A stretch of 33,238 nt of DNA, taken from the NCBI GenBank assembly GCA_018175035.1, contig GCA_018175035.1_4099.2, one strand, 5' to 3'. Numbering within the stretch: the first letter of the stretch is position 1; every line of letters starts with the position of its first letter. Of the stretch, positions 1-33,238 are shown in pieces. The position numbers were made by a program, and so were the translations under genes. A model generated the notes under the pieces. It was not told the origin of the DNA and did not search any database. It saw only the letters and a list, made by a program, of their open reading frames with translations. This stretch comes from a phage.

Positions 1-69
1 GTGGAGTACTTTGATGATGGTGATGATAGTATCTATATCGATCTAGATGACGATGACGACGATGAATAA
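1..69 (+). CDS. 3' end of an upstream gene (5'-partial); acidic Asp-rich C-terminus
   Basis: Frame-1 open from window edge to TAA at 67-69 (...DDGDDSIYIDLDDDDDDE*); terminator hairpin follows. Confidence 0.3.
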   Translation: MEYFDDGDDSIYIDLDDDDDDE

Positions 70-74
70 TGTAC

Positions 75-105
75 ATAGCCCGACATAAGTTCGGGCTATT
101 TTTGT
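75..105 (+). terminator. Rho-independent terminator
   Basis: Stem 75-83 / 91-99 (9 bp, core AGCCCGA/TCGGGCT), 7-nt loop, then TTTTT. Confidence 0.6.
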
Positions 106-115
106 AAGGGGATAT

Positions 116-391
116 ATGAATTATAAAGTTCTACAATATACATACAGTGTTTTGTTTGATTTACATCACAATGGAAGATATCTCAATACAATACGAGAAA
201 ACACATTCACTCATACTATCTGGATTAATCACTTAATAATGATACGTGAATATTTTGTTAATAGTGAGATAATCATTCGTGGTAAAAAACAGAAGATAGA
301 ACAAGTTAATAGTTTTGGTGGTAAATTAGTACTATCATTTATAGATAGTAATACTAATGAAAGATATAGTATAGATTTGGTGGACATATGA
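116..391 (+). CDS. Hypothetical small protein, paralog family A (N-terminal xxTYK motif)
   Basis: ATG with AAGGGG SD; N-terminus MNYKVLQYTYSVLFDL resembles neighbouring ORFs. Confidence 0.6.
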   Translation: MNYKVLQYTYSVLFDLHHNGRYLNTIRENTFTHTIWINHLIMIREYFVNSEIIIRGKKQKIEQVNSFGGKLVLSFIDSNTNERYSIDLVDI

Positions 392-654
392 ATTATAAAG
401 ATTTCCTACTAACATACAAGATTATTCGAGATTTAGCACACGACAATGATAGCCCTAGTCTAGAAGACACATGCACTGAAATGATTCATACGATTCGTGG
501 TAAGATTAAAAAAAAATTCAGTACTGTTATTATTGGTGATGACCATGCAGAATTTTCTGATATAATCATTAGACGTGATGGTAAAGTTGAGGTTCAGTAC
601 TACACTGATTTTGGATTTACCAGTATTCCGTTGGAGATATTCCCTTGGGATTAA
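388..654 (+). CDS. Hypothetical small protein, paralog family A
   Basis: ATGA overlap with upstream gene; N-terminus MNYKDFLLTYKIIRDL. Confidence 0.6.
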   Translation: MNYKDFLLTYKIIRDLAHDNDSPSLEDTCTEMIHTIRGKIKKKFSTVIIGDDHAEFSDIIIRRDGKVEVQYYTDFGFTSIPLEIFPWD

Positions 655-956
655 ATTTAAATGATATACAATTCACTTATAAGATCCTATATGATTTGTA
701 TGATGTATACCTTGTTAGTAACAAAATAGGTTCACATAACCCATACAAAGAACAACCATTTATTGATTTATATATTGAGTACTTAGATTCAGTAGGTGAA
801 TATATAAAAAAGAATTACAGTACTTTTATCGACGGAAATGATATATTCGAGTTCTCTGGAGTTAAATCATACAATGGGATTATCCATGTTGAATTTCTTG
901 AAATAACCGATAGGGGATTTATCGAGATTAAAGTTGTGAAGTTGGTGAATTTATAA
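645..956 (+). CDS. Hypothetical small protein, paralog family A
   Basis: TTG start (no in-frame ATG), GGAG 8 nt upstream; N-terminus ...DIQFTYKILYDL. Confidence 0.5.
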   Translation: MGLNLNDIQFTYKILYDLYDVYLVSNKIGSHNPYKEQPFIDLYIEYLDSVGEYIKKNYSTFIDGNDIFEFSGVKSYNGIIHVEFLEITDRGFIEIKVVKLVNL

Positions 957-966
957 GAGGTTACAT

Positions 967-1278
967 ATGTTATTAAATGATATACAATTCACATACAAAT
1001 TTTTGTATATCCAATACGCTACGGTTGATGCTGGAGAATATCTCTACGGTGAAATCTATCGTTCGGTATGGATAAAGTTTTTGGATGAATTACATGAATA
1101 TTACCATGATTTGTGTATAGTTCGTGATAATAAAATATACAAATTCCGCGATATTGTTAGTCATAGCGGTAAGCTACGATTGGAATTAAGTACTGATAGT
1201 GATGTTGATTGGATTGGTGTAAATTTACTGGAGTTGGAGAATGAAAAACAACTTAAAGGAAATACAAGTATTTTATAA
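967..1278 (+). CDS. Hypothetical small protein, paralog family A
   Basis: ATG with AGAGG SD; N-terminus MLLNDIQFTYKFLY. Confidence 0.6.
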   Translation: MLLNDIQFTYKFLYIQYATVDAGEYLYGEIYRSVWIKFLDELHEYYHDLCIVRDNKIYKFRDIVSHSGKLRLELSTDSDVDWIGVNLLELENEKQLKGNTSIL

Positions 1279-1525
1279 ATTCTTATACTTGTCATATGTA
1301 AAAGATGAGTACTATGAAAGTGTGTATTATTTTTTATGGCAACATTACCGTACTATAGTAAGAGATTTATATATAGGAAAATCTATCATATCCAATGGTG
1401 AAAAATGTATATGTACTGATGTTGTTAGTTTTAATGGTTCTTTAACACTGTGTTTCAGATGCGATAATAATAATGGGTCATTTTCATTAAACGTATATCA
1501 GTTAGAAGGAATAAATTTTGAATAA
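1241..1525 (+). CDS. Hypothetical small protein, paralog family A
   Basis: ATG with GGAGTTGGAGA SD; N-terminus ...EIQVFYKFLY, later LYIGKS; overlaps previous ORF by 38 nt. Confidence 0.55.
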   Translation: MKNNLKEIQVFYKFLYLSYVKDEYYESVYYFLWQHYRTIVRDLYIGKSIISNGEKCICTDVVSFNGSLTLCFRCDNNNGSFSLNVYQLEGINFE

Positions 1526-1718
1526 ATGTCCATATTGTAACAGTACTCAATTAGCTCGTTTCCGTTTAGATTCAGACTGGGCGACTGGTGCTGGTGATTT
1601 CTTCCCTATTAATGATGATGCAGAATACACCGAAGAACAGCACAAAGATTTTGATAAATCATGGCGACCTGACATTGAGTGCATTTATTGCCTTAATTGT
1701 GAGCGTGTTCATGACTAA
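1518..1718 (+). CDS. Small zinc-ribbon protein (CxxC...CxxC)
   Basis: TTG start with GAAGGA SD; CPYC near N-terminus and CLNC near C-terminus. Confidence 0.45.
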   Translation: MNKCPYCNSTQLARFRLDSDWATGAGDFFPINDDAEYTEEQHKDFDKSWRPDIECIYCLNCERVHD

Positions 1719-1974
1719 AGCTGAACTAATAGTTCATACATATAAAATGATATCAAGTACTGAGTTATCATATAGTGCAGATAATCCAGTACTAGATTAT
1801 TTTGTTGAATTATTGAAAGAGCATTATATTGGTAAATCACTGATTCTTAATAATATTAATTTCACGGTAAAGGATGTAGCACCTGGAAAAAACGTACTAA
1901 TAGTATGTGTTACTTCATCTGATAACCCAGTATACCCAATATCAATAATTTTTGAGATATTAGGAGATTTATGA
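1711..1974 (+). CDS. Hypothetical small protein, paralog family A
   Basis: Internal ATG 1711 of track ORF 1588..1974 chosen (the longer form would fully overlap the zinc-ribbon ORF); contains HTYK and HYIGKS motifs. Confidence 0.5.
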   Translation: MTKAELIVHTYKMISSTELSYSADNPVLDYFVELLKEHYIGKSLILNNINFTVKDVAPGKNVLIVCVTSSDNPVYPISIIFEILGDL

Positions 1975-2261
1975 ATATCATTTTAATGCAGAAAACATAT
2001 GCTATATTGGTGAAAGATTATTCCATTACTTTCGATTCACAAGAAAGTGCTCTACAGAACCTATACAAAAACGTAACACAAGAATACAGAAATATGTTTT
2101 CTGACTTAGTAGTAGGAAGGTATTTCAGTACTAGAAAATACCCAAAACTTCAAATAGTTGATGTTTCTTTTTATTTCAATGGTCATATTACTATTCATAG
2201 TTTAGACCAAGATTCAACAACGTACTTAAACTTTTCATTTGATGAGGTAACATTTTTATGA
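1971..2261 (+). CDS. Hypothetical small protein, paralog family A
   Basis: ATGA overlap; N-terminus MNIILMQKTYAILVKDY. Confidence 0.6.
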   Translation: MNIILMQKTYAILVKDYSITFDSQESALQNLYKNVTQEYRNMFSDLVVGRYFSTRKYPKLQIVDVSFYFNGHITIHSLDQDSTTYLNFSFDEVTFL

Positions 2262-2431
2262 GAACAGTATTTTTTATCTGGAGTCTTTTTTCATTGGCAG
2301 TACTGACAGTATGTGGGATTTGTTTACTTTCGACAATGAATGTCTGGTACATTAATTTACTATTCCCATTCGTAGGTGTAGGTTTAGGATTTACTTTACA
2401 TAGTGTTTGTAAGGATTTTAATGGCAAATAA
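2258..2431 (+). CDS. Small hydrophobic membrane protein (57 aa, two predicted TM segments); not in ORF track
   Basis: ATG 2258 overlapping upstream stop (ATGA); translation MRTVFFIWSLFSLAVLTVCGICLLSTMNVWYINLLFPFVGVGLGFTLHSVCKDFNGK*. Confidence 0.4.
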   Translation: MRTVFFIWSLFSLAVLTVCGICLLSTMNVWYINLLFPFVGVGLGFTLHSVCKDFNGK

Positions 2432-2705
2432 ATCGAATGAAGTACTTGTTGCTGAAACAATGAAGATGGTTTATGCCATAACAACTAGTAATGATTTGTC
2501 TTACCCAATTAAGTCCAAGTTGAGGGATATAACTCTTCAGGTTATACAGCAGTACTACAAATCTAAACACAAAAGTATTATTAATGTTTATCGTGACTAT
2601 GAAAGGATTCGCATTTTGTTCTGGAACAAGAATCGAGTTCGTTCGGAATGTGATATAGAAAACTTTAAATTTGAGAATCTTTATTGTTACAAAGCGGGAC
2701 AATAG
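2421..2705 (+). CDS. Hypothetical protein
   Basis: First ATG (MANKSNEV...) inside track ORF 2403..2705, which starts at GTG. Confidence 0.5.
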   Translation: MANKSNEVLVAETMKMVYAITTSNDLSYPIKSKLRDITLQVIQQYYKSKHKSIINVYRDYERIRILFWNKNRVRSECDIENFKFENLYCYKAGQ

Positions 2706-2723
2706 CTCAAGTAGTGATATAAT
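2694..2723 (+). promoter_or_regulatory. Sigma70-like promoter with extended -10 (GTGATATAAT), weak -35
   Basis: TGaTATAAT at 2715-2723; -35 position reads CGGGAC; same 10-mer recurs at 11433 and 19136. Confidence 0.35.
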
Positions 2724-2763
2724 ATTGGATGAGGAACAATAACTAACACAAGGAGTGTGTAAA

Positions 2764-3687
2764 GTGCCAAGTAAAAAGCCAGATTCTGAAGTATTCAGAC
2801 TGGTTGATGAAAAATTGAGTTCAATTGGTTCATCGGTAAAAATGGATAGAACAACATACACTACTATATCAAACAAATCAACTTTTTTCTGTGATGAATG
2901 TGGGTTTAGTAAAAATATCATAGTTAGGAATGTGTACAAAAATGGAATATTTTGTCACTGTCCCACATTTAAAACTTTATATAATAAATTGGGTGAAATT
3001 AATTCAAAATTAAAATTAGATATTTCCACATTCACAACTACAAAAAACAAATCTAGATTTTATTGTGACGATTGTGCGTTTGAAAGATATATGACGGTGC
3101 ATGATGTTAAGTCTAGAGGTTCATATTGTAAATGTCATTCATCATATTGTATGCCGTTAGATATCGACGAAGCATATAACACTATTATGAATAAAATAAA
3201 AGATTACTCAAATACAATATATATGGATAAATCTACATACCGTGGTACACAATATAAGGTTAGATTTTATTGTACAGCGTGTAATTTTGACAAATATATT
3301 AATTATAGTAGAGTTAAATGTGGATCTCTTAACTGCAATTGTATCAGACCAATCCCAGAAGAAAGTAAATTATATATTTTAGGAATATATGAACAAAATA
3401 TTTTAATAAAATATAAAGTTGGTATTTCTACAAAGATTGATAAATCAAGACTAATTAGTATTAGGTCAAAAACTAATTTTATAGTAGAGGAATTATATTA
3501 TTTTACTGGAAATACCGAAGTTATTAAAAGTGTAGAATATAATATTTTAAATCTGCTTAAAAATAGTAGTAAATTGCCAAAGGATTATTTTGGTGATGGG
3601 TATACTGAAACATTTGATTTACAAGACATAAATCTTGTTATTGATTATGTATGTAAATGTTTACTCGAAAATAAATTAAAAATATGA
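2764..3687 (+). CDS. Cys-rich protein with three zinc-ribbon-like repeats and a C-terminal T5orf172/GIY-YIG-like domain (tentative)
   Basis: GTG start 8 nt after AGGAG (track start 2755 is also GTG); three repeats of (R)F(F/Y)C(D/T)xC...C(H/K/N)C; C-terminus YILGIY...KVGIS...GDGYTETFDL. Confidence 0.55.
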   Translation: MPSKKPDSEVFRLVDEKLSSIGSSVKMDRTTYTTISNKSTFFCDECGFSKNIIVRNVYKNGIFCHCPTFKTLYNKLGEINSKLKLDISTFTTTKNKSRFYCDDCAFERYMTVHDVKSRGSYCKCHSSYCMPLDIDEAYNTIMNKIKDYSNTIYMDKSTYRGTQYKVRFYCTACNFDKYINYSRVKCGSLNCNCIRPIPEESKLYILGIYEQNILIKYKVGISTKIDKSRLISIRSKTNFIVEELYYFTGNTEVIKSVEYNILNLLKNSSKLPKDYFGDGYTETFDLQDINLVIDYVCKCLLENKLKI

Positions 3688-3712
3688 AAATCATAAACAC
3701 AAGGAATGTGAA

Positions 3713-4441
3713 ATGATAGATAATATAAAATTTGCAACAGAAATGGCGAATCAACTCAATATTGCAAATTTCCAAATGTTAACATCTGTTATGGCTGAAC
3801 ATGCTGCGGCATATTCATCTAGCGGTATACAATGTGGACAAGCTAACATGTTAGCTGATGTTTATAGTGAAGTTCAAAGCAAACAATATAGCGTAAAGAC
3901 ATACAAGGATAAGTTCGTAAGTCTTTATATGAATGAAGATATTTCAGAAGACCGCAAATTCACCGATTTTATTATTGAACGCCGTATTAGTGGGGTTTCA
4001 GACCCAAATGCAGCAAGTGATATTGTATTCGATGAGGTATTAAAAGATATATATGAAAATGAATTGAAAAGTAAGAATCATTACAATGTACGTGAAACTA
4101 ACACAGTGCTAGTTGGATATGATGAAGACGACCAATATTTCTATTTTCGTATAACAGAAGTTCCATTTGAATATAAAAAACCATCCACTACATCGGTAAA
4201 AGAATTCACTGAGAAGAGTAAAAACTTCAAGAAACACGAAGGAAACCGTTGTAGTATTAATGGTTATGATGAAAATGGTGTTCATGTTTATGAATGGGTT
4301 TCACCTAATTGCCAAACATACACTCGTTGCTTGAAAAAACGTTATAATTTAGAAGAGCATGAATCATTCTATTTTAAAGTTAAGAAGCAAGGTTACACTC
4401 GCCCCGCCGATTCTGAATTGATGGGTATGATATATTTCTAA
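3713..4441 (+). CDS. Hypothetical protein
   Basis: ATG with AAGGA SD; 242-aa ORF. Confidence 0.65.
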   Translation: MIDNIKFATEMANQLNIANFQMLTSVMAEHAAAYSSSGIQCGQANMLADVYSEVQSKQYSVKTYKDKFVSLYMNEDISEDRKFTDFIIERRISGVSDPNAASDIVFDEVLKDIYENELKSKNHYNVRETNTVLVGYDEDDQYFYFRITEVPFEYKKPSTTSVKEFTEKSKNFKKHEGNRCSINGYDENGVHVYEWVSPNCQTYTRCLKKRYNLEEHESFYFKVKKQGYTRPADSELMGMIYF

Positions 4442-4451
4442 GGAAACTTCT

Positions 4452-4733
4452 ATGGATTTTTATCTACACACATGGACATACGAACAATATATTACATTAT
4501 ATCTTGAAATTATTAACACAGAACCTAGGTGTGGTTGTTGGTTCGCAGATATCATAAAAGAGTATGCTGACGAGTTCGAGTTTGTGTATCTTGGGTCTGA
4601 TATATTTGTAAAAAGTGTAGGTAAAACCGGACGAATCACTGATATAGATTACGACACTGTTAGTGTGAATTTCTATGTTGATTTTCCTGATGCTGGCGTT
4701 GATGGTGTATATTGTCTATATGAAATAATTTAA
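4452..4733 (+). CDS. Hypothetical protein
   Basis: ATG with AGGAAA SD; followed by terminator. Confidence 0.6.
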   Translation: MDFYLHTWTYEQYITLYLEIINTEPRCGCWFADIIKEYADEFEFVYLGSDIFVKSVGKTGRITDIDYDTVSVNFYVDFPDAGVDGVYCLYEII

Positions 4734-4740
4734 ATTTTAA

Positions 4741-4764
4741 GGCCAGCGTTTGCTGGTCTTTTTT
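4741..4764 (+). terminator. Rho-independent terminator
   Basis: Stem GGCCAGC / GCTGGTC (7 bp incl. one G-U), loop GTTT, then TTTTTT. Confidence 0.6.
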
Positions 4765-4777
4765 CGCAGGTACAAAG

Positions 4778-5080
4778 ATGCTCAGTATAGATTTAATTAA
4801 CAGTACTATCAAAATGTTGGCTGATTTGGTGAGACAATCAAATGGAACTTTATATTCTGCAATGTATAAAATGTTTGACCGATATATCAAGGATTGTAAC
4901 ATATCATTATATGGACTTGCTGTTGATATAGACGATTACTATGGAATTAATACTTCATATAAAACAGGAATTTTAATTGGTATTAATATAAAGATGGGGT
5001 ATTTCCCTTATTACTGTATAGGATTACCAGATAATACTTTGGTAGAATATCCAGCCAGTACTATTAAATTAAGAGGATAA
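4778..5080 (+). CDS. Hypothetical protein
   Basis: ATG ORF, 100 aa. Confidence 0.5.
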   Translation: MLSIDLINSTIKMLADLVRQSNGTLYSAMYKMFDRYIKDCNISLYGLAVDIDDYYGINTSYKTGILIGINIKMGYFPYYCIGLPDNTLVEYPASTIKLRG

Positions 5081-5087
5081 AACTAAA

Positions 5088-5666
5088 ATGAATGTATTAG
5101 AATTAAGTACTAAGCTGATTAGTATGCGTAATGAGTGGTACGATTGGTTTTATAATGGTACTGATATGGATTTTTCAAAATATCCATTTATGGAATCAGG
5201 ATGTGATGCAAGATACCGCTGGTTGAGCAAAGATTGTTCTGGTTTACATATTCTAGTTGACGATAGTGGTCAGGGAATTATAAAAGATTTACTTCAAGTT
5301 GAACAACTCGTCCATGATAATTGGTGTGATAACGATCCATACCTTGGAAATATGATTTATGTAAGTGAAGATGATTGCATATTCGTTATCCAGCGTCATG
5401 GTAATTCTATGTTTTATGTAGCAGACAGCAGTACTCCAGAAGGTGCAGCAGCCGATGGTCTTATGCCTAAGATTGATATATTGGAATTTGGATTACCTGA
5501 GCACTTCCAGATTAGTACTTTATACGATATTCCACCACTTGAGTTCTTTGAAGAATTTAAATTGTACTACAATGATCTTCAAAAATTGAGTACTGATCGA
5601 CGCATTGAAATAACTGTTAAGTACATGGACGGAACGAAATTAACTGATACGGGGATAGAATTTTGA
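5088..5666 (+). CDS. Hypothetical protein
   Basis: ATG with AAGAGGA SD; 192 aa. Confidence 0.65.
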   Translation: MNVLELSTKLISMRNEWYDWFYNGTDMDFSKYPFMESGCDARYRWLSKDCSGLHILVDDSGQGIIKDLLQVEQLVHDNWCDNDPYLGNMIYVSEDDCIFVIQRHGNSMFYVADSSTPEGAAADGLMPKIDILEFGLPEHFQISTLYDIPPLEFFEEFKLYYNDLQKLSTDRRIEITVKYMDGTKLTDTGIEF

Positions 5667-6352
5667 TTAAAGATTTAGATAGAATTTTATATGTACTAAG
5701 GGGTGTAATTACATTACATCCACAAATCAATCGAATTGAAAGTACATTTCAGTTGGAGTCAAGAGAAACTCCATATTCACATATATCAAATGTAGTTGGT
5801 TCACTCAGTACTGAAGACTCGCCTTACGATATTTGTGTATGTGAAGTACAACCAAGTTCGGATCTTGGATTTGCTATTTTTGATAAAAATCAAAATCTCA
5901 TTAGTATGTTTCAGTGCAATAATCCTTTTTGGAAAACATGCCTGTATCCAGAGTGGGCGATGCTTGATCCAACCAAGAGTACCATTAAAGTTTATGACTC
6001 TAAAAATGATGAAGTCGTTATTGATTTGGATGAGTCAATGTCAGAGGAAGAACACTTTCAGCTAATGATGATGCGTGCTATGCCTGAGTACAATGCAATG
6101 ATTAACACTGTGCAATACATTAAGGATACTATGCCATCATTGCGTACACATGAGTTTTGTCATCCTGTATTGTATGAACATTTGGATTTAGATTTCAGTA
6201 CTATTAAATTTAAAGATAGTGTTATTAGATATATCCAAGAGGTTACTAAATTTGATTTTATTAGTACTATGAACAATAATCCAAAAACTAATTTTAGGCA
6301 TCAGTACAATGAATCTTTGTCCGGTGGACGCGATACAAGTTGGTGGAAATAA
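5663..6352 (+). CDS. Hypothetical protein
   Basis: TTG start overlapping upstream stop, GGGGA SD 8 nt upstream; 229 aa. Confidence 0.55.
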   Translation: MIKDLDRILYVLRGVITLHPQINRIESTFQLESRETPYSHISNVVGSLSTEDSPYDICVCEVQPSSDLGFAIFDKNQNLISMFQCNNPFWKTCLYPEWAMLDPTKSTIKVYDSKNDEVVIDLDESMSEEEHFQLMMMRAMPEYNAMINTVQYIKDTMPSLRTHEFCHPVLYEHLDLDFSTIKFKDSVIRYIQEVTKFDFISTMNNNPKTNFRHQYNESLSGGRDTSWWK

Positions 6353-6353
6353 T

Positions 6354-6617
6354 ATGAATATTAAAGATAGATTACAATTACTATACACTATTGAACAGGC
6401 TGCTTTTGAACTTGTTAATAAAATCTCCGAAGAACTTCCCAAAGGAACTATAGTTCGTGTAATTGAGAGGGATTATGAATCTGGAGAAATTGAAGAACTA
6501 GTACTAACCGTGAATAAAGTAACATACTATGAATCTGAGTTGGCTATCCAATGTATATCGGAAGATGGTAAAATATACTATTATGACACTGGTGTAGATA
6601 TAGAGGTAATAAAATGA
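6354..6617 (+). CDS. Hypothetical small protein
   Basis: ATG 6354 directly after upstream TAA, GGTGGAAA upstream; track start 6309 would overlap upstream gene by 44 nt. Confidence 0.5.
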   Translation: MNIKDRLQLLYTIEQAAFELVNKISEELPKGTIVRVIERDYESGEIEELVLTVNKVTYYESELAIQCISEDGKIYYYDTGVDIEVIK

Positions 6618-7756
6618 CCCTTTTACAAATATATGAAGATTTAATGCACTTATGTAATACAAACGATGCGTTTTTTTATGTGGATCATAAAAGTCCTGCT
6701 GGTGGTACGTATCGTGTATTCAGTTATCGTCTAGCATCATACACTGATTTCATGCAACCAAATGCGTTGGAAACCCGTGGCTCTATGTGGGAAATTGATG
6801 AAGAAGGTGACATGATACGTTGTGCAGCACGTACAATGAAAAAGTTCTTCAATGCTTACGAGAATCCTGCTACAATGTTCCCTGCTAACACCACATGCGA
6901 TGACATTGCGGTAGTGATGCCTAAGTTGGATGGTTCGATTATCAGTACTTATCGTGATAATGATGGTGAGATTCGTTGTAAATCACATACTGCATTGTAT
7001 TCTGACCATGCGATTAACAGTACTCGACTTATTAACGAGAACCAGAATTTGTACCAGTACATCGACGAAGCGGAACGTTTAGGTTACACAGTTAATATGG
7101 AGTATACAAGCCCAGAGTACCGAATTGTATTACCATATCAGGTAGAACAACTGTTTGTACTGAACGTTCGACATCGTGTGAGTGGTGAGTTGCTATGTGG
7201 TAAAGCACTACGTGATAAGTTTCCATGTCTTGCACAGTACAGTACTAATATGACTGGAAAAGATATTCATCACACTTTTCCGGTACGAAATACCTTCCGT
7301 GAAAGCGTGGAGGAAGTTCATAAAATGCTTGATATTGAGGGTTTTGTGTGCATCCTAAATAATGGGACAATGTGTAAAATAAAGACTGACTGGTACAGTT
7401 CATTACATCTTACAAAAGATAGTATTATTATTGATTCTCATTTATATGAAGCAGTATTAAATGGTTCAAGTGATGATTTAAAACAATTGTTCAGTACTGA
7501 TGAATATGCTATGCAAAAGATATTAAGAATGGAACAATTGGTATTTTCGTGCTATAATGCATTACAAGATGAAGTAGAAAGCTTCGTCAAGGAACACAAG
7601 CACTTGGAGCGAAAGGAATTCGCAATGAAGGTTCAGGAGTGTTTAACTAATGAACTGAATCGTCAGGGCTTGGCCTTTGCAATGTATAACAATAAGAAAG
7701 TTGATTACAAAGAGACTCTTATAAAATACATGAAAATTGTACTAAAGGATTTTTAG
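6614..7756 (+). CDS. rnlA: RNA ligase 1 (T4 Rnl1 / gp63 family)
   Basis: N-terminal region closely resembles T4 Rnl1 as I recall it (FFY..D...G.TYR.FSY..ASY.D...P.ALE.RG...E.D....R...R.M.KFFN..ENP.TM); KxDGS nucleotidyl-lysine motif (PKLDGS); ~380 aa. Confidence 0.9.
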   Translation: MTLLQIYEDLMHLCNTNDAFFYVDHKSPAGGTYRVFSYRLASYTDFMQPNALETRGSMWEIDEEGDMIRCAARTMKKFFNAYENPATMFPANTTCDDIAVVMPKLDGSIISTYRDNDGEIRCKSHTALYSDHAINSTRLINENQNLYQYIDEAERLGYTVNMEYTSPEYRIVLPYQVEQLFVLNVRHRVSGELLCGKALRDKFPCLAQYSTNMTGKDIHHTFPVRNTFRESVEEVHKMLDIEGFVCILNNGTMCKIKTDWYSSLHLTKDSIIIDSHLYEAVLNGSSDDLKQLFSTDEYAMQKILRMEQLVFSCYNALQDEVESFVKEHKHLERKEFAMKVQECLTNELNRQGLAFAMYNNKKVDYKETLIKYMKIVLKDF

Positions 7757-7786
7757 TACTATCTAGCCTAAGCACAAGGAGAAGTG

Positions 7787-8041
7787 ATGGCTAAACCTAA
7801 GTATAAAAATGACGGTTCCCTTTCTCCGACTGAGTTCAGGAAAATACAAGAAGAAATCGATGAATTACAGCACAAACGCTCAATGAAAGGTGTGAAGATA
7901 AGTAAGAAACGAATCGAGAATACCTTCGGATGTAGTAGTACTGAATACAAGAAGAAAAGGAAACCAAAAGGTGTTAAGCCGAGAATACATGATGTAACTC
8001 GCTATACATCGAAACGTGAAAATAAATTTGATCCACTATAA
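7787..8041 (+). CDS. Small highly basic (Lys/Arg-rich) protein, possible nucleic-acid binding
   Basis: ATG 5 nt after AAGGAG; track start 7784 is GTG. Confidence 0.55.
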   Translation: MAKPKYKNDGSLSPTEFRKIQEEIDELQHKRSMKGVKISKKRIENTFGCSSTEYKKKRKPKGVKPRIHDVTRYTSKRENKFDPL

Positions 8042-8050
8042 GGAGTTCAT

Positions 8051-8281
8051 ATGAAAGTTGAAGTTCAGCATAGTATTGTTCAGGATATGTCAGTAGTTAA
8101 ATTTCTTTCTCTGAAAGATTACTTCAGATGTATCAAGTTCCTAGAAGAATCTCAATTACAGTGGACCCCATTAAAGTACAGTTCATCCAATGATACTGCT
8201 AGTATTCGTTGTGATGAATCTGTACTTGTGAAAATCTCCAAGCGATTTGGAGTAGGAAAAGTTAATGAGCACAGTAAGTGA
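8051..8281 (+). CDS. Hypothetical small protein
   Basis: ATG with GGAG SD. Confidence 0.55.
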   Translation: MKVEVQHSIVQDMSVVKFLSLKDYFRCIKFLEESQLQWTPLKYSSSNDTASIRCDESVLVKISKRFGVGKVNEHSK

Positions 8282-8519
8282 CCTAAAATACTACAACAAA
8301 ACTGCGGATACGTTTATTACTCATTTATATGAAGAATTTAGTCGTATCCGTAAGGAATATACAGGTAAATGTATTTTATATAGTTCTTATCATAGTGGTG
8401 GAATTGAAAGTGCTTACATTACTAAAGTGAAGTTTTCTGATGACTATCAATTACTCTTTGAATTAGATGATTGTTTCGTTATTGAAGCTTGTTTGATAGT
8501 GGATGTTCTAGATAATTGA
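8265..8519 (+). CDS. Hypothetical small protein (paralog family B-like, YTGKCILY)
   Basis: ATG ORF overlapping upstream gene by 17 nt. Confidence 0.5.
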   Translation: MSTVSDLKYYNKTADTFITHLYEEFSRIRKEYTGKCILYSSYHSGGIESAYITKVKFSDDYQLLFELDDCFVIEACLIVDVLDN

Positions 8520-8525
8520 GGACAT

Positions 8526-8840
8526 ATGAATAAAGAACTTGTATTTGAGAGGATCGAAAAGTTAAAGTACATTGAAAAGGAACTAATAGAATCTGTCGAA
8601 TCAATGGTCGAAGATTACGTTTTCGATTTTAAGAAAACATTGATTGGATGTAAAGTTAAATGCTGGGATCATACAATCAGAGAATGGTTCAGTACTATAA
8701 TTCTTGATGTTAAAGTATCGCGTACTGCTATTGGTAATTTAGTAAATGGTGAATGCTTTGTATACACTGAATACAATAACGGAACAAGAAACCTTTCAAG
8801 AGGATGGCACAAACTCGAAGATGTAGAATTCATTGAGTAA
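8526..8840 (+). CDS. Hypothetical small protein (paralog family B-like, LIGCKVKCWD)
   Basis: ATG with GAGGA SD. Confidence 0.55.
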   Translation: MNKELVFERIEKLKYIEKELIESVESMVEDYVFDFKKTLIGCKVKCWDHTIREWFSTIILDVKVSRTAIGNLVNGECFVYTEYNNGTRNLSRGWHKLEDVEFIE

Positions 8841-8852
8841 CAAGGAGTAATA

Positions 8853-9785
8853 ATGCCAACTATTACACTAACAGTTGGATTACCTGGGTGTGGTAAAACC
8901 ACATGGGCAGTTCAAGAAATTAAAAATGCCAAATCCAAGACTATCAACATCAACCGTGATGATATTCGTGAATCTATGGCTGGGTCACATGATGCTTACA
9001 AATTCAACGATGCTAATGAGCAGTACGTAACTAATTTACAGTTCAGTGCAGCAAATTCAGCAGCAGAGAATGGTTGGAACATCATCATATCCGATACAAA
9101 CCTTAAACAACATTTCCGTAATCTCTGGAAAGTATGGGCTAAAGATAATGGTTATGATTACAAAGAAAAGAACTTCTATGATGATTTTGTACCTAATGAA
9201 GACCGTGGTGCAGATGTTCATGAATTCTTTAAGATTAAAGAGTTCGTAAAACTTTGTAAGAAATATAACCTCCAGCGTGAGCGTTCAGTACAAGATGATA
9301 TCATTGACACAATGGCAGATACGTACTATTATAGTAAGGCATTACACATTGGTTACTATGGTAATTCACGCGAAGCTGCTATCATCGTTGATATCGATGG
9401 AACTCTTGCTCATAAATGGGGTCGTAATCCTTACGATGAAAGTACTGTTCTTCAGGATACACCTGATGAAGAAGTTATTTTGTCTATTATCGCTGAAGCA
9501 GTTTTTCATAAACGCAAGATTATCGTCATGAGTGGGCGTACTGAAGGGTGTCGTGCTGATACCGAACAGTGGCTTAAGAATTGGGGTGTTCCTTACGATG
9601 CATTGTTTATGCGAGATATCGATGATAAACGTCCTGATGATGTTGTAAAATTCGACCTGTACATGAAAAATGTGGTTGATCATTACGATGTTAAAAAGGT
9701 ATATGATGACCGCGATCAAGTTGTATTCATGTGGCGTAAGCTACTTGGGTTGAAAGTTTTCCAAGTGGCTGAAGGAAATTTCTAA
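8853..9785 (+). CDS. pseT: Polynucleotide 5'-kinase / 3'-phosphatase (T4 PseT/Pnk family)
   Basis: AAGGAG SD; N-terminal P-loop GLPGCGKTT with NINRDD; C-terminal HAD phosphatase motif DIDGTL; C-terminus ...DDRDQVVFMWRKLLGLKVFQVAEGNF resembles T4 Pnk as I recall it. Confidence 0.9.
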   Translation: MPTITLTVGLPGCGKTTWAVQEIKNAKSKTININRDDIRESMAGSHDAYKFNDANEQYVTNLQFSAANSAAENGWNIIISDTNLKQHFRNLWKVWAKDNGYDYKEKNFYDDFVPNEDRGADVHEFFKIKEFVKLCKKYNLQRERSVQDDIIDTMADTYYYSKALHIGYYGNSREAAIIVDIDGTLAHKWGRNPYDESTVLQDTPDEEVILSIIAEAVFHKRKIIVMSGRTEGCRADTEQWLKNWGVPYDALFMRDIDDKRPDDVVKFDLYMKNVVDHYDVKKVYDDRDQVVFMWRKLLGLKVFQVAEGNF

Positions 9786-9789
9786 TACA

Positions 9790-9820
9790 AAAGGGATCAT
9801 ATATTGGTCCCTTTTTCTTT
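9790..9820 (+). terminator. Rho-independent terminator
   Basis: Stem AAAGGGATC / GGTCCCTTT (9 bp incl. one G-U), 7-nt loop, then T-rich tail. Confidence 0.55.
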
Positions 9821-9852
9821 TAAGGTACATTATAGTGAATGTAACAACACAG

Positions 9853-10011
9853 ATGTTATTACAAAAAGACTACTTAGAAAATATAGAACGATACTATAGA
9901 TTGTCTTTGTATGAAAATAAGCATAAAAATTATAGTTTTGATAAACTACTAAATTCCAGTACTGATGATTATCTATTTTCATCAATGTTTTATGTGAGAG
10001 GTTTATTATAA
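9853..10011 (+). CDS. Possible small ORF (52 aa); not in ORF track
   Basis: ATG 9853, stop TAA overlapping next ATG (TAATG); no clear SD. Confidence 0.3.
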   Translation: MLLQKDYLENIERYYRLSLYENKHKNYSFDKLLNSSTDDYLFSSMFYVRGLL

Positions 10012-10271
10012 TGGATAAATTTCACACAGATATAACACAGATAGGTAATCTTATCAATAGTCTAATTACTGATTTAGAAGAAAAGTACTTAGGTAGAAAT
10101 GTATACGTAGAAATGTATGAAACATATGGTGTTATTGATATGATTTATTACAGTGCATTGAAGTGTGAAATACGTTTAACAGTATGTTTGTTTGAAAAAA
10201 ATACATTCAACAGAAGTACTGCAATTCGCCAAGTTGGAGTTGATGATATAGAATTATACGAGGAACAATGA
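10011..10271 (+). CDS. Hypothetical small protein, paralog family B (KYLGRNV motif)
   Basis: ATG ORF; motif DLEEKYLGRNVYVE. Confidence 0.55.
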   Translation: MDKFHTDITQIGNLINSLITDLEEKYLGRNVYVEMYETYGVIDMIYYSALKCEIRLTVCLFEKNTFNRSTAIRQVGVDDIELYEEQ

Positions 10272-10522
10272 TGTTTGAGCAGGACTTAGAGATATTCAAA
10301 AGTTATATTGATTACTTGACTATATTAGAAAATGATTTAACTACAAAGTACAAAGGCATTCGTGTTCTGTGCTGGTATGATGATTGGGATTATAAACGTG
10401 AACTCACGATTGATCGAATTTATTTCAGTGACGGTGTACTAAATGTACATGGTGTAAATGATTTTGGTCATTCATATACATATTCTAATAATGCTAAATT
10501 TAAAAGGATCTACAATGAATGA
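10268..10522 (+). CDS. Hypothetical small protein, paralog family B
   Basis: ATGA overlap; motif DLTTKYKGIRVLCW. Confidence 0.55.
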   Translation: MMFEQDLEIFKSYIDYLTILENDLTTKYKGIRVLCWYDDWDYKRELTIDRIYFSDGVLNVHGVNDFGHSYTYSNNAKFKRIYNE

Positions 10523-10817
10523 ATATTATCATAATTTATTCGATTACATAAAACTAATAGATGATCTTTCTTTTGACTTTCTCAGTACTGAAAAAGTTCT
10601 TGAACCTCTCTATTATGATTGTATTAGTTCACTATGTTTAGATGAAAAAGAGATATTAGCAAACAACTTACCATCCACGGTCTGTACAATCAATGGTTCC
10701 AAGGCATTAGTGTGCGAGGTTAATTTTCATAAATCACTTAATACAATTGTTTACAAGTTCGATAACACTTGGGTAAATCATGTAACCAGTAATATTAAAT
10801 CTGTGAGATTTTTATGA
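10515..10817 (+). CDS. Hypothetical small protein
   Basis: ATG 10515 (MNEYYHNL...) chosen inside track ORF 10458..10817; 8-nt overlap with upstream stop. Confidence 0.5.
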   Translation: MNEYYHNLFDYIKLIDDLSFDFLSTEKVLEPLYYDCISSLCLDEKEILANNLPSTVCTINGSKALVCEVNFHKSLNTIVYKFDNTWVNHVTSNIKSVRFL

Positions 10818-11110
10818 ATATAAAAAAATTATTTGAACAAGTAAATTTATTGTACTGGTGTTCAGACGGGTCAGATAAAGAAAATAGTGAAGCTTTTTTA
10901 GAATTATTCAGAAATGAAATACACATAATTAGAAGATACTTAATTGATAATAAAACTGAAGTAAAAGTTAGATACCATAATGGTACTTTAAAGAATGGTA
11001 TAATTATTGGATTGATAGTTACACGAATGTCTAGTAATATTAAAGTTGCAGTAAGATTAATGACTGATGATGGTGTCTACACAATAGAAGCTAGTGAGAT
11101 TATATATTAA
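10814..11110 (+). CDS. Hypothetical small protein
   Basis: ATGA overlap. Confidence 0.55.
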   Translation: MNIKKLFEQVNLLYWCSDGSDKENSEAFLELFRNEIHIIRRYLIDNKTEVKVRYHNGTLKNGIIIGLIVTRMSSNIKVAVRLMTDDGVYTIEASEIIY

Positions 11111-11416
11111 ATGGATATACAAACATTCAATAAACTTAAGTACTATGATAATGGTTTTGCATTAATAATTAACGAACTTGATGGAATACCATACGAATAT
11201 CATAATCAATTAATGAAGATAATAAAATGTATATGTGAAGAATTAAAAAGTATATTTAAAAATGAATATGTTTATGATTTAGGTAATAGTAGCAAAAAAC
11301 TATACATAAAGAAATTCTGGGGAACGCATTGCGGTTTGATGGTCGATTTAGGTTTAAGTTTAGACGATAATTCTGAATCATGTTCATTATATATAGATGA
11401 AATGCGAATATCATGA
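11111..11416 (+). CDS. Hypothetical small protein
   Basis: ATG immediately after upstream TAA. Confidence 0.55.
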   Translation: MDIQTFNKLKYYDNGFALIINELDGIPYEYHNQLMKIIKCICEELKSIFKNEYVYDLGNSSKKLYIKKFWGTHCGLMVDLGLSLDDNSESCSLYIDEMRIS

Positions 11417-11456
11417 GACGTATCAGAATTCGGTGATATAATTTGATTACATCACC
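11414..11456 (+). promoter_or_regulatory. Sigma70-like promoter (extended -10 GTGATATAAT) embedded in inverted repeat GGTGAT-N13-ATCACC
   Basis: TGaTATAAT at 11434-11442; -35 position TGAGAC; inverted-repeat arms 11432-11437 and 11451-11456. Confidence 0.35.
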
Positions 11457-11473
11457 AATAGGGAGAAGTTGAA

Positions 11474-11800
11474 GTGAATGGTTCGTTTTTAACAATATTA
11501 GAAAAGACAACCGAGATGCTTTCTAGCTCGTTAATGCAGATTTTCAGTACTAATAATTTATACAATACCCAGGTGTTAGATTCAATTAATAATAACTATG
11601 TGGTAAGTATATCTGATGAAATATGTCCATTTAACGCGTATTCAATTTATAGTGTAGAAGAGTTTCGTATATCCGAGATTCGATGTGGTTTTGGTGCTTG
11701 GTTAGTTCTAAATGAACGTTCAGGGTTGTCTTTATACATCGAAGAAGTTAGTAAATTTATATACAAAGGAGTAGAATATGTTAACCCCAATTATTCTTAG
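11474..11800 (+). CDS. Hypothetical protein
   Basis: GTG start 7 nt after GGGAGA SD; 108 aa. Confidence 0.5.
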   Translation: MNGSFLTILEKTTEMLSSSLMQIFSTNNLYNTQVLDSINNNYVVSISDEICPFNAYSIYSVEEFRISEIRCGFGAWLVLNERSGLSLYIEEVSKFIYKGVEYVNPNYS

Positions 11801-12407
11801 CAGTGCATATGTAATCGGTATTATTATTTCTGGTATGCTTGCATATAACTATAACCGAAGTGTTCTAGGTTATGTAGTACTTGGTACAGTACTAAGTCCA
11901 GTGATTGCCATTGGTCTTCTTGTTATGCTAGGTGAGAAAAATACAAGCTTCTTTATTACTAAAGAACTTGATAAAATCACTCCAGCACCAGAAACAGTTA
12001 TTCCAGAAGTTAAAGAAGAAGTTAAAGAAGTTGAAGTTCAAATGCAAGTTAAAGTGTATAATACACTTGAAGAAACTGATCCTAAAGTTGTAGTGAATGT
12101 AGTTCCAGTCGTTGAAGATGTGAAACCAAAAGCTCCTAAAGTACAGAAAAATACTAAAACTGCAAAGAAAGCTCGTTACACTAAAGGTAAGAACAAAGGT
12201 AAATCTAAGGATGAACCACAACTAGGTGTTCATGACCATACTGCACAAATTGCAACGGCAGCGACCGCAGCAGCAATCGTAACATCACCAATCTACAACA
12301 ATGATGATTACAGTGATTATAGCCGTCACAGCAGTTCTTCCTCTGATTCTTGTTCCTATGATAGCTCTAGTTCTGATTCAAGTTCATCGTCTGGAAGTTG
12401 TGATTAA
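11778..12407 (+). CDS. Membrane-anchored protein with Lys/Glu/Val-rich linker and Ser-rich C-terminal tail
   Basis: Two hydrophobic N-terminal segments; C-terminus SSSSSDSCSYDSSSSDSSSSSGSCD. Confidence 0.6.
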   Translation: MLTPIILSSAYVIGIIISGMLAYNYNRSVLGYVVLGTVLSPVIAIGLLVMLGEKNTSFFITKELDKITPAPETVIPEVKEEVKEVEVQMQVKVYNTLEETDPKVVVNVVPVVEDVKPKAPKVQKNTKTAKKARYTKGKNKGKSKDEPQLGVHDHTAQIATAATAAAIVTSPIYNNDDYSDYSRHSSSSSDSCSYDSSSSDSSSSSGSCD

Positions 12408-12736
12408 TGTCAATGAAACCACTAATTCAACATAATATTTTTTATAGGTCATTATTCAAAATTCAAGATGATTTTTATCAGACGTTGAGTAATGATCTTA
12501 TAGGTAAAACTGTACGATATTCGGAACAATACATCAAACGTATGACAAGTCAGTATATTGACCCTGAATACGAATACGACATTGAACACATTAATCCCAA
12601 TACTAGAATGAAAATCATTGAGATATTTAAGAATGGGAGAACTATAGGTGCTGAAATTGAGTACTTGAATTGTGATTGTTACATAGATACAGAGTTGAGT
12701 TTGGATTATCTTGTTTTAGTGGATGATGAGGAATAA
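12407..12736 (+). CDS. Hypothetical small protein, paralog family B-like (LIGKTVRY)
   Basis: TAATG overlap. Confidence 0.55.
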   Translation: MSMKPLIQHNIFYRSLFKIQDDFYQTLSNDLIGKTVRYSEQYIKRMTSQYIDPEYEYDIEHINPNTRMKIIEIFKNGRTIGAEIEYLNCDCYIDTELSLDYLVLVDDEE

Positions 12737-12738
12737 TT

Positions 12739-12954
12739 ATGATAACATTTTTTGCAATATATGGATTTGTAGCATTTGTTACATTTATAACCAACTTTCT
12801 AGTACTTAATTGGGGTTGTTTTAAAGATGAAATCATGATTATCATGAATCTCCAAACAGCAGCACTGATGGCTATTATTTGGCCTGTAACATTAGTATAT
12901 ATTTTTATTTCACTTACCCAAGATATTATTAACAAATATAAGAGAAAGAAATAA
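12739..12954 (+). CDS. Small membrane protein (two predicted TM helices)
   Basis: ATG ORF; hydrophobic, C-terminus KYKRKK. Confidence 0.5.
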   Translation: MITFFAIYGFVAFVTFITNFLVLNWGCFKDEIMIIMNLQTAALMAIIWPVTLVYIFISLTQDIINKYKRKK

Positions 12955-13205
12955 TGTTCAACACTGACTTATCACATCTGCGATATCTTATGTCTTTGGC
13001 TGATGATTTTATAAATGATCTGAAGCCAAAATATATTGGTCAAGAAGTACGATTAATAAACTCCAGAGGGTATGGAAAGTATATTATTACTGATATGTAT
13101 ATTAGTGGTGGTGAATGGCGTTTTAAAATTAATACTTATCTTAAAGATGGTTCTTTTGCTGGAACACAAGTTACTAAACACACTAATATTATATGGTTGG
13201 AGTAA
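12954..13205 (+). CDS. Hypothetical small protein, paralog family B (KYIGQEV)
   Basis: TAATG overlap; motif DLKPKYIGQEVRLIN. Confidence 0.55.
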   Translation: MFNTDLSHLRYLMSLADDFINDLKPKYIGQEVRLINSRGYGKYIITDMYISGGEWRFKINTYLKDGSFAGTQVTKHTNIIWLE

Positions 13206-13207
13206 TA

Positions 13208-13951
13208 ATGAAACACTTCTTAGAAGTAACCGTACCTGATGATAAAGATTTATACATTGTAGGTGATTTGCATGGTAATGGTAAACTATGGGATGCTACA
13301 GTGAAAGAATTTGGTATTACACACAATGATTATGTTTTCAGTGTAGGTGATATTATCGACCGTGGAGAACAAAATTCAAAGCTCCTTTTTGAATTTTTGT
13401 TCGGAGAAAATCGTTACATGATTGCGGGTAATCATGAGATGATGTGCGTTGATTCGGAAACACTTCGAGATTGGTATCATTGTTGGATAAGTAATGGTGG
13501 TGATAAATTCCTTGATGAAGTTGGAGGAACAGGCATTCAATTCTTTCGTCAGTACTTAAAGGATCTCCCTATGATTATCCAAATCAATCACCGAGGATTG
13601 AAGATTGGGTTAGTTCATGCTGGTGTTCCGTTGGAATATACAACATGGGAACGATTTGTTAATGGGACAAAATCACTTAGTGCTGATATAATTGATAAGT
13701 GCTTGTGGGATAGAAAAACATTCGATTATTGTAGAACTAATAATACATATTATGCACCTAAGTTAGATGGAGTGCATTGTGTCTTTAGTGGACATACAGC
13801 AGTTACAGATCCACTCATTTACGGTAATCGCATTTGGATTGATAGTCAGTTCTTGACGGGTGACTTAACTCTCGCTACTCCACAAAGTGGTGGAATGAGA
13901 TACTTACGTAAAGAAAAAGATGAGTACTCATTCAATCGTTTCAAAAGGTAA
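13208..13951 (+). CDS. PPP-family Ser/Thr phosphatase-like metallophosphoesterase (lambda PPase / ApaH-like)
   Basis: Motifs GDLHG, GDIIDRG, GNHE; ATG 13208 with GGAG SD just after upstream stop (track start 13193 overlaps upstream gene). Confidence 0.8.
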   Translation: MKHFLEVTVPDDKDLYIVGDLHGNGKLWDATVKEFGITHNDYVFSVGDIIDRGEQNSKLLFEFLFGENRYMIAGNHEMMCVDSETLRDWYHCWISNGGDKFLDEVGGTGIQFFRQYLKDLPMIIQINHRGLKIGLVHAGVPLEYTTWERFVNGTKSLSADIIDKCLWDRKTFDYCRTNNTYYAPKLDGVHCVFSGHTAVTDPLIYGNRIWIDSQFLTGDLTLATPQSGGMRYLRKEKDEYSFNRFKR

Positions 13952-13956
13952 TAATT

Positions 13957-14199
13957 ATGCATGATGTAGTTAAAAAATATTTGAATGATAGATATATTAT
14001 GAAAAAATCTATTAATTCTATCCTAAAAGACCATGCTAATCAAATACGTGAGATTCTATCAAATAAACTTATTGGTTGTTCAGTTGAGTTCAACTACAAA
14101 AAGAATGTCGTGAAGATTGGAGTTATTAAACGTGTAGTTGCTGTTTATGACCAAAAGTATATGTTGAAATTGAATATGATGGTAAATTATCACAATTAA
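13957..14199 (+). CDS. Hypothetical small protein, paralog family B-like (LIGCSVEF)
   Basis: ATG with AAAAGG SD. Confidence 0.5.
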   Translation: MHDVVKKYLNDRYIMKKSINSILKDHANQIREILSNKLIGCSVEFNYKKNVVKIGVIKRVVAVYDQKYMLKLNMMVNYHN

Positions 14200-14235
14200 G
14201 TACTGAAGATTTAACATTTTTATAAGGAAATAGAA

Positions 14236-14463
14236 ATGAAAGTAATTCAAGTTATGGTAGAAAAATACCAAACTGAAGATGGTCGTATTTTTGATTCAGC
14301 TAAACAAGCTGAACACCATGAACGTATTATTTCGGGTGCACGTAAAGTATGTCCTACATGTAATGGAACACAACAAGTACCGTCAGAAGATTACCGCAGC
14401 TTTTATGCTTGTCCACACTGTGATGGGAAAGGCTACGTAGAAAAACAAGAGGTATGGAAATGA
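14236..14463 (+). CDS. Small zinc-ribbon protein (CPTC...CPHC)
   Basis: ATG with AAGGAAA SD; two CxxC pairs. Confidence 0.55.
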   Translation: MKVIQVMVEKYQTEDGRIFDSAKQAEHHERIISGARKVCPTCNGTQQVPSEDYRSFYACPHCDGKGYVEKQEVWK

Positions 14464-14873
14464 AATTGTATTGTTTAACTAATATGTACTGCCAAGGTGT
14501 CCAAGCTGGTATTCAAGCATTCCATGCTGGTGTTAAACTAATTAAAGAATATGAAGGTACTGCTTTCAGTACTATTATTGATGAATGGTACTATGAACAC
14601 GAAACTATTGTAGTACTAAATGCTGGTGGACATGATAAGTTAAATTCTTATTATAACAACCTTAGCAAACAGGGAAAAGTTCCGTTTGCCAAATTCAATG
14701 AAGCTGGATTGAATGATGCTATTACCTGTGTAGCAGTACTGTGTACGTCTGAAATGATTGAAGACATGGCTGTTATGCGTATGAATCTTCCTGCTGGTGA
14801 TCAACTAATGCAAGTAAAATATGGTGCATTGTTTGACACACTAAAAGCAATCAGTACAATGAGGACTATTTGA
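14460..14873 (+). CDS. Hypothetical protein
   Basis: ATG 14460 with AAGAGG SD at 7 nt (ATGA overlap); track start 14454 has no SD spacing. Confidence 0.55.
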   Translation: MKLYCLTNMYCQGVQAGIQAFHAGVKLIKEYEGTAFSTIIDEWYYEHETIVVLNAGGHDKLNSYYNNLSKQGKVPFAKFNEAGLNDAITCVAVLCTSEMIEDMAVMRMNLPAGDQLMQVKYGALFDTLKAISTMRTI

Positions 14874-16072
14874 TGGATTTTCCAGAGAAGTTATTTGTTG
14901 CACGTTCCTATGTAAACCACAACCAAGTTGATGGTTTTATTATCGATGCAACAAAATCACATACAAAAGCGTTTGAAACAAAGAAAGAGAGAGCAGAGTA
15001 CTGGGCAAAGAAGAACAATCTTCCATCGTTATATATTGACAACGTTCCAACTACTGGATTTTGTGTAGTTGATAAATTAACAATTCATGCACGAGAAACA
15101 TATTTCACAATCCGTCACCCAGAAGGATTTGAATTTATGATTAGTGCCAAAAACATGAATGATTTAATTATCAATAACGATATAATCAAAGGTGTTTTTG
15201 TAGACCCAATGTTTTTCAACAATAACTTAGAATTAATTAATGGTAAAACAAAAACATTTGCTAAGTTAGTTGAAAAAGAAAATAAAAAAGAACAACAAAA
15301 AGAAACTGTAGCAGGTCTTAAAGTTGGTGATGGTTTCACGTATCTCAAAGAAGATTACTATTACTGCGGTAAAGTACATGCAATTTGTATAAAGAAAACT
15401 AAAGAATTTGCATACCCCGACAAAAGTTCTGTTTATCATTTACTTTTTAACAGTACTCGTGGAACTTATGCATTGAATCAACGTTTGGATAATTACAATC
15501 TTGAACCTCGTGCACTCCTGAATAAGAAGACTACGGCAGATGAAGAAATTAAACTTGCTAATGAATTTTGGCAAAGCTATAGAACAAACAGACATAACCC
15601 ATTAGGTGAATCTAATATTCCAGTACTGGTACACAATAAATCATTTAAAGCAAAAGACCTTAAAATTAAATACGAAGAAATAAATGTTGATGATCTTATG
15701 AATAATGGACGTTTCAACGAGAACGTACCATTTATGACTAAAGATAATGAACAAACATATCGCGTATTTTTTGGTGTAAGTAATAATACAACGCGTAGTT
15801 ATTATGGGCGTAGTGGAGATTATAATATCCATTATAATGATAAATTTGAACGCTTTAGTGCATATCCAGTTCAAATTGATGATAATGGGATTATGGTAAT
15901 GGATGTTGATATTAATGAACACTCATCATTTAGTACATGGAATGGCTATCGTTCCCCATTCTTCCCACCAAATGAACGCAAAACATCAAGCACTCGTTAC
16001 TACCAAGACAAACCATGTCACGTCCAACTATCAATTAGTAATCCACTTTATATTGGAAAGTATTATCTATAA
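14873..16072 (+). CDS. Hypothetical protein (399 aa)
   Basis: ATG overlapping upstream TGA; GAGG SD 8 nt upstream; track start 14870 is TTG. Confidence 0.65.
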   Translation: MDFPEKLFVARSYVNHNQVDGFIIDATKSHTKAFETKKERAEYWAKKNNLPSLYIDNVPTTGFCVVDKLTIHARETYFTIRHPEGFEFMISAKNMNDLIINNDIIKGVFVDPMFFNNNLELINGKTKTFAKLVEKENKKEQQKETVAGLKVGDGFTYLKEDYYYCGKVHAICIKKTKEFAYPDKSSVYHLLFNSTRGTYALNQRLDNYNLEPRALLNKKTTADEEIKLANEFWQSYRTNRHNPLGESNIPVLVHNKSFKAKDLKIKYEEINVDDLMNNGRFNENVPFMTKDNEQTYRVFFGVSNNTTRSYYGRSGDYNIHYNDKFERFSAYPVQIDDNGIMVMDVDINEHSSFSTWNGYRSPFFPPNERKTSSTRYYQDKPCHVQLSISNPLYIGKYYL

Positions 16073-16083
16073 AGGAATATACA

Positions 16084-17502
16084 ATGAGCATTTTAGCAAT
16101 TCTTGAAAGCATTAAAAATACTAGCAGTACACTAGGCAAAAAAGCTATTCTTGAACAAAATAAAGATAATGTAACTTTACAAAAAGTACTGAAATATACA
16201 CTAGACCCTTCTATCGTTAGTGGCTATAAGAAGCTCCCTGCCGCTGATGACGTATATCAACATATGACGTTAGATGAAGCAATTGATAAGCTAGAATGCA
16301 TTTACAAGCGTGATGTGACAGGAAATGCGGGGCGTGATTTCATTGCTTCAGTACTGGGTTCAGTATCAGAAGATGATCAAGAAGTTCTCCGTAAAATGCT
16401 TACTAAAAACCTTGATTGTGGTATTCAAGAAAAGAACTGCAATGATGTATTTGGTAAAGGCTTTATTAAAGACGAACCATATATGCGTTGTTCTTTGATT
16501 GACAAAAAGACTGCAAAGAACATCAACTTCAAAGATTATGGTTACGCTATATCAGAAGTGAAAATGGATGGTCAGTACTTGAACCACGTTGTCATTAATG
16601 GTTCATTAACTTCTACATCCCGTAATGGTAAACTATACGACTTCCTGGGTTGTCGTGATGGTGAGATGGCAGGTCTTGCTCACATCATCCAAAGTAAAGA
16701 TGAACGTTTTAGTAGTGGTGTAGTCTTTATGGGTGAAGGTGTAGTACTGGACAATGATGGAGAAACCATTCTCCCACGCACTACTGGCAATGGTATAATT
16801 CAGAAAGCTGGAAAAGATAGTATCAGTCAGAATGAAGCAATGCGTACTGTATTTGTTCTATGGGATGTTGTTCCATATGATGCATTTTGTGAAGGTGTAT
16901 GGGATGTAAAACGTAAAGAACGTCGCGAGATCTTAGTAGATGCAATTAACGAACTCAGTAGTGATTTTGTTCGTATGGTTGGATTCCGTAAAGTTCTAAA
17001 CATCAAAGAAGCATTTGAGTACAATAGTGAACTAATGAGCGTAGGTGAAGAGGGTTCAGTACTGAAATGTGAAGATGGTATCTGGAAATCTCACACTTCT
17101 CCTAAGCAATTGAAAATGAAACTCAAAATGCAACTGGACTTGCGTATTGTTGGTTTCAATGAAGGTGAAGGTAAGCGTAAAGGTAGCCTTGGTTCTTTAC
17201 AACTGGAAAGTGCTTGTGGTACATTGAAAGTTAATGTAGGTACTGGAATTAAAGAGAAAGACGCAGAATGGACGTTTAAAACCATTTGGGAAAGAATGCA
17301 AGAACTCATCGGTCAAGTAGTAACAGTAGAGTGCAATGATATTGTATTCGATAAGCGTACTGGTGAGCCATCACTGTTCTTACCAGTGTTTATTGAATTT
17401 AGATTTGACAAAAACACTTGTGATGATTATACTCGTATCTTAGAAATTCGTGAGAGTGCAGTTGAAGTGTTCTCAAACAGTATTATTGACGCATTAGGTT
17501 AA
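16084..17502 (+). CDS. ATP-dependent DNA ligase (T4 gp30-like)
   Basis: N-terminus ...STLGKKAILEQNKDN resembles the T4 ligase N-terminus as I recall it; adenylation motif I KxDG (VKMDGQ); ~470 aa; AAAGGA SD. Confidence 0.9.
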   Translation: MSILAILESIKNTSSTLGKKAILEQNKDNVTLQKVLKYTLDPSIVSGYKKLPAADDVYQHMTLDEAIDKLECIYKRDVTGNAGRDFIASVLGSVSEDDQEVLRKMLTKNLDCGIQEKNCNDVFGKGFIKDEPYMRCSLIDKKTAKNINFKDYGYAISEVKMDGQYLNHVVINGSLTSTSRNGKLYDFLGCRDGEMAGLAHIIQSKDERFSSGVVFMGEGVVLDNDGETILPRTTGNGIIQKAGKDSISQNEAMRTVFVLWDVVPYDAFCEGVWDVKRKERREILVDAINELSSDFVRMVGFRKVLNIKEAFEYNSELMSVGEEGSVLKCEDGIWKSHTSPKQLKMKLKMQLDLRIVGFNEGEGKRKGSLGSLQLESACGTLKVNVGTGIKEKDAEWTFKTIWERMQELIGQVVTVECNDIVFDKRTGEPSLFLPVFIEFRFDKNTCDDYTRILEIRESAVEVFSNSIIDALG

Positions 17503-17521
17503 CCATTTATTGGAGGTAATT

Positions 17522-18313
17522 ATGAAATTTGTTGTAACATCTGATGTACACGGTGGGACTGATTACCTCCATAGTGGTGATTACAGTGATACAGTACTGA
17601 TTATTGCTGGGGACTTCGATGAAGTTAAACGCAGTCGTTACCGTACTGGTATCGAATCACTATGTAAGCAGTTTAAGAATGTAGTACTGGTTCCTGGCAA
17701 TCATGAATATTATGGTTCCAATATCCACAAAACGCATAAAGTACTGTCCGATATACAAGATGAGATTCCAAATTTCATCTTTTTGCAAAACAAATTTGTA
17801 TGGCTGGATGGAGTACTGCTTGTTGGTAGTACTCTGTGGACAGACTTCGATAAAGGTAATTCTTTGACGAAGTTTGATGCTCGTCAGAAGATGAACGATT
17901 ACAAACATATCCGTCATGGAACAACATCAGAGCCTTGGCGTAAGAAACTGACACCAGATGATACTGAGTTTATGCATCACAAAGATAAACAATTTATCAA
18001 AAATTCTATTGACACAGTTCGCTTTATGCATGATAATGATTTCAAGGTCATCGTGGTTACCCATCACGCACCAAGTTATCAAAGTATTTCACCAAAATAT
18101 AAAAATGATTCACTGAATGGTTGTTACTGTTCCGATATGGATCAGTACATTGAAGATTTGGGTGCTGATGTTTGGATTCATGGTCATGTTCATAGTAGCT
18201 TTGACTACCACATTGGTAAGACACGTATCATTTGTAATCCACGAGGCTATGAATCATACAGTGGAGCTTGTGAGAATTTTGATTACAATCCTAAATTTGT
18301 ATTTGAAATTTAA
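17522..18313 (+). CDS. Calcineurin-like metallophosphoesterase
   Basis: Motifs SDVHGG, AGDFDE, PGNHEYY, GHVH; ATG 17522 after GGAGGT (track start 17510 is TTG). Confidence 0.75.
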   Translation: MKFVVTSDVHGGTDYLHSGDYSDTVLIIAGDFDEVKRSRYRTGIESLCKQFKNVVLVPGNHEYYGSNIHKTHKVLSDIQDEIPNFIFLQNKFVWLDGVLLVGSTLWTDFDKGNSLTKFDARQKMNDYKHIRHGTTSEPWRKKLTPDDTEFMHHKDKQFIKNSIDTVRFMHDNDFKVIVVTHHAPSYQSISPKYKNDSLNGCYCSDMDQYIEDLGADVWIHGHVHSSFDYHIGKTRIICNPRGYESYSGACENFDYNPKFVFEI

Positions 18314-18325
18314 TGAGAGGATATT

Positions 18326-18709
18326 GTGTCATTAATTTATTTTGAACTACCAGAATATACCAATTATCCAAGCCGAGTTATTTGCTCAGTTTATAGTAAT
18401 GCATATCATCACTTGTTAGTGAATAGTAATAAAGCTGTGCATTATTATCGAAATAAAGAACCACGTACATTAAAGAATCGTTATGGTTTTGACCCAACTA
18501 ACACTGAAGTTGAACTCTGTGATCTGTTTGGGGAAGTAATGGTGGTGTTGAAACGAGATATTCATCTTTTCCATACATACAAACTTAATCAGTACTTTAT
18601 GGAAACACTGTCTATACGTTCCCATGCTCCGATGATTAAAGTTGATTTGAATTATGTTGATGATAAATTGAAATATGATTTTATAAATTCACTTGTTTAT
18701 TTGGAGTAA
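18326..18709 (+). CDS. Hypothetical protein
   Basis: GTG start 5 nt after GAGAGG SD; 127 aa. Confidence 0.5.
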   Translation: MSLIYFELPEYTNYPSRVICSVYSNAYHHLLVNSNKAVHYYRNKEPRTLKNRYGFDPTNTEVELCDLFGEVMVVLKRDIHLFHTYKLNQYFMETLSIRSHAPMIKVDLNYVDDKLKYDFINSLVYLE

Positions 18710-18710
18710 T

Positions 18711-19115
18711 ATGAATATACGTTCAGTACGAATATTTTCATTTGTTGACATGAATGAAAAACACTCTTATGTGTTTGAAACTGTCAATAAGTTAAATCCT
18801 CATACGGCAAAAATGATTGAAACCATGAAGATCTTGAGTTTGCATATAGAAGTTTACTATCTTCATGACGATTCTGTTTTTGTATATGATGATGGATGGT
18901 ATGACGGTGTGTTTTATGATGACATTAGCACTACTGCTGATTACTACTTTCTAGTGAGTAATCCACTATTCAGTACTAAAACTTTGTTTGACATTACCGA
19001 TACAAGCGTGTATGATACAAGTCATGTTGAGTTACTTAAGTTTGATCCAGTATTATTCAACAAAGAGACGGCGTATTGGATGACTGATTTCTTTTCAAAT
19101 ATTCCAGTAAAATAG
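18711..19115 (+). CDS. Hypothetical protein
   Basis: ATG 18711 after TGGAG SD, directly after upstream TAA. Confidence 0.5.
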   Translation: MNIRSVRIFSFVDMNEKHSYVFETVNKLNPHTAKMIETMKILSLHIEVYYLHDDSVFVYDDGWYDGVFYDDISTTADYYFLVSNPLFSTKTLFDITDTSVYDTSHVELLKFDPVLFNKETAYWMTDFFSNIPVK

Positions 19116-19116
19116 T

Positions 19117-19145
19117 TTGGACATTTTAAATCTTAGTGATATAAT
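19117..19145 (+). promoter_or_regulatory. Sigma70-type promoter TTGGAC-N17-TATAAT with extended -10
   Basis: -35 TTGGAC 19117-19122; 17-bp spacer; TGaTATAAT 19137-19145; about 35 nt upstream of the ClpP gene. Confidence 0.6.
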
Positions 19146-19179
19146 ACTCACAACAACGAAATAATAGAGGAAATTAATA

Positions 19180-19875
19180 ATGGTTGAACAATTCATGTTT
19201 GGTGGTTATGCTAATGGCGAAGTACGTAACATTTCTATTCCTTACGTAGTTGAGAAAGTTAATGGTTCAGAACGTACATATGATCTAGCATCTCGTATGA
19301 TGCAAGACCGTATCATTTTCCTTGATACTGATTTCAATGATCAAATGGCACATATCATCAAACAACAATTGGTATGGTTAGACTCACAAGGTGATTCCCC
19401 TATTACATTCTACATTAGTTCACCGGGTGGTTCAGTACACGCAGGTTTGGGTATTGCAGATGTTGCTAAGTCTTGTATTTCCCCAATTCGCACTGTAGTT
19501 ATGGGTTATGCAGCATCAATGGGTTGCTATACACAATCTGTTATTGGGACTAAAGGTTTCCGTTTAGGTGGTAAACGCTCATACTTCATGTGTCACCAAG
19601 TAAGTTCTGGTACACAAGGTCTAATTACTGACCAGAAGATTTCACTTAAACATTCTGATGCCCTAAACACTCTATTGACTAAAGAAATTGCAGAAGCAGT
19701 TGGTGTATCACACGAACAACTACTGAAAGATGCGGATCGTGACCTGTGGTTGAACGCTGAAGAAGCACTCGAATACGGTGAACATGGTTTCATTGATGGT
19801 ATCATCCTCGGACCACGCAACGAAGAAGGTAAGTATCTCGTCAAACGTCGCGGTGGCGTTGAAGAGTGGGTCTAA
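19180..19875 (+). CDS. clpP: ClpP-family serine protease proteolytic subunit
   Basis: Strong ClpP pattern: YSRMMQDRIIFL, SSPGGSV.AG, catalytic Ser in GYAASMG, His in MCHQ, Asp in DRDLW, C-terminal EALEYG. Confidence 0.85.
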   Translation: MVEQFMFGGYANGEVRNISIPYVVEKVNGSERTYDLASRMMQDRIIFLDTDFNDQMAHIIKQQLVWLDSQGDSPITFYISSPGGSVHAGLGIADVAKSCISPIRTVVMGYAASMGCYTQSVIGTKGFRLGGKRSYFMCHQVSSGTQGLITDQKISLKHSDALNTLLTKEIAEAVGVSHEQLLKDADRDLWLNAEEALEYGEHGFIDGIILGPRNEEGKYLVKRRGGVEEWV

Positions 19876-19889
19876 TTTGAATTTCATTT

Positions 19890-19916
19890 GATGCCTCATT
19901 TGGGGCATCTTATTTC
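19890..19916 (+). terminator. Rho-independent terminator after clpP
   Basis: Stem GATGCCTC / GGGGCATC (8 bp, one G-U), loop ATTT, T-rich tail. Confidence 0.5.
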
Positions 19917-19926
19917 TGGAGATTTT

Positions 19927-20217
19927 ATGAAAGTTCTTGTACGTAATAATACTGAAGTCAATGATGTGTTAGATGATTCAGAGTTTATTAATACCGCATT
20001 AGATCAGATTAGTGCAGTGGCTATTGAATTGAAAGGTGTTGACGAGGCAGAACGAGTACTCAATGGTTTTTCTATTGTTCTCGAATTAATGCAAGAAGTT
20101 CTTATTAAAAAGAACATTAATCCAATTAACGCAGTTCAACACGCAGAAGCTATGCGTCAAGAACATGGCACATTCTCAGATAAAAAATTCATCAGTACTG
20201 ACGAGGGGAAAGAATAA
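19927..20217 (+). CDS. Hypothetical protein
   Basis: ATG 19927 (MKVLVRNN...) after GGAG SD; track start 19888 is TTG inside the terminator. Confidence 0.5.
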   Translation: MKVLVRNNTEVNDVLDDSEFINTALDQISAVAIELKGVDEAERVLNGFSIVLELMQEVLIKKNINPINAVQHAEAMRQEHGTFSDKKFISTDEGKE

Positions 20218-20218
20218 T

Positions 20219-20665
20219 ATGTCTAATGCACAATACAAAGAAGGTTCTGCCGCGTTTAAAAACAAAGTAGTTTTTAACAATGAACAGCTAAAATCACAGC
20301 ACCCATTATTCCGTCAAGGATATCGTGCTGCACAAGCTGAAGCTATGAAGAAAAATAACGTAACCTTCCCAACAACTCTGTATGATATTCCCAAACGTCC
20401 TTCAGTGTTTAAAGCAGAATGGACTGACATTATGGCAGCGACAAAGCGTCCACGTTTTGCTAAATTACACACCGATGAAGGTCGCTGGTTGCTAATGGGG
20501 ATTATGAAAGCAGTTGAGAATCAATCTCATAAGATTGTTCGTTATAAAGATGTTGTTGCTATGGTTGATAAAGCATTTGACCTTGTACTTCAATATGGTT
20601 ATGATGAAGGTGTCCTAACTGTTTCTGATTGTGAAAAATATCAGTACACCCCATATCAAAAATAA
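20219..20665 (+). CDS. Hypothetical protein
   Basis: ATG 20219 directly after upstream TAA, GAGGGGAAAG SD; track start 20165 overlaps upstream gene. Confidence 0.55.
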   Translation: MSNAQYKEGSAAFKNKVVFNNEQLKSQHPLFRQGYRAAQAEAMKKNNVTFPTTLYDIPKRPSVFKAEWTDIMAATKRPRFAKLHTDEGRWLLMGIMKAVENQSHKIVRYKDVVAMVDKAFDLVLQYGYDEGVLTVSDCEKYQYTPYQK

Positions 20666-20676
20666 TATTACAAATA

Positions 20677-20704
20677 GGAATCCAGTACTGGATTCCTCTT
20701 TTTA
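20677..20704 (+). terminator. Rho-independent terminator
   Basis: Perfect inverted repeat GGAATCCAGTACTGGATTCC (centre CAGTACTG) followed by TCTTTTTATT. Confidence 0.6.
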
Positions 20705-20789
20705 TTGCTGTATATCAATTTTCATCGATCAAAAAATGATCTATATAAGCTAAATACCCAAGGAATCATTGTTACTAGGGTAGGTGAAT

Positions 20790-21338
20790 ATGCAGCAATA
20801 TAATTTAACTGAAGAACAAAGTGATATTTTTTATCATCATATGTTTTTAATTGATGAGTTTGCTTTGAAAATTAATTCTGAAGCAATTGATATATTGAAG
20901 AAATGGTATTCATGTTATAATAAAAACAAAAAGTGGTATTGGTTTAATAGAAATTTAAAGTCATTTTTAAAAACAATAACACAAGTTGATAGTGTAGAAA
21001 TGATACATAGTTCAATTGGATATAGTTATTTGACTAAACACAATAATACTATGATGTTATCAGGGTTTAAAGTTGAAAGAATTTCCAAGTTAACAGGTTT
21101 GTCATTAGAAACAATTCTATATGATATTGAGAAAATTTGGAAAACTATAGAATTAATGCATAAAAATATGTCATTCATATATAGAAATTATGATATATTC
21201 ACTGATGTACGACAATATCATAATAAACCGTATGTATTGGATGAAAAGTACTATAATCATATGGAAGTTTGTTCTAAACTCGTTGATGATTGGAATCTAG
21301 AGGGACATAATGAAATACACACACCTAAGTATAGATGA
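20790..21338 (+). CDS. Hypothetical protein (very AT-rich gene)
   Basis: ATG 20790 after GGTAGGTG; track start 20784 is GTG. Confidence 0.5.
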   Translation: MQQYNLTEEQSDIFYHHMFLIDEFALKINSEAIDILKKWYSCYNKNKKWYWFNRNLKSFLKTITQVDSVEMIHSSIGYSYLTKHNNTMMLSGFKVERISKLTGLSLETILYDIEKIWKTIELMHKNMSFIYRNYDIFTDVRQYHNKPYVLDEKYYNHMEVCSKLVDDWNLEGHNEIHTPKYR

Positions 21339-21834
21339 TACTAATATCTGGTTAGATAACATAATCAAGACATTAGAATTAATTAAACTTACATTACAAA
21401 AAACTACAGATATTGAAATTAATATTAAAAAAGAAATATTAAACTATTATCATAGAAACAACTATAGCACGTTTATCTCTAAATTAATTTATGGATTATA
21501 TGATATTGAAGATATTTGCATCGGTTACAGTACTGGTATTTGCTTCACTGTTAATGGTTTAAAAAATGATTTAAATTTCAGACTTTCCGATGAAGAGCAA
21601 GATTTTCGTAGATTTTGTGATAATATTATGGATACAGATAAAATTACATTTGTTATTGAATTAAATCAAACGTGGTCTACATATGCAGATAAACCATTTG
21701 AAATTAATGAAACAGATGTGTTAAACTATATTCGAGTTATGAAAATTCATGATTTGTGTAAAAACGCATTGTTAAGTATTGGAGCTTATAATGAAACATA
21801 CGACTTGGTTGAAGATAGCAGAAGTAGTTGCTGA
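21310..21834 (+). CDS. Hypothetical protein (very AT-rich gene)
   Basis: ATG ORF overlapping both neighbours (29 nt upstream, 44 nt downstream). Confidence 0.45.
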   Translation: MKYTHLSIDDTNIWLDNIIKTLELIKLTLQKTTDIEINIKKEILNYYHRNNYSTFISKLIYGLYDIEDICIGYSTGICFTVNGLKNDLNFRLSDEEQDFRRFCDNIMDTDKITFVIELNQTWSTYADKPFEINETDVLNYIRVMKIHDLCKNALLSIGAYNETYDLVEDSRSSC

Positions 21835-22270
21835 GGAAAGTAAATGTATTTCACAAAAAGTTGGTTGTGTTATTGTTAAAAATAACCGAGTATTGAGTAC
21901 TGGATACAATGGTACTCCATCAAAACAACCAAATTGCTGTGATGTGAATCAACACTTAGTCAATGATGGGCGTTTTCAAGACTGGGTTAGTGATGAAGCA
22001 AAGCATGAACATCATGAGTGGAGTAATATTCATGAAATCCATGCTGAAATGAACGCTTTACTCTATAGTTCTCCTACTGAACGTCAAGGTGCTACTCTTT
22101 ACACAACACTACAACCATGTTATACTTGTTCTAAGTTGATCGCAGGTAGTGGGATTTCACGTGTAATTTATCACAAAAGTTATCCACGAACACCACCTGA
22201 AGCGATTAAAGTACTGGAAGATGCTGGGATTATTGTTAACTGCATTTATGACAAGGGTATGAATCAATGA
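21791..22270 (+). CDS. cd: Deoxycytidylate (dCMP) deaminase
   Basis: Zinc-deaminase motifs HAEMNAL and PCYTCSKLI; N-terminus ...ESKC.S.KVGCVIVKNNRVLSTGYNG resembles T4 Cd as I recall it; ATG after GGAG SD (track start 21779 is TTG). Confidence 0.85.
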   Translation: MKHTTWLKIAEVVAEESKCISQKVGCVIVKNNRVLSTGYNGTPSKQPNCCDVNQHLVNDGRFQDWVSDEAKHEHHEWSNIHEIHAEMNALLYSSPTERQGATLYTTLQPCYTCSKLIAGSGISRVIYHKSYPRTPPEAIKVLEDAGIIVNCIYDKGMNQ

Positions 22271-22521
22271 CATTTATGATTGTTGGATTTCTATCAATAT
22301 TAGTATTATTTTTTATAACAGTAATGTTTGTTATTGATGATAATGACATTTCTCAACGAAACTATGAAGTGCGTTTTTCTGCACAAAATAATAAGTACTA
22401 TATTGTAAACTGTATACACCGTAGTGAGAAAAGGGTAACAAGTAGATTTGGATTTACCATTTATTATAAAGACCGAGTAGAAGCTGACATGATTTGTCAG
22501 AAGCTTAATACTGTAGAATAA
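22267..22521 (+). CDS. Small membrane-anchored protein
   Basis: ATGA overlap with cd; hydrophobic N-terminus. Confidence 0.5.
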   Translation: MTFMIVGFLSILVLFFITVMFVIDDNDISQRNYEVRFSAQNNKYYIVNCIHRSEKRVTSRFGFTIYYKDRVEADMICQKLNTVE

Positions 22522-22550
22522 AAAAAAGGAGCCACAAGGCTCCTTTTTTG
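22520..22550. terminator. Bidirectional Rho-independent terminator between convergent genes
   Basis: A-run, stem AGGAGCC / GGCTCCT, loop ACAA, T-run; symmetric so functional on either strand. Confidence 0.65.
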
Positions 22551-22928
22551 TTAACCAGGGATGTTACAATAATACAAATCCCAAGGGTGATATTTCATTT
22601 CTCCAGTACTCAATTTAATTTTATGAAACTGGAATGATTCGGCAAATGCACTATCATCAATCTTAATACAAAAAGTATTTTTTGCTAAAGTTGGTGCAAT
22701 CTCTAGTGCAGTTTTAGATGCATCTAATCTGATTTTATCTTTATCAAAACTTGTTATAGTTACAAAACGATAAACATTAAAATCAGTGTCGATAAGATCG
22801 TAAACACAACTAGAACGTTGATTAAAGATGTTCAAGTTATATTTCAATTCACCGTTTATATTAGCGGCGGTTACACAAAAGCCGCCGATATTGAATGGTA
22901 ATTTACCTTGTGCTGCTATAGCTTTCAT
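22551..22928 (-). CDS. Hypothetical protein (125 aa); the only convincing minus-strand gene
   Basis: ATG preceded on the minus strand by AGAGGA at 8 nt; stop abuts the bidirectional terminator; competing + strand ORFs here lack SD. Confidence 0.55.
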   Translation of the reverse strand: MKAIAAQGKLPFNIGGFCVTAANINGELKYNLNIFNQRSSCVYDLIDTDFNVYRFVTITSFDKDKIRLDASKTALEIAPTLAKNTFCIKIDDSAFAESFQFHKIKLSTGEMKYHPWDLYYCNIPG

Positions 22929-23080
22929 ATTTTATTTCCTCTTATTAATAAACAACTACTTTTACAGATTGTTGTACCTTTTATATTTACACCGTCAACT
23001 AAATATCCACCTAAAGTGAATGGAAATTGGTCTTGTCCTGCGATTGGTTTTCCCATTAAGGGCACTCCTTATAAAAAAGC

Positions 23081-23110
23081 TTTACATTTGGTATGTGTTT
23101 GTGATAGAAT
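23081..23110 (+). promoter_or_regulatory. Candidate sigma70 promoter TTTACA-N18-TGaTAGAAT
   Basis: -35 TTTACA 23081-23086; extended -10 TGaTAGAAT 23102-23110. Confidence 0.4.
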
Positions 23111-23175
23111 CTTCACAGTGATTGTACTAAGGGGATTATCAGATGAGGGAAATTTGAGTTAAGTACAGAAAAAGT

Positions 23176-23204
23176 TTGACTTAAGTGTTTAAGTACTATA
23201 TTAT
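23176..23204 (+). promoter_or_regulatory. Candidate sigma70 promoter TTGACT-N17-TATTAT
   Basis: -35 TTGACT 23176-23181; -10 TATTAT 23199-23204; about 35 nt upstream of the 23238 gene. Confidence 0.45.
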
Positions 23205-23237
23205 TTATATCTTCCTAACCAAAATTAAGGATTTGTT

Positions 23238-23846
23238 ATGAAAAGACTATGGCTTGAGGTAGTACAAGCAGTAATGCTTCTGATGTTGATAAATTTTCCA
23301 GCCAGTGCTGGTATTGAAAGTAAAAATGTGATAAAGTACAATCCTGAAACACGTAATGTATATTTCATCTCAGATATTACGGATGGGTCACTAAAGCGTA
23401 TGATGGAGTTGTATGATAAAGAACACTATGATACCATTACCATCACATCGCCAGGTGGTGATTTTGATGCTGGGATTAAAATGGCAAACTTCGTTAGAGA
23501 CAATGGTATAAATTTAATTGTTTCTAGGTATTGCAACTCAGCATGTACTGTGGTATTCTTCAGTGTAGCTTTTGAAAAGCGATACATGATAAATCGCTCA
23601 GTACTGGGTCTTCATAACATTTCGATTAAAAGTAATGTTACTGATGGTGATAATTCATTTGTGTCTGTAAGACAGCTATCAACTTTTACCGAAGAAATGG
23701 CAACAAAGGTAGGTTTCCTTTTTTCACTATATGCAGCAAATGGAATCCCACCAGAAGTTCTATTTAGAGTTAGTCGTTCTCGTGGTGAAGATGTTGTAAT
23801 ATTAACAAAACCAGAACTGGTTTTTTACGGTTCAGTCAAACAATAA
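23238..23846 (+). CDS. Secreted (signal-peptide) ClpP/S49-like serine peptidase-fold protein
   Basis: N-terminal hydrophobic signal (LLMLINFPASAG); ClpP-like SPGGDFDAG, then CNSAC and GLHN in ClpP Ser/His positions; AAGGA SD. Confidence 0.55.
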   Translation: MKRLWLEVVQAVMLLMLINFPASAGIESKNVIKYNPETRNVYFISDITDGSLKRMMELYDKEHYDTITITSPGGDFDAGIKMANFVRDNGINLIVSRYCNSACTVVFFSVAFEKRYMINRSVLGLHNISIKSNVTDGDNSFVSVRQLSTFTEEMATKVGFLFSLYAANGIPPEVLFRVSRSRGEDVVILTKPELVFYGSVKQ

Positions 23847-23916
23847 AAATAATTAAAATAACAGGATGATTATGATGTACTTCCTTTGTTATTAATTATA
23901 TTGAGATTATATAACT

Positions 23917-24177
23917 ATGACAAACATCCAAAACTTGACATCTATTATTTTTTATGCTACTGTAGTAATGTATGCTACAGTTATTTTTCTAACAGTTTTC
24001 ATTTACAAAGATTATCGTAATGGCTTTATTGATCCAACTACAATGAAGTTCAATTCAAAATTCGAAGCAATAATTTATTATGTACTATCAACTTCATACT
24101 TGGTGTGCCTAATGTTGTTAGGAGCACTAATTTATATCTTATACACAACATTATTTGCAATTGGAGCTATTTTATGA
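23917..24177 (+). CDS. Small integral membrane protein (two TM helices)
   Basis: ATG ORF; hydrophobic segments. Confidence 0.5.
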   Translation: MTNIQNLTSIIFYATVVMYATVIFLTVFIYKDYRNGFIDPTTMKFNSKFEAIIYYVLSTSYLVCLMLLGALIYILYTTLFAIGAIL

Positions 24178-24767
24178 CCTGTATTATTGCACACACTGAC
24201 GGAGTAAGTTCTTTTATTGCTGGGGATAAGTTAGGAAGCAATGGATTTACAAAAACTGTTCAAACTGAGCCAAAGGTATTCGAGAAAGAATTTATCAAGT
24301 TACATGATGATGGACTAACTAGAACTAAAGAAGTAATGGCATTGGGTTATACTACATCATTTCGTATGGGTCAGTTGTTAAATTATAACCTTAATTTACC
24401 TGAACAAGATGCTAGTCAAACATTTTCACAATATTTGGTTCTTAAAGTTATTCCAATCATTCGTCAAATGTTTAAAGAAGAATGGGGTGCACGAGATGCA
24501 TCACAAGATGTAGGTGGTGGACAATTTATCATTCTCCACAATCATACAATCTATGAAGTTCAAGAAGACTTTTCAGTACTACAACCTAAAACAAGAATTA
24601 CCGCAGTAGGTAGTGGGACATATCATGCAATTGCAGCAATGCAAGCATATATTGAAGTTGAGAACGAATCTAAAAAACCACTACACGAACGTATCAAATC
24701 AATTTTTAAAATTGTTAGTGATAATGTAACAAGCGTAAGCGAAGAGTTTGATGTTTTAAAATATTAA
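24174..24767 (+). CDS. HslV/proteasome beta-subunit-like N-terminal-nucleophile hydrolase
   Basis: ATG 24174 (ATGA overlap, GGAG SD); N-terminus MTCIIAHTDG...IAGD parallels HslV MTTIVSV...IAGD with Thr at position 2; C-terminal AVGSGTYHAIAA parallels HslV AIGSGG.YA.AAA. Confidence 0.7.
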   Translation: MTCIIAHTDGVSSFIAGDKLGSNGFTKTVQTEPKVFEKEFIKLHDDGLTRTKEVMALGYTTSFRMGQLLNYNLNLPEQDASQTFSQYLVLKVIPIIRQMFKEEWGARDASQDVGGGQFIILHNHTIYEVQEDFSVLQPKTRITAVGSGTYHAIAAMQAYIEVENESKKPLHERIKSIFKIVSDNVTSVSEEFDVLKY

Positions 24768-24794
24768 AAGTACTAATATTATAAGAGAGAATAG

Positions 24795-24989
24795 ATGATG
24801 GCATACACAATTTATGAATGGGTTTTGAGTTTTTTTATAGTTTTTTCTATTGTTGTAATTTATAACAATGCTAAATGCTTATATAGAGACTTGAAATCCA
24901 ATGGTTATCACAAAGATAATAATTTTATGTATGCCTATCATATTGGAATCATTCTGTTATTATCAATATATTTAATTGTTTTTTTATAA
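24795..24989 (+). CDS. Small membrane protein
   Basis: ATG ORF; two hydrophobic segments. Confidence 0.4.
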   Translation: MMAYTIYEWVLSFFIVFSIVVIYNNAKCLYRDLKSNGYHKDNNFMYAYHIGIILLLSIYLIVFL

Positions 24990-24998
24990 GGATTGAAT

Positions 24999-25751
24999 AT
25001 GATATCAGAAAAATTTATAAGCAATGAAGGTAAAAAGCGATTACTGATTATATCAGGTGCAGGACTTTCTGTTGAAAGTGGTATGGAACCTTTTCGATTT
25101 GATGATGGTTTGTGGGATACATTTAAAATTAATGATGTATGTAACATTGCTAGTTTAACTACGAAATATCACGTTGTTCATTCCTTCTATAATACATTAC
25201 GTGTAAAATTGGGACAATGCGAACCCAATGCAATGCATTATTTTATAAAATCGTTAGAAGATCAATATGGTGATTGCTTCCTTCATATGACTTCTAACAT
25301 GGACGATCTTTATACTCGTATTGGTGGTCATGAGCTTAAACTTCATGGAAACTTGTGCGAAGTTATTGAAAATTATAGTATCAATTCCGATGATTATAAT
25401 GTTATTAACTGCGGATACGAACCATACATACCAAAACATGATGTTTTTGCTAAACCAAATGTAGTAATGATTGGAGAATATCATCGTTATGTTGATGGTA
25501 TTCGCTTACCAATTTACGAAGAACGAAATAATGTGTTGAAATCTCTTAATGAAAATGATACAGTTATTGTAATTGGTAGTAGCGATACAGTACTGGTATG
25601 GTCGAGATTAGCAGCAGCATTACCATGTTATAGTGTTAATGTTAACATTCGTAAAAATGATAATGATTTTTTGTTTAATGAAAAAGTTATCAAGCCAGCA
25701 ACCAAAGCAATACCGCATCTAGAGACTATAATTAAGGAACGTATGAAATGA
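24999..25751 (+). CDS. Sir2 (sirtuin) family protein, NAD-dependent deacylase / ADP-ribosyltransferase fold
   Basis: Sir2 motifs GAGLSVESGMEPFR (GAGxS...SGxPxFR), TSNMDDL (T/QNxDxL), LHGN, VVMIGE, VIVIGSS; no obvious 4-Cys zinc ribbon; ATG after AAGGA (track start 24993 is TTG). Confidence 0.75.
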   Translation: MISEKFISNEGKKRLLIISGAGLSVESGMEPFRFDDGLWDTFKINDVCNIASLTTKYHVVHSFYNTLRVKLGQCEPNAMHYFIKSLEDQYGDCFLHMTSNMDDLYTRIGGHELKLHGNLCEVIENYSINSDDYNVINCGYEPYIPKHDVFAKPNVVMIGEYHRYVDGIRLPIYEERNNVLKSLNENDTVIVIGSSDTVLVWSRLAAALPCYSVNVNIRKNDNDFLFNEKVIKPATKAIPHLETIIKERMK

Positions 25752-26299
25752 GTGTTAAAGAAGTTCCCTTTGGTGAATATGGCACACGTGCAAATTTTGT
25801 ATTTTGTTATTTCTTTGCAAGAAAATGCAACCCTTACAAAAACTATGAGTTGAATGATATACCAGAAGTAAATTTAGTATTACTGCAATTACGATGGGAT
25901 GGTCTTCTTGGTGGATGTGGTGGAACCGTAGAAAGTACTGATATCTCACTAGAAGATGCGTTGCGTCGTGAAGTTCAAGAAGAAATGGATTACAATATTT
26001 TTGTTTCCCATCTTCGACCACTCAAAACTTTTGAAATTTACCCAGGTGCAAACAGTCACAGTTTTAGCTATGAAGTAACCTATGACGAGTTGAAACACAT
26101 TAGAGATGGATACACTAATGCTAAACATGCAAGTGCAGAAGTTGCTGGTGTAAATTTATGTCATATTTCTCGTTATTCTAAGGGACAAAATCGAGAAGCG
26201 GGATATAATAATCTTATGACACAGAACTTCATCGGTACAGCAAAACAAGAATTGGAGTATCTGGTTCAAAAAGAAAACTTACTAATTAGTTATCTATAG
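25748..26299 (+). CDS. Putative Nudix-fold hydrolase (divergent Nudix box)
   Basis: ATGA overlap with Sir2 gene; GGCGGTVE...LRREVQEEMDY resembles Nudix box Gx5Ex7REUxEExGU with a 4-residue insertion and D in place of the last G. Confidence 0.45.
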   Translation: MSVKEVPFGEYGTRANFVFCYFFARKCNPYKNYELNDIPEVNLVLLQLRWDGLLGGCGGTVESTDISLEDALRREVQEEMDYNIFVSHLRPLKTFEIYPGANSHSFSYEVTYDELKHIRDGYTNAKHASAEVAGVNLCHISRYSKGQNREAGYNNLMTQNFIGTAKQELEYLVQKENLLISYL

Positions 26300-26308
26300 G
26301 AGTTTAAC

Positions 26309-26629
26309 ATGTCTTACTCAATGTTTTTGGATGATATTCGTGATGCAAATCTATATTATCCAAACCAAGATATGGTGGTATGTCGTGACTTTAAAAGTGC
26401 ATGTGAATATGTTATTGAAAATGGAATTCCAGCATTTGTATCATTCGACCATGACTTGGGTGATGTGAGCGAAGACGAAAAGACTGGATATTCTTTTGCT
26501 AAGTTTCTTATTGATTATATGTTTGATAATAATATTAAAGAACCGTTTGAGTACTTTGTTCACAGTAGTAATCCTGTTGGTAAAATTAATATTGAAACAT
26601 ACTTAAACAATGGATTTAACTCATTATGA
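26309..26629 (+). CDS. Receiver-like domain protein resembling the cyclic-phosphate-processing receiver (CPR) family (tentative)
   Basis: Pattern FLDDIR...SFDHDLG...TGY...HSSNPVG matches my recollection of this family; AGGAG SD 8 nt upstream. Confidence 0.45.
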   Translation: MSYSMFLDDIRDANLYYPNQDMVVCRDFKSACEYVIENGIPAFVSFDHDLGDVSEDEKTGYSFAKFLIDYMFDNNIKEPFEYFVHSSNPVGKINIETYLNNGFNSL

Positions 26630-26928
26630 TTCAAACACACATCAAAAGTCTTATTTGTACTGTTCTGTTAGGTGCAGGAGTTCTTTGGTTCGGACAGTAT
26701 CACGAGAACACTAAGCGTACCAACATTCACTACAATACCGCAGAAGTTGTTAGTTTAGGACAATGTAGCGAGTCCAAATGTTCATTTATGTATAAAACCC
26801 AAAGTGGTGAAGTACGTAATGGACTATCAAGAGAACCAGTTTCAATTGGTCAACTTGTTTACCAGGAGTGCTGGGAAGAAAAGGTTCGAGGTTCACGTTG
26901 CTATGTTGAATACGAACCAAATATGTAA
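26626..26928 (+). CDS. Membrane-anchored / exported Cys-containing small protein
   Basis: ATGA overlap; N-terminal hydrophobic helix; four Cys. Confidence 0.5.
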   Translation: MIQTHIKSLICTVLLGAGVLWFGQYHENTKRTNIHYNTAEVVSLGQCSESKCSFMYKTQSGEVRNGLSREPVSIGQLVYQECWEEKVRGSRCYVEYEPNM

Positions 26929-26952
26929 TAATCCGAGTCAATAACATTAGTC

Positions 26953-26985
26953 GAGTACAAGGATGTACTCATAACTCAAGGATGT
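26953..26985 (+). promoter_or_regulatory. Hairpin plus 9-bp direct repeat CAAGGATGT overlapping the PhoH ribosome-binding site
   Basis: Stem GAGTACA / TGTACTC with loop AGGA (26953-26970); CAAGGATGT at 26958-26966 and 26977-26985, second copy carries the SD. Confidence 0.3.
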
Positions 26986-26988
26986 TTT

Positions 26989-28428
26989 ATGAAAAAATAT
27001 ACAATTGACACAAACGTACTACTATCTGACCCTAATGCATCTATTGCTTTTGATGGTGCTGCAATCATTCTACCATTTACAGTACTGGAAGAATTGGATT
27101 CAATTAAGAGTCGTAATGTAGATGTTTCACGCGATGCTCGTGTTGCTATTCGTAACATTGAAGCAATTATTGCAGATGCATCACATGATGAGATTAGTAG
27201 TACTGGTGTTAATATTGCTGATGTTCATACCAATATGAATCCTGATAGCAAATTGTTTGTTATTACAAACGAAGAAGCTGAAGCACTAATTCGTACTAAA
27301 GGTTCAGAAGAGAAAGTTCAAACCCTTCTCAAAAGCACAGTACCTGATGATAAAATCATTCTGGTAGCTTTAGCAACAGAATCAGTACTGGTAACTCGTG
27401 ATATCAACATGCGTATCAAAGCACTAAGTTATGGTGTCGAGGTACAAGATTATCGCCATGATATTGTTATTGGTGATAGTGATTTGATTCACATTGGTCA
27501 ACACCATTTGGAAATTAATTTTTGGGAAGTATATAGCAACTTATCCAATACTAATATTCAATCCGAACAAGTTGGTCGTCGTTTGTATCATTACATTTCT
27601 AAAAGCTTGATTGAACATTTGCTTCCACAAAATCTATGCATCGGTGATTATCTATATGATGATGCAGACGTATTATTTGTGTACGAAGGTCAATCAGCAA
27701 TTGAGGAAGATGATGGAACACTAACACCAGAAGATATTTTGGTATTCCAAGATATTGGACAATCAGTAGCTTTACGTGCTAAAGTATGGGATATTAAAGC
27801 AAAGAATATCCAACAAGCACTCGCCATCAACAGTATTCTCGATCCTGATGTACATCTAACAGTACTGCTAGGTTCTGCTGGTACTGGTAAAACACTAATT
27901 ACGATTGCTACTGCATTAGAATTAGTACTGGAAAAACGTAAATACGACCGAATCATCTTCTCTAAAACTCAAGACTCACAGTTTGAAGATATTGGTTTCT
28001 TGCCAGGTTCAGAAGCAGAAAAAGTGATTCCATTCTGTGGAGCCGCAATTGACGCGTTAGAGTTTCTTCATAAAGATGATGCTAACCCACAAGGTAGTAT
28101 TGAAGAGATTATGAAACGTAATGTTATTCAATTTAAAGCACTAAACTTTGTACGTGGACGTTCATTCACCAACACTATTCTAGTAGTTGATGAATTCCAA
28201 AACATTACACCTGCACAAGCCAAAACAATCTTGACACGAGCAGGATTAAACTGTAAAGTAGTAATTATGGGTAACTTGAGTCAGATTGACAGTAAGTTTA
28301 TTAGTCCTGTTAACAGTGGTTTGACATATGTAACTGAGAAGTTTAAAGATTGGGCAGGTTGTCGTGTCATCGAACTAGAAGGTGTTGTTCGTTCACCACT
28401 TGCAGAATTTGCTGAAGAAAATATGTAA
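26989..28428 (+). CDS. phoH: PIN-domain PhoH-like ATPase (PhoH2/YlaK-type)
   Basis: N-terminal PIN-like region (YTIDTNVLLSDP...LEELD); Walker A GSAGTGKT, Walker B VVDEFQN; 479 aa. Confidence 0.85.
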   Translation: MKKYTIDTNVLLSDPNASIAFDGAAIILPFTVLEELDSIKSRNVDVSRDARVAIRNIEAIIADASHDEISSTGVNIADVHTNMNPDSKLFVITNEEAEALIRTKGSEEKVQTLLKSTVPDDKIILVALATESVLVTRDINMRIKALSYGVEVQDYRHDIVIGDSDLIHIGQHHLEINFWEVYSNLSNTNIQSEQVGRRLYHYISKSLIEHLLPQNLCIGDYLYDDADVLFVYEGQSAIEEDDGTLTPEDILVFQDIGQSVALRAKVWDIKAKNIQQALAINSILDPDVHLTVLLGSAGTGKTLITIATALELVLEKRKYDRIIFSKTQDSQFEDIGFLPGSEAEKVIPFCGAAIDALEFLHKDDANPQGSIEEIMKRNVIQFKALNFVRGRSFTNTILVVDEFQNITPAQAKTILTRAGLNCKVVIMGNLSQIDSKFISPVNSGLTYVTEKFKDWAGCRVIELEGVVRSPLAEFAEENM

Positions 28429-28431
28429 TAT

Positions 28432-28465
28432 TGTATGGGACATTATGTCCCATACATGATATAAT
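28432..28465 (+). promoter_or_regulatory. 25-bp near-perfect palindrome (12-bp arms) overlapping a promoter with extended -10
   Basis: Arms 28432-28443 / 28445-28456 (TGTATGGGACAT-T-ATGTCCCATACA); TGaTATAAT 28457-28465; -35 position GGGACA inside the palindrome. Confidence 0.4.
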
Positions 28466-28496
28466 GTTGTTATCATAATACAGAAGGAGATATAAA

Positions 28497-28685
28497 ATGG
28501 CTAAACAACCTAAGAAAAAAGAACCAGTAGCAAAAGTTAAGAAAGAGAAAGTTATTCAATCTAAAGAACAACGTATGTACGAACAACGTAAGAGTGAAAC
28601 CCTATCCGGTCTTCAAGCTCTACGCAAACAAGGTGTACTAACTCGTGCACAGTACCGTGAACTAGTAGCTCAGAAAGGTTTTTGA
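28497..28685 (+). CDS. Small basic protein with SHOCT-like C-terminus (tentative)
   Basis: AGGAGA SD; Lys-rich N-terminus; C-terminus LSGLQALRKQGVLTRAQYRELVAQ. Confidence 0.5.
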   Translation: MAKQPKKKEPVAKVKKEKVIQSKEQRMYEQRKSETLSGLQALRKQGVLTRAQYRELVAQKGF

Positions 28686-28704
28686 TTCATTTGAAGACAT
28701 ATTG

Positions 28705-28769
28705 TGGAGTTCTTAATAAATACTTTTATAAGAATAATAATACTTTTTATTAAATTAAAAAGAACTCCA
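28705..28769. repeat. 10-bp inverted repeat flanking a 45-nt A+T-rich segment with short direct repeats
   Basis: TGGAGTTCTT (28705-28714) / AAGAACTCCA (28760-28769); internal ATACTTTTAT and ATACTTTTTAT. Confidence 0.3.
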
Positions 28770-28788
28770 TGTGTTATTTCAGTTTTTC

Positions 28789-28816
28789 GTCCCTGTCTTT
28801 TGGCAGGGATTTTTTA
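28789..28816 (+). terminator. Rho-independent terminator
   Basis: Stem TCCCTG / CAGGGA, 8-nt loop, then TTTTTT. Confidence 0.6.
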
Positions 28817-28911
28817 TATCTATATCTTGACAAAAGGAACAAATCATGAGAACATGTATTAAAGGAAGAATGACTTTCCATTAGGTTATTTTAACTTAAA
28901 GGAGATTTCAT

Positions 28912-29469
28912 ATGTTTTTTGACCAAACATTTACGTTGTATCACGATTCTGGTAAAGTTGAGATTATTGATAATCTGTTAGAGTACATTGCGGAACATGA
29001 CGGTATAGACCGTTTCCACAGTAAGATGAAATTCGATTTAGCTGAATTCAACAAAAAGAATCGTGAAACATTTTGGAAGAACCGTTTCTATTACGAAATG
29101 TTTCCAGAAAAGTTTGTGGGTTATTATCTTTGTACTGAAAAAGGATTACTTGTATCTCCTGATTTACTTATGGGTGAATACATGATACTCTATAATGAGT
29201 ACTGGGAACATAAACGTAAAGCTCGTGATACGGAATGGCGACATAAGCGTTCGTATATGTACAAACATAACCACTCCCGATACAAGCGTCCTAAGACACA
29301 ACAAGAGCGTCGTATGGCTTGTGCAGTACTGAAGGATGAGGGGGAACCTGATATACGTGGAAGACGTAAGATGCGTTCATTACCATCGTATTGGGACGAT
29401 ATCAGAACAAGACATAGTACTGGCTGGAAATACAGTACTAAACGTAAACATCAATACAAAGGGAGCTAA
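28912..29469 (+). CDS. Hypothetical protein with Arg/Lys-rich C-terminal half
   Basis: AAGGAG SD; 185 aa. Confidence 0.6.
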   Translation: MFFDQTFTLYHDSGKVEIIDNLLEYIAEHDGIDRFHSKMKFDLAEFNKKNRETFWKNRFYYEMFPEKFVGYYLCTEKGLLVSPDLLMGEYMILYNEYWEHKRKARDTEWRHKRSYMYKHNHSRYKRPKTQQERRMACAVLKDEGEPDIRGRRKMRSLPSYWDDIRTRHSTGWKYSTKRKHQYKGS

Positions 29470-29496
29470 TGCTCCCTAATTTTATAGGTGAACTTT

Positions 29497-29826
29497 ATGA
29501 ACAAAATTGACGTTACTGTAGTGATTGGTTATATTGAAATTGAACCGTGTGGCATTGATACCTTTATTGACACTCTTAATAAGTATCGTGCTGAATATAA
29601 CGGTCACATTAGTCTTTCACCAGACAGTGGTTACGGCGGTTTTCATGGATACAATGTAATTTGGACCAGAGAAGAAACTGACGAAGAATATAATACACGA
29701 ATTGAAGCTGAATCTAAAAGATGTGAAGAAATTGAACGTCAAGAAATGAAACACTTAATGAACAAGAAATCATTAAGTACCGAAGAGAAATCTAAACTGC
29801 TAAAATACATCAAGGATTACATGTAA
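29497..29826 (+). CDS. Hypothetical protein
   Basis: ATG 29497 (MNKIDV...), GGTG 6 nt upstream; track start 29488 is GTG; small hairpin GGGAGC-TAAT-GCTCCC at 29461-29476 precedes. Confidence 0.5.
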   Translation: MNKIDVTVVIGYIEIEPCGIDTFIDTLNKYRAEYNGHISLSPDSGYGGFHGYNVIWTREETDEEYNTRIEAESKRCEEIERQEMKHLMNKKSLSTEEKSKLLKYIKDYM

Positions 29827-30476
29827 TGAAAAATGTAACTCAAGAAAAGATTCTGTACCTTGCAAAGTACAATGGTGGTTTCAATATCATTAGCCGTGAG
29901 TACAGTGGTAATTTGGCTAAGTTGATTGACAGTTTGTTAGAATTTGATTTCATTAAATGGGAAACTAATGAACTTTGGTACGAATATGCTGGTCAGAAAT
30001 GGGAAAGTGATTATGATAATGCAATACATTCATACACTATCACCAAAGCAGGTGAAGTTCGATTAGCCATTATGCGTTGTGCATATACTTACAAAAATCA
30101 TAAAGGTGAAGAAAAACATATTCGCAGAAATGAAGAGCTATTACTTCTCATGGAAGCAGCAAAAGTTACAATGCATGATTTGTTCCACCACCCACGTTGG
30201 TATGAAAATCTAACAAAAGCAGAGTACAAAGCTTTACGTTACATTGATGAACAAAACAACACCCCAGTTGAAGTTGATGATGTTAGTGATGATGAACTAA
30301 GCCTCAAAAATGTATTTGAAAGTACCAGTACTGAAAGTATTACAGACATTTCTGTACAGATGGCACTAAAAGCAATGGAACTTTTCAAGACACAATATGA
30401 AGGACACAGTGCTGAAGAAGTAGAGCGTGAGTTTATTACTCGTGTACAAATTGCGTTACATAAAAATAAAAAGTAG
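29826..30476 (+). CDS. Hypothetical protein
   Basis: TAATG overlap; 216 aa. Confidence 0.6.
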   Translation: MKNVTQEKILYLAKYNGGFNIISREYSGNLAKLIDSLLEFDFIKWETNELWYEYAGQKWESDYDNAIHSYTITKAGEVRLAIMRCAYTYKNHKGEEKHIRRNEELLLLMEAAKVTMHDLFHHPRWYENLTKAEYKALRYIDEQNNTPVEVDDVSDDELSLKNVFESTSTESITDISVQMALKAMELFKTQYEGHSAEEVEREFITRVQIALHKNKK

Positions 30477-30482
30477 GTTCAT

Positions 30483-30662
30483 ATGAAAATTTTACTTGTA
30501 CTAATAGCAGTAGTTATGGTATTATCTTGTTCAGTTAGTAATGGTAAGTACATTTACATGTCTGCTTTCGAAGAAGCACCGACAAACTGTGTACAAACTC
30601 ATTCAGGTATTATGCTAATTAATGGAAGACCTTCAATTGAATACTTATGTATAGGGGATTAA
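30483..30662 (+). CDS. Small exported protein, possible lipoprotein (59 aa); not in ORF track
   Basis: MKILLVLIAVVMVLSC... hydrophobic signal with Cys at position 16 (imperfect lipobox VLSC). Confidence 0.4.
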   Translation: MKILLVLIAVVMVLSCSVSNGKYIYMSAFEEAPTNCVQTHSGIMLINGRPSIEYLCIGD

Positions 30663-30665
30663 AAT

Positions 30666-30896
30666 ATGAAATTATTGTGTATTGCTATTGTTTCTTCTAT
30701 TGTATTTCTAAGTGGGTGTGCTCCTAAATTTGATGAGATGGATGCTGAAATTATCCGACAAGGTTTAACAAAACTAAATCACGAAGGAACACTTTATGCA
30801 TGTCATACTATGCGTCATGGTCAAGATCTGAACTTAATGTGTAGAAAGATTGTGAATCGCAAACGTCTTAATACTGTTCCGAAGGATGCACAATGA
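30666..30896 (+). CDS. Predicted lipoprotein (76 aa)
   Basis: Signal peptide with canonical lipobox LSGC (MKLLCIAIVSSIVFLSGCAP...). Confidence 0.55.
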   Translation: MKLLCIAIVSSIVFLSGCAPKFDEMDAEIIRQGLTKLNHEGTLYACHTMRHGQDLNLMCRKIVNRKRLNTVPKDAQ

Positions 30897-31063
30897 AAGA
30901 AGTAATTGGCTACAAATGTAAAAACTGCGGGAAAGATAAAGGAAAACATTCTATTCAAGGTCTGGCCTGCCCAAATCCAGGACGTGGTAACTTCAGAGGT
31001 TTCAGTACTGAAAAGTCGTATGAACCTGATAATACGAAACCTGTCATGGGCTACAAACTATGA
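30893..31063 (+). CDS. Small zinc-ribbon-like protein (56 aa); not in ORF track
   Basis: ATGA overlap at both ends; MKEVIGYKCKNCGKDKGKHSIQGLACPNPG... Confidence 0.4.
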   Translation: MKEVIGYKCKNCGKDKGKHSIQGLACPNPGRGNFRGFSTEKSYEPDNTKPVMGYKL

Positions 31064-31419
31064 GTGATTATGTTGCATTCCTATACCGATTTGGTGTTGC
31101 ACAAGAAAAGCACATTATCCGTATGCCAGCATATGGTGAGAAAGGATGGTATAAGAGTATTATTAGTGTAGGTGCATTTCGTGACCGCGAAGCAGAATAC
31201 TTCCTTAAAAGTCTCAATAATGAACCTATTCGCTTCTCGCTCCAGTGTTTATCAGAATGGGAGGCAAGTAATAAAATCACAGCAGAATCAATGCAAGCTG
31301 TATGTGGCATTCAAAATTATGTCCATCCATATGACAATCTTCCTTGCACTGTGCATAATTCAGTGTTTGACTTTTACAAAGCAGTAGGGTATGATTATAA
31401 AAAGAAACGTTATGTTTAG
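31060..31419 (+). CDS. Hypothetical protein
   Basis: ATGA overlap; 119 aa. Confidence 0.55.
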   Translation: MSDYVAFLYRFGVAQEKHIIRMPAYGEKGWYKSIISVGAFRDREAEYFLKSLNNEPIRFSLQCLSEWEASNKITAESMQAVCGIQNYVHPYDNLPCTVHNSVFDFYKAVGYDYKKKRYV

Positions 31420-31423
31420 CATT

Positions 31424-31451
31424 AGTACTGCCACAGTGGGCGGTACTTTTT
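31424..31451 (+). terminator. Rho-independent terminator
   Basis: Stem AGTACTGCC / GGCGGTACT (9 bp, one G-U), 6-nt loop, then TTTTT. Confidence 0.6.
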
Positions 31452-31464
31452 AATTGGGGATAAT

Positions 31465-32079
31465 ATGACAACATCTGAAAAGTACTGGTGGATTTTGGGT
31501 CATCCTAAATTCATAAACAAAGATATGGTTCCAGCTAGGATTGATATAGAACCTCATGATGTGTGTCCAATGACAAATCGAATTGAAGATTTCAAAGCAT
31601 TGAATACAAAGACTCAATTTTGGGTAGAATTTCTTTCACCAATGTATATTGAGCAAGACGACGAATGGGTACAAGCACATGATTATCAATTGGATTGTGG
31701 TGGTGATACGTATGAAGAGGCCATTGATGAATTATACAAAAATGTGCTAAGAACATATGGTGATTACACCCAACAAGAAGCGGACGATGAATTTAATAAG
31801 ATCCATGTAGCTATTTCGACATCATCAATTTATAATCCCACTAAAACAGTTTGGGAGGAACGACACAGTTGGTGTTCATGTGTAATCGATGAAGAAACCA
31901 AAGAAAAAATCATCGATGACATAAAAAATTTAAAAAATACAATCCAAGCCTTGCGTGCATTCATAAAGTCTTGTACAATAGAAGAACAGCAAGAGGCAAA
32001 GATACATTTGGAGAGTGAAGAATGTAAACTTTGGGTTCTAGAAAAATCACTTGAAAAGGGTATAGACTTAGACTTATGA
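31465..32079 (+). CDS. Hypothetical protein (acidic, 204 aa)
   Basis: ATG with GGGGA SD. Confidence 0.6.
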   Translation: MTTSEKYWWILGHPKFINKDMVPARIDIEPHDVCPMTNRIEDFKALNTKTQFWVEFLSPMYIEQDDEWVQAHDYQLDCGGDTYEEAIDELYKNVLRTYGDYTQQEADDEFNKIHVAISTSSIYNPTKTVWEERHSWCSCVIDEETKEKIIDDIKNLKNTIQALRAFIKSCTIEEQQEAKIHLESEECKLWVLEKSLEKGIDLDL

Positions 32080-32444
32080 ATAGTAAATTGGAGAAACTTG
32101 TTGAAGAATTACGCCGGATGCCACCTATTGAGCAAGTAGGGAACTACAAGCGGTATCGTGTGATTGCTCGTGCACTGGATAAAAAAGGTCGAGTACTGGC
32201 AACTCGCACAAATTCTTATACACAGACTCACCCAGTACAGAAGGGTTTCGCCATTCGTGCTGGGCGACCGCAAGGTGAGTTTCTTCATGCTGAAATTTCA
32301 TGTTTACTGGCTGCTCGTGCTGATGTTCATACTTTACTGATTGCACGGATAAGTAAAGATGGAATTCCTGTTCCGGCTAAACCATGTGAAATTTGCTCAT
32401 TAGCAATAAAAGAATATGGGGTGAAAGAGATTATCCACACATGA
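32076..32444 (+). CDS. Small zinc-dependent deaminase-fold protein (CDA / dCMP-deaminase / TadA-like), second deaminase in the window
   Basis: HAEISCL and PCEICSLAI about 30 residues apart; N-terminal YRVIARALDKKGRVLATRTN like the deaminase substrate-loop region; ATGA overlap. Confidence 0.65.
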   Translation: MNSKLEKLVEELRRMPPIEQVGNYKRYRVIARALDKKGRVLATRTNSYTQTHPVQKGFAIRAGRPQGEFLHAEISCLLAARADVHTLLIARISKDGIPVPAKPCEICSLAIKEYGVKEIIHT

Positions 32445-32662
32445 AAATTGAAAGATATGCTAAGCATACTGTTGGGTGTGTAAATGATATATTCTATTAT
32501 TATATTTTTGCACCTGAACTACGTTTTCAAATCACAACATACAATGATGGCAGATTTAAAGATACAAACTTCCTCATAACCGACTTAGCAAAGTATGCGA
32601 ATACAGAACATTTTAATCATTTAGTATTTGTGTACTGTATACCAAACCCAAATAAAAAGTAG
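32441..32662 (+). CDS. Hypothetical small protein
   Basis: ATG 32441 overlapping deaminase stop (ATGA), chosen inside track ORF 32393..32662. Confidence 0.4.
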   Translation: MKIERYAKHTVGCVNDIFYYYIFAPELRFQITTYNDGRFKDTNFLITDLAKYANTEHFNHLVFVYCIPNPNKK

Positions 32663-32672
32663 GAGATTAAAA

Positions 32673-33032
32673 ATGGCTAAAACAATTTCTTTAAAAAATG
32701 AAAATGTAGGACAACGCAAAGATGGTTTCTTTGGTTTTTCTTGGACAACATTATTCTTTGGACCGTTCCCTGCATTGTTTCGTGGTGACTTTATTACGTT
32801 CATCGGTGCATTCGTAATTTACTTCATCCTCAACGCAGTGTCATTTTGGATTGTGGGTACAATTGCAATGGTTGTATGGGCATTTCTTTATAATAAGTAC
32901 TACACCGTGAATCTCATCAAGAATGGGTATAAATTCAATGGCACACATGAAGAAAATGCTGAAGCTGCAATGGCTTTGCAAATTGATTTGAATAAAAACA
33001 ACACAGTTGATAAAAATAAAGATCCTGAATAA
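32673..33032 (+). CDS. Membrane protein with DUF2628-like motif (tentative)
   Basis: ATG 32673 after AGGAG SD; GFSWTTLFFGPFPALFRGDF followed by hydrophobic helices. Confidence 0.5.
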   Translation: MAKTISLKNENVGQRKDGFFGFSWTTLFFGPFPALFRGDFITFIGAFVIYFILNAVSFWIVGTIAMVVWAFLYNKYYTVNLIKNGYKFNGTHEENAEAAMALQIDLNKNNTVDKNKDPE

Positions 33033-33238
33033 ATGGAAAAATATGACATAATTTACGATTATTATGGTAAGGCTTATATGAAGTGTGGGCGTTATGTTGA
33101 ACTCTCTAATAGAGAATCAATAGATCCCCACACTCTTATAACAATTCATAATTCGTACTATAAAAAAGTTACAATAGCTAATTTCGCTACATACGTGAAT
33201 AATCCATTATTTCCTTACATTATTCAGTACTACTGTAG
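33033..33238 (+). CDS. Hypothetical protein, 5' end only (runs off window)
   Basis: ATG directly after upstream TAA; open to window end. Confidence 0.35.
   Translation, partial: MEKYDIIYDYYGKAYMKCGRYVELSNRESIDPHTLITIHNSYYKKVTIANFATYVNNPLFPYIIQYYC

Follow-up and report, generated by a model that had tools for sequence, protein, structure and literature searches.

In jumbo phages, a gene neighbourhood combining sirtuin, 2H, Nudix, cREC and PIN components has been predicted in silico to perform NAD+-dependent RNA repair (Iyer et al. 2022, PMC9503650, section 3.7.3), the proposal being one of RNA repair and not of NAD+ manipulation of the host, and a prediction of this neighbourhood is also found in PMC7824862. 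The cREC protein had first been proposed as an enzyme processing cADPR and cyclic nucleotides, with the Nudix hydrolase completing the degradation (Iyer et al. 2021). Here we analysed a stretch of 33,238 nucleotides (the window) from a PBECO4/121Q-type jumbo coliphage (Asteriusvirus, Rak2-like). PBECO4-like genomes already available with annotation share about 99% identity with the window, in which nine genes, g1 to g9 (23238-28428), follow each other on the plus strand (Table 1). The array formed by g5 to g9 matches the neighbourhood of Iyer et al. 2022, so that this module, which a previous sequence-only reading did not recognise from T4, had already been predicted and is not new.

Table 1. 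Features of the nine-gene run and its flanks (positions in the window)
Feature	Position	Strand	Evidence or remark
Bidirectional intrinsic terminator, AAAAAAGGAGCC-TTGT-GGCTCCTTTTTT	22522-22549	both	12-bp stem, T-run on each strand
Convergent virion structural protein gene (Ig-like), outside the block	22551-22928	-	phrog_33171, E=3e-88
Second small minus-strand ORF	22925-23065	-	annotated in 121Q too
Distal promoter-like site TTTACA-18-TAGAAT	23081-23110	+	10/12 match
Proximal sigma70-like promoter candidate TTGACT-17-TATTAT	23176-23204	+	phylogenetic footprint
g1, ClpP-fold serine peptidase, hydrophobic N-terminus	23238-23846	+	Pfam, Foldseek, invariant residues; lineage-variable
g2, 86-aa protein, two hydrophobic segments	23917-24177	+	only in Asteriusvirus
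g3, proteasome/HslV-type N-terminal-nucleophile (Thr1) peptidase	24174-24767	+	PHROG, HslV structures; lineage-variable
g4, 64-aa protein, two hydrophobic segments	24795-24989	+	only in Asteriusvirus
g5, CobB-derived sirtuin without zinc cysteines	24999-25751	+	Pfam SIR2, CobB structures
g6, NUDT16/X29-like Nudix hydrolase	25748-26299	+	Pfam Nudt16-like, PDB NUDT16/X29
g7, cREC (cyclic-phosphate-processing receiver-like) domain protein	26309-26629	+	Pfam cREC_REC, AlphaFold2 model
g8, 100-aa protein, hydrophobic N-terminus and four invariant Cys	26626-26928	+	Rak2-like-restricted family
g9, PIN-PhoH (PhoH2-type) predicted RNA helicase-nuclease	26989-28428	+	Pfam PIN_4 and PhoH
g10, 62-aa lysine-rich protein	28497-28685	+	kept 3' of PIN-PhoH in RaK2, BF and Munch
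Terminator-like hairpin and T-run, after g10	28789-28810	+	terminator annotated at equivalent UE-S1 site

The nine-gene run is probably a real transcription unit driven by the host RNA polymerase. Two sigma70 promoters had been suggested in front of it, and the proximal candidate is kept across five lineages of Asteriusvirus although the sequence around it has diverged (-35 TTGAC invariant, -10 TAYTAT nearly so), whereas the distal site showed no conservation in phAPEC6, UE-S1 or vB_Ec-M-J and is probably non-functional; promoter-like sites as a class are not enriched in this AT-rich window (45 observed against 36 ± 5 in shuffles). The bidirectional terminator, lying between the upstream plus-strand genes and the convergent gene, is real and so is that gene, next to which a second small minus-strand ORF is annotated in 121Q. 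Indels are frequent at the convergent gene when Asteriusvirus genomes are compared, the gene being missing in vB_Ec-M-J and having a much larger gene in its place in UE-S1, and its phAPEC6 orthologue, gp347, is found in virions (8 peptides, 75% coverage; PMC7247149). At the other end, the transcription unit likely terminates at the hairpin after g10, and g10 is possibly its last gene. The description of the run as tightly coupled is only partly true, because ATGA overlaps occur at three of the eight junctions (g2/g3, g5/g6 and g7/g8) and the remaining gaps measure 9-70 nt.

All nine gene and domain calls hold when examined by Pfam, PHROG, Foldseek, structure profiles and invariant residues, with profile searches upholding the Sir2 (g5, Pfam SIR2, E=4e-20), HslV (g3, PHROG 'HslV family', E=4e-24) and Nudix (g6, Pfam Nudt16-like, E=8e-19) assignments, and alignments showing intact active-site residues in all block enzymes. 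The Pfam CLP_protease match of g1 is under the family cut-off (E=0.007); its AlphaFold2 model (mean pLDDT 69, core >90) matched ClpP structures in Foldseek (E=1.8e-6, probability 1.0), and SPGG, Ser101 and His126 are invariant, the 25-residue spacing of the latter two being that of Ser97 and His122 in ClpP. The hydrophobic N-terminus of g1 closes with an invariant FPASA and is a probable signal peptide or membrane anchor. The true start of g3 is the ATG giving MTCIIAH as opposed to an upstream GTG, its family profile matched solved HslV structures (E=8e-8), and Thr2, Asp18, Lys34 and GSG are invariant. Of the two small proteins with hydrophobic segments, g2 matched no Pfam or PHROG family and g4 gave a weak match to phrog_18969.

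These first four genes are lineage-variable accessory genes. A g1 homologue (37% identical) occupies the same position in RaK2 only, and a g3 homologue (67% identical) lies between NAMPT and Acb1 in Salmonella phage Munch. Because ClpP-like and HslV-like genes were found in just 3 and 4 of the 16 Rak2-like IMG/VR loci, respectively, the nine genes do not form the single functional cassette that had been envisaged. HslV-like genes are common and scattered (384 IMG/VR contigs) and unlinked to the array components, PhoH being near one of them in 1 of 76 non-Rak2 loci and Sir2, Nudix or cREC in none of the 76. The conserved linkage expected in related phages therefore fails for the 5' half of the run but stands for the 3' half: Sir2, Nudix, cREC, g8 and PIN-PhoH share one gene order in each Rak2-like genus sampled, with 121Q, RaK2, Serratia BF, Pectobacterium CBB and Salmonella Munch as examples, and the g5-g9 array was kept in 8/8 and 15/16 Rak2-like IMG/VR loci in two surveys. 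With g5-g9 as a conserved unit and g1-g4 varying, the run is composite and not one machine.

Judged from the alignments, g5 is a CobB-derived sirtuin of a phage clade devoid of the zinc module, with the NAD site and the catalytic His kept. It matched solved CobB structures (E=3e-22) and scored under the NCBIfam CobB cut-off, and throughout an alignment of eight phage sirtuins the four zinc-binding Cys of CobB are missing, whereas GxGxxxxSG, TxNxxxL and HG (His116) do not vary, with VCNI also shared. In canonical sirtuins the zinc module shapes the acyl-peptide cleft, and its loss from the phage clade fits a changed substrate. However, g5 carries the GE of the CobB FGE loop and further CobB-like elements, which would still allow protein deacylation and counts against a role in RNA repair. 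The Nudix hydrolase, coupled translationally to g5 by an ATGA overlap, aligned with PDB NUDT16/X29 across 142 residues (E=3e-12) and has REVQEE as the core of its Nudix box; its nearest solved relatives are U8 snoRNA-decapping enzymes, which would suit RNA decay better than ADP-ribose clearance and also argues against repair. For g7 (Pfam cREC_REC, E=1.5e-22) a sequence search for solved relatives found none, the AlphaFold2 model (pLDDT 95) matches receiver-domain folds, and D8, D9, R11, D47, H48, D49, S86 and N88 are invariant. Nudix and cREC are fused in several Rak2-like genera: they form one polypeptide in Serratia phage BF, and CBB likewise has one gene of about 900 nt in their place. An ATGA overlap also couples g8 to g7; the g8 family is narrow, a library of 1.84 billion proteins yielding just 20 representatives, and was found in 15 of the 16 Rak2-like IMG/VR loci. 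In g9 (Pfam PIN_4, E=7e-20; PhoH, E=7e-44) the PIN acidic residues D7, E34/E35, D120/D121 and D138 and the Walker A/B motifs are invariant. Its phAPEC6 orthologue, gp341c, is virion-associated (8 peptides, 31% coverage; PMC7247149), and the RaK2 structural proteome lists PhoH (per PMC5259590).

Associations between array members and RNA-end enzymes recur outside the Rak2-like clade. In rV5, Rnl1, cREC and Sir2 are directly adjacent on one strand and are accompanied by divergently oriented genes for Pnkp and a phosphoesterase, and this same-strand cluster is present in rV5-type and other phage contigs of about 90-155 kb (8 of 64 non-Rak2 Sir2 loci). Of 72 non-Rak2 IMG/VR loci with cREC, 20 encode an RNA ligase or Pnkp no more than 10 kb away from it, and 3 of 4 metagenome loci encode an RNA ligase within 3 kb of it, all such counts being made with neighbour-detection HMMs each built from few sequences and ignoring phylogeny. 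Two non-Rak2 loci have NMNAT-NAMPT-Sir2 or NAMPT-Sir2 as contiguous genes, and NAMPT is within 10 kb in 8/64.

The location of the array in sister genera makes a role in virus-host conflict plausible, and this part of the proposal of a host-takeover or counter-defence cassette stands for the linked Sir2-Nudix-cREC-g8-PIN-PhoH genes, although not for all nine. Immediately upstream of the array these genera carry NMNAT-NAMPT, the NAD+ salvage gene pair of the NARP2 reconstitution pathway, and a homologue of the anti-CBASS protein Acb1 (Pfam Acb1, E=3.6e-15), neighbours that point to counter-defence rather than repair. As an anti-defence island, the locus would use cREC and Nudix to degrade host signals such as cADPR isomers, ADP-ribose derivatives or cyclic-phosphate nucleotides, with sirtuin and PIN-PhoH in other anti-immunity roles. 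The Nudix-cREC fusion and the 2021 proposal of Iyer et al. agree with this, and both the Acb1 homologue of CBB (CBB_118) and PIN-PhoH are virion-associated and could act at injection. Nevertheless, we consider counter-defence unlikely. NMNAT, NAMPT and Acb1 are all missing from the Asteriusvirus locus, which lost them yet kept the array; the sirtuin is left without an explained role; the commonest cREC neighbours outside the Rak2-like phages are RNA ligase and Pnkp, NAD+ salvage genes being rarer (4-6/72); and none of the anti-Thoeris enzymes met in the literature searched is of this type.

Host takeover, in which the sirtuin would deacylate or ADP-ribosylate host or phage proteins, the Nudix enzyme decap host RNA (NAD or triphosphate), injected PIN-PhoH degrade host RNA and the peptidases remove host proteins, is slightly less likely still. 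The relatedness of the sirtuin to CobB, the decapping relatives of g6, the intact PIN and PhoH active sites of a virion-associated protein and a conserved sigma70-like promoter suggesting expression by the host RNA polymerase are in its favour, but it accounts neither for cREC and its fusion to Nudix nor for the recurrent Rnl1-cREC-Sir2 clusters, the loss of the zinc module argues for another substrate, and the peptidases are not conserved alongside the array.

It is improbable that the array is no functional unit at all, its members being five independent accessory genes held together by the general collinearity of Rak2-like genomes. The dCMP deaminase gene, g10, g11 and g13 on both sides of the array are likewise collinear across genera, so that its synteny might reflect common descent alone; Sir2, cREC and PhoH are mostly apart outside the clade (Sir2 near cREC in 1/72 loci, PhoH near cREC in 1/72), and in Xanthomonas phage XaC1 cREC and PhoH are kept with Sir2, Nudix and g8 undetectable. 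Against this reading stand the Nudix-cREC fusion, the start/stop codon overlaps joining gene pairs, the recurrence of Rnl1-cREC-Sir2 and NAMPT-Sir2 arrangements in unrelated phages, and the retention of the array while adjoining genes were swapped. The other alternative of the sequence-only reading, a phage-borne defence or superinfection exclusion against competing phages such as a sirtuin NADase abortive-infection module, is very improbable: although Sir2 NADases serve in numerous bacterial defence systems (PMC9503650) and the small membrane proteins and exported peptidase could work at the envelope, no block protein matched a PADLOC defence model at full length, the matches being short and partial (g9 P-loop to Nhi, AbiO and mad8; a 30-residue Nudix stretch to PDC-S07), the sirtuin belongs to the CobB type (PF02146) and carries no sensor domain, and the array of the relatives adjoins genes that make NAD+, where such a module would deplete it.

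RNA repair is suggested by the collinearity of the array, the Nudix-cREC fusion, the ATGA overlaps, the Rnl1-cREC-Sir2 clusters, the NAMPT-Sir2 adjacency and the presence in the window, 15-17 kb upstream, of genes for T4-type Rnl1 and Pnkp. The literature searched contained no biochemical or genetic data on the array proteins. In the T4 pathway Pnkp and Rnl1 leave no 2'-phosphate, so that a Tpt1-like step is not obviously required, which weighs against repair. In the five steps that we infer, the sirtuin would use NAD+ to strip a blocking phosphate from damaged RNA in a Tpt1/KptA-like reaction, cREC would open the cyclic phosphate, either on the sirtuin product or on RNA 2',3'-cyclic ends, the Nudix hydrolase would split the ADP-ribose pyrophosphate, PIN-PhoH2, also carried in the virion, would unwind and trim the RNA, and Rnl1 and Pnkp would heal and seal the ends. 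With confidence evenly balanced, we favour a composite run in which the variable genes g1-g4 precede a conserved array, g5-g9, that may serve NAD+-using RNA-end processing or repair in these phages.

The DNA of the block region shares 98.7-99.1% identity with the E. coli jumbo phages CRJP21, UB, PBECO4 and phAPEC6 and 95.6% with genes 473-480 of phage 121Q, all five belonging to the genus Asteriusvirus of Rak2-like jumbo phages. Nine genes run through it on the plus strand, with ATGA overlaps at three of the eight junctions (g2/g3, g5/g6 and g7/g8) and gaps of 9-70 nt at the others. The sequence-only reading had described this run and taken it for a single promoter-driven cassette. The run is confirmed and all nine domain calls hold: a ClpP-like protein (g1), small membrane proteins (g2 and g4), an HslV-like protein (g3), a sirtuin (g5), a Nudix hydrolase (g6), a cREC protein (g7), a small protein with four cysteines (Cys4, g8) and PIN-PhoH (g9). 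As to its meaning, a conflict-related NAD and RNA module survives our analysis but a cassette of nine genes that includes the peptidases does not, because g1-g4 vary between lineages and HslV-like genes elsewhere are unlinked to Sir2, Nudix or cREC. Protein comparisons that took in RaK2, Serratia BF, Pectobacterium CBB, Salmonella Munch and Xanthomonas XaC1 showed the order Sir2, Nudix, cREC, g8 and PIN-PhoH to be collinear in five of six lineages (XaC1 retains cREC and PhoH only), and the five-gene array was found in 8 of 8 and 15 of 16 Rak2-like IMG/VR loci. Among the same five phages a homologue of g1 occurs only in RaK2 (37% identity) and one of g3 only in Munch (67% identity), those of g2 and g4 being confined to Asteriusvirus, while 16 Rak2-like Sir2 loci from IMG/VR held ClpP-like genes in three cases and HslV-like genes in four. 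The block is made up of two parts, a conserved array (g5-g9) and a variable group (g1-g4).

Features of the block, its surroundings and the compared loci (window positions unless a locus is named)
Feature	Position	Strand	Remark
T4-type RNA ligase 1 (Rnl1)	6614-7756	same as block	
Polynucleotide kinase/HAD phosphatase (Pnkp)	8853-9785	same as block	
Calcineurin-like phosphoesterase	13193-13951	same as block	
ATP-dependent DNA ligase	16084-17502	same as block	
Calcineurin-like phosphoesterase	17510-18313	same as block	
Counterpart of 121Q gene 469	21779-22270		annotated dCMP deaminase in 121Q
Bidirectional terminator, perfect	22522-22549	both	upstream of block
Convergent virion gene (Ig-like)	22551-22928	-	upstream of block
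Indel hot spot region	22551-23237		
46-codon ORF	22925-23065	-	annotated in 121Q as gene 472
Distal candidate promoter	23081-23110		
Proximal candidate promoter, TTGACT-17-TATTAT	23176-23204		
Genes g1-g9	23238-28428	+	
N-terminal third of g1 (residues 1-65)	23238-23430		
g10	28497-28685		
Terminator-like hairpin	28789-28810	+	3' of g10
Counterpart of 121Q gene 490	32076-32444		annotated dCMP deaminase in 121Q
Larger gene of UE-S1	L178 1-1600	-	in place of virion gene
Locus of vB_Ec-M-J	L179 1595-1880		virion gene missing
BF_0110, Acb1-family '2H' gene	L003 3940-4386		
CBB_118, Acb1-family '2H' gene	L004 3911-4357		
Munch_141, Acb1-family '2H' gene	L005 3839-4285		
121Q gene 418	L181 8504-9037		just upstream of window start
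PhoH and HslV-like genes, ENA contig of 87.5 kb	L015 1-5549		
PhoH and HslV-like genes, second contig	L017 3356-5555		

Promoter-like sites numbered 45 in the window against 36 +/- 5 in shuffled sequences, which is no enrichment in AT-rich DNA, and matches to an early-promoter family of the type TTGAC-N18-TAYTAT were not significantly in excess (7 against 3.9 expected). Comparison of five Asteriusvirus lineages showed the proximal candidate promoter to be preserved despite diverged flanks, and the distal one not to be. Among Asteriusvirus genomes, insertions and deletions cluster at the minus-strand virion gene, which is missing in vB_Ec-M-J and replaced by a far larger gene in UE-S1; both retain the TTGAC...TAYTAT element beside g1. 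The 46-codon ORF and the virion gene share 4 nt where the latter starts, and the ORF, which is similar to the N-terminus of that gene (E=5e-7, with 48% identity across 25 aa), looks like a truncated tandem duplicate of it. At the other end, directly 3' of PIN-PhoH and 5' of the terminator-like hairpin (matched in position by an annotated terminator in UE-S1), lies g10, a lysine-rich protein of 62 aa with conserved counterparts in RaK2, BF and Munch (38-48% identity); the conserved array may extend to it. Scans for Rfam families and tRNA genes gave no match anywhere in the window, and the counterpart region in 121Q contains two genes annotated as dCMP deaminase.

None of the block proteins reached an NCBIfam equivalog cut-off (ClpP, 23.6 bits against 228 for g1; HslV, 19.9 against 137 for g3; the CobB deacylases NF001755 and NF040867, 93 and 85 against 318 and 320 for g5; PhoH2, 152 against 680 for g9), and single-sequence PDB searches with g1 and g3 gave only noise, so that these two had to be assigned through family profiles and a structure model. 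The g1 protein also fell short of the Pfam CLP_protease cut-off (16.6 bits against 20.2), and its AlphaFold2 model, of moderate mean pLDDT (69) with a core above 90, matched ClpP structures in Foldseek (E=1.8e-6, probability 1.0, TM ~0.6; 463 matches at E<=1e-3). SPGG, Ser101 and His126 are invariant in the family alignment, the distance of 25 residues between the latter two being the ClpP spacing, and the model points to a ClpP fold with a putative Ser-His catalytic pair. Unlike cytoplasmic ClpP, g1 has a hydrophobic N-terminal segment, which closes with an invariant FPASA. The N-terminal third of g1 diverges much faster than the remainder; in megablast the stretches aligned with UE-S1, ph0011 and others begin only at query position 359 or 762, and residues 25-65 are variable in the protein alignment, FPASA nonetheless being invariant. 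Each of g2 and g4 has two hydrophobic segments.

The g3 protein falls in PHROG 1040 ('HslV family') and gave no Pfam proteasome match. Met1-Thr2-Cys3, Asp18, Lys34 and G146-S-G148 are invariant among the 36 sequences of its family, which corresponds to the proteasome/HslV catalytic spacing (Thr1, Asp17, Lys33 and GSG after Met removal), and although g3 lies below the curated family cut-offs its family profile matches solved HslV structures (E=8e-8). By its N-terminal Thr, Asp17, Lys33 and GSG, g3 is predicted to be an Ntn hydrolase of the HslV/proteasome beta type. Neither the block nor the set of window proteins scanned included an HslU or ClpX partner. HslV-like genes occur on 384 IMG/VR contigs, with an invariant MTC N-terminus and a TSFRMGQ motif as the family signature (L018-L097, the IMG/VR loci compared); precomputed Pfam annotations give no domain for any of the homologues found by search, and around the copies examined there is no evident HslU-like partner. 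The phage HslV-like proteins are a widespread orphan family of Thr proteases. In two unrelated phage contigs the HslV-like gene stands one gene 3' of a stand-alone PhoH, and on the ENA contig this pair lies beside PRPP-synthetase-like, NAPRTase-family and YAcAr/SLOG genes, a set that resembles NARP1. A general link of HslV with PhoH or NAD genes, suggested by a PhoH-x-HslV arrangement in two of three metagenome loci, was rejected, as in 76 non-Rak2 HslV-like loci of IMG/VR PhoH was nearby in one and Sir2, Nudix and cREC in none.

The sirtuin g5 matches Pfam SIR2 (PF02146; 73.1 bits against a cut-off of 24, E=3.7e-20, residues 22-200) and carries the motifs GAGLSVESG, TSNMDDL and LHGN (His116); its best sequence relatives are E. 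coli CobB and the class III sirtuins (E=3e-22). Alignment of eight phage sirtuins (from Rak2-like, rV5, T5-like and KVP40 phages) with CobB showed G20, G22, S27, G28, T98, N100, L104, H116 and G117 to be invariant. Compared with CobB, g5 keeps the NAD-binding motifs and the catalytic His, but neither g5 nor the seven other phage sirtuins have a cysteine aligned with any of the four zinc-binding ones (RCSQ..., KCHCC), and they have in common a clade-specific VCNI motif. The eight phage sirtuins form a distinct clade. The protein is the orthologue of BF AQW88637.1 (44% identity to the BF sirtuin), has relatives in about 975 deposited phage genomes, and matched no PADLOC family of defence-system Sir2 (ThsA, DSR, SIR2-HerA and others) at E<=0.01.

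The Nudix hydrolase g6 matches the Nudt16-like family (PF22327; 68.6 bits against 27, E=8e-19) and Pfam NUDIX (30.3 bits against 21.1), its REVQEE corresponding to the catalytic core (REUxEE) of a Nudix box, and because the solved structures nearest to it are those of NUDT16 and X29 (E=3e-12), enzymes that decap RNA, an RNA-cap substrate is possible. In BF this hydrolase and cREC form a single polypeptide, whereas here they are separate genes. CheY-type receivers have a fifth strand bearing a lysine; the AlphaFold2 model of g7 (pLDDT 95) has four strands only, the fifth and its lysine not being seen. The g7 protein matches cREC_REC (PF20274; 80.5 bits against 27, E=1.5e-22), and its best Foldseek matches are the receiver domains of NtrX, DesR, ArcA and CheB (probability ~1.0, TM 0.55-0.63), no solved structure related by sequence having been found. 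Residues D8/D9 after strand 1, D47/D49 after strand 3 and S86/N88 after strand 4 are invariant in 34 sequences, and the model, a confident one, has a receiver-like Rossmannoid fold with conserved aspartates ending strands 1 and 3. The domain, a putative cyclic-phosphate phosphodiesterase present on at least 527 IMG/VR contigs, was first defined in a jumbo-phage survey by Iyer, Burroughs, Anantharaman and Aravind (PMC7824862), and the sections of their later paper that concern it describe it as experimentally uncharacterised (PMC9503650). The g8 protein has four invariant cysteines and is hydrophobic at its N-terminus; its family is tiny, with 20 representatives among 1.84 billion proteins.

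The mycobacterial PhoH2 of Andrews and Arcus is reportedly a PIN-PhoH RNA helicase/RNase. The same two-domain architecture is found in g9 (PIN_4, 72 bits, E=7e-20; PhoH, 150 bits, E=7e-44), and the acidic residues of the PIN domain (D7, E34/E35, D120/D121 and D138) as well as the Walker A (GxAGTGKT) and Walker B (DE401-402) motifs are intact in it and invariant among six orthologues. It differs from the mycobacterial protein in that no PhoAT-like antitoxin was identified for g9 and in that the phage protein is present in virions, its orthologue gp341c having been detected in the structural proteome of phAPEC6 with 8 unique peptides and 31% coverage (PMC7247149) and PhoH also in a virion analysis of RaK2, as noted in the CBB paper (PMC5259590). 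Such packaging could mean delivery along with the DNA, or may be contamination by an abundant protein.

The conserved array corresponds to a neighbourhood already predicted in silico. Configuration 1 of the sirtuin-centred, NAD+-utilising RNA-repair neighbourhoods of Iyer, Burroughs, Anantharaman and Aravind (2022, Viruses 14:1977, PMC9503650), for which BF AQW88637.1 is the prototype, comprises a sirtuin with 2H, Nudix, cREC and PIN; four of these five components are collinear in the window, the sirtuin, NUDT16-like Nudix, cREC and PIN-PhoH having the same order and orientation in the same phage group. The window differs from it in lacking the 2H/Acb1 gene (present in BF, CBB and Munch), in the unfused Nudix and cREC, and in the missing NMNAT-NAMPT upstream, and the Cys4 protein g8 is not named among the components in the sections of that paper describing this configuration. 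Those sections propose that the sirtuin removes RNA 2'-phosphates in a KptA-like manner and that the remaining enzymes resolve cyclic phosphates or clear ADP-ribose cyclic phosphate (PMC9503650). The function of configuration 1 is a published prediction only. No experimental study of phage sirtuins, of cREC, of phage PhoH2 or of Nudix enzymes acting against Thoeris emerged from our literature search, and the literature on NARP3 and on RyR domains proved unrelated to the array.

NAMPT and NMNAT are the NARP2 gene pair for NAD+ reconstitution, and NAD+ salvage genes are known counter-defence genes. In the relatives a bifunctional NMNAT/ADP-ribose pyrophosphatase and NAMPT are encoded upstream of the sirtuin, and the slot directly upstream of it holds NARP2 or Acb1 genes in RaK2, BF, CBB, Munch and 15 of 16 Rak2-like IMG/VR loci; here, by comparison, the stretch from the upstream boundary of the unit to the sirtuin holds g1-g4, and RaK2 carries its g1 homologue in addition to NMNAT-NAMPT. 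The 148-aa gene 5' of the sirtuin in BF, CBB and Munch matches Pfam Acb1 (anti-CBASS; E=3.6e-15), adjoining the sirtuin in Munch and separated from it by one small gene in BF and CBB, and the detection of CBB_118 in CBB virions at 60% sequence coverage (PMC5259590) suggests that the Acb1-like enzyme is packaged and injected. A tblastn search for NAMPT, NMNAT and Acb1 homologues found none in the window, and the best 60 NAMPT matches included other Rak2-like genera (50-56% identity) and no Asteriusvirus record; at this locus, therefore, Asteriusvirus has kept the array but is without NAD+ salvage and Acb1, and a distant copy of the NARP2 genes may lie elsewhere in the genome. Gene 418 of 121Q, annotated 'cytidyltransferase', gave a sub-threshold cytidylyltransferase match (E=0.006) and may encode a free-standing enzyme of the NMNAT type, in which case Asteriusvirus might not be without NAD+ synthesis after all.

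The window also holds Rnl1, Pnkp, phosphoesterases and a DNA ligase 5-17 kb upstream of the block, a T4-style toolkit for RNA end-healing and sealing near the sirtuin-cREC array. In rV5, Rnl1, cREC and Sir2 are adjacent on the same strand, with Pnkp and a phosphoesterase divergent beside them. Counts of neighbours, made with small home-made HMMs and with kinship ignored, placed Rnl1 within 10 kb of Sir2 in 10 of 64 non-Rak2 IMG/VR loci, cREC in 8, NAMPT in 8 (directly upstream in two) and PhoH in 33, mostly of one T5-like lineage; within 10 kb of cREC, 72 such loci had an RNA ligase or Pnkp in 20 cases, NAMPT or NMNAT in 4-6, and Sir2 and PhoH in one each. PhoH lies ~3.5 kb upstream of Sir2 on the opposite strand in T5-like phages and ~8.5 kb downstream in another group (loci L199-L261), and its nearness may be shared ancestry within the T5-like phages. 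An RNA ligase was found <=3 kb from cREC in three of four metagenome loci. With kinship ignored, these counts reproduce the predicted RNA-ligase association and reveal a second recurrent one, of the sirtuin with NAD+ salvage.

Taking these results together, we favour a role of the array in RNA-end processing, a composite picture whose chances of being right we hold to be about evenly balanced, with less confidence in its exact chemistry; we infer every step. The sirtuin would spend NAD+ on an RNA end or junction that is blocked by a phosphate, cREC would open the cyclic phosphate arising from this step, the Nudix hydrolase would cleave the ADP-ribose moiety and PIN-PhoH would remodel or trim the RNA, whose ends Rnl1 and Pnkp would seal, the consumed NAD+ being replaced in most relatives by NAD+ salvage. 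Tpt1/KptA is an RNA 2'-phosphotransferase of fungal and plant tRNA splicing, with KptA in bacteria, and its ART fold is unrelated to that of the phage sirtuin. A more specific version, rather unlikely and offered tentatively, has the zinc-less phage sirtuin as the sirtuin-fold counterpart of Tpt1/KptA, a new kind of RNA phosphotransferase dependent on NAD+; with cREC, Nudix, the Cys4 protein and the virion-delivered helicase-nuclease PIN-PhoH, it would enable jumbo, rV5-like and T5-like phages to withstand bacterial immunity that cleaves RNA or tRNA. Against RNA-end processing stands the chemistry of T4-type repair, since the Pnkp and Rnl1 route should not create a 2'-PO4 substrate.

The neighbours in the sister genera are counter-defence genes, which also speaks against RNA-end processing, and the array might instead degrade NAD+-derived immune signals; set beside the RNA ligases and Pnkp that recur near cREC, we consider this unlikely. 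Host takeover, for which a deacylase role of the sirtuin or a decapping role of the Nudix hydrolase can be invoked against RNA-end processing, is placed after it as improbable. Synteny inside one phage clade may be the result of descent alone, and that the array is no functional unit at all would be quite improbable beside associations that recur outside the Rak2-like phages. The sequence-only reading had offered phage-borne defence as an alternative, which we reject as exceedingly improbable, the block proteins having no full-length PADLOC defence-model match, only short partial ones (the g9 P-loop and a 30-residue Nudix stretch), and no supporting feature.

As a discovery the block adds little, because the genome is annotated, the neighbourhood published and the proteolytic half is unlinked to the rest. 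Its carriers PBECO4, 121Q and phAPEC6 are culturable, and both the RNA-repair prediction and the counter-defence alternative are hence directly testable in a widespread sirtuin clade and a domain, cREC, for which we found no experimental function in the literature. If NAD+-dependent RNA repair by RNA-end processing were confirmed, it would explain the NAD+ salvage genes beside the array in most relatives and add new chemistry to the sirtuin fold; the specific phosphotransferase version, if true, would mean a new catalytic activity for that fold and the first function assigned to cREC.

Follow-up and report, generated by a model that had tools for sequence, protein, structure and literature searches.

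Proteases of the ClpP fold are textbook cytoplasmic, chaperone-fed machines, and their known extracytoplasmic relatives, SppA and NfeD, have a different catalytic dyad and are embedded in the membrane. ClpP itself (MEROPS S14) is cytoplasmic and ATP-dependent, assembles as a tetradecamer of two heptameric rings, docks its AAA+ partner through the N-terminal axial loops, carries the nucleophile within A-A-S-M-G and has Asp as the third residue of the triad. SppA and SohB (MEROPS S49) are membrane-anchored and much larger, with tandem domains and a Ser-Lys dyad, and the stomatin-specific, ClpP-class NfeD/1510-N proteases combine a Ser-Lys dyad with multiple transmembrane segments, a C-terminal OB domain and a stomatin gene partner. 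ClpP-fold Ser/His proteases encoded by phages include the ClpP-related prohead proteases (NF045542; phrog_94 and phrog_1684). To our knowledge, few phage-encoded enzymes are sent to the periplasm besides lysis proteins. In full-text searches of the literature no paper was found that describes ClpP-like proteins as exported or periplasmic, and in the papers found on Rak2-like and other jumbo phages only the canonical ClpP is discussed.

The window, i.e., the whole stretch of 33,238 nucleotides analysed here, originates from a Rak2-like jumbo phage, an Asteriusvirus, and includes a gene for a 202-aa protein, of which no description was found in the literature on Rak2-like phages. The ORF has the coordinates, strand and ATG start given in the earlier sequence-only reading of this DNA (Table 1). 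The 2.4 kb around the gene are 92–97% identical to the Escherichia phages 121Q, PBECO4, UB, G17, phAPEC6 and others (320–385 kb), and the protein shares 96.5% identity with gp473 of phage 121Q. It matched phrog_26024 ("protease") over the full length (residues 1–202 against profile positions 1–202 of 202; E 2.6e-119), and its orthologues were present in 48 INPHARED records, nearly all of them from jumbo phages of 310–386 kb with Escherichia, Salmonella, Klebsiella, Erwinia and Xanthomonas as hosts. The gene is already known, but its labels are inconsistent between the records: gp473 of 121Q is named "protease (ClpP-like)" in both GenBank and RefSeq, and some GenBank records instead call the orthologues a capsid (head) maturation protease. 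The label of a ClpP-like protease was already in the databases, and the point of export was added by the sequence-only reading.

Table 1. Coordinates of the gene, its upstream signals and the predicted elements of its product, numbered from the first letter of the window.
Feature	Coordinates	Strand	Basis or remark
Sigma70-type promoter, TTGACT - 17 nt - TATTAT	23176..23204	+	Consensus scan, 10/12 matches
Ribosome binding site AAGGA	23227..23231	+	Read off the sequence; 6 nt before the ATG
Whole ORF, 202-aa precursor of a predicted exported ClpP-fold Ser/His hydrolase	23238..23846	+	Orthologue of 121Q gp473, phrog_26024
Predicted Sec signal peptide, residues 1–24 (MKRLWLEVVQAVMLLMLINFPASA)	23238..23309	+	Heuristics, conservation, AF2 model; predicted cut after Ala24
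Predicted mature protein, residues 25–202, ClpP-fold catalytic domain	23310..23843	+	AF2 model
S71-P-G73-G74, ClpP-type "SPGG" oxyanion-hole motif	23448..23459	+	Invariant in relatives; aligns with SPGG of ClpP
C99-N-S101-A-C103, predicted nucleophile Ser at the strand-to-helix elbow with the Cys pair	23532..23546	+	ClpP alignments, AF2 model
His126, predicted general base	23613..23615	+	Aligns with ClpP His122; His in 124/125 relatives
Asp185, candidate third triad residue (counterpart of ClpP Asp171)	23790..23792	+	Loop position in the model, hhalign

The gene order around the locus (DNA ligase, metallophosphoesterase, ClpP, dCMP deaminase, an Ig-like structural gene on the opposite strand and the gene of the 202-aa protein) was kept from the ligase to the latter gene in relatives with only ~30% identity, which makes the gene a conserved, syntenic component of the Rak2-like phages. 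On the 3' side it is followed by an NMN-adenylyltransferase/Nudix gene in the phage relatives and, in Asteriusvirus, by the gene of a small membrane protein and then of an HslV-like peptidase. The 86-aa membrane protein encoded downstream was rejected as a functional partner, since in EJP2, Hallingskeid, K64-1 and the metagenomic contigs the orthologues have no such gene beside them. A search of IMG/VR for related loci with the family alignment A1 returned only 121Q itself. The canonical ClpP of the window (ORF 19180..19875), located 3.4 kb upstream, matched PF00574 with an E-value of 3.3e-41, had an intact Ser/His/Asp triad and lacked a signal sequence, in agreement with the earlier claim of a second, distinct ClpP-fold gene in the neighbourhood of a cytoplasmic ClpP. 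The two proteins were 30% identical over 102 residues (BLASTP), so that a recent duplication of the neighbouring ClpP was ruled out.

The upstream gene (22551..22928), encoding a virion structural protein with an Ig domain, is on the opposite strand, so the gene of the 202-aa protein starts a transcription unit and needs its own promoter. The -10 box of the promoter found in the scan ends 33 nt 5' of the start codon. Promoters of the form TTGACA/T-17-TAxxxT were present at the same distance from the ATG in 121Q, A4, EJP2 and the Erwinia phage Hallingskeid, with the -35 box at -64 to -60 relative to the ATG; the flanking sequence around the promoter has diverged to the extent that it is not alignable, but the position of the promoter is kept in five divergent phages. 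This suggests transcription by the host sigma70 RNA polymerase and, as far as a promoter motif can indicate, expression probably early in infection. No convincing terminator was seen directly 3' of the gene in the sequence scan, so it may be co-transcribed with the genes downstream.

The N-terminus of the protein has the layout of a Sec signal peptide: the first 24 residues, followed by GIES, include a basic n-region and a 13-residue uncharged h-region and read as MKR / VVQAVMLLMLINF / P-A-S-A|G, with Pro at position -4 and A-S-A at positions -3 to -1. The mean Kyte-Doolittle hydropathy of the h-region was 2.64 for its best 10 residues. A crude set of rules (charge, h-region hydropathy and the -3/-1 rule) was passed by only 3 out of 103 window ORFs of at least 60 aa, the other two being a small membrane protein and an antisense ORF; in the control, six out of seven E. 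coli signal peptides passed the same rules. The Tat export pathway was rejected because of the lack of a twin-arginine motif. Residues F20-P21-A22-x-A24 were invariant among the close relatives down to 49% identity, and the orthologues from EJP2 and Hallingskeid (~33% identity) retained MKK, a hydrophobic stretch and P-S-S-A|E. In the better of the two AF2 models the lowest confidence was concentrated in a disordered segment at residues 23–27, corresponding to the predicted cleavage site. The strongest argument for the predicted export came from the family comparison: a hydrophobic signal-like segment was found at the N-terminus of 142 out of 163 inspected members, and a lipobox-like Cys in approximately 33 of the 163. 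The cleavable-looking signal noticed in the sequence-only reading was thus recovered as a predicted signal peptide, a call based on heuristics, family conservation and the structure model. The predicted mature part would comprise 178 aa (~20.0 kDa, pI ~6.9) and start 6 residues before the first strand; no further hydrophobic segment was seen in its hydropathy profile.

The mature part is predicted to have the fold of a ClpP subunit. The AF2 model built from 10 sequences had a pLDDT of 72, and the one built from 19 sequences (25–67% identity) had a pLDDT of 90.2 and a pTM of 0.78, with all five models at 88–90. In the Foldseek search against PDB the best 50 matches were all ClpP (E from 3e-8, TM 0.6–0.7), placing the fold nearer to S14 than to S49; the nearest structural neighbours, by a clear margin, were peptidases, i.e., ClpP and then SppA. 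In the model, Ser101 is positioned at a nucleophile elbow between strand 92–100 and helix 102–109, and His126, belonging to G-L-H-N, directly follows strand 122–125. Three independent comparisons matched the two residues to the catalytic Ser and His of ClpP, namely that of the family profiles with the PDB sequences, that of the family alignment A2 with a small ClpP profile by hhalign (171 columns, E 2.8e-5; the ClpP profile consisted of four sequences), and that of the protein with the window's own ClpP by BLASTP. The hhalign comparison of alignment A1 with the single ClpP sequence of the window aligned only 36 columns. A search of PDB with the single sequence by phmmer gave chance matches to GFP-like proteins via "NFPASAGIESKNVIKYNPET" and was set aside, a profile being needed.

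The putative oxyanion-hole motif is part of SPGGDFDAG at residues 71–79. In the alignment of diverse relatives S71, G73, G74 and S101 were invariant in 125 out of 125 sequences, with a single sequence deviating at His126; at an overall identity of 20–30%, such conservation argues for catalysis being retained. The candidate third residue of the triad, Asp185, is located in the model in the loop between helix 172–179 and strand 187–190, as is Asp171 in ClpP, albeit in hhalign the latter was one column off. This position is occupied by D or E in 10 of the 19 phage-type sequences, by N in six and by S, T or K in the remaining three. No acidic third residue was conserved across the family, neither in the alignment of 125 relatives nor in that of 19 sequences, so the chemistry may differ from that of ClpP. 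Neither was there a conserved Lys in the family alignments, so that a Ser-Lys dyad of the S49/NfeD type is not supported.

In the comparison with curated models, CLP_protease of Pfam (PF00574) scored 16.6 bits (E 0.0074) and missed its gathering threshold of 20.2, and the NCBIfam ClpP models scored 17.6–23.6 bits and all missed their cut-offs of 228–251; with the ClpP similarity below these limits, the peptidase assignment rests on the fold and two residues. The search of family profiles against PDB sequences gave a best E-value of ~0.005, almost all matches being ClpP, NfeD or crotonases. The Peptidase_S49 model of Pfam did not match the 202-aa protein at E-values up to 10, the bacterial relatives scored 12–14 bits with TIGR00706 (cut-off 155), and the NfeD1b_N model scored 12.1 bits (cut-off 40). 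The prohead protease model NF045542 gave 20.4 bits against a cut-off of 120, and phrog_94 and phrog_1684 E-values of 0.025–0.12. The sequence-only reading had seen a signal-bearing protein of a ClpP/S49-like fold, with profile similarity to ClpP- or SppA-type families to be expected. From this, the ClpP-like core with the Ser and His in place and the signal-like N-terminus held, and the profile similarity was recovered with ClpP by hhalign but not above the Pfam threshold for ClpP; the S49 part of the label was not supported, with no match to the S49 model, a His as the predicted general base and no conserved Lys.

The 202-aa protein thus has in common with ClpP the alpha/beta fold and the positions of the catalytic Ser and His. 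However, it has a signal-peptide-like helix and a linker in the place of the axial loops, C-x-S-x-C instead of A-A-S-M-G around the nucleophile and a position not conserved in its family as the counterpart of the third triad residue, and it is predicted to reside in the periplasm, a compartment with neither ATP nor an unfoldase. In contrast to SppA/SohB, it has a near-invariant His, no conserved Lys and a single domain of 178 aa, and the traits of NfeD were not found either in this single-domain protein or, as concerns the stomatin gene, in its vicinity. Unlike the ClpP-related prohead proteases, it has a predicted signal peptide and is not encoded beside the portal, scaffold or capsid genes.

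Cys99 and Cys103 are the only two Cys residues of the mature protein. The C-x-S-x-C motif was present at the standard spacing in 158 out of 162 relatives and after an insertion in three more (161 in total), and in the sole exception, the two-domain protein P0028, both Cys were replaced by Ala in both domains. The phage-type relatives had no other Cys in the mature chain except for C139 in P0016, the others being within the signal peptide. In the cytoplasmic ClpP, the two positions are occupied by Ala and Gly. In a nucleophile elbow of the G-x-S-x-G type the residues at -2 and +2 pack against each other, and two invariant Cys residues that disappear together, when seen in an exported protein, usually point to a structural disulfide. 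From the paired conservation, the paired loss, the predicted export and the packing in the elbow we infer that Cys99 and Cys103 probably make a disulfide stapling the nucleophile elbow, which would form only after export.

The motif also connects the phage protein with a much larger bacterial group. A word-indexed homologue search reached only 13 close relatives, and the bacterial family required an exhaustive profile search, in which 1,867 relatives had an E-value of 1e-3 or lower. The first ~15 matches of the latter were full-length proteins of 190–225 aa, and the two among them whose contigs were examined (P0017 and P0020) were from Rak2-like phage contigs with the gene order of the window. 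The other relatives were mostly bacterial proteins of 220–300 aa, mainly from Proteobacteria, the best-scoring ones with profile E-values from 1e-10 to 1e-17. The bacterial members, which come from diderm bacteria, shared with the phage protein residues ~10–130, including the signal peptide, S-x-G-G, Y-C-x-S-S-C-A-N-Y and G-x-H-G-G, but their C-terminal half was longer and different from the phage type. The exact YCxSSCANY motif was found in at least 160 species-representative genomes, mainly of Gamma- and Betaproteobacteria with a few Campylobacteraceae, Myxococcales and others, and the genera included Vibrio, Aliivibrio, Alteromonas, Shewanella, Ferrimonas, Proteus, Acinetobacter, Massilia, Janthinobacterium and Vogesella.

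The bacterial members, for example WP_219172905.1 from Ferrimonas balearica ("hypothetical protein"), resemble the phage protein in the N-terminal signal peptide or lipobox, in the motifs S-x-G-G, Y-C-x-S-[SA]-C and G-x-H, and in a G at the C-terminal end of the shared features. The two types differ in that the bacterial one has SSCANY...GxHGG, and the phage one, of ~200 aa, has H-N for H-G-G and a C-terminal half with conserved residues of its own (Y165, G169 and P171). All four features of the family, i.e., the signal-like N-terminus, S-x-G-G, C-x-S-x-C and G-x-H, are present in the 202-aa protein, which is, judged by sequence, a member of a large uncurated family of predicted exported C-x-S-x-C ClpP-fold proteins of diderm bacteria. 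It was presumably from this family that the gene came into the Rak2-like phages. In their source records the bacterial members are labelled "hypothetical protein" and, in one case, "ClpP class serine protease". None of the ten family members tested reached the cut-off of a Pfam-A or NCBIfam model. COG3904 ("predicted periplasmic protein"), considered as a possible name for the bacterial family, was set aside because the two papers mentioning it were uninformative or contradictory. No partner gene recurred across genera in two inspected neighbourhoods and in the clustering of flanking ORFs at 80 genomic loci. The recurrences among the flanking ORFs were either Massilia-specific synteny or overlapping antisense ORFs. 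What is new in comparison with the existing labels is the S14-like rather than S49-like predicted fold, the membership in the C-x-S-x-C family, the probable disulfide and the position-conserved promoter.

The protein is most likely a real ClpP-fold Ser/His hydrolase, predicted to be exported and to act independently of ATP, and most likely a peptidase. The course of events that we favour, and consider reasonably probable, would start with transcription from the conserved promoter of the gene by the host sigma70 RNA polymerase, probably early, as far as the promoter indicates. The 202-aa precursor would then, according to the sequence, the family and the model, be exported by the Sec pathway and cut by signal peptidase I after Ala24, and the mature domain of 178 aa would, at the level of fold prediction, adopt the structure of a ClpP subunit. 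In the periplasm Cys99 and Cys103 would be oxidised to the disulfide, as their conservation and paired loss suggest, and Ser101 and His126, together with the S-x-G-G oxyanion hole and, in this phage, probably Asp185, would hydrolyse peptide bonds of periplasmic or envelope substrates.

Whether the predicted signal is cleaved or retained, the catalytic domain would face the periplasm. In the case of retention, the N-terminal helix would serve as an uncleaved signal anchor of a type II protein, with the ClpP domain on the periplasmic face and, as in SppA and NfeD, membrane-proximal substrates. We regard this as rather unlikely, albeit it is kept alive by the conservation down to ~33% identity of E7 and Q10, where the hydrophobic segment begins, a constraint not usually seen in a signal peptide that is discarded, and by the Klebsiella (RaK2/K64-1) orthologue, which has neither the basic n-region nor the A-x-A site. 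An anchor would also be compatible with the helix 2–19, which was detached from the core in both AF2 models and predicted with a pLDDT of ~90, and with the hydropathy of 1.85 in the best 19-residue window, which is in the transmembrane range. However, the uncharged stretch preceding Pro21 has only ~13 residues and is short for a membrane span, the Asteriusvirus clade shows little or no variation in the Pro at -4 and the A-S-A at -3 to -1 (EJP2 and Hallingskeid have S-S-A), and many relatives from bacteria clearly carry a lipobox or a signal peptide of the cleavable type.

A protein remaining in the cytoplasm could be a ClpP paralogue, a second subunit that joins the ClpP of the phage or of the host in mixed rings in the manner of ClpP1P2, or a capsid maturation protease, which we hold to be very improbable. 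The proximity of the canonical ClpP gene and the weak matches to the ClpP and head maturation protease models would speak for such a protein, but all of these matches are far below the cut-offs (16.6/20.2, 20.4/120 and 23.6/228 bits), the signal sequence takes the place of the axial-loop region of ClpP, and the family as a whole is characterized by signal peptides or lipoboxes together with the near-invariant Cys pair. A function as the head maturation protease is unlikely also because the gene is located away from the capsid and portal genes and because the prohead protease of the Rak2-like phages, a T4 gp21-type enzyme whose gene adjoins the major capsid gene, was identified elsewhere by proteomics, as stated in the passages on proteases in the papers on phAPEC6 and RaK2 (PMC7247149, PMC3622015); the same passages, found by a text search for "protease", do not mention the 202-aa protein among the reported virion proteins. 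It is also quite improbable that the exported protein is something other than a peptidase, either a Ser/His enzyme of the esterase or acyl-hydrolase kind with a non-protein component of the envelope as its substrate (LPS, the acyl chains of lipoproteins or substituents of peptidoglycan) or a protein that has retained the fold for binding without catalysis, since the S-x-G-G, the elbow Ser and the His are exactly of the ClpP type and kept in all or nearly all relatives, and the closest structural neighbours are peptidases.

For the favoured exported hydrolase, the most likely role would be to modify the envelope of the host while the long infection cycle of the jumbo phage is under way, e.g., by removing a host envelope protein or excluding other phages. 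A much broader proposal, which we rate as doubtful, is that the phage protein would represent, with over 1,800 bacterial relatives, an undescribed periplasmic class of ATP-independent ClpP-like Ser/His peptidases, in which a disulfide between the Cys at -2 and +2 would lock the nucleophile elbow and, by allowing activity only once the enzyme is exported and oxidised by DsbA, serve as a compartment switch, and that the Rak2-like phages would use their enzyme, under a promoter of the host polymerase, to cleave a specific envelope protein of the host, such as a receptor, porin or envelope-located defence component, resulting in superinfection exclusion or counter-defence. A small, soluble, predicted signal-bearing Ser/His version of the ClpP fold would be an uncharted enzyme family, distributed in a clade of jumbo phages and in more than 100 proteobacterial species. 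If made early, an exported protease would be a candidate for envelope takeover, superinfection exclusion and the defeat of envelope-located defences. The locus is a clean starting point for work on an unstudied family of enzymes and on what may be an envelope effector of the phage, albeit the practical gain for now is modest; the protein is small and easy to express, which makes it readily testable. Its gene sits among those of the nucleotide-metabolism and host-takeover type, with the dCMP deaminase, HslV-like peptidase, Sir2 and Nudix genes as its neighbours in the window.

Three peptidase-fold genes, encoding a ClpP, the exported ClpP-like protein and an HslV-like peptidase, were located in a stretch of about 9 kb inside the window (19180-28428), and the module as a whole looks like one devoted to host takeover or metabolism, not to virion structure. 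The canonical ClpP had an intact Ser/His/Asp triad and no signal peptide. Its counterpart in Escherichia phage 121Q is named 'head maturation protease' in RefSeq, which is probably a transfer artefact, since, according to proteomic studies (PMC7247149, PMC3622015), the real prohead protease, of the T4 gp21 type, adjoins the capsid gene.

Immediately upstream of the HslV-like gene lies an ORF for a tiny membrane protein, whose 3' end overlaps the start of the peptidase gene as ATGA, and this arrangement suggests translational coupling of the two products. The HslV-like peptidase, which scored only about 20 bits against the NCBIfam HslV model, begins with MTCIIAH, so that Thr2 could become the N-terminal nucleophile once the initial Met is removed.

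Features of the peptidase-rich module and the Klebsiella phage orthologue of its exported member
Feature	Coordinates	Strand	Matches and properties
Canonical ClpP	19180-19875	+	PF00574 E 3.3e-41; TIGR00493 E 1.6e-44 (below equivalog cut-off)
Small membrane protein (121Q gp474)	23917-24177	+	86 aa; two predicted transmembrane helices
HslV-like peptidase (121Q gp475)	24174-24767	+	phrog_1040 E 5.6e-25
Sir2	24993-25751		PF02146 E 3.7e-20
Nudt16-like Nudix hydrolase	25748-26299
PhoH-like	26989-28428		Synteny with 121Q gp480
Alcyoneusvirus orthologue of exported ClpP-like gene (L005, Klebsiella phage K64-1)	2387-2983

At the N-terminus of the exported ClpP-like protein, Glu7 and Gln10 (codons 7-10, 23256-23267), located where the hydrophobic region of the signal peptide begins, were kept among orthologues down to about 33% identity, with the pattern [KL]-E-x-x-[QY] in phages EJP2, Hallingskeid and K64-1. 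Such conservation is unusual in signal peptides. A weak 5-bp hairpin can also form in the same stretch (23252-23269). The K64-1 orthologue starts with MFIVLKEFLYNTLIAFSLIFPSHD, which has neither a net positive n-region nor an A-x-A site; judged from its sequence, this protein may be membrane-anchored instead of cleaved, in which case the topology would possibly differ between phage genera.

Among the bacterial relatives, four multi-domain proteins of 437-1006 aa (P0028, P0052, P0101 and P0118) carried the exported ClpP-like domain in two to five tandem copies, an architecture recalling that of SppA. P0028 was the only member seen without the Cys pair flanking the nucleophile Ser, the pair being missing from both of its domains. 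Three orthologues of the phage protein (P0004-P0006), annotated as 'Escherichia coli' proteins, were found on contigs of 68-343 kb, which probably represent jumbo-phage genomes, whole or in part, that were deposited inside E. coli assemblies, their presence there probably originating from a carrier state, pseudolysogeny or contamination.

Follow-up and report, generated by a model that had tools for sequence, protein, structure and literature searches.

A predicted proteasome-like threonine peptidase without a linked unfoldase gene in an Asteriusvirus-type jumbo coliphage

Proteasome homologues have been catalogued by Fuchs, Alva and Lupas, who described 22 new ones (Fuchs et al., 2021; PMC8665760). 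Among the group I families of this catalogue, the following are phage-borne and have no known unfoldases: (i) PPH, of ∼140 residues and lacking helix H2; (ii) AAH, found in alpha-proteobacteria, Actinobacteria and many phages (240 nr90 sequences; reference WP_035979212); and (iii) CPH. In the same work, BPH is reported from bacteria only and its long pore loop is linked to unfoldase independence, and connectase is described as a monomeric, highly specific ligase of the proteasome-like superfamily (PMC8665760). HslV by itself is nearly inactive before HslU binds to it; in the enzymes of E. coli and H. influenzae, the pocket for the C-terminal tail of HslU is formed by F54, F57 and Q114 (PMC6429459). 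That HslU is missing beside phage 'HslV' genes has already been noted in work on a Salmonella jumbo phage (PMC7823757). Literature searches on phage proteasome homologues returned no experimental study of any member of the family described below.

The DNA analysed here, hereafter the window, is a phage stretch of 33,238 nucleotides (assembly GCA_018175035.1, contig GCA_018175035.1_4099.2). It is ∼98% identical to Asteriusvirus-type jumbo coliphages with genomes of 350-380 kb, namely PBECO4, 121Q, phAPEC6, G17, UB and E9.1, and its locus is matched by 39 records of phages of this type, 30 of them from Escherichia. Since the window belongs to an Asteriusvirus-type jumbo phage, the comparison with T4 drawn in the original prediction is beside the point. 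The gene of interest is a 197-aa open reading frame on the plus strand (24174-24767; ATG at 24174, TAA at 24765-24767) for a predicted proteasome-like Ntn threonine peptidase of group I, HslV/BPH-like, whose N-terminus reads MTCIIAHTDGVSSFIAGD, just as that prediction had described it. A Shine-Dalgarno-like GGAG can be read from the sequence 7 nt 5' of the ATG (24163-24166, plus strand), and a scan for sigma-70 promoters gave a signal no higher than the shuffled background. The peptidase ATG (24174-24176) shares the tetranucleotide ATGA with the TGA (24175-24177) of an upstream 86-aa open reading frame with two predicted membrane segments (23917-24177, plus strand; an ORF call, given as context), an overlap that suggests translational coupling; the two genes are, thus, possibly coupled. 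A longer, 220-aa version from the GTG at 24105 is rejected because MTC is the exact N-terminus in 204 of the 217 collected relatives.

Genes of this kind are not new, contrary to what the original prediction had implied. The orthologue in RefSeq PBECO4 (NC_027364; 98.5% amino-acid identity) is annotated as 'peptidase HslV family', a label also given to those of E9.1, JP4 and others and which is a homology-based name; besides, phage homologues without HslU have been published (PMC8665760; PMC7823757). The gene kind is, in other words, already recognised in public annotation, and its class has been described bioinformatically (Fuchs et al., 2021). As a genome-scan finding, the peptidase gene adds little.

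The protein matches the profile PHROG 1040 ('peptidase HslV family') over residues 1-196 at E 4e-24 (86.7 bits). A Pfam search with the single window protein gave no match to PF00227 (Proteasome) and only a weak one, at E 0.088, to the N-domain of connectase; for some homologues, the PF00227 score is 17.6-19.8 bits, versus a gathering cut-off of 22.4. The single-sequence search of the PDB returned nothing significant (recoverin noise, and HslV at E ∼1). Because single-sequence searches of Pfam and the PDB are nearly blind in this case, a family profile was needed, and an alignment of 39 family sequences with identities down to 26% (alignment A1) was used as such. Against the PDB, this profile retrieved HslV chains at full length (E 7e-8), followed by 20S beta subunits and by BPH (PDB 5OVS, 5OVT and 5OVU), the similarity to the latter being weak (E 0.003-0.004), and hhalign with E. 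coli HslV gave a probability of 95.7% and an E of 8.9e-9. The resemblance between the peptidase and HslV is, hence, far above chance.

In any case, only part of the label 'HslV/proteasome-like peptidase' stands: the fold and the active site are those of an Ntn threonine hydrolase, but the protein is not an HslV orthologue. The latter is ruled out by the score against the NCBIfam HslV equivalog NF003964 (19.9 bits versus a cut-off of 137), together with the missing Pfam Proteasome match; the score against TIGR03692 is 18.9 versus 157.75, and identity between the phage peptidase and HslV is ∼16-22%. With E. coli HslV as the tblastn query, the phage collection yielded host-contaminant contigs only. 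The canonical HslV and HslU of that collection trace to host-contaminant contigs or to chimallin-type jumbo phages of Erwinia and Salmonella with HslU-like genes, and not to the Asteriusvirus group.

With a limit of E<=1e-3, the family around the peptidase comprises 8,447 clusters of 50% identity, and with E<=1e-30 it comprises 2,256; almost every match aligns from residue 1. Within the jumbo-phage clade, orthologues are 56-100% identical and 192-201 aa long. The family is a separate, very large and mostly phage-borne branch. Longer homologues (n=14) carry C-terminal extensions with acidic linkers and a short end motif, which the window peptidase does not have; a Pfam search of the extensions in these 14 found no domain. 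In P0053, P0081, P0082, P0094, P0097, P0100, P0115 and P0118, the extensions are of 75-210 residues, their linkers are strongly acidic, and several end in a short conserved motif (for instance, ...KYPHNIGIEKLREKILKHL) that is possibly a SAP/HeH-like element. PADLOC models matched neither the window peptidase nor the Azospirillum homologue and gave no link to a defence system.

The active site is that of the proteasome superfamily. Residues M1, T2, C3, D18, K34, G146 and G148 are invariant among the 39 sequences of A1. On alignment with HslV, the following elements are retained: (i) Thr2 (codon 24177-24179, plus strand), the predicted N-terminal nucleophile, that becomes Thr1 after Met removal and falls on HslV Thr1, as originally proposed; (ii) Asp18 (24225-24227, plus), the counterpart of Asp17 in the catalytic triad of the proteasome and HslV; (iii) Lys34 (24273-24275, plus), equivalent to the catalytic Lys33; (iv) Gly58, aligned to the oxyanion-hole Gly45 of HslV; and (v) Gly146-Ser147-Gly148 (24609-24617, plus), which aligns with the GSGG of HslV and the G-S-G loop of proteasome beta subunits, position 147 being mostly Ser. 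Gly58 opens the most conserved block of the family, GYTTSFRMGQ (residues 58-67; 24345-24374, plus), where conservation reaches 90% or more at G58, T60, S62, F63, R64 and Q67. The match to the HslV GSGG segment had been recognised from the sequence, although AVGSGTYHAIAA had been taken for the end of the protein: this motif spans residues 144-155, and 42 more residues follow (two helices and a strand).

Methionine aminopeptidase, by its specificity, removes Met from Met-Thr proteins and so exposes a Thr nucleophile. E. coli HslV shares the Met-Thr start (MTTIV...) and the exposure of Thr by Met removal; after it, residue 2 is Cys in the phage peptidase and Thr in HslV. The phage peptidase has no propeptide. 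The relatives that do not start with MTC begin with MT[A/L/V/I/T] or are apparent start miscalls, from which it follows that Thr is universal and Cys3 replaceable. Cys3 as the nucleophile was accordingly rejected, given that a few members have A, L, V, I or T in its place and that Thr2 never varies; Cys3 is a signature of the family without being essential.

The AlphaFold2 single-chain model (pLDDT 92.6, pTM 0.88) shows the alpha-beta-beta-alpha sandwich of proteasome subunits, which places the protein in the Ntn hydrolase superfamily (MEROPS T1-type). Foldseek with this model found HslV at E 2.6e-10, and the best TM-scores (0.73-0.78) correspond to BPH, so that structural closeness to BPH is at least equal to that to HslV; the likeness is greater for beta subunits than for alpha ones. 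The model contains four helices, H1-H4, and no C-terminal H5. Helix H2 occupies residues 84-104 (pLDDT >90) and is followed by a 14-residue loop, of lower model confidence, which exceeds in length the very short loop at the HslV pore. Between S3 and S4, an insertion of ∼20 residues (residues 37-56; 24282-24341, plus strand), seen as a gap in A1, is modelled as a long beta-hairpin with strands E35-43 and E50-59 (pLDDT ∼95). It is shared by the Asteriusvirus-type clade (P0012-P0047) and a single distant homologue (P0065), the rest of A1 having a gap there.

Compared with the described families, the peptidase belongs most probably in AAH and not in CPH, as matched on length, helix content and taxonomic distribution alone. 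It shares with AAH (i) a compact subunit of ∼180-200 aa with H1-H4, no propeptide and no H5; (ii) a position closest to BPH and HslV; and (iii) an occurrence in many phages and alpha-proteobacterial chromosomes (Azospirillum) with no linked unfoldase. It differs in that the family found here is ∼10 times as large as the 240 nr90 sequences reported for AAH, that no Actinobacteria are present among the best 80 of its 390 genome hits, and that the Asteriusvirus-type clade adds the 20-residue S3/S4 hairpin. Membership in PPH is excluded by the length of 197 aa and the confidently modelled H2. From HslV, the phage peptidase differs in its longer pore loop, in a 4-residue deletion before H1, and in having no hslU adjacent or elsewhere in the window; from BPH, it differs in its range, BPH being bacterial only (Fuchs et al., 2021; PMC8665760) and the present family phage-rich.

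Family members are present in 198 phage records, including jumbo coliphages and T5-like Epseptimavirus, as well as in Vibrio, Aeromonas, Pseudoalteromonas and Xanthomonas phages and Geobacillus virus E3. Cellular homologues were found in the Azospirillum group, Firmicutes, Myxococcota, CPR/Patescibacteria and Dehalococcoidia. The 38 genome loci of the Azospirillum group, mostly from Azospirillum species, form one 70%-identity cluster, in which the copy is fixed among housekeeping genes, between cysS/gltX/DJ-1-PfpI and nadE (locus L157, 5965-6570). In Polyangiaceae (locus L109, 6001-6558), the start of the homologue overlaps the preceding acyltransferase gene, and the gene faces two adjoining Hsp20 genes. 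The chromosomal copies in housekeeping contexts indicate, therefore, that the family is also at home in cells, outside prophages; no ATPase is linked to the copies of Patescibacteria, Dehalococcoidia, Myxococcota or Azospirillum. Some viruses have more than one copy: Aeromonas phage 2L372D has a second homologue directly downstream (gp211; locus L004, 6570-7454), of 294 aa and with a Pfam Proteasome score of 24.8 bits, and a 324-kb viral contig (locus L051, 6001-9765) carries three proteasome-like paralogues. Such tandem paralogues, two or three per phage, hint at hetero-oligomeric particles.

As stated in the original prediction, there is no AAA+ unfoldase gene in the window: tblastn with E. 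coli HslU, ClpX and Lon (first 704 residues) gave nothing below E 0.5, and in phage E9.1 (98% identical) the region corresponding to the whole window is annotated with no HslU/ClpX/Lon-like gene; the sole P-loop ATPase in the window is a PIN-PhoH protein. Escherichia phage records matching HslU and ClpX number 4 and 15, respectively, versus 30 Escherichia records of Asteriusvirus type (39 in total), so that, on these record counts, the group as a whole lacks HslU and ClpX. For the family at large, the open reading frames within 4 kb of a homologue were clustered (165 loci, dereplicated to 75 groups). No conserved partner gene emerged: no neighbour family exceeds 8 of the 75 contexts, without any ATPase among them. 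What recurs beside the homologues is ordinary for phages: genes for portal, DNA methyltransferase, capsid and RNR, for GIY-YIG and HNH homing endonucleases, and for terminase. The small membrane open reading frames that flank the peptidase gene were discarded as partners, as they recur upstream in 5 and downstream in 3 of the 75 contexts versus a background of 8%.

The neighbourhood of the peptidase gene is metabolic and of early/middle type. On the plus strand, an exported ClpP-related protein, a small membrane ORF, the peptidase, a second small membrane ORF, Sir2, a Nudt16-like Nudix, cREC and PIN-PhoH follow one another, with dCMP deaminase upstream of the peptidase block and NrdD/G downstream; in EPS7 and Geobacillus E3, the homologue comes after thymidylate synthase and DHFR. 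Of the 62 proteins that mass spectrometry identified in phAPEC6 virions, none is the orthologue, gp345c, although its neighbours gp347 and gp341c are included (PMC7247149).

Several other genes of the window deserve mention. At 19180-19875 (plus strand), there is a genuine ClpP homologue, 36% identical to its E. coli counterpart across 191 aa, with a Pfam CLP_protease match at E 3.3e-41 and the Ser-His-Asp triad motifs AASMG, HQ and RD; related phages label it 'head maturation protease', despite a separate T4-type prohead protease (phAPEC6 gp227c), and no ClpX- or ClpA-like gene is found within the window. The exported ClpP-related protein (23238-23846, plus; 202 aa), which lies 330 bp upstream of the peptidase gene, has an N-terminal signal/membrane segment and is weakly ClpP-like, with matches in Pfam (E 0.0074) and to an NCBIfam ClpP subfamily (E 3.3e-5) that all stay under the cut-offs. 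Three peptidase-type genes (19180-19875, 23238-23846 and 24174-24767) are, thus, gathered within 5.6 kb. The contiguous block at 24993-28428 (plus) encodes Sir2 (E 3.7e-20), a Nudt16-like Nudix (E 8e-19), a cREC_REC 'cyclic-phosphate processing receiver' domain (E 1.5e-22), PIN-PhoH (E 7e-44) and a 100-aa ORF termed 'membrane protein' in E9.1 for which the Pfam search was empty. This block looks like a cluster for NAD/ADP-ribose or RNA-end processing, possibly in counter-defence; its PhoH-like product has its orthologue in gp341c, the protein present in phAPEC6 virions. Further upstream, RNA ligase 1 and polynucleotide kinase, a tRNA repair pair of T4 type (∼6700-9870, plus; via E9.1 CDS0194/CDS0199), and an ATP-dependent DNA ligase (∼16170-17590) are encoded. 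Finally, a strong 12-bp GC-containing hairpin with A-run and T-run flanks (22522-22549), located between the convergent genes 22267-22521 (plus) and 22551-22928 (minus), is probably a bidirectional intrinsic terminator; the product of the minus-strand gene is the virion protein known as gp347 in phAPEC6.

The favoured reading, which stands just on the probable side, is that of a Thr-nucleophile peptidase of group I, between HslV and BPH, acting independently of an unfoldase. We infer the following course for its catalysis, its oligomeric state, its substrates and its independence from the HslU of the host. The peptidase would be transcribed with the early/middle metabolic genes and synthesised without a propeptide; the host methionine aminopeptidase would remove Met1, leaving Thr as residue 1; and the free amino group and hydroxyl of this Thr would hydrolyse peptide bonds jointly with Asp17 and Lys33, the oxyanion Gly and the G-S-G loop. 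It would have no dedicated unfoldase, probably form a homo-oligomeric ring particle like BPH or HslV, and act on peptides, on unfolded proteins or on some specific protein set within the cytoplasm of the infected cell rather than inside the virion. Unfoldase independence has circumstantial support: in phages as in bacteria, the gene has no ATPase linked to it, and the loop after H2 is long beside that of HslV. An intact active site is no proof of stand-alone activity, since HslV without HslU is itself nearly inactive (PMC6429459).

An unlikely course, in keeping with HslV being the closest relative at the sequence level, is that the peptidase, as hexameric rings, takes the place of HslV by docking on E. 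coli HslU (or on a different host AAA+ protein), and so redirects or blocks ATP-dependent degradation during infection. Many carrier phages infect hosts that possess HslU, such as E. coli, Salmonella, Vibrio and Aeromonas. Moreover, the phage also encodes a genuine ClpP without ClpX and, therefore, borrowing host unfoldases would be a consistent theme. The pocket for the HslU tail gives a divided answer: according to hhalign, with an uncertainty of 1-2 residues, two of its three residues are kept (F54 as F63, Q114 as Q137) but F57 is lost (Gly66), and Q137 is Glu in most family members. Docking on HslU is also opposed by (i) the 4-residue deletion ahead of H1; (ii) the hairpin of the Asteriusvirus clade (and P0065), near the apical face or the active site; and (iii) the residence of the family in Azospirillum, and also in Patescibacteria, Dehalococcoidia and Myxococcota genomes, with no ATPase linked.

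It is likewise improbable that the protein is a specific processing enzyme, that is, a monomeric or small-oligomer Ntn hydrolase or a connectase-like transpeptidase that acts, by cleavage or ligation, on a single defined target, be it a protein of host or phage or a peptide-like molecule (for instance, a host defence or stress factor). The superfamily does include a monomeric ligase, connectase, and the S3/S4 insertion of the Asteriusvirus clade lies at the site of the connectase signature insertion or specificity lid (PMC8665760); most family members, however, lack this insertion. The weak Pfam match to the connectase N-domain (E 0.088), the Sir2, Nudt16-like Nudix and cREC neighbours, typical of host-conflict neighbourhoods, and the frequent accessory-gene positions in small phage genomes speak for such an enzyme.

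Several small viral contigs carry the homologue a few kb from portal, terminase or major capsid genes, as a morphogenetic (prohead) protease for capsid maturation might be. Such a role is very improbable: in the window the gene lies in a metabolic block, structural genes are not conserved neighbours (a maximum of 8/75 contexts), chromosomal copies have housekeeping contexts, and in phAPEC6 virions gp345c went undetected while gp227c, a different protein named 'prohead core scaffold and protease', was detected (PMC7247149). Least probable of all is an inactive relic or non-enzymatic structural protein, a notion that the sub-threshold Pfam matches might suggest but that is opposed by the invariance of the catalytic positions and the Met-Thr start (A1, 217 relatives, thousands of clusters) and by jumbo-phage orthologues that keep a length of 192-201 aa at 56-100% identity, with all catalytic residues in the A1 representatives.

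Beyond the single gene, and with low probability, ClpP, the exported ClpP-related protein and the Thr peptidase could make up a proteolysis toolkit of the phage's own without a phage-encoded unfoldase, whose Thr peptidase particle, with its S3/S4 hairpin in this clade, either captures host unfoldases such as HslU or is a self-sufficient mini-proteasome; in the latter variant, it may bring about the early removal of specific host proteins (defence, stress or shut-off targets). Either variant, if true, would give these thousands of phage proteasome homologues their first functional assignment. As for the unfoldase-independent Thr peptidase favoured here, its enzymology, if solved, would provide a function for a phage-borne branch of the proteasome superfamily that ranks among the largest uncharacterised ones and extends over >2,200 clusters at E<=1e-30 and over jumbo, T5-like, Vibrio, Aeromonas and Bacillus-group phages, and would reveal whether proteasome-type peptidases act unfoldase-free or parasitise the AAA+ partners of the host.

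What the first reader, a model, noticed from the sequence alone, without database searches (positions are those of the whole stretch)
24999..26629. Sir2-family gene translationally coupled to a Nudix-like hydrolase and a receiver-like domain protein
The Sir2 protein has the NAD-binding motifs (GAGxS...SGxPxFR, TSNMDDL, HG, VIGSS) but lacks an obvious 4-Cys zinc module, as seen in non-canonical Sir2 proteins that act as NADases or ADP-ribosyltransferases. Its stop overlaps the start of a Nudix-like gene, which could hydrolyse ADP-ribose or NAD-derived products, and this is followed by a small protein with the FLDDIR / DHDLG / HSSNPVG pattern that I associate with the cyclic-phosphate-processing receiver domain. 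The trio suggests a phage NAD/ADP-ribose signalling or modification module, either modifying host proteins or nucleic acids or countering NAD-depleting host immunity.
Basis: partly seen in the sequence, partly recalled or inferred. Interest (0 to 1): 0.7.

Follow-up and report, generated by a model that had tools for sequence, protein, structure and literature searches.

The report
Jumbo-phage sirtuin–Nudix–cREC gene cassette
A giant E. coli phage carries a tightly packed operon of three NAD+/ADP-ribose-handling enzymes (a zinc-less sirtuin, a NUDT16-like Nudix hydrolase and a receiver-fold "cREC" protein); this gene set was already predicted in 2022 to repair cut RNA, but nobody has tested it.

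Summary
Window 24999-26629 holds three real, tightly coupled genes. They are a Sir2 (Pfam 3.6e-20), a NUDT16-like Nudix (8e-19) and a cREC receiver-like protein (1.5e-22). A conserved 100-aa membrane protein and a PIN-PhoH gene follow.

The window is 99.8% identical to PBECO4/121Q-type jumbo coliphages. All three proteins keep their catalytic residues. The sirtuin clade has lost the Cys4 zinc site.

[quoted passage not shown] 2022. They predicted it to be a KptA/Tpt1-like, NAD+-dependent RNA-repair system. I found no experimental work on it.

- The same sirtuin clade sits beside an RNA ligase and cREC in rV5-like phages.
- It sits beside an RNA-repair HAD phosphatase in T5-like phages.
- Nudix and cREC are fused in some relatives.
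- cREC recurs with RNA ligase and polynucleotide-kinase genes.
- Human NUDT16 is known to process ADP-ribose on RNA phosphate ends.

Two points are new. The Nudix belongs to the NUDT16 family. In relatives the cassette lies directly beside NARP2 and Acb1 anti-defence genes, which this window lacks.

Verdict: a new member of a known, computationally predicted kind. Function is untested. Interest is moderate.

The parts
24999..25751 (+). Sir2-family protein (250 aa). It belongs to a phage clade related to class III sirtuins (CobB/SIRT5) and lacks the zinc site.
   Evidence: Pfam SIR2 3.6e-20. The best solved relative is E. coli CobB, by sequence at 3e-22 and by fold at TM 0.75-0.83. GAGxS, N100, D102 and H116 are invariant in the clade, while the Cys residues are not conserved. 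NCBIfam CobB models score far below their cut-offs. There is no PADLOC hit.
25748..26299 (+). NUDT16-like Nudix hydrolase (183 aa). Its start overlaps the Sir2 stop as ATGA.
   Evidence: Pfam Nudt16-like 8.1e-19 and NUDIX 4.9e-7. The best solved relatives are human NUDT16 and Xenopus X29 at about 3e-12. The catalytic residues R49, E75, E78, E79 and E131 are invariant in an alignment that includes NUDT16. The junction sequence is shown.
26309..26629 (+). cREC (cyclic-phosphate-processing receiver) domain protein, 106 aa.
26626..26928 (+). Conserved 100-aa protein with an N-terminal hydrophobic segment and a Cys-rich C-terminal part. Its start overlaps the cREC stop. Function unknown.
   Evidence: phrog_14661 'membrane protein' 3.9e-44. 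A homologue occupies the same slot in all Rak2-like relatives examined. ATGA overlap shown. No Pfam hit.
26989..28428 (+). PIN-PhoH fusion (479 aa), a predicted RNA nuclease/helicase. It always lies downstream of the cassette.
   Evidence: Pfam PIN_4 7e-20 and PhoH 7e-44. NCBIfam 'RNA 5'-3' helicase PhoH2' 2e-44, below its cut-off. It is conserved downstream in every Rak2-like locus. No terminator-like site was found on the + strand between about 24.0 and 28.8 kb.
6614..7756 (+). T4 Rnl1-like RNA ligase. It is context in the same window and a possible pathway partner, not part of the operon.
   Evidence: Pfam RNA_lig_T4_1 9e-16 and T4_Rnl1_C 7e-17.
8853..9785 (+). T4 Pnkp-like polynucleotide kinase/3'-phosphatase. 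It is context and a possible pathway partner.
   Evidence: Pfam HAD_PNKP 8.6e-44 and AAA_33 3.6e-13.

Best explanation
The cassette is an NAD+-dependent system that cleans up phosphorylated or cyclic-phosphate RNA ends. It is the 'type 1' sirtuin-centred neighbourhood of Iyer et al. 2022.

**Proposed steps (all inferred)**
1. The zinc-less sirtuin uses NAD+ to ADP-ribosylate a phosphate monoester on RNA. The target would be a 2'-phosphate left after a 2',3'-cyclic end is opened, or another terminal phosphate. As with KptA/Tpt1, the His-activated ribose 2''-OH then attacks the phosphate. This frees the RNA hydroxyl and releases ADP-ribose 1'',2''-cyclic phosphate plus nicotinamide.
2. cREC is a receiver-fold phosphoesterase with the Asp-Asp / Asp-His-Asp pocket. 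It opens a cyclic phosphate, either on the RNA end before step 1 or on the ADP-ribose product after it.
3. The NUDT16-like Nudix cleaves the ADP-ribose pyrophosphate, either in the free product or while it is still attached to the RNA phosphate.
4. The healed ends would be sealed by the phage Rnl1-like ligase. The biological purpose would be to undo tRNA/RNA cleavage by host anticodon nucleases and abortive-infection RNases.

**Shown here:** the domain identities, the intact catalytic residues, the operon structure and the recurrent gene context.

**Not shown:** every enzymatic step and the substrate.
For: 1. All three enzymes look catalytically competent.
2. They are translationally coupled in the window.
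3. They stay together at 47-64% Sir2 identity in relatives, while the genes upstream of them are swapped.
4. Nudix and cREC are fused into one protein in CBB/Serratia BF-type loci L011-L015 and in P0162.
5. The same sirtuin clade has RNA-end-processing neighbours in two other phage lineages.
   - In rV5-like phages the order is Rnl1-like RNA ligase, cREC, Sir2. A polynucleotide kinase and a calcineurin-like phosphoesterase are transcribed divergently.
   - In T5-like SSP1, Sir2 is followed directly by HAD_SAK_2, the 'Swiss Army Knife RNA repair' phosphatase.
6. Across the cREC loci fetched (80 viral and 80 genomic), the recurrent neighbours are calcineurin-like phosphoesterases, T4-type RNA ligase, Pnk kinase/HAD_PNKP phosphatase, RNase H-like and RNase T nucleases, WYL regulators and Macro domains.
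7. Human NUDT16 removes ADP-ribose from RNA 5'/3' phosphate ends written by PARP10 and by the KptA homologue TRPT1 (PMC6582358).
8. KptA-encoding phages (98 records) and phages with this sirtuin clade (975 records) share no record among the rows listed, and they belong to different phage groups.
9. The window also carries T4-like Rnl1, Pnkp and a PTH2-like hydrolase.
10. Sirtuin chemistry has the same form as the Tpt1 reaction: an oxygen nucleophile attacks C1', then the His-activated 2'-OH attacks. This rests on established enzymology and is an inference.
11. The prediction was made independently in PMC9503650, section 3.7.3.
Against: - No biochemical or genetic data exist for any phage sirtuin or any cREC protein.
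- The sirtuin's closest sequence and fold relatives are true protein deacylases, namely CobB, Sir2Af1 and SIRT5. Nothing in the sequence marks an RNA substrate.
- T4-type Pnkp already removes 2',3'-cyclic, 3'- and 2'-phosphates. A Tpt1-like step is therefore not obviously needed alongside Pnkp and Rnl1 (established knowledge).
- Rnl1 and Pnkp lie 15-18 kb away from the cassette in this window.
- In three KptA-encoding phages, no cREC or Nudix sits next to KptA.
- Synteny within Rak2-like phages is not independent evidence, because those genomes are collinear overall.
- In relatives the immediate neighbours are anti-defence genes (Acb1 and NARP2), which fits a counter-immunity role equally well.
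- NUDT16-like domains elsewhere are fused to Ham1 ITPase or HD_4 domains. That suggests nucleotide sanitation rather than ADP-ribose chemistry.
Confidence: 0.45

Rival explanations
1. The sirtuin is an ordinary NAD+-dependent protein lysine deacylase, a phage version of CobB. It would remodel acyl-lysine marks on host or phage proteins during takeover. The Nudix would dispose of the O-acyl-ADP-ribose by-product, and cREC would help break that product down.
For: - The best sequence and structural matches are E. coli CobB, Sir2Af1 and SIRT5.
- The catalytic His, the N/D motif, the FGE motif and the class III Tyr (Y64) are kept.
- The wider phage clade (T5-, rV5- and KVP40-like) keeps the YNxRR motif of CobB/SIRT5.
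- GenBank annotators call the gene a deacylase.
- Nudix enzymes are known to hydrolyse O-acetyl-ADP-ribose (from my own knowledge, not checked here).
Against: - This reading does not explain why the clade's neighbours are RNA ligase, cREC, Pnk and HAD_SAK_2 in three lineages.
- NCBIfam CobB and deacylase models score 85-93 bits against cut-offs of 243-320.
- The zinc module, which helps shape the peptide-binding small domain, is lost.
- The conserved Gln of the TQNID motif is Ser/Thr/Ala in the phage clade.
- In the Rak2-like subclade the Arg of YxxR is shifted by one position.
- O-acyl-ADP-ribose is normally deacylated by Macro or ARH3 enzymes, and neither is present here.
Confidence: 0.2
2. 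The cassette is a counter-defence device. It would destroy NAD+-derived or cyclic-nucleotide immune messengers, or their breakdown products, working alongside Acb1 and NARP2. The Nudix would cut the pyrophosphate of ADP-ribose-based signals, cREC would open cyclic phosphates, and the sirtuin would consume or convert a signal precursor.
For: - In five or more relatives the cassette lies directly downstream of the anti-CBASS gene Acb1. It also lies 1-4 kb from NAMPT plus NMNAT-Nudix, which together form NARP2, a proven counter-defence pathway.
- Iyer et al. 2021 proposed cREC and Nudix as degraders of cyclic ADP-ribose-type signals.
- cREC neighbours include Macro and NMNAT-like genes in some phages.
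Against: - The window's own lineage keeps the cassette but lacks Acb1 and NARP2, so the cassette works without them.
- An NAD+-consuming sirtuin has no clear role in degrading signals.
- The rV5- and T5-type contexts are RNA-repair contexts, not anti-defence islands.
- There is no experimental precedent for a cREC or a NUDT16-like enzyme acting on immune messengers.
Confidence: 0.2
3. The cassette acts on non-canonical RNA 5' caps.
For: - The Nudix belongs to the U8 snoRNA-decapping (NUDT16) family.
- NUDT16 processes ADP-ribose on RNA 5'-phosphates.
- A PIN-PhoH RNA nuclease/helicase always follows the cassette.
Against: This rests on the family name alone. No context links the cassette to transcription or RNA decay, and cREC is left without a role.
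Confidence: 0.05

Closest known systems
Sirtuin-centred phage 'RNA-repair' gene neighbourhood, type 1 (Iyer, Burroughs, Anantharaman & Aravind, Viruses 2022, PMC9503650, section 3.7.3; prototype Serratia phage BF)
   Same: It has the same phage group (Rak2-like jumbo phages) and the same sirtuin clade. [quoted passage not shown]
   Different: Here Nudix and cREC are separate genes, not fused. The 2H/Acb1 gene is absent. The neighbouring NAMPT and NMNAT genes are absent. The published description is purely computational and does not note the NUDT16 affinity of the Nudix.
KptA/Tpt1 RNA 2'-phosphotransferase pathway with Cpd1-type cyclic phosphodiesterase
   Same: The proposed chemistry is the same. 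An NAD+-dependent ADP-ribosyl transfer to an RNA phosphate releases ADP-ribose 1'',2''-cyclic phosphate, which is then hydrolysed. The phage distributions appear complementary.
   Different: The folds are unrelated: sirtuin Rossmann fold versus ART fold, and receiver fold versus 2H. The activity is not demonstrated. No cREC or Nudix lies beside KptA in the three KptA phages examined.
E. coli CobB / human SIRT5 (class III sirtuin deacylases)
   Same: They are the closest sequence and fold relatives. The NAD+-binding and catalytic residues are shared.
   Different: There is no zinc-binding Cys4. The TQNID Gln is replaced by Ser. The YxxR Arg is displaced in this subclade. Scores fall well below the CobB family cut-offs.
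Human NUDT16 / Xenopus X29
   Same: It has the same Pfam family, the same Nudix box and the same extra catalytic Glu. NUDT16 cleaves ADP-ribose attached to proteins and to RNA phosphate ends.
   Different: Identity is about 30%. The N-terminal base-recognition region is not alignable by HMMER. The gene is phage-encoded and operonic with, or fused to, cREC.
T4 Pnkp-Rnl1 tRNA repair
   Same: The biological logic is the same: it counters host anticodon nucleases. Homologues of both genes are in this window.
   Different: The T4 pathway needs no NAD+, no sirtuin and no cREC.

Membership tests
Sirtuin superfamily (PF02146) | Rossmann NAD+-binding motif GAGxS...G(I/M)xxFR | tested here: met
   GAGLSVESGMEPFR aligns with CobB GAGISAESGIRTFR. 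G20, G22, S24, S27 and G28 are invariant in the clade. Pfam scores 73 bits against a cut-off of 24.
Sirtuin superfamily (PF02146) | Catalytic His and the (Q)N(I)D motif | tested here: met
   H116 aligns with the CobB catalytic His. N100 and D102 are invariant. The Gln is replaced by Ser.
Sirtuin superfamily (PF02146) | Cys4 zinc-binding module | tested here: not met
   Only two Cys lie in the region, and neither is conserved among 13 clade members. A conserved GY(E/N)xxxP motif takes its place. A bacterial relative (L100) still has CxxxC...CxxC.
CobB-type protein deacylase (NCBIfam equivalogs) | Score above the curated family cut-off | tested here: not met
   NF001755 scores 93 bits against 318, and NF040867 scores 85 bits against 320.
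CobB/SIRT5 class III | YxxR acyl-carboxylate-binding pair | tested here: inconclusive
   Y64 is invariant. The Arg is at +4 (R68) rather than +3 in the Rak2-like subclade. T5-, rV5- and KVP40-like members keep YNxRR.
Defence-type Sir2 NADases (ThsA, DSR, SIR2-HerA and others) | Match to defence Sir2 profiles, or a defence-type fold | tested here: not met
   No PADLOC hit. All 50 top-listed Foldseek PDB matches are canonical, non-defence sirtuins.
Nudix hydrolases / NUDT16-like (PF22327) | Nudix box Gx5Ex7REUxEExGU with the catalytic Glu residues | tested here: met
   The REVQEE helix is present. E75, E78, E79, R49 and E131 are invariant in an alignment that includes human NUDT16. Pfam scores 68.6 bits against 27. 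The final G of the box is Asp here.
cREC (PF20274) | Receiver-like fold with the conserved DD, DHD and S/N pocket, and no histidine-kinase partner | tested here: met
cREC (PF20274) | Cyclic-phosphate phosphoesterase activity | not testable with these tools
   This is a prediction only (PMC7824862, PMC9503650). No experimental paper was found.
Iyer 2022 type-1 sirtuin RNA-repair neighbourhood | Sirtuin linked to Nudix, cREC and a PIN endoRNase | tested here: met
   The genes are contiguous from 24999 to 28428.
Iyer 2022 type-1 sirtuin RNA-repair neighbourhood | Linked 2H phosphoesterase | tested here: not met
   No homologue of the relatives' Acb1/2H gene is in the window. It is present directly upstream of Sir2 in L006-L008 and L011-L017.
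KptA/Tpt1 RNA 2'-phosphotransferase | ART-fold PTS_2-RNA domain | tested here: not met
   The protein is a sirtuin, not an ART. The claim is functional analogy only. E. coli KptA finds none of the Rak2-like phages among the rows listed.
NARP2 NAD+ reconstitution pathway | NAMPT plus NMNAT genes | tested here: not met
   Both are absent from the window. Both lie next to the cassette in relatives.

The most novel reading that the evidence does not exclude
The phage sirtuin would be the first Sir2-family enzyme that acts on nucleic-acid phosphate ends, making it a non-homologous replacement of KptA/Tpt1. cREC would be a new class of cyclic phosphodiesterase built on the response-regulator receiver fold. 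The NUDT16-like Nudix would clear ADP-ribose-phosphate adducts. In relatives where NAMPT and NMNAT sit next door, the products (nicotinamide, AMP and ribose bisphosphate) could be recycled, closing a phage-run NAD+ cycle that fuels RNA repair during host attack.
Probability: 0.3. Interest if true: 0.75.

Novelty: new member of a known kind. Interest (0 to 1): 0.4.

Why it matters
If the prediction holds, sirtuins gain a new substrate class, namely RNA phosphate ends. The receiver fold gains a catalytic role outside two-component signalling. Phages gain a second, NAD+-dependent route to undo host RNA cleavage.

The clade is widespread. By tblastn it occurs in 975 phage records, including T5-like, rV5-like and KVP40-like phages that are easy to work with. 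The question is therefore directly testable in E. coli.

The close linkage with NARP2 and Acb1 in relatives also raises a question. Phage NAD+ rebuilding may partly serve the phage's own NAD+-consuming enzymes, and not only counter NAD+ depletion by host defences.

Tried and rejected
- **cREC or Nudix beside KptA.** I looked in three KptA-encoding phages (FBKp24, RAY, pEa_SNUABM_32) to support the sirtuin-KptA analogy. Neither gene was found, and the neighbours are mostly unannotated.
- **Defence-type Sir2 reading.** Rejected: there is no PADLOC hit and the fold is deacylase-like.
- **NAD+-rebuilding reading for this window.** Rejected: no NAMPT, NMNAT or Acb1 homologue is present.
- **Promoter scan.** It was uninformative in this AT-rich DNA, with 47 sites against 37 ± 6 expected.
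- **tRNA genes.** None are in the window.
- **ORF after Sir2 in the distant L003 locus.** It is not a detectable cREC by BLASTP, HMM or Pfam.
- **Word-indexed protein searches.** They returned only close relatives of Sir2 (28) and of the Nudix (12). The wider picture came from tblastn and the exhaustive HMMER scan.
- **BLAST clustering of cREC neighbours.** It is insensitive for diverse phages, so the neighbour counts are lower bounds.
- **Absence of NAMPT from the whole PBECO4-type genome.** I could not confirm this. I can only say that no PBECO4-type record is among the 34 records with 60% or higher identity.
Full report
**What is there.** The window is a piece of a PBECO4/121Q-type (Rak2-like) jumbo coliphage. 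Positions 24000-28500 are 99.8% identical to Escherichia phages vB_EcoM_CRJP21 and E9.1, and 95.5% identical to 121Q.

Three + strand ORFs fill the finding's coordinates:
- 24999-25751, 250 aa
- 25748-26299, 183 aa
- 26309-26629, 106 aa

All three exceed Pfam gathering scores:

| ORF | Pfam family | E-value |
|---|---|---|
| 24999-25751 | SIR2 | 3.6e-20 |
| 25748-26299 | Nudt16-like | 8.1e-19 |
| 25748-26299 | NUDIX | 4.9e-7 |
| 26309-26629 | cREC_REC | 1.5e-22 |

PHROGs agrees. GenBank records annotate the first two genes as Sir2 and nudix hydrolase, and the third as hypothetical.

- Sir2 and Nudix share ATGA.
- The Nudix stop is followed by GGAG and an ATG 9 nt later.
- The cREC stop overlaps, again as ATGA, the start of a fourth conserved ORF at 26626-26928. 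This ORF matches phrog_14661 'membrane protein'.
- A PIN-PhoH gene follows at 26989-28428, after a 60-nt gap.
- No terminator-like site lies on the + strand between about 24.0 and 28.8 kb.

**Are the enzymes intact?**

*Sirtuin.* It aligns best with E. coli CobB (3e-22). An AlphaFold model (pLDDT 84.6) superposes best on CobB (TM 0.75-0.83), then on Sir2Af1 and SIRT5.
- In an alignment of 13 clade members down to 34% identity, GAGxS, N100, D102, H116 and the G159-E160 motif are invariant.
- The two Cys of the window protein are not conserved. A conserved G-Y motif replaces the second half of the zinc knuckle.
- The clade is therefore a zinc-less offshoot of class III-like sirtuins.
- It does not reach any curated CobB or deacylase cut-off in NCBIfam (93 bits against 318).
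- It matches no defence-system Sir2 profile.

*Nudix.* It is a true NUDT16-family member.
- Its best solved relatives are human NUDT16 and Xenopus X29 (about 3e-12).
- R49, E75, E78, E79 and E131 are invariant in an alignment that includes NUDT16.
- The family is small, with 237 clusters at E ≤ 1e-3 among 1.84 billion representatives.
- Elsewhere the domain is fused to cREC, to Ham1 ITPase or to HD_4.

*cREC.* It carries every family-invariant residue: D8, D9, R11, D47, H48, D49, S86 and N88.
- No solved structure matches it by sequence.

**What is already known.** Iyer et al. defined cREC in 2021 as a receiver-like domain that never occurs with histidine kinases. They predicted that it processes cyclic phosphates (PMC7824862).

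[quoted passage not shown] They proposed that the sirtuin acts like KptA, removing RNA 2'-phosphates (PMC9503650, section 3.7.3).

Serratia phage BF is a relative of this window's phage. The finding is therefore a member of a published, purely computational class. Full-text searches found no experimental study of a phage sirtuin or of cREC.

**Independent checks of the context.**

*Relatives of the cassette.* Metagenomic relatives with 47-64% Sir2 identity keep the order Sir2, Nudt16-like, cREC, roughly 100-aa ORF, PIN-PhoH. Occasional small insertions occur. In CBB/Serratia BF-type loci, Nudix and cREC are one protein.

*The same sirtuin clade in other phage lineages.* By tblastn it occurs in 975 phage records.
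- In rV5-like phages it is the third gene of an operon that runs Rnl1-like RNA ligase, divergent cREC (HMM 6e-8), Sir2. A polynucleotide kinase and a calcineurin-like phosphoesterase are transcribed divergently.
- In T5-like SSP1 it is followed directly by HAD_SAK_2, the 'Swiss Army Knife RNA repair' phosphatase (7.5e-20).

*cREC neighbours in general.* I fetched 80 viral and 80 genomic cREC loci; the clustering used the 147 of them in which my own ORF scan recovered the cREC gene. Only the Rak2-like ones contain this sirtuin. The recurrent neighbours elsewhere are calcineurin-like phosphoesterases, RNase H-like and RNase T nucleases, WYL regulators, T4-type RNA ligase (9 viral loci), Pnk kinase/HAD_PNKP (10 viral loci) and Macro.

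*The window itself.* It also holds T4-like Rnl1, Pnkp and a PTH2-like hydrolase, 10-18 kb upstream of the cassette.

*KptA distribution.* E. coli KptA finds 98 phage records. The rows listed come from other phage groups than the sirtuin carriers, with no shared record among them. This is suggestive only, because I saw just a sample of each list.

**Two points not in the published description.**
1. The Nudix is specifically NUDT16-like. Human NUDT16 removes ADP-ribose from RNA 5'/3' phosphate ends written by PARP10 and by TRPT1, the human KptA homologue (PMC6582358). That is the type of adduct a KptA-like sirtuin would make.
2. In all the relatives above, NAMPT and an NMNAT-Nudix fusion lie 1-4 kb upstream. 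Together these form NARP2, which has been shown experimentally to counter NAD+-depleting defences. In several relatives the gene directly upstream of Sir2 is Acb1, the anti-CBASS 2H phosphodiesterase. The '2H' of the published neighbourhood is therefore Acb1-like.

The window's lineage lacks all three of these genes. In their place it has a ClpP-related protease, an HslV-like peptidase and small membrane ORFs. The Sir2-to-PhoH block is thus a unit that persists while its upstream neighbours are exchanged.

**Best explanation and rivals.**

I favour the RNA-end/ADP-ribose-phosphate processing model (confidence 0.45). Three independent lineages pair this sirtuin clade with RNA-end-healing enzymes. 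Nudix and cREC are fused in some relatives. NUDT16 has a matching known activity. Sirtuin chemistry maps naturally onto the Tpt1 reaction; that last point is an inference.

Against this model:
- The protein looks like a deacylase.
- T4-type Pnkp makes a Tpt1-like step seem unnecessary.
- KptA phages show no cREC or Nudix linkage in the three loci checked.
- Nothing has been tested experimentally.

The rivals are:
- a CobB-like protein deacylase with clean-up of O-acyl-ADP-ribose (0.2);
- a counter-defence device acting on NAD+-derived or cyclic-nucleotide messengers, suggested by the Acb1 and NARP2 neighbours (0.2);
- metabolism of non-canonical RNA caps (0.05).

**Verdict.**
- The system is a new member of a known, predicted kind.
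- The function is unproven but testable in tractable E. coli phages.

Noticed in passing
L005-L010 and L011-L017 (relatives); slot equivalent to window about 22.3-25.0 kb: In Rak2-like relatives, NAMPT plus NMNAT-Nudix (NARP2) lie just upstream of the sirtuin cassette, and often Acb1 (anti-CBASS) does too. In this window the slot instead holds a ClpP-related protease (23238-23846), an HslV-like peptidase (24174-24767) and small membrane ORFs.
   Followed up: partly
window 6614-7756, 8853-9785, 14454-14873: The same window carries a T4 Rnl1-like RNA ligase, a T4 Pnkp-like kinase/phosphatase and a PTH2-like peptidyl-tRNA hydrolase. This makes the region rich in RNA and translation repair genes.
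   Followed up: partly
window 13193-13951, 17510-18313, 16084-17502: Two calcineurin-like phosphoesterases and an ATP-dependent DNA ligase lie here. Calcineurin-like phosphoesterases are also the commonest cREC neighbours elsewhere.
   Followed up: no
window 26626-26928: A 100-aa ORF with an N-terminal hydrophobic segment and several Cys is translationally coupled to cREC. It is conserved in every Rak2-like relative. It has no Pfam family and its role is unknown.
   Followed up: partly
window 21779-22270 and 32076-32444: Two separate dCMP/cytidine deaminase-like genes lie in one 33-kb window.
   Followed up: no
window 19180-19875, 23238-23846, 24174-24767: Three protease-like genes lie within 6 kb: a ClpP, a ClpP-related protein and an HslV-like protein.
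   Followed up: no
window 22522-22549: A strong 12-bp GC-containing hairpin flanked by A and T runs looks like a bidirectional terminator. It sits between the + strand block and the lone minus-strand ORF at 22551-22928.
   Followed up: no
L100 8074-9477 and 11210-11932 (Sulfurimonas MAG): A 467-aa protein has an unknown N-terminal region fused to a C-terminal cREC. A sirtuin of the same clade lies 1.7 kb downstream and still has its zinc Cys pairs. McrBC and Fic genes are nearby, so this may be a defence island or a prophage remnant.
   Followed up: partly
L098-L170 (Chryseobacterium chromosomes): cREC is a conserved chromosomal gene in many Chryseobacterium species. It lies next to an RNase H-like (PF04308) gene, a calcineurin-like phosphoesterase and an RNase T-type exonuclease. 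WYL-WCX regulators neighbour cREC in eight other genome groups.
   Followed up: partly
P0229, P0293, P0268 (NUDT16-like relatives): NUDT16-like domains are fused to Ham1 ITPase or to HD_4 domains in some metagenomic proteins. This suggests nucleotide-sanitation roles in other branches of the family.
   Followed up: no
L173 6309-7136 (T5-like SSP1): Two tandem DUF7415 proteins follow the Sir2 and HAD_SAK_2 pair in the T5-like phage.
   Followed up: no

Follow-up and report, generated by a model that had tools for sequence, protein, structure and literature searches.

A probable 3′ hairpin of a jumbo coliphage phoH-like gene built from the promoter of the gene that follows

What does a perfect palindrome do when it begins 3 nt past the stop codon of one gene and runs up to the -10 box of the promoter of the next? 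The palindrome at 28432-28456 of a jumbo coliphage sequence raises this question because it could be a site on DNA or a structure in RNA. A previous sequence-only reading had taken it for an operator bound by a dimeric repressor, possibly the small basic protein encoded just downstream, and had considered a role at the end of the upstream transcript unlikely since no U-run follows it. We conclude instead that the palindrome probably encodes a hairpin in the sense-strand RNA that closes the phoH transcript at its 3′ end, acting as a leaky terminator and/or a block to exonucleases, and that this hairpin is built from the next promoter's -35 box and spacer.

The window, by which we mean the whole stretch of 33,238 nucleotides that was analyzed, comes from an Asteriusvirus jumbo coliphage, as judged by its identity to relatives. 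Between 26900 and 29500 it is 99.3-99.9% identical to the Escherichia jumbo phages CRJP21, G17, slurp01 and PBECO4 and 97.8% identical to 121Q, and its remoter kin in the Rak2-like group are RaK2, GAP32, Serratia BF, 7t3, CBB and Erwinia phages. Nearly every gene of the window is carried by the + strand. Open reading frames were called directly in the window, and indels separate the coordinates of the G17 annotation from those used here; genome-wide counts were made on 350 kb of ECO103 4-12-1, which is 99.6% identical to the window phage.

The upstream cistron, whose 3′ end is marked by the hairpin, is a phoH-like gene (26989-28428, + strand) that encodes an N-terminal PIN domain joined to a PhoH ATPase (Pfam PhoH, 7e-44; PIN_4, 7e-20) and is annotated as PhoH-like in many relatives. 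Its stop codon, TAA, occupies 28426-28428 and is separated by an intergenic region of 68 nt from a small gene (28497-28685, + strand, ATG at 28497) encoding a Lys-rich protein of 62 aa (phrog_24119). The Shine-Dalgarno sequence of the small gene, AAGGAG, is at 28484-28489, where a ribosome-binding site is also annotated in UE-S1. The unit closes with a canonical intrinsic terminator on the + strand at 28789-28816, GTCCCTGTC-TTTT-GGCAGGGAT followed by TTTTTT (hairpin part 28789-28810), which was found by our consensus scan, is ARNOLD-annotated in G17 and is an annotated terminator in UE-S1; a Lys-rich small gene followed by a strong terminator was what the sequence-only reading had described. 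Two observations concern phoH itself. Its PIN+PhoH ortholog in phAPEC6, gp341c, has been listed by mass spectrometry among the virion-associated proteins (PMC7247149), a surprise given that the gene sits amid genes of nucleotide- and RNA-repair type. Also, the 60-nt intergenic region upstream of phoH holds a hairpin of its own at 26953-26970, GAGTACA-agga-TGTACTC, which is without a U-tract and has the tail AUAACUCAAGG.

The palindrome consists of a left arm, TGTATGGGACAT (28432-28443), a central T (28444) and a right arm, ATGTCCCATACA (28445-28456), all on the + strand, and is followed directly by TGATATAAT. It had been described as near-perfect; the palindrome is real, but the qualifier is not needed, as the arms are complementary at 12 of 12 positions. 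When the window was shuffled 200 times with its dinucleotides preserved, 2% of the shuffles contained perfect arms of at least 12 nt separated by 0-8 nt, at a mean of 0.02 per shuffle. As RNA the segment forms a stem-loop of about -16 kcal/mol (centroid -16.5), and the whole 61-nt segment has a z-score of -2.4. The window has only one other inverted repeat with perfect 12-bp arms, AAAAAAGGAGCC-acaa-GGCTCCTTTTTT at 22522-22549, which is a bidirectional terminator beside the window's only minus-strand genes and overlaps the stop codon of a minus-strand gene.

As had been proposed, the palindrome lies over a promoter with an extended -10, of which it covers the -35 box and the spacer. The -35-like hexamer, GGGACA (28437-28442, + strand), falls within the hairpin's left arm and loop, with 17 nt between it and TATAAT, and the extended -10 element TGATATAAT (28457-28465; hexamer 28460-28465) has its TG at -15/-14. 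The promoter scan lists this GGGACA-17-TATAAT site with 10 of 12 matches plus the TG, and transcription of the small gene is predicted to start near A28472. TGATATAAT is invariant across the Asteriusvirus variants, and every relative examined has a TATAAT -10, mostly with TG. Is GGGACA a genuine -35? Its distance of 17 bp is within the 16-18 bp of a sigma70-type promoter, and it belongs to a recurrent class: four further promoters in the window combine [G/T]GGACA or GAGACG, at 16-17 nt, with TGATATAAT (TG starts at 2715, 11434, 13684 and 19137). In the 350 kb of ECO103 4-12-1, TGnTATAAT occurs 94 times against about 50 expected, and GGGACA is the commonest hexamer at the -35 position of those 94 sites. 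Twenty of the sites have a good -35, and all 20 are on the strand that carries 522 of the 585 genes (89%). The class, (a/t)tGGGACA-N16/17-TGATATAAT, numbers about 12 per genome, and every copy is on the main coding strand. Because GGGACA recurs in this strand-biased manner, the left arm holds a genuine sequence-constrained promoter element, whereas the right arm is promoter spacer, which would normally be free and in the other GGGACA-class promoters is not conserved in sequence.

Is the palindrome maintained in related phages? Within Asteriusvirus conservation does not extend to the two pairs of the 12-bp arms that are nearest the center, and only a 10-bp stem, TGTATGGGAC/GTCCCATACA (28432-28441 with 28447-28456), is retained around a variable loop (28442-28446). 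The window has TGTATGGGAC ATTAT GTCCCATACA; the loop is ATAAT in 121Q, ECO103 and ELP-22, AATAT in ph0011 and ATATC in JP4; UE-S1 has aGTATGGGAC GTACT GTCCCATAC, EC.P1 has TGTATGGGAC ATTC GTCCCATACA, and WPEC5 and TH47 have TGTGTGGGAC ATTC GTCCCATACA. Thus there are six versions of the loop (ATTAT, ATAAT, AATAT, ATATC, GTACT and ATTC) in two lengths, and a right arm that is invariant in 8 variants. Seven of the 10 stem pairs are invariant, one change turns an A-U into a G·U pair, and there are no double changes, so that covariation within this group is simply uninformative and the conservation of the stem is equally compatible with a protein site. These data bear on whether the palindrome has any function at all, as it could be the quasi-palindromic product of a template switch, or a decayed terminator whose U-tract was lost when the promoter moved in, and be harmless in either case. 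The lack of a U-tract and of any double compensatory change within Asteriusvirus fits such an origin, and the sequenced Asteriusvirus genomes are so closely related that invariance over 10 nt is not extreme. We nevertheless consider a functionless palindrome unlikely, because the stem has stayed constant while loop and flanks diverged freely in the same genomes, and because of two further observations given below, the independent hairpins in other phages and the strand bias of hairpins that contain promoters.

The proposal of a DNA operator, in which a dimeric repressor (the small protein, another phage protein or a host factor) would bind the 12-bp half-sites and occlude the -35 and spacer, has obvious attractions. 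A perfect 25-bp dyad lies exactly over those elements, its right arm does not vary in the 8 variants although promoter spacers normally drift, and among the dozen or so GGGACA-class promoters of the genome only this one has a strongly complementary spacer. A regulator of this kind would, however, be expected to have other sites, and the half-site ATGTCCCATACA gave only the two self-hits of the palindrome in the window and in the 350 kb of ECO103 4-12-1. Elsewhere in the 350 kb it was matched with one mismatch 3 times (1.6 expected) and with two mismatches 35 times (28.6 expected); the search for further copies that had been suggested as a check on the operator therefore yielded none beyond chance. 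Similarly, a BLAST search of the 38-mer against 50,697 phage records returned the orthologous site only, the two places per record being read as the palindrome matching itself on both strands, which fits the single locus in the 350 kb. Fixed spacing of the half-sites is also absent from the orthologous sites, the 10-bp arms being 5 nt apart in the window, 121Q, JP4 and UE-S1 and 4 nt apart in EC.P1, WPEC5 and TH47, a difference that a rigid dimer would not tolerate.

The candidate autoregulator fared no better. We found no HTH, RHH or other DNA-binding domain in the small protein with Pfam and PHROGs and no relative in the PDB; there was a sub-threshold SHOCT-like match (E = 0.013), and its PHROG is of unknown function. 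In addition, the protein is 87-89% identical in A4, Turkey5 and JNE01, phages in which the palindrome is absent or replaced by hairpins with unrelated arms. Autoregulation by the small protein was rejected on the strength of the domain searches together with this constancy, and for an operator in general neither a cognate DNA-binding protein nor a regulon emerged from the 350 kb, Pfam, PHROGs or the PDB. The substitutions of G·U type, which are found on one strand only (see below), are also not what an operator would predict. With a half-site unique in 350 kb, variable spacing and unrelated hairpins in its place, we regard an operator as quite unlikely, even allowing that it could coexist with an RNA hairpin as the LexA site does at yobI/ruvA, which is a precedent for a transcription factor reusing a terminator palindrome (bioRxiv 10.64898/2026.08.19.745784). 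As to the protein itself, the conserved core of the family is L..LR..G.LTR.Q.R...KG, and the 62-aa form is a truncated version of a family of 80-98 aa in other Rak2-like phages: in Asteriusvirus it ends at ..KGF/Y and is without the C-terminal ~35 residues (..GSTKGSPLITTYEVVKQGKKKVLEVKTQQWTRI).

Two other candidates were set aside. Host operators of LexA, CRP or Fur type were considered by eye and rejected. The LexA box has the consensus CTGT-N8-ACAG, and inspection by eye showed no such spacing in the palindrome. Translational masking of the kind found in T4 was rejected as well: the stem ends at 28456, and both the Shine-Dalgarno sequence (28484-28489) and the ATG (28497) are outside it. With 28 nt between the stem and the Shine-Dalgarno sequence, the hairpin leaves the ribosome site free, and the minimum-free-energy fold of the intergenic region leaves that sequence unpaired.

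What, then, is conserved at this position in more distant phages? A hairpin follows the phoH stop in every Rak2-like relative examined, in most of them directly and in Turkey5 and A4 about 30 nt downstream. In GAP32, 7t3, EJP2 and Hallingskeid the phoH hairpin has a U-tract and is a standard terminator, and RaK2 has a GC hairpin without one. In Turkey5 and A4 the -35 is the canonical TTGACA, and the hairpin is a different one whose arms stand on either side of the -10, GCGTCCAT-gctata-ATGGACGC in the former and GTGTTCAT-tgctata-ATGAACAC in the latter; the two versions are set apart by two double changes from C-G to T-A. Inverted repeats can also acquire compensatory changes mutationally, by template switching, and such changes therefore weigh less here than they would in ordinary RNA helices. 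The most instructive case is JNE01, in which a gene for a 426-aa CapR-domain protein (Pfam PF21817, 3.5e-24; L019 1676-2956, OR670491.1 38375-39655) separates phoH from the small gene. An unrelated 8-bp GC hairpin, GGAGTGCT-ttttat-AGCACTCC, stays with phoH, 9 nt after its stop, and the promoter of the small gene has no GC hairpin, only the AT-rich repeat TTTTGT-ag-ACAAAA. What keeps its position is a hairpin right after phoH, and its sequence is free to change. That phoH is followed by a hairpin in all these relatives, and often by a U-tract as well, speaks against the earlier dismissal of a transcript-end role, and that non-homologous hairpins arose independently in the same slot in Turkey5/A4, JNE01 and other genera is the first of the two observations that count against a functionless palindrome. 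Different genes have also been inserted at the phoH/small-gene junction in 7t3, Hallingskeid and Serratia BF, and the junction looks like an insertion hotspot.

A second kind of hairpin complicates this picture. Short hairpins lie over the -35 of the small gene's own promoter in 7t3, EJP2, Hallingskeid and the environmental contigs L031, L033 and L038, in the forms TTTGGG-acaaa-CCCAAA, ATTGAG-acaaaa-CTCAAT, GTTGGG-acaaac[a/g]-CTCAAC and TTGGG-acaaa-CCCGA. Pairs in these distant promoters were tabulated by script, as MAFFT misplaced the arms because loop length varies, and scans of IMG/VR and metagenomes for the small protein enlarged the set by no more than about six loci. One pair runs from G-C through G·U to A-U across the lineages, the loops are 5-7 nt, and the stabilities are -4 to -6 kcal/mol. 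In 7t3, L031, L033 and L038 the hairpin comes right after the stop of whatever gene precedes, while Hallingskeid and EJP2 have kept it though phoH has a separate terminator further upstream. The latter two hint at something specific to the promoter beyond the 3′ end of phoH and leave some room for a promoter-specific role.

What form might such a role take? One possibility is a structure of the promoter DNA itself, a cruciform or hairpin extruded by supercoiling, or read by a phage sigma70-like factor, that tunes firing. A short inverted repeat on the orthologous -35 in several genera, present despite a separate phoH terminator, would fit this. So would the fact that these phages encode a sigma factor, CBB and GAP32 having sigma70-like ones (PMC5259590), and that ‘divergent RpoD-like’ promoters with a non-canonical -35, TGAAACG, are described for CBB and GAP32 (PMC5259590; also PMC13070987), predicted promoters that our GGGACA class resembles. 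Against this, most promoters of the same class are without such a repeat, the distant repeats are weak at -4 to -6 kcal/mol, those of 7t3, L031, L033 and L038 directly follow an upstream stop as a 3′ hairpin would, and G·T wobbles favor a single-stranded sense structure over a symmetric duplex or cruciform; we hold an intrinsic DNA structure to be very improbable. The other possibility is a dedicated switch at the small-gene promoter, in which the folding of read-through RNA, or a factor binding the palindrome, would couple upstream transcription to firing, perhaps with a dual terminator/operator function as for LexA at yobI/ruvA. The idea owes its place to the retention of the -35 hairpin across several genera, with its G-C, G·U and A-U versions, even where phoH has a separate terminator, and we think it improbable.

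The wobble pairs deserve a comment of their own. All three internal non-Watson-Crick pairs (in WPEC5/TH47, in 7t3/L033 and in L038) are G·U when the sense strand is read and would be A·C if the antisense strand were read instead. With three events this bias is weak, as it would arise in about 1 in 8 cases by chance among transitions, although it does agree with a putative RNA or sense single-strand structure and not with a protein site on duplex DNA.

Could the hairpin behind phoH then be an intrinsic terminator? Its stem of 10-11 bp, with 4-5 G-C pairs depending on the register, and its loop resemble those of intrinsic terminators, for which a stem of at least 5 bp and a loop of 3-8 nt suffice. 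The tail after the stem, UGAUAUAAU (tested as UGAUAUAA), has 3 U in its first 8 nt and does not form the usual U-tract of about 5 or more U in the 8 nt directly after the stem, and the absence of a downstream U-run had been correctly recorded. Neither our consensus scan of the window nor ARNOLD in the G17 record called the palindrome a terminator, and no family came close to its gathering score when 28300-29000 was scanned with Rfam at E<=1. Given the missing U-tract and two silent predictors, efficient intrinsic termination by E. coli RNA polymerase is doubtful, and the hairpin may only stabilize the transcript or make the polymerase pause.

We therefore return to the preferred reading, that the palindrome is the 3′ hairpin of phoH fused to the next promoter. 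With an intergenic region of only 68 nt, the hairpin has been made out of the promoter of the next gene: the left arm would be provided by the constrained -35 box GGGACA and the right arm by spacer sequence shaped to complement it. Transcripts reading out of phoH would form the hairpin of about -16 kcal/mol, which would stop part of the polymerases and/or guard the phoH mRNA against 3′ exonucleases, shortly before the start predicted at ~28472 is reached. Transcripts from the small-gene promoter would begin past the hairpin and would not contain it. We infer from the arrangement of these elements that the promoter fires and that RNA ends fall at the hairpin, by termination or by stabilization; our literature search found no Asteriusvirus transcriptome or promoter mapping and no data on transcript starts or ends.

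There is a close bacterial parallel for such an arrangement. Fletcher, Forrest ... Grainger mapped RNA ends and reported hundreds of ‘promoter-coupled terminators’ in A. baumannii, E. coli and B. subtilis, in which the DNA of the stem-loop coincides with the -35 and the T-tract precedes the -10 (bioRxiv 10.64898/2026.08.19.745784). The peak of termination is some 10 bp ahead of the next start, coupling to the promoter makes termination more efficient, and one terminator palindrome, that of the yobI terminator/ruvA promoter, doubles as a LexA site (bioRxiv 10.64898/2026.08.19.745784). Like these terminators, the phage stem-loop overlaps a -35 on the same strand between tandem genes with a short intergenic region, and its predicted 3′ end at 28463-28465 (7-9 nt past the stem) would, by its geometry, be ~7-9 nt before the predicted start at ~28472, in agreement with the bacterial peak at roughly 10 bp. 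Unlike them, it has no T-tract before the -10, the stem ending at 28456 and the TG starting at 28457; the setting is a phage genome, and the -35 is the variant GGGACA. By analogy the phage element may work like a promoter-coupled terminator or a 3′ hairpin, and we do not file it as a canonical member of the former class.

Other comparisons are similarly mixed. The palindrome resembles the Rho-independent terminators of the group (28789-28816, and those after phoH in GAP32, 7t3, EJP2 and Hallingskeid) in its position after a stop, its stem of 9-12 bp, its loop and its stability, and differs from them in having no U run after the stem. REP-type elements and the intercistronic hairpins of T4 are stable 3′ hairpins that block exonucleases. 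The palindrome shares with them a strong hairpin that follows a stop immediately and has no U-tract, and one clade of relatives has the tetraloop C-AUUC-G; unlike them, it is not part of a repeated sequence family and it overlaps a promoter. With palindromic operators such as the LexA box at ruvA it has in common the dyad symmetry and the position on a promoter, but its half-site spacing varies, its wobbles are strand-specific, and no regulon or cognate protein was found for it in the 350 kb or with Pfam, PHROGs and the PDB.

If a hairpin can be fused to a promoter once, has this happened elsewhere in the genome? The main coding strand of ECO103 4-12-1 has 195 strong hairpins, 14 of which include a -35 in the stem or loop with a -10 close behind, compared with 2 of 147 on the other strand, both of them weak cases. 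The counted cases have TTGACT, TTGACA, GGGACA or GGGATA as the -35, a -10 that starts no earlier than 2 nt before the end of the stem and no later than 6 nt past it, and a spacing of 16-18 nt. This strand bias, 14 versus 2, is the second observation that argues against a palindrome without function. Among the 14 are a repeated family, AAAGGGATTGACTCCGGTCAGTCCCTTT-GC-TATTAT, and the textbook AAAGGTTGAC-TTCG-GTCAGCCTTT-TTTGT-TATAAT. Hairpins with few U are also not exceptional: for 101 genes with a same-strand hairpin just after the stop, the next 8 nt have at least 5 U in 57, 4 U in 18 and at most 3 U in 26. The phoH element is one member of a recurrent design, and its peculiarity is that the stem abuts an extended -10 and has no T-run. 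The near-identical copies of the embedded promoters, AAAGGG(A)TTGACTCCGGTCAG(T)CCCTTT-GC-TATTAT together with the TTCG form, have TTGACT as the left arm plus loop of a terminator-like stem, and are found on the minus strand of OR844650.1 at ~302.4, 305.2, 308.4 and 311.9 kb (L026) and at ~5.2-11.3 kb (L020).

If our reading is true, Rak2-like jumbo coliphages make a routine of joining the hairpin at the close of one transcription unit to the -35 and spacer of the promoter that follows, as the 14 cases in the related genome suggest, and the promoter-terminator coupling of bacteria would extend to phages. The natural variants, some of which have a U-tract and others not, and whose hairpin covers the -35 or surrounds the -10, would then be of use for probing the mechanism of coupling. 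There is also a warning for annotation, in that a palindrome overlapping a promoter is not always an operator. The phoH palindrome is otherwise ordinary, a single copy with no associated regulator and no bearing on the function of the small protein.

Two further features of these genomes came to our attention. The palindromic hexamer AGTACT is about 8-fold over-represented, with 96 copies in the window (11 expected; examples are at 10584-10591, 20683-20690 and 30326-30333) and 918 in 350 kb (OR844650.1, L020-L026; 119 expected), and the most frequent 8-mer of the genome is CAGTACTG, with 204 copies. Paired copies of AGTACT form the stems of several hairpin-embedded early promoters (CAGTACTAT..ATAGTACTG), and terminators of RaK2, 7t3 and EJP2 also have the hexamer in their loops or stems.

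The second feature is a non-coding block of ~100 nt that separates the small gene from the next one (28686-28815 in the window) and is nearly identical in DNA across genera in which the flanking proteins are 33-45% identical. It was located in L013 (~1150-1265), L015 (~640-775), L014, L016, L017, L031, L033, L035, L036 and L038, and it is present in GAP32 even without the small gene. The block reads ..AACAACAT TGATAAATAATGTTATAAcAATAATAACATTTTTGACTCCATGTTGTT.., and after it comes a GGCCAC/GTGGCC terminator in which one change is compensatory. Rfam gave no match to the block. The version in the window has diverged (..TAATAAATACTTTTATAAGAATAATAATAC..AACTCCATGTGTTATTT) and lies inside a long inverted repeat, 28705-28769. 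Its conservation makes the block a candidate small RNA, 3′UTR element or promoter.

Follow-up and report, generated by a model that had tools for sequence, protein, structure and literature searches.

A conserved hairpin with a probable late promoter and a 12-codon ORF in a 226-base gap of an Asteriusvirus jumbo phage: a likely junction of two expression units

What does a jumbo phage keep in 226 bases between two plus-strand genes? The gap lies at positions 28686-28911 of the window, the 33,238-nucleotide stretch of DNA analysed here, which belongs to an Asteriusvirus jumbo phage of E. coli (G17/PBECO4/121Q group). The first-pass annotation had described the gap as unusually long non-coding DNA with an inverted repeat, A+T-rich direct repeats, a terminator and an orphan TTGACA, and had proposed that it could hold a small RNA, a replication or packaging element, or a factor-dependent promoter. 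Each of these features was found in its place, and the gap is indeed among the longest in the window, but it is not wholly non-coding, as it contains a conserved 12-codon ORF. Moreover, the proposal had been made to depend on conservation in relatives, and the region was found to be conserved across genera. We consider it likely, though by no means secure, that the gap is the junction of two transcription and translation units, with three functional parts and one scar. Neither the hairpin element nor the mini-ORF described below is annotated in any of the records examined, and a literature search found no Asteriusvirus transcriptome.

The gap starts after the stop codon of a gene for a 62-aa lysine-rich protein (28497-28685, plus strand), which matches phrog_24119 and is annotated as hypothetical in G17. 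The gene coordinates of G17 are colinear with the window only within about 26-31 kb. Upstream of this gene, a promoter-like site was identified on the plus strand at 28437-28465, with GGGACA, a 17-nt spacer and TATAAT, and a TG before the second hexamer; the promoter scan scored it 10/12 with the TG. Its layout is the same as that of the TG[GA]AAC-N14-TGnTATAAT promoter class described for CBB (PMC5259590), and in CBB-type relatives a promoter of this class stands directly upstream of the hairpin element. The site is probably the start of a pre-late transcript running into the hairpin and the terminator. At the 3' end of the pre-late RNA of the PhoH-like gene and the 62-aa gene, a long hairpin would thus precede the intrinsic terminator. 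The terminator scan confirmed the clean terminator that had been noticed at 28789-28816 on the plus strand, with a 9-pair stem (28789-28810, five G-C pairs), a loop of 4 and then TTTTTT. By sequence criteria (G+C-rich stem, short loop, U run) it is an intrinsic, Rho-independent terminator. The authors of the G17 and UE-S1 records also annotated it, and a terminator was found at the same place in all relatives, with differing stems.

The inverted repeat between the 62-aa gene and the terminator is a perfect 10-bp repeat, TGGAGTTCTT (28705-28714) and AAGAACTCCA (28760-28769), which a repeat search extended to 15 nt at 87% complementarity. As had been described, its 45-nt loop is A+T-rich and carries a 9-nt direct repeat, AATACTTTT, at 28719 and 28739; the direct repeats are present in only two copies, genus-specific and not tandem. 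We found that the 10-bp repeat is the middle of a 92-nt imperfect hairpin (28691-28782, plus strand), in which GAAGACAU and AUGUGUU..AUUUC form the lower stem, the inverted repeat forms the middle stem, and the top is A+U-rich. RNA folding, one of the checks suggested in the first-pass annotation, gave -20.5 kcal/mol for the hairpin (z = -4.2), and none of 200 shuffled sequences was as stable. Together, the hairpin and the terminator reached -35.9 kcal/mol (z = -5.5).

The hairpin element is conserved across at least five genera and is single-copy. An equivalent hairpin, AACAACAU/AUGUUGUU, encloses the heptamer ATAAATA in Munch, Yen9-04, CBB, GAP32 and Hallingskeid. Substitutions in the 5' arm mostly retain G-U pairing (ph0011, L094, L124, Hallingskeid and L133), and one A-to-U change in the 5' arm of GAP32 breaks a pair. 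Each of 12 RaK2-like contigs contains a single copy of the 15-mer conserved in the other genera, no second copy of the element was found within the window, and RaK2 lacks the element altogether. On the 3' arm, the box ACTCCATGT (28764-28772, plus strand) consists of invariant columns in the alignment of 18 sequences. Inside the element, the helices are not retained from genus to genus, and RNAalifold on plain MAFFT alignments of it returned no consensus structure. A consensus was missing for the second structured element, described below, as well, because indels misalign the arms in both.

What, then, does the hairpin enclose? At 28716-28722, pointing rightward, lies ATAAATA, which is the core sequence of T4-type (gp55-dependent) late promoters. 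We scored as late promoters those sites with the core TATAAATA, or with ATAAATA or CTAAATA in RaK2-like phages, followed by A+T-rich DNA; here AATAAATA at 28715-28722 is followed by CTTTTATAAGAATAATAATA. The heptamer is invariant in 18/18 aligned sequences of the hairpin element, and this copy is the only one on the plus strand in 33 kb. On both strands of the window, ATAAATA was observed twice, against an expectation of 23.3 +/- 4.5. The same depletion was seen on the plus strand of 19 related loci (18 copies against about 45 expected), where 17 of the 18 copies are the hairpin site itself. In the structural region of G17, nine copies were found against about 35 expected, and seven of these nine lie 29-51 nt upstream of co-oriented late-gene start codons. 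An earlier study predicted ATAAATA to be the late promoter in CBB and GAP32, with 35 sites in CBB (PMC5259590). Moreover, homologues with 74-76% identity to the CBB late sigma factor occur in Escherichia jumbo phages, including Asteriusvirus, and its distant matches include proteins of T4-like cyanophages that are annotated as gp55. Taken together, these results suggest that a late promoter core, of the kind recognised by the gp55-like sigma factor of the phage, is probably embedded between the arms of the hairpin, and we infer a transcription start near 28729. The factor-dependent promoter suggested earlier thus probably exists, but as this core and not as TTGACA.

No protein-coding target for the late promoter is obvious in this genome, and the strong terminator lies 67 nt downstream. 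A late RNA would meet the terminator after about 85-90 nt, and the main product would probably be a short late RNA, with some read-through. Started at the late promoter, this RNA would be without the 5' arm of the hairpin, and the box ACUCCAUGU would therefore be exposed in the late RNA and paired in the earlier one. Folding agreed with this: in the long transcript, the box ACTCCATGT was paired, with an unpaired probability of about 0, while in the predicted late-start short form its first seven bases had unpaired probabilities of 0.87-0.99 and its last two had values of 0.48 and 0.11. All seven lineages folded showed the change from paired to unpaired. A late small RNA is a plausible function of the promoter-bearing hairpin.

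A stronger form of this idea is that the hairpin and the terminator are chiefly the gene of a small regulatory RNA acting in trans on phage or host messages, whose short form of about 85-90 nt from the late promoter exposes the invariant CUCCAUG box, whose longer pre-late form keeps it paired, and which ends in a terminator with a U tail, like Hfq-type sRNAs. The switch of the box between the two forms is in favour of it, as are the conservation of the sequence downstream of the core, which exceeds what a promoter requires, and the arrangement in CBB/GAP32-type relatives, where a stand-alone promoter is followed by about 135 nt without an ORF and then by a terminator. The element has also been kept in the lineage of the window, though the gene that it precedes elsewhere is lost. 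In line with such an RNA, no Rfam family matches: all matches of the window to Rfam 15 fell far below the gathering scores, the loci of CBB, Munch and Hallingskeid gave nothing at E <= 0.1, and the tRNA/tmRNA search found none. However, the internal helices vary between genera, and no target emerged, as the best duplex with start regions in the window, where gene starts were mis-mapped, was -16.7 kcal/mol against a shuffled-seed median of -16.3. We therefore regard a trans-acting RNA as the chief role of the element as possible but doubtful.

The relatives also point to a transcription attenuator, in which an upstream strand would pair with the 5' arm of the terminator to allow read-through, and the hairpin between them would sense a protein or ligand. 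In 10 of 13 lineages outside Asteriusvirus, the segment immediately before the hairpin pairs with the terminator 5' arm much better than shuffled controls do (p <= 0.016), and the pairing changes along with the terminator (UGGCCUU/AAGGCCA, GGGCUUA/UAAGCCC and CGGCU.AGUAG/CUACU.AGGCCG). Moreover, the minimum-energy fold of the CBB long form is the antiterminator, and in the lineages outside Asteriusvirus the terminator and the next gene lie too close for a promoter to fit between them. However, in all five Asteriusvirus sequences, including the window, the pairing stayed at chance level (p > 0.5). In this window the mechanism is either missing or has been replaced, and attenuation is an improbable explanation of the element here.

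The replication or packaging element that had also been proposed received no support. The region is single-copy per genome and A+T-rich, with a promoter beside an easily melted stretch, and recalls the layout of T4 oriF and oriG, a promoter with an unwinding element. However, a repeat search turned up neither iterons nor tandem repeats, only one genus has the 9-nt direct repeat, cumulative GC skew rises steadily through the region without a change, and RaK2 does without the element altogether. The promoter is, besides, of the late type, and T4 late transcription needs prior replication. We consider an origin or packaging site very improbable.

Downstream of the hairpin, homology to A4 and Turkey5 ends at 28816-28820 and resumes at the mini-ORF, and at this position the relatives carry a gene of about 240 aa for a nucleotidyltransferase-like protein, with or without small membrane ORFs. 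Judged by this comparison of sequences, the joint of 25-30 nt (28821-28845, plus strand) is the scar from loss of the nucleotidyltransferase-like gene that relatives have kept. It is specific to the lineage and holds TTGACA (28827-28832) together with AAGGA (28834-28838), the Shine-Dalgarno sequence of the mini-ORF. As a host sigma-70 site, TTGACA is a perfect -35 match, but no second hexamer with at least 4/6 matches was found at 16-18 bp, as the first-pass annotation had remarked. The hexamer could still be the -35 of a host-type promoter with an extended -10-like element, TGaGAACAT (28847-28855), at 17-bp spacing, which would set transcription going again beyond the terminator in the lineage without the gene. 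Such a promoter would be useful right after a strong terminator; its TG is correctly placed, and its hexamer retains the A at position 2 and the T at position 6. Moreover, TTGACAAAAGG is invariant in the four sublineages with the joint arrangement while the flanks vary, and this TTGACA is the only one of 17 plus-strand copies outside a plus-strand ORF. However, GAACAT matches at only 3/6 positions and the site was not reported by the promoter scan, the AAAGG of the invariant block is accounted for by the mini-ORF Shine-Dalgarno sequence, and TTGACA is not rare in the window (19 copies on both strands against 37 expected). In addition, transcription from it would begin about 7 nt downstream, near 28862, within the mini-ORF, and would leave out the mini-ORF start codon. 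We regard a promoter at TTGACA as rather unlikely.

A search for an ORF shorter than 30 aa, which had been suggested as a check, was rewarding. An unannotated 12-codon ORF, MRTCIKGRMTFH, lies on the plus strand at 28846-28884, with TAG at 28882-28884, and is conserved in 27/27 related lineages examined. It stands 24-31 nt upstream of every homologue of the following 185-aa gene examined, its length is 11-13 codons, and it is present in L131 although the upstream gene differs there (TyrRS). A Shine-Dalgarno sequence can be recognised in the 16 nt before most copies, with none evident in L023, and the copy of Hallingskeid starts with TTG. Across the 27 lineages the reading frame is conserved with its own start codon and with synonymous variation, as expected of an upstream ORF. 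The conservation is at the level of amino acids (K-G-R-M-T/S-F: Lys/Arg6, Gly7, Arg8, Met9, Thr/Ser10 and Phe11) while the codons change: Gly7 is encoded by GGA, GGT, GGC or GGG, and Arg8 by AGA, CGC, CGT or CGA. Met9 does not vary, and Phe11 hardly does (Tyr in L133). In the Turkey5/JNE01 lineage, GKQP replaces KGRMT and the start-site hairpin described below is still kept, which shows that the peptide core is not indispensable. The conservation of codons 9-12 could also be partly due to their pairing with GGAG and CAU-AUG instead of to the peptide.

Other reading frames across the gap were considered and rejected. The longer ORFs at 28704-28862 (52 aa), 28769-28849 (26 aa) and, on the minus strand, 28774-28881 (35 aa) cross the hairpin and the terminator, have no Shine-Dalgarno sequence, and have a frame that is broken in ph0011 and different in A4. 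Two records annotate similar spurious ORFs across the hairpin and terminator. A leader ORF from the invariant AUG (28769), which would block the terminator when translated, lacks a Shine-Dalgarno sequence; it overlaps the start of the mini-ORF by ATGA, and its openness as far as the terminator is not above that of the other two frames. Programmed bypass or frameshifting from the mini-ORF into the 185-aa gene was likewise rejected, as the spacer length, 24-31 nt, does not change in steps of three, and the lineages do not share a matching pair of take-off and landing codons.

The gene behind the mini-ORF (28912-29469, plus strand) encodes a 185-aa protein of phrog_12793, a family of unknown function. 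The protein was found only in RaK2-like jumbo phages (70 phage records; only 20 protein clusters among 5.8 billion). Its AlphaFold model, of moderate quality with a mean pLDDT of 66.9, combines a folded domain at the N-terminus with a basic tail that is disordered; a Pfam search gave no match, and Foldseek against the PDB returned nothing at E <= 0.001. The protein has diverged to about 35% identity while the mini-ORF has remained conserved.

Between the two ORFs, a second structured element was identified, a hairpin at 28870-28911 (plus strand; -12.2 kcal/mol, z = -3.2) in which the start site of the 185-aa gene is buried. In this hairpin, UUAGGUUA (28881-28888, including the stop codon of the mini-ORF) and UAACUUAA (28892-28899) form the apical helix, UUUCC (28875-28879) pairs with the Shine-Dalgarno sequence GGAGA (28901-28905), and AUGA (28870-28873) pairs with UCAU (28908-28911). 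The same three-helix architecture over GGAG is the minimum-energy fold in 24/24 relatives and three more, each folded alone. In an alignment hand-fitted to the proposed helices, 89.3% of the cells were paired, compared with 72.6% after shuffling (0/500 as high) and 36-57% with a slid partner, and in this same hand-fitted alignment the apical helix was 100% paired. Its versions include AUUAAG/CUUAAU, GUUAAG/CUUAAC, AUUAGUG/CACUAAU and AUUAUGA/UCAUAAU besides UUAGGUUA/UAACUUAA. The covariance check that had been suggested for the region was therefore borne out in part, by these compensatory changes in the start-site helix, but RNAalifold on the unfitted MAFFT alignment of the start-site region gave no consensus. 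Moreover, in a comparison of start-site accessibility among 70 neighbouring genes, the 185-aa gene was among the most structured, and 6 of 8 homologues tested were in the lowest ten.

Translational coupling by RNA unfolding is established elsewhere (review PMC12548453), and the arrangement of the hairpin points to it here. The last five codons and the stop codon of the mini-ORF would pair with the Shine-Dalgarno sequence and start region of the 185-aa gene, and a ribosome on the mini-ORF would have to melt the hairpin and so expose the start site. We infer from the sequence that the mini-ORF is translated and that the 185-aa gene depends on it: if the start site is exposed only in this way, the 185-aa protein would be made only when the mini-ORF is translated. 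Translation of the mini-ORF therefore probably opens the start site of the 185-aa gene.

An alternative is that the mini-ORF is untranslated or irrelevant, and that the RNA hairpin by itself blocks the start until a protein, RNA cleavage or temperature relieves it. This would agree with Turkey5/JNE01, where the hairpin is kept without the peptide core, and with T4, where start-blocking hairpins occur without any upstream ORF (PMC3014915). However, the start codon, frame and length of the mini-ORF are kept in 27 lineages despite indels, with a Shine-Dalgarno sequence in most. Codons 6-8 are mostly outside the helices and are nevertheless constrained at the amino-acid level, with Arg8 switching between AGA and CGN. 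A hairpin acting without the mini-ORF is improbable in our view, and we keep to coupling.

Our more far-reaching interpretation, which is speculative and which we hold only tentatively, is that the mini-ORF encodes a regulatory nascent peptide, whose K-G-R-M-T/S-F core would stall the ribosome on or close to the stop codon, perhaps on a signal from a phage or host factor, and would thereby gate synthesis of the conserved, very basic 185-aa protein. Separately, the promoter in the hairpin would be a two-form riboregulator, with the box masked in the pre-late form and exposed in the late form, and in sister genera it would also serve as a terminator/antiterminator switch.

RaK2-group jumbo phages are collected for therapy, and almost nothing is known of their gene control. 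The gap yields two testable control points that annotation pipelines have overlooked: a mini-gene too short for gene finders, and a single-copy structured element built around a late promoter. Should the peptide of the mini-ORF act on the ribosome, a lytic phage would provide a rare example of a regulatory nascent peptide. Should the hairpin give rise to a late small RNA, the very short list of known riboregulators of virulent phages would grow. The depletion and placement of ATAAATA, which are directly observed, provide independent support for this late promoter in Asteriusvirus, where earlier there was only a motif-search prediction in CBB and GAP32.

In comparison with known systems, the promoter-bearing hairpin is closest in form to those of T4 gene e and I-TevI, in which a late promoter lies within the 5' strand of a hairpin (PMC3014915). 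In both cases, the late core sits between the arms of a conserved hairpin that read-through early or middle RNA folds, and a late RNA that begins inside the hairpin cannot fold it. What is set free in T4, however, is a 3' arm that serves as a gene's ribosome-binding site, while the freed arm in the window, ACUCCAUGU, has no Shine-Dalgarno sequence and is followed by the terminator. The late promoters predicted in RaK2-like phages (PMC5259590) have the same heptamer, the same A+T-rich follow-on and a gp55-like sigma factor in the same phage group. Unlike those sites, the window copy is in a non-structural gene region with a terminator next to it instead of a gene, and it is absent from their list, which covers only regions upstream of structural genes. 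A further likeness is to the PeSL cassettes of T4-type phages, in which an early promoter is reportedly nested in a stem-loop. These too are intergenic promoters within inverted repeats, beside a gene presence/absence polymorphism, but they are dispersed, multi-copy and carry host-type early promoters, whereas the window element has a late-type core. A dispersed repeat of the PeSL kind was rejected, as the element is single-copy both in the 12 RaK2-like contigs and in the window.

For the start-site hairpin, the regulatory leaders of ermC, cat-86, cmlA, secM-secA and tnaC are similar in that the 3' part of a short ORF forms a helix hiding the downstream ribosome-binding site, and in that conserved residues lie near the C-terminus of the leader peptide. 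Unlike in these systems, one lineage here lost the peptide core and kept the hairpin, and to our knowledge the mini-ORF peptide resembles no known arrest motif in sequence. The established cases of coupling by RNA unfolding, f1 genes VII/IX, MS2 coat-lysis and E. coli rpmI-rplT (PMC12548453), share with the window an upstream ORF whose 3' end is paired with the Shine-Dalgarno sequence and start region of the next gene, where the site is exposed only by a ribosome translating the upstream ORF. The stop-to-start distance of 24-31 nt in the phages studied here would place the freed site just outside a terminating ribosome. The upstream ORF is only 12 codons long here, unlike in those systems, and has no evident role beyond coupling. 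Plain coupling would not call for the amino-acid conservation that the core of its peptide shows across genera.

The 601-base query 28400-29000, which contains the 226-bp intergenic region (28686-28911), was 100% identical to the Escherichia phages vB_EcoM_G17, CRJP21, Sharanji and E9.1, and 88-99% identical to about 30 other Asteriusvirus jumbo phages (PBECO4/121Q group, genomes of ~350-380 kb). Against MK327931.1 (275841-309078) this identity holds over the query, and the G17 gene coordinates depart from one-to-one mapping farther off, indicating that the window and G17 differ by indels elsewhere. The G17 gene table is colinear with the window only at about 26-31 kb, and coding status was taken from the window's own ORFs. 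The region lies between a lysine-rich 62-aa ORF (28497-28685, phrog_24119) and a 185-aa ORF (28912-29469, phrog_12793); both are on the plus strand, as is the PIN-PhoH fusion gene upstream. The model of the 185-aa protein combines a confident N-terminal domain and a long helix with a disordered tail that is very basic; Foldseek gave no PDB match, and only 20 matching protein clusters were found among 5.8 billion. No tRNA, tmRNA or tandem repeat was found in region 28686-28911, and its Rfam search returned no family matches. Outside the gap, a perfect 9-bp inverted repeat (TATGGGACA/TGTCCCATA, 28433-28453) directly follows the PhoH-like gene stop codon and overlaps the -35-like part of a TGGGACA-N-TGaTATAAT promoter-like site ahead of the 62-aa gene. 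The repeat may serve as an operator or as a transcript 3' hairpin; Rfam gave only a weak, non-significant freshwater-2 hit there (E = 0.06). A palindromic hairpin (AGGGAGCTAATGCTCCCT, 29460-29477), terminator-like on both strands in the scan, overlaps the 185-aa gene stop codon.

The first-pass annotation had described a 10-bp inverted repeat around an A+T-rich loop with direct repeats, followed by a terminator. All of these are present: the repeat is perfect (28705-28714 / 28760-28769), AATACTTTT occurs twice in the loop, and the terminator (28789-28816) is the one annotated by the G17 and UE-S1 authors. We found that the repeat forms just the central part of a longer hairpin (28691-28782; -20.5 kcal/mol, z = -4.2; none of 200 shuffles as stable), which reaches -35.9 kcal/mol (z = -5.5) when folded together with the terminator. 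Conservation in relatives, on which that annotation had made its reading depend, extends across genera from the small gene to the terminator. The invariant columns are ATAAATA, an A+T-rich A.AA.AATAA.AA.A and ACTCCATGT. Each of 12 RaK2-like contigs from IMG/VR has a single copy of the 15-mer GACTCCATGTTGTTT; the element is absent from RaK2 itself, and no second copy was found in the window. Outside Asteriusvirus the stem is AACAACAU/AUGUUGUU; the Asteriusvirus equivalent is GAAGACAU/AUGUGUU, with the 10-bp repeat as an added inner stem. Most 5'-arm substitutions keep G-U pairing (ph0011, Hallingskeid and the related loci L094/L119, L124 and L133), and one A-to-U change in GAP32 breaks a pair, a pattern that fits an RNA helix and is not statistically decisive. 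The inner helices vary between genera, indicating that the invariant A+T-rich part is constrained as primary sequence and not as structure. Short CDSs deposited across the hairpin and terminator in BAU.Micro_ELP-22 (L006:1814-1963) and WPEC5 (L008:1810-1920) are almost certainly spurious.

ATAAATA is scarce in these genomes. The window holds two copies on both strands against 23.3 +/- 4.5 expected, one of them in the hairpin (28716-28722), and 19 related loci (~100 kb) hold 18 on the plus strand against about 45 expected, 17 of which are at this same site, and none on the minus strand. A 50-kb stretch of G17 structural genes carries nine copies (about 35 expected); seven sit 29-51 nt upstream of a co-oriented start codon, each of these genes has a Shine-Dalgarno sequence (SD), and they include the tail sheath gene and five described as structural. 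For CBB and GAP32, Buttimer et al. predicted a late promoter of ATAAATA followed by A+T-rich sequence, noted it as like the T4 TATAAATA, and reported a gp55-like sigma factor (PMC5259590). Homologues of this factor, 74-76% identical, are found in Escherichia jumbo phages. From the scarcity, the G17 placement, the published prediction and the sigma factor homologues, we take 28716-28722 to be the core of a rightward late promoter. The other copy in the window, a full TATAAATA on the minus strand (23202-23209) in a 218-nt gap (23020-23237), points to the only ORFs on that strand (an ATG with AAGGAG at ~23056, and a 125-aa ORF, 22928-22551) and is probably a second late promoter.

RNA begun at this putative promoter would lack the 5' arm of the hairpin. 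In the long RNA form the box in the hairpin 3' arm (28764-28772, ACUCCAUGU) is fully paired, while in an RNA starting ~6 nt past the core, bases one to seven of the box are largely single-stranded (unpaired probability 0.87-0.99 in the window), and the same change was seen in all seven lineages folded. Folding thus supports a predicted hairpin/box switch between long and late RNA. No SD precedes the invariant AUG of the box, and ORFs from this AUG were rejected: neither their frame nor their length is conserved, and the other two frames are at least as open. In Serratia phage BF (L081) and locus L066 an ORF opening at the invariant AUG extends downstream of the ACTCCATGT box and across the terminator in the frame of the nucleotidyltransferase-like gene, probably by chance. 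Since the terminator lies ~67 nt past the ATAAATA core, the likeliest product would be a short late RNA of ~85-90 nt ending in the terminator hairpin and U tail. The element stands as a unit of its own in CBB, GAP32 and four metagenomic relatives: a class-2 promoter (TG[GA]AAC-N14-TGnTATAAT, from the second of the promoter classes in the CBB paper, PMC5259590), ~135 nt without an ORF and a terminator. This arrangement argues that the RNA or DNA element itself may be the functional product. Outside Asteriusvirus, 10 of 13 lineages have a segment just upstream of the hairpin complementary to the terminator 5' arm (p <= 0.016 versus shuffles). This segment and the terminator vary together (UGGCCUU/AAGGCCA in CBB, GGGCUUA/UAAGCCC in Hallingskeid, CGGCU.AGUAG/CUACU.AGGCCG in L094, UUAGUG-CCU/AGGCCACUAA in L086), and this antiterminator pairing is the minimum-energy fold of the CBB long form. 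Such pairing is the signature of a putative terminator/antiterminator choice; in five Asteriusvirus sequences including the window it is at chance level (p > 0.5), and we do not claim it for the window.

Beyond the terminator, the Asteriusviruses A4 (L003:1931-2677), Turkey5 (L011:1945-2679) and JNE01 (L012:1882-2616) carry a 244-248-aa gene directly after it. Homologues with 28-55% identity occupy the same place in Munch (Salmonella), fHe-Yen9-04 (Yersinia), CBB (Pectobacterium), GAP32 (Cronobacter) and Hallingskeid (Erwinia). Common to them is a G-S ... P-x-D-I-D motif resembling a nucleotidyltransferase signature; the only Pfam match was a weak one, to DUF6932. The gene with this motif is present in some Asteriusviruses and five other genera and absent from the window lineage and RaK2, and this polymorphism falls exactly at the intergenic region. 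One or two small membrane ORFs often follow the gene in relatives; unannotated hydrophobic ORFs of ~40-53 aa between terminator and mini-ORF in RaK2 (L014:2300-2430) and L133 (2280-2440) probably encode small membrane proteins of the sort annotated for CBB and GAP32. In JNE01 a 426-aa extra gene (L012:191-1471) is inserted between the PhoH-like and small basic genes, marking the neighbourhood as a hotspot of gene gain and loss. Pairwise alignment of the window with A4 and Turkey5 runs to 28816-28820 and resumes only from 28846 or later, so that 28821-28845 is a lineage-specific joint. The non-coding gap, called unusually long in the first-pass annotation, is long, and in part is a remnant left by loss of the ~240-aa gene, but it is not wholly non-coding, as it holds a mini-ORF at 28846-28884.

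The joint contains the TTGACA that had been described as orphan; it is perfect (28827-28832), and the scan gave no acceptable -10 at 16-18 bp. TTGACA is not rare in the window, and this is the only one of 17 plus-strand copies outside a plus-strand ORF. The one -10 candidate, TGaGAACAT (28847-28855), comes from mini-ORF codons 1-4; its TG is well placed and A2 and T6 are kept, with three of six matches, and a transcript from it would start within the mini-ORF. The block TTGACAAAAGG is invariant, with varying flanks, in four sublineages sharing the arrangement, and its 3' half is the mini-ORF SD. We consider it unlikely that TTGACA is a working promoter.

The mini-ORF (MRTCIKGRMTFH, plus strand) runs from ATG 28846 to TAG 28882-28884, with AAGGA 7 nt upstream of the start. 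An ORF shorter than 30 aa, of the kind the first-pass annotation had in view, is thus present, and it is conserved. The 100-130 nt ahead of the 185-aa gene were inspected in relatives taken from GenBank phage records, from IMG/VR, from metagenomes of JGI and ENA, and from Logan assemblies. All of them have a short ORF whose end lies 24-31 nt short of the main start codon, and no annotated record examined carries a CDS at this place. The peptides are MKDTFRGRMTFH in A4, MKKLIRGRMTFH in RaK2, MKKKHKGRMTFH in Munch, MKLFTKGRMSFRL in Yen9-04, MKKLTKGRMTFY in CBB and GAP32, MKKLHKGRMSFA in the Hallingskeid type, MKYNFRGRMSFR in L131 and MKENFKGRMSYH in L133. Most copies have a recognisable SD within 16 nt upstream (none is evident in L023), and Hallingskeid itself starts with TTG. 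Among 21 distinct sequences, Gly7 occurs with each of its four codons and Arg8 as AGA, CGC, CGT or CGA, positions 6 and 10 are Lys/Arg and Thr/Ser, and Met9 and Phe11 are invariant (Tyr at 11 in the later-found L133). Arg8 switches from AGA to CGN inside Asteriusvirus (AGA in the window, CGT in ph0011, CGC in A4), as would be expected if the frame were translated and selection acted on the peptide. In L131 the upstream neighbour is a different one, a TyrRS gene, and the mini-ORF still accompanies the 185-aa gene.

In the window RNA, the stretch that begins at the Arg8-Met9 codons and reaches the main start codon (28870-28911) folds into three stacked helices (-12.2 kcal/mol, z = -3.2). The apical helix pairs UUAGGUUA (28881-28888), containing the mini-ORF stop codon, with UAACUUAA (28892-28899); UUUCC of the Phe-His codons (28875-28879) pairs with the SD GGAGA (28901-28905); and AUGA of the Met9 codon (28870-28873) pairs with UCAU (28908-28911) directly before the main ATG. 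The folding and covariance analysis proposed earlier gave a divided result. Single folds reproduced this architecture in 24 of 24 relatives (-7.5 to -18.6 kcal/mol) and three further lineages, but RNAalifold on a plain MAFFT alignment found nothing, because indels misalign the 3' arms. The apical helix keeps its pairs as AUUAAG/CUUAAU, GUUAAG/CUUAAC, AUUAGUG/CACUAAU, UUAGUG/CACUAA, AUUAUGA/UCAUAAU, AUUGUGA/UCAUAAU, AUUAAGUUA/UAACUUAAU and UAUUA/UAAUA. In a helix-anchored alignment, N-padded to hold the MAFFT register and hand-fitted to the structure, which inflates the numbers, standard pairs filled 89.3% of cells against 72.6% when shuffled (0/500) and 36-57% with the partner slid 1-3 columns (apical helix 100%, SD helix 92%, start-codon helix 77%). 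Given this inflation and the plain-alignment null, the single-sequence folds and the helix variants are the sturdier evidence. Among 70 genes at eight loci, six of the eight 185-aa homologues were among the ten least accessible start sites, with mean unpaired probabilities of 0.11-0.31 against a median of 0.48 for other genes.

To read the mini-ORF, a ribosome would have to open the three helices; on reaching the stop codon it would still cover the 5' strands, leaving the SD, 17 nt further and just outside, free. Where upstream genes are kept, the stop codon ahead of the mini-ORF adjoins its start or overlaps with it (ATGA in A4, TAAtATG in Munch), suggesting that the mini-ORF may relay translation from the upstream cistron. 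Coupling alone does not account for the conserved peptide core: pairing also constrains codons 9-12 and mostly spares codons 6-8. The nascent peptide may act on the ribosome; the Turkey5/JNE01 variant (MKKHTGKQPFH), which has lost the KGRMT core, argues that such an effect would not be essential, and its 185-aa homologue is unusually divergent (~59% identity).

All functional statements here are based on sequence, folding and comparison. The present instances are unannotated, absent from Rfam and without mention in the literature searched; every mechanism proposed has a well-known precedent. In T4 gene e and I-TevI, the DNA for the 5' strand of a hairpin contains a late promoter, which leaves late RNA unable to form that hairpin (PMC3014915). 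The window element has the same promoter-in-hairpin geometry but, unlike those, would free an arm that is no ribosome-binding site. The coupling proposed for the mini-ORF and 185-aa gene follows the RNA-unfolding model of translational coupling (PMC12548453), and the mini-ORF with its start-site hairpin has the same geometry as leader-peptide translation attenuation.

Follow-up and report, generated by a model that had tools for sequence, protein, structure and literature searches.

The window, that is, the whole 33,238-nucleotide stretch of phage DNA that was analysed, contains two adjacent small genes, ORF1 and ORF2, whose products are predicted to be exported lipoproteins. The 59-aa and 76-aa ORFs stand in tandem in the ORF listing, followed by a 56-aa ORF (ORF3), exactly where the earlier note had described them. 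The features of the locus are as follows.

29460–29477, plus strand: terminator-like hairpin upstream of the six-gene block 29488–31419 (consensus scan only)
30483–30662, plus strand: ORF1, probable lipoprotein precursor of 59 aa; homologue of 121Q gp485, phrog_22308 (function not assigned)
30483–30530, plus strand: predicted ORF1 signal peptide, composed of MK and a 12-residue hydrophobic core and ending at the lipobox
30519–30530, plus strand: ORF1 lipobox V13-L14-S15-C16, with Ser as the +2 residue; fits the PROSITE-type rule
30588–30650, plus strand: invariant pair Cys36 (30588–30590) and Cys56 (30648–30650) of ORF1; putative intramolecular disulfide
30666–30896, plus strand: ORF2, very probable lipoprotein precursor of 76 aa; homologue of 121Q gp486, matching no PHROG
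30666–30719, plus strand: predicted ORF2 signal peptide, ending at the lipobox; its core is hypervariable among relatives, with the G-C kept
30708–30719, plus strand: ORF2 lipobox L15-S16-G17-C18, with Ala as the +2 residue; fits the PROSITE-type and G+LPP patterns
30801–30842, plus strand: invariant pair Cys46 (30801–30803) and Cys59 (30840–30842) of ORF2; putative disulfide
30893–31063, plus strand: ORF3, putative cytoplasmic CCHC zinc-knuckle protein of 56 aa, phrog_10623; start codon shared with the stop of ORF2 in an ATGA overlap
30917–30970, plus strand: ORF3 motif C9-x2-C12-x6-H19-x6-C26, three Cys and one His
31424–31447, plus strand: terminator-like hairpin downstream of the six-gene block (consensus scan only)

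The window is nearest to the Asteriusvirus jumbo coliphages (121Q, PBECO4, SHEFM2K, slurp01, and others), with 78–89% nucleotide identity, and its source is an Asteriusvirus-like (121Q/PBECO4) jumbo coliphage. None of the database matches is an identical record of the region. A prophage or plasmid origin was rejected, as no match was found in 5,426 complete E. coli genomes and none in PLSDB. ORF1, ORF2, and ORF3 are the counterparts of 121Q gp485, gp486, and gp487, which are all labelled hypothetical protein. The amino acid identity to 121Q is 81% for ORF1 and 93% for ORF2, and gene order and spacing are the same. The window copy of the locus is a mosaic, in which the nearest relatives of ORF216, ORF1, and ORF2 are found in UB/slurp01, JNE01/Turkey5, and 121Q, respectively.

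ORF1 and ORF2 are set in a non-structural region rich in genes of nucleic-acid and nucleotide metabolism and RNA/DNA repair. Their neighbours are ORF216, the knuckle gene ORF3, a 119-aa ORF, a 204-aa ORF, dCMP deaminase, and PhoH. Gene products recognised in the rest of the window are T4-type RNA ligase 1 (Rnl1), PNKP, an ATP-dependent DNA ligase, two metallophosphoesterases, and ClpP, as well as Sir2, NUDIX, PIN-PhoH, and dCMP deaminase. A scan of the larger ORFs, several of which have no Pfam match, recognised no tail-fibre, receptor-binding, structural, or lysis gene in the window. Several further small membrane or exported ORFs are present in the window besides ORF1 and ORF2.

The small genes around ORF1 and ORF2 are tightly packed. 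Only 3 nt separate ORF1 from ORF2, and ORF2/ORF3 and ORF3/ORF119 share ATGA overlaps. Shine-Dalgarno-like sequences (AAGTAGGT, AGGGGA, and AAGGA, respectively) lie 4–7 nt upstream of the starts of ORF1, ORF2, and ORF3. This packing is consistent with co-transcription and translational coupling. A promoter scan gave matches no more frequent than in shuffled sequence.

ORF1 is missing from the ORF track, as the earlier note pointed out, probably because its 59 residues fall one short of the default 60-aa minimum. It appears when the minimum is lowered to 50 aa and is annotated in 121Q and SHEFM2K. The dN/dS ratio of the mature domain is about 0.11 for ORF1 and about 0.07 for ORF2, and the ratio for ORF3 is 0.02–0.12. 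ORF1 and ORF2 are real coding genes under purifying selection.

The products of the two genes carry the marks of lipoprotein precursors. A PROSITE PS51257-type rule was run over the 278 six-frame ORFs in the window that are 30 aa or longer. It demands a positively charged residue at the N-terminus, a hydrophobic core free of charges, and a lipobox of the form [LIVMFWSTAG]2-[LIVMFYSTAGCQ]-[AGS]-C with the cysteine at position 15–35. The two neighbours, ORF1 (Cys16) and ORF2 (Cys18), are the only ORFs of the 278 that fit, so that a signal peptidase II site is predicted in each. When both the PROSITE-type and the stricter G+LPP pattern are required, shuffled windows yield 0.115 strict matches per window.

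ORF2 begins with MKLLCIAIVSSIVFLSGC18APKF, and its product is very probably a lipoprotein. In an alignment of 18 sequences, the hydrophobic core varies freely, G17-C18 is near-invariant, the mature part is conserved, and C46 and C59 are invariant. The G-C of the lipobox is retained throughout the alignment except in one N-terminally truncated sequence. This pattern is that expected for a cleaved, lipid-modified signal. The mature part is basic and comprises 59 residues (6.8 kDa, pI about 9.0). Its cysteine pair sits in the motif Y-x-C-H...L-x-L-M-C-R-K, and the AF2 model displays a helix and three strands with a pLDDT of 67.3.

ORF1 begins with MKILLVLIAVVMVLSC16SVSNG and also probably encodes a lipoprotein, with somewhat less confidence than ORF2. 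The mature part of 44 residues (4.8 kDa) is acidic, with a pI of about 5.0, and is modelled by AF2 as a small four-stranded β-sheet with a pLDDT of 83.5. Because of a Leu at −2, ORF1 falls outside the G+LPP pattern, and the V-x-S preceding the cysteine would also suit signal peptidase I. ORF1 might thus be unlipidated, either cut after V-L-S by signal peptidase I or kept as an uncleaved membrane anchor, or neither protein might be exported. This alternative is quite unlikely and concerns mainly ORF1; ORF2 fits both patterns and keeps its G-C. The hydrophobic region ends in a cysteine in all ORF1 homologues, including those with as little as 31% identity. The most distant ones, CPT_Munch_155 of Salmonella phage Munch and RaK2_00511 of Klebsiella phage RaK2, possess a canonical LLSGC lipobox, and the Eneladusvirus members carry the UniRef label 'Lipoprotein'.

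Asp is absent from the +2 position throughout both families. Enterobacterial lipoproteins without Asp at this position are transported by Lol to the outer membrane, and ORF1 and ORF2 should therefore be sorted there. We infer the lipidation, outer-membrane sorting, and disulfides of both proteins from established lipoprotein biology. The locus would then encode two unrelated small disulfide-bonded outer-membrane lipoproteins with mature masses of 4.8 and 6.8 kDa. The earlier suggestion of two small exported lipoproteins is thus well supported by the conserved lipoboxes and cysteine pairs and by purifying selection.

The same suggestion described the 56-aa ORF that follows as a zinc ribbon. Four putative metal ligands are indeed conserved in ORF3, as C9, C12, H19, and C26 are invariant over six homologues or paralogues. 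They are three Cys and one His rather than four Cys, and ORF3 is a putative CCHC zinc knuckle. The Pfam models for zinc knuckles and zinc ribbons give ORF3 scores well under threshold. ORF3 is a neighbour of ORF1 and ORF2, and no functional tie to them is claimed.

The ORF2 family comprises 38 phage records and 17 metagenomic clusters. An exhaustive profile search of 1.84 billion representatives added three clusters only, all of them 63–75-aa lipoproteins with the same Cys pair; the other matches of that search are repeat artefacts. EJP2_141 and Hallingskeid CDS0542 belong to the family, and Serratia phage BF contributes a remote member, BF_0127 (hhalign, 87.6%), in which the lipobox and both cysteines align. 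BF_0127 further links to CBB_133 and GAP32_132. The lipobox is kept in the ORF2-like proteins of EJP2, Hallingskeid, BF, CBB, and GAP32, and Cys46 and Cys59 are invariant superfamily-wide, these five phages included. Among Asteriusviruses, only some carry the ORF1 family, which is also found in Eneladusvirus (BF_0128, the Erwinia SNUABM phages, and Yersinia fHe-Yen9-04) and in Munch and RaK2.

Both families are confined to RaK2-like jumbo phages of Enterobacterales. The phages with the two families infect Escherichia, Salmonella, Klebsiella, Erwinia, Serratia, Yersinia, Pectobacterium, and Cronobacter. All copies lie in one shared stretch upstream of a conserved 204-aa gene and dCMP deaminase, and both families are syntenic and conserved over at least five jumbo-phage genera with differing hosts. 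In Asteriusvirus, ORF1 precedes ORF2; in Eneladusvirus, the ORF2-like gene precedes the ORF1-like gene, and the two are adjacent in both. ORF1 and ORF2 are not obligate partners, because each is found without the other.

By sequence and fold comparison, ORF1 and ORF2 are orphan families with no characterised relatives. Pfam, NCBIfam, and PADLOC gave no informative match for either protein. Searches of PDB sequences and PDB folds returned no relevant match and no likeness to Llp or Rtp45. The Asteriusvirus literature on lipoproteins, spanins, or exclusion contains nothing on the two genes. A paralogous relationship between ORF1 and ORF2 was rejected, as BLASTP finds no match between them and hhalign aligns the signal peptides only.

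Comparison of related phages points to a changeable locus, in which the segment from ORF216 to the ORF2 lipobox is a replaceable cassette. In the window, as in 121Q, the cassette contains ORF1; in PBECO4, slurp01, phAPEC6, and fEgEco12 it contains a WGR-domain gene and a 126-aa gene, and in WPEC5 ORF1 together with the 126-aa gene. The signal-peptide-coding part of ORF2 moves with the upstream cassette. Between 121Q-type and PBECO4-type ORF2, dS is 0.056 in the mature part and 1.79 in the signal peptide, whereas fEgEco12 and slurp01 display the opposite pattern, with 0.19 in the signal peptide and 1.58 in the mature part. These opposed contrasts place a recombination breakpoint at the ORF2 lipobox.

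ORF1 is missing from many Asteriusviruses. Nested deletions, different in each of four Salmonella SD phages, have taken out ORF1 together with the whole or almost the whole of the ORF2 signal peptide and have left the mature frame intact. Since these phages lack the signal peptide, export of ORF2 seems dispensable, at least on that host. An assembly error in the SD-phage records is possible.

A role as virion component is not supported. The ORF2 homologue of phAPEC6, gp334, is not among the 62 virion proteins identified by mass spectrometry, in which a 7-kDa protein is easily missed. With the same reservation about small proteins, the published proteome table lists none of gp332–337.

Superinfection exclusion or receptor masking, the function proposed in the earlier note, is plausible by analogy. 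Of the paradigms named there, T5 Llp is a like-for-like comparison, and T4 Imm and Sp are not. T4 Imm is an inner-membrane protein. T4 Sp (Spackle) is a small, helical, disulfide-containing periplasmic protein, which is cleaved by signal peptidase I and acts in exclusion. Neither of the two T4 proteins is known to be a lipoprotein.

The llp, cor, and rtp45 genes adjoin a receptor-binding protein gene, which is their positional hallmark. Their products are outer-membrane lipoproteins of about 6–7 kDa (about 6 kDa for Rtp45) on the periplasmic face, and Llp (Cys11-Cys58) and Cor each contain one intramolecular disulfide. They jam FhuA or LptDE and so prevent binding of the receptor-binding protein (PMC9586334, PMC12685063). 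In these papers, the structurally characterised lipoproteins of this kind come from small siphophages.

As the leading guess, ORF1 and ORF2 may act in superinfection exclusion of the type known for T5 Llp, T1/phi80 Cor, and Rtp45; we put the probability of this reading at about 0.3. Both proteins would be exported, lipidated, and anchored in the inner leaflet of the outer membrane. The 44-residue acidic domain of ORF1 and the 59-residue basic domain of ORF2 would face the periplasm, each locked by one disulfide made by DsbA. From the periplasmic side, they would bind an outer-membrane component that is conserved and on which this phage and its relatives depend for irreversible adsorption or DNA entry. 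The infected cell, and the debris left after lysis, would thereby be closed to further particles. The class analogy, the non-structural context, and the dispensability are the basis of this tentative reading, and its target and phenotype are drawn by analogy only.

The distribution of the two families bears on what such a target could be. Conservation over at least six host genera is easier to reconcile with a conserved target than with a strain-specific receptor. The RaK2-like phages presumably carry many different tail fibres, which makes a single receptor-masking protein a less obvious strategy. A conserved target could be a secondary receptor or entry portal, or the clade's own T4-like tail lysozyme.

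A periplasmic or envelope role unrelated to exclusion, exerted on a host target conserved across Enterobacterales, is about as likely as exclusion. Lysis timing, stabilisation of the envelope during the long jumbo-phage cycle, blocking of a host protease or defence, and altered vesiculation are tentative examples. Synteny and conservation over the jumbo-phage genera again suggest a conserved target rather than a variable receptor, and the families are orphans with no functional homologue. The other small membrane or exported ORFs of the window point the same way, and because of them envelope remodelling may be a broader theme. This role is, however, a residual category with nothing specific and positive for it, and the SD-phage loss and patchy occurrence of ORF1 indicate that it would not be essential.

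Less likely is a Spackle-type function, in which ORF1, ORF2, or both would bind the tail-associated lysozyme of an incoming phage in the periplasm and block its activity. The infected cell would be spared lysis from without, and entry of secondary DNA would be blocked. A clade-conserved, phage-encoded target would explain the conservation of the lipoproteins whatever the host genus, and ORF1 and ORF2 are, by prediction, small, periplasmic, and disulfide-bonded, as is Spackle. However, Spackle is helical and not known to be lipidated, and no match was found among PDB sequences and folds, which should include Spackle. T4-like tail-associated glycoside hydrolases have been reported in RaK2-like phages (PMC7760394), in line with such a target.

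A spanin function was rejected as very improbable: small outer-membrane lipoproteins have the topology of Rz1 and PseT.2, and spanins are ill-defined in this clade (Eneladusvirus has been reported to possess an o-spanin-like gene but no i-spanin), but ORF1 and ORF2 lack the partner, the domain composition, and the lysis context of an o-spanin or unimolecular spanin. No i-spanin-type gene with an N-terminal TMD and a long periplasmic domain lies upstream, overlapping, or adjacent, and the preceding ORF216 is soluble. ORF1 has only 59 residues, and the mature domains contain only two Pro each and are predicted by AF2 to be folded. Neither protein can be a u-spanin, because the sole hydrophobic segment is N-terminal and no C-terminal TMD is present. 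The scan of the larger ORFs recognised no endolysin or holin nearby, and the SD phages remain viable although their ORF2 is not exported. An o-spanin annotation in Munch is mentioned in the Eneladusvirus paper, possibly for a gene other than the ORF1 homologue CPT_Munch_155, which is labelled just as a hypothetical protein. The spanin-like gene of Eneladusvirus is said to be near an ACP gene, but there is no ACP gene in a stretch of about 5 kb around BF_0127/0128, which are likewise annotated as hypothetical.

Homologues of ORF1 and ORF2 are already known as deposited hypothetical proteins in dozens of genomes. What the present result offers is a soundly based improvement in annotation, with 'small outer-membrane lipoprotein' in place of 'hypothetical protein', and not a demonstrated new mechanism. 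If the exclusion reading is true, two clade-conserved, unrelated lipoproteins carry the Llp/Cor/Rtp45 theme over to giant myoviruses. The binding partners of ORF1 and ORF2 could be a handle on the receptor or entry route of RaK2-like phages; should exclusion be clade-wide, the partner would reveal how 350-kb myoviruses cross the envelope. Exclusion factors influence cocktail design, which makes the proteins relevant to phage therapy.

Among known systems, the o-spanins λ Rz1 and T4 PseT.2 and the u-spanin T1 gp11 resemble ORF1 and ORF2 in being small, phage-encoded outer-membrane lipoproteins, as the latter are predicted to be. Unlike spanins, however, the mature domains of ORF1 and ORF2 are predicted to fold, possess an internal Cys pair, and contain no Pro-rich unstructured periplasmic domain. 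T4 Spackle shares with them the origin from a region of small non-structural genes in a large lytic myovirus, as well as small size and export. In contrast to Spackle, which is helical and cleaved by signal peptidase I, ORF1 and ORF2 have a lipobox and match it in neither sequence nor fold.

The closest parallels are T5 Llp, T1/phi80/N15 Cor, and Rtp45. Like them, ORF1 and ORF2 are phage-encoded and very small, with a lipobox and no Asp at +2. They also resemble the class in being non-structural and dispensable and, by prediction, in containing one intramolecular disulfide each. The differences lie in ancestry, position, and carrier. ORF1 and ORF2 have no detectable sequence or fold relation to Llp, Cor, or Rtp45, and their genes do not adjoin a receptor-binding protein gene. 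They are carried by a 350-kb myovirus rather than a siphovirus, and they are two unrelated lipoproteins in tandem that are conserved over many host genera. Because both homology and adjacency to a receptor-binding gene fail, the two proteins cannot be filed as members of the Llp class. The two families could instead represent, as a tentative proposal, a new clade-wide, envelope-acting exclusion class of RaK2-like phages that is unrelated to Llp/Cor and directed at an Enterobacterales-conserved target, which would be either the phages' terminal receptor or entry portal in the outer membrane or their own tail lysozyme.

Locus comparison delimits a swappable cassette between ORF216, the gene directly preceding ORF1, and the lipobox of ORF2. 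The features involved are as follows; coordinates of comparison loci from related phages (L handles) are internal to each locus.

Window 30477-30719: cassette, from ORF216 to the ORF2 lipobox; counterparts at L004:1415-3040, L003:2175-3340 and L014:881-1500
Window 29826-30476: ORF216; compared with L009:1638-2489, L018:1017-1865, L004:1428-1532 and L003:2192-2296
Window 30893-31063 (+): ORF3; compared with L018:1926-2435 and L008:2690-3240
L005:2020-2070, L011:1190-1230, L012:1195-1240 and L013:1190-1225: deletion sites in Salmonella SD phages

The cassette has three alternative contents: ORF1, a WGR-domain gene with a 126-aa gene, or ORF1 with the 126-aa gene. The part of ORF2 encoding the signal peptide is exchanged along with the upstream cassette, which places the recombination breakpoint at the ORF2 lipobox codons.

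Four Salmonella SD phages carry four distinct nested deletions, which take out ORF1. The deletions also remove the ORF2 signal peptide wholly or nearly so and leave the mature ORF2 frame unbroken. They could reflect a true loss linked to the host, or could be an artefact of assembly.

ORF216 itself has no Pfam match and is a shorter version of its 282-283-aa relatives in phages Munch and Hallingskeid. Judged by eye, the C terminus of these longer proteins looks MazG-like (EELGE...GEAVDL...). Beside the WGR cassette, slurp01 and fEgEco12 retain remnants of that C terminus as 34-aa ORFs.

On the other side of ORF2, ORF3 shares the knuckle motif C-x2-C-x6-H-x6-C with CPT_Munch_154 of Salmonella phage Munch, in which this CCHC knuckle is fused to the C terminus of a vWA-like domain. 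The knuckle is a gene of its own in EJP2, where it adjoins the vWA-like gene, and in Hallingskeid, where the two genes overlap by 4 nt. In the window ORF3 is solitary, with no vWA-like partner close by. Farther downstream, a 204-aa gene (window 31465-32079) directly precedes the dCMP deaminase gene. It has no Pfam match and is broadly conserved, being present in RaK2-like jumbo phages; its N-terminal half also occurs in Vibrio and Shewanella phages of ~130 kb and in Xanthomonas XbC2.

Further small membrane or exported ORFs lie at window 22267-24989, 26626-26928 and 11778-12954. None has a lipobox.

23238-23846: 202-aa ORF with an SPase-I-like signal (...NFPASA|G)
22267-22521 and 26626-26928: ORFs with a single N-terminal TMD
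23917-24177, 24795-24989, 11778-12407 and 12739-12954: ORFs with 2-3 TMDs

The window also encodes an RNA-repair-type set, in which PNKP and a T4 Rnl1-like ligase are accompanied by an ATP DNA ligase. Sir2 and NUDIX genes next to each other and a PIN-PhoH fusion are present as well; together these genes occupy 6614-9785, 16084-17502, 24993-26299 and 26989-28428. The Rnl1 and PNKP pair may be akin to the T4 counter-measure against tRNA-cleaving defence.
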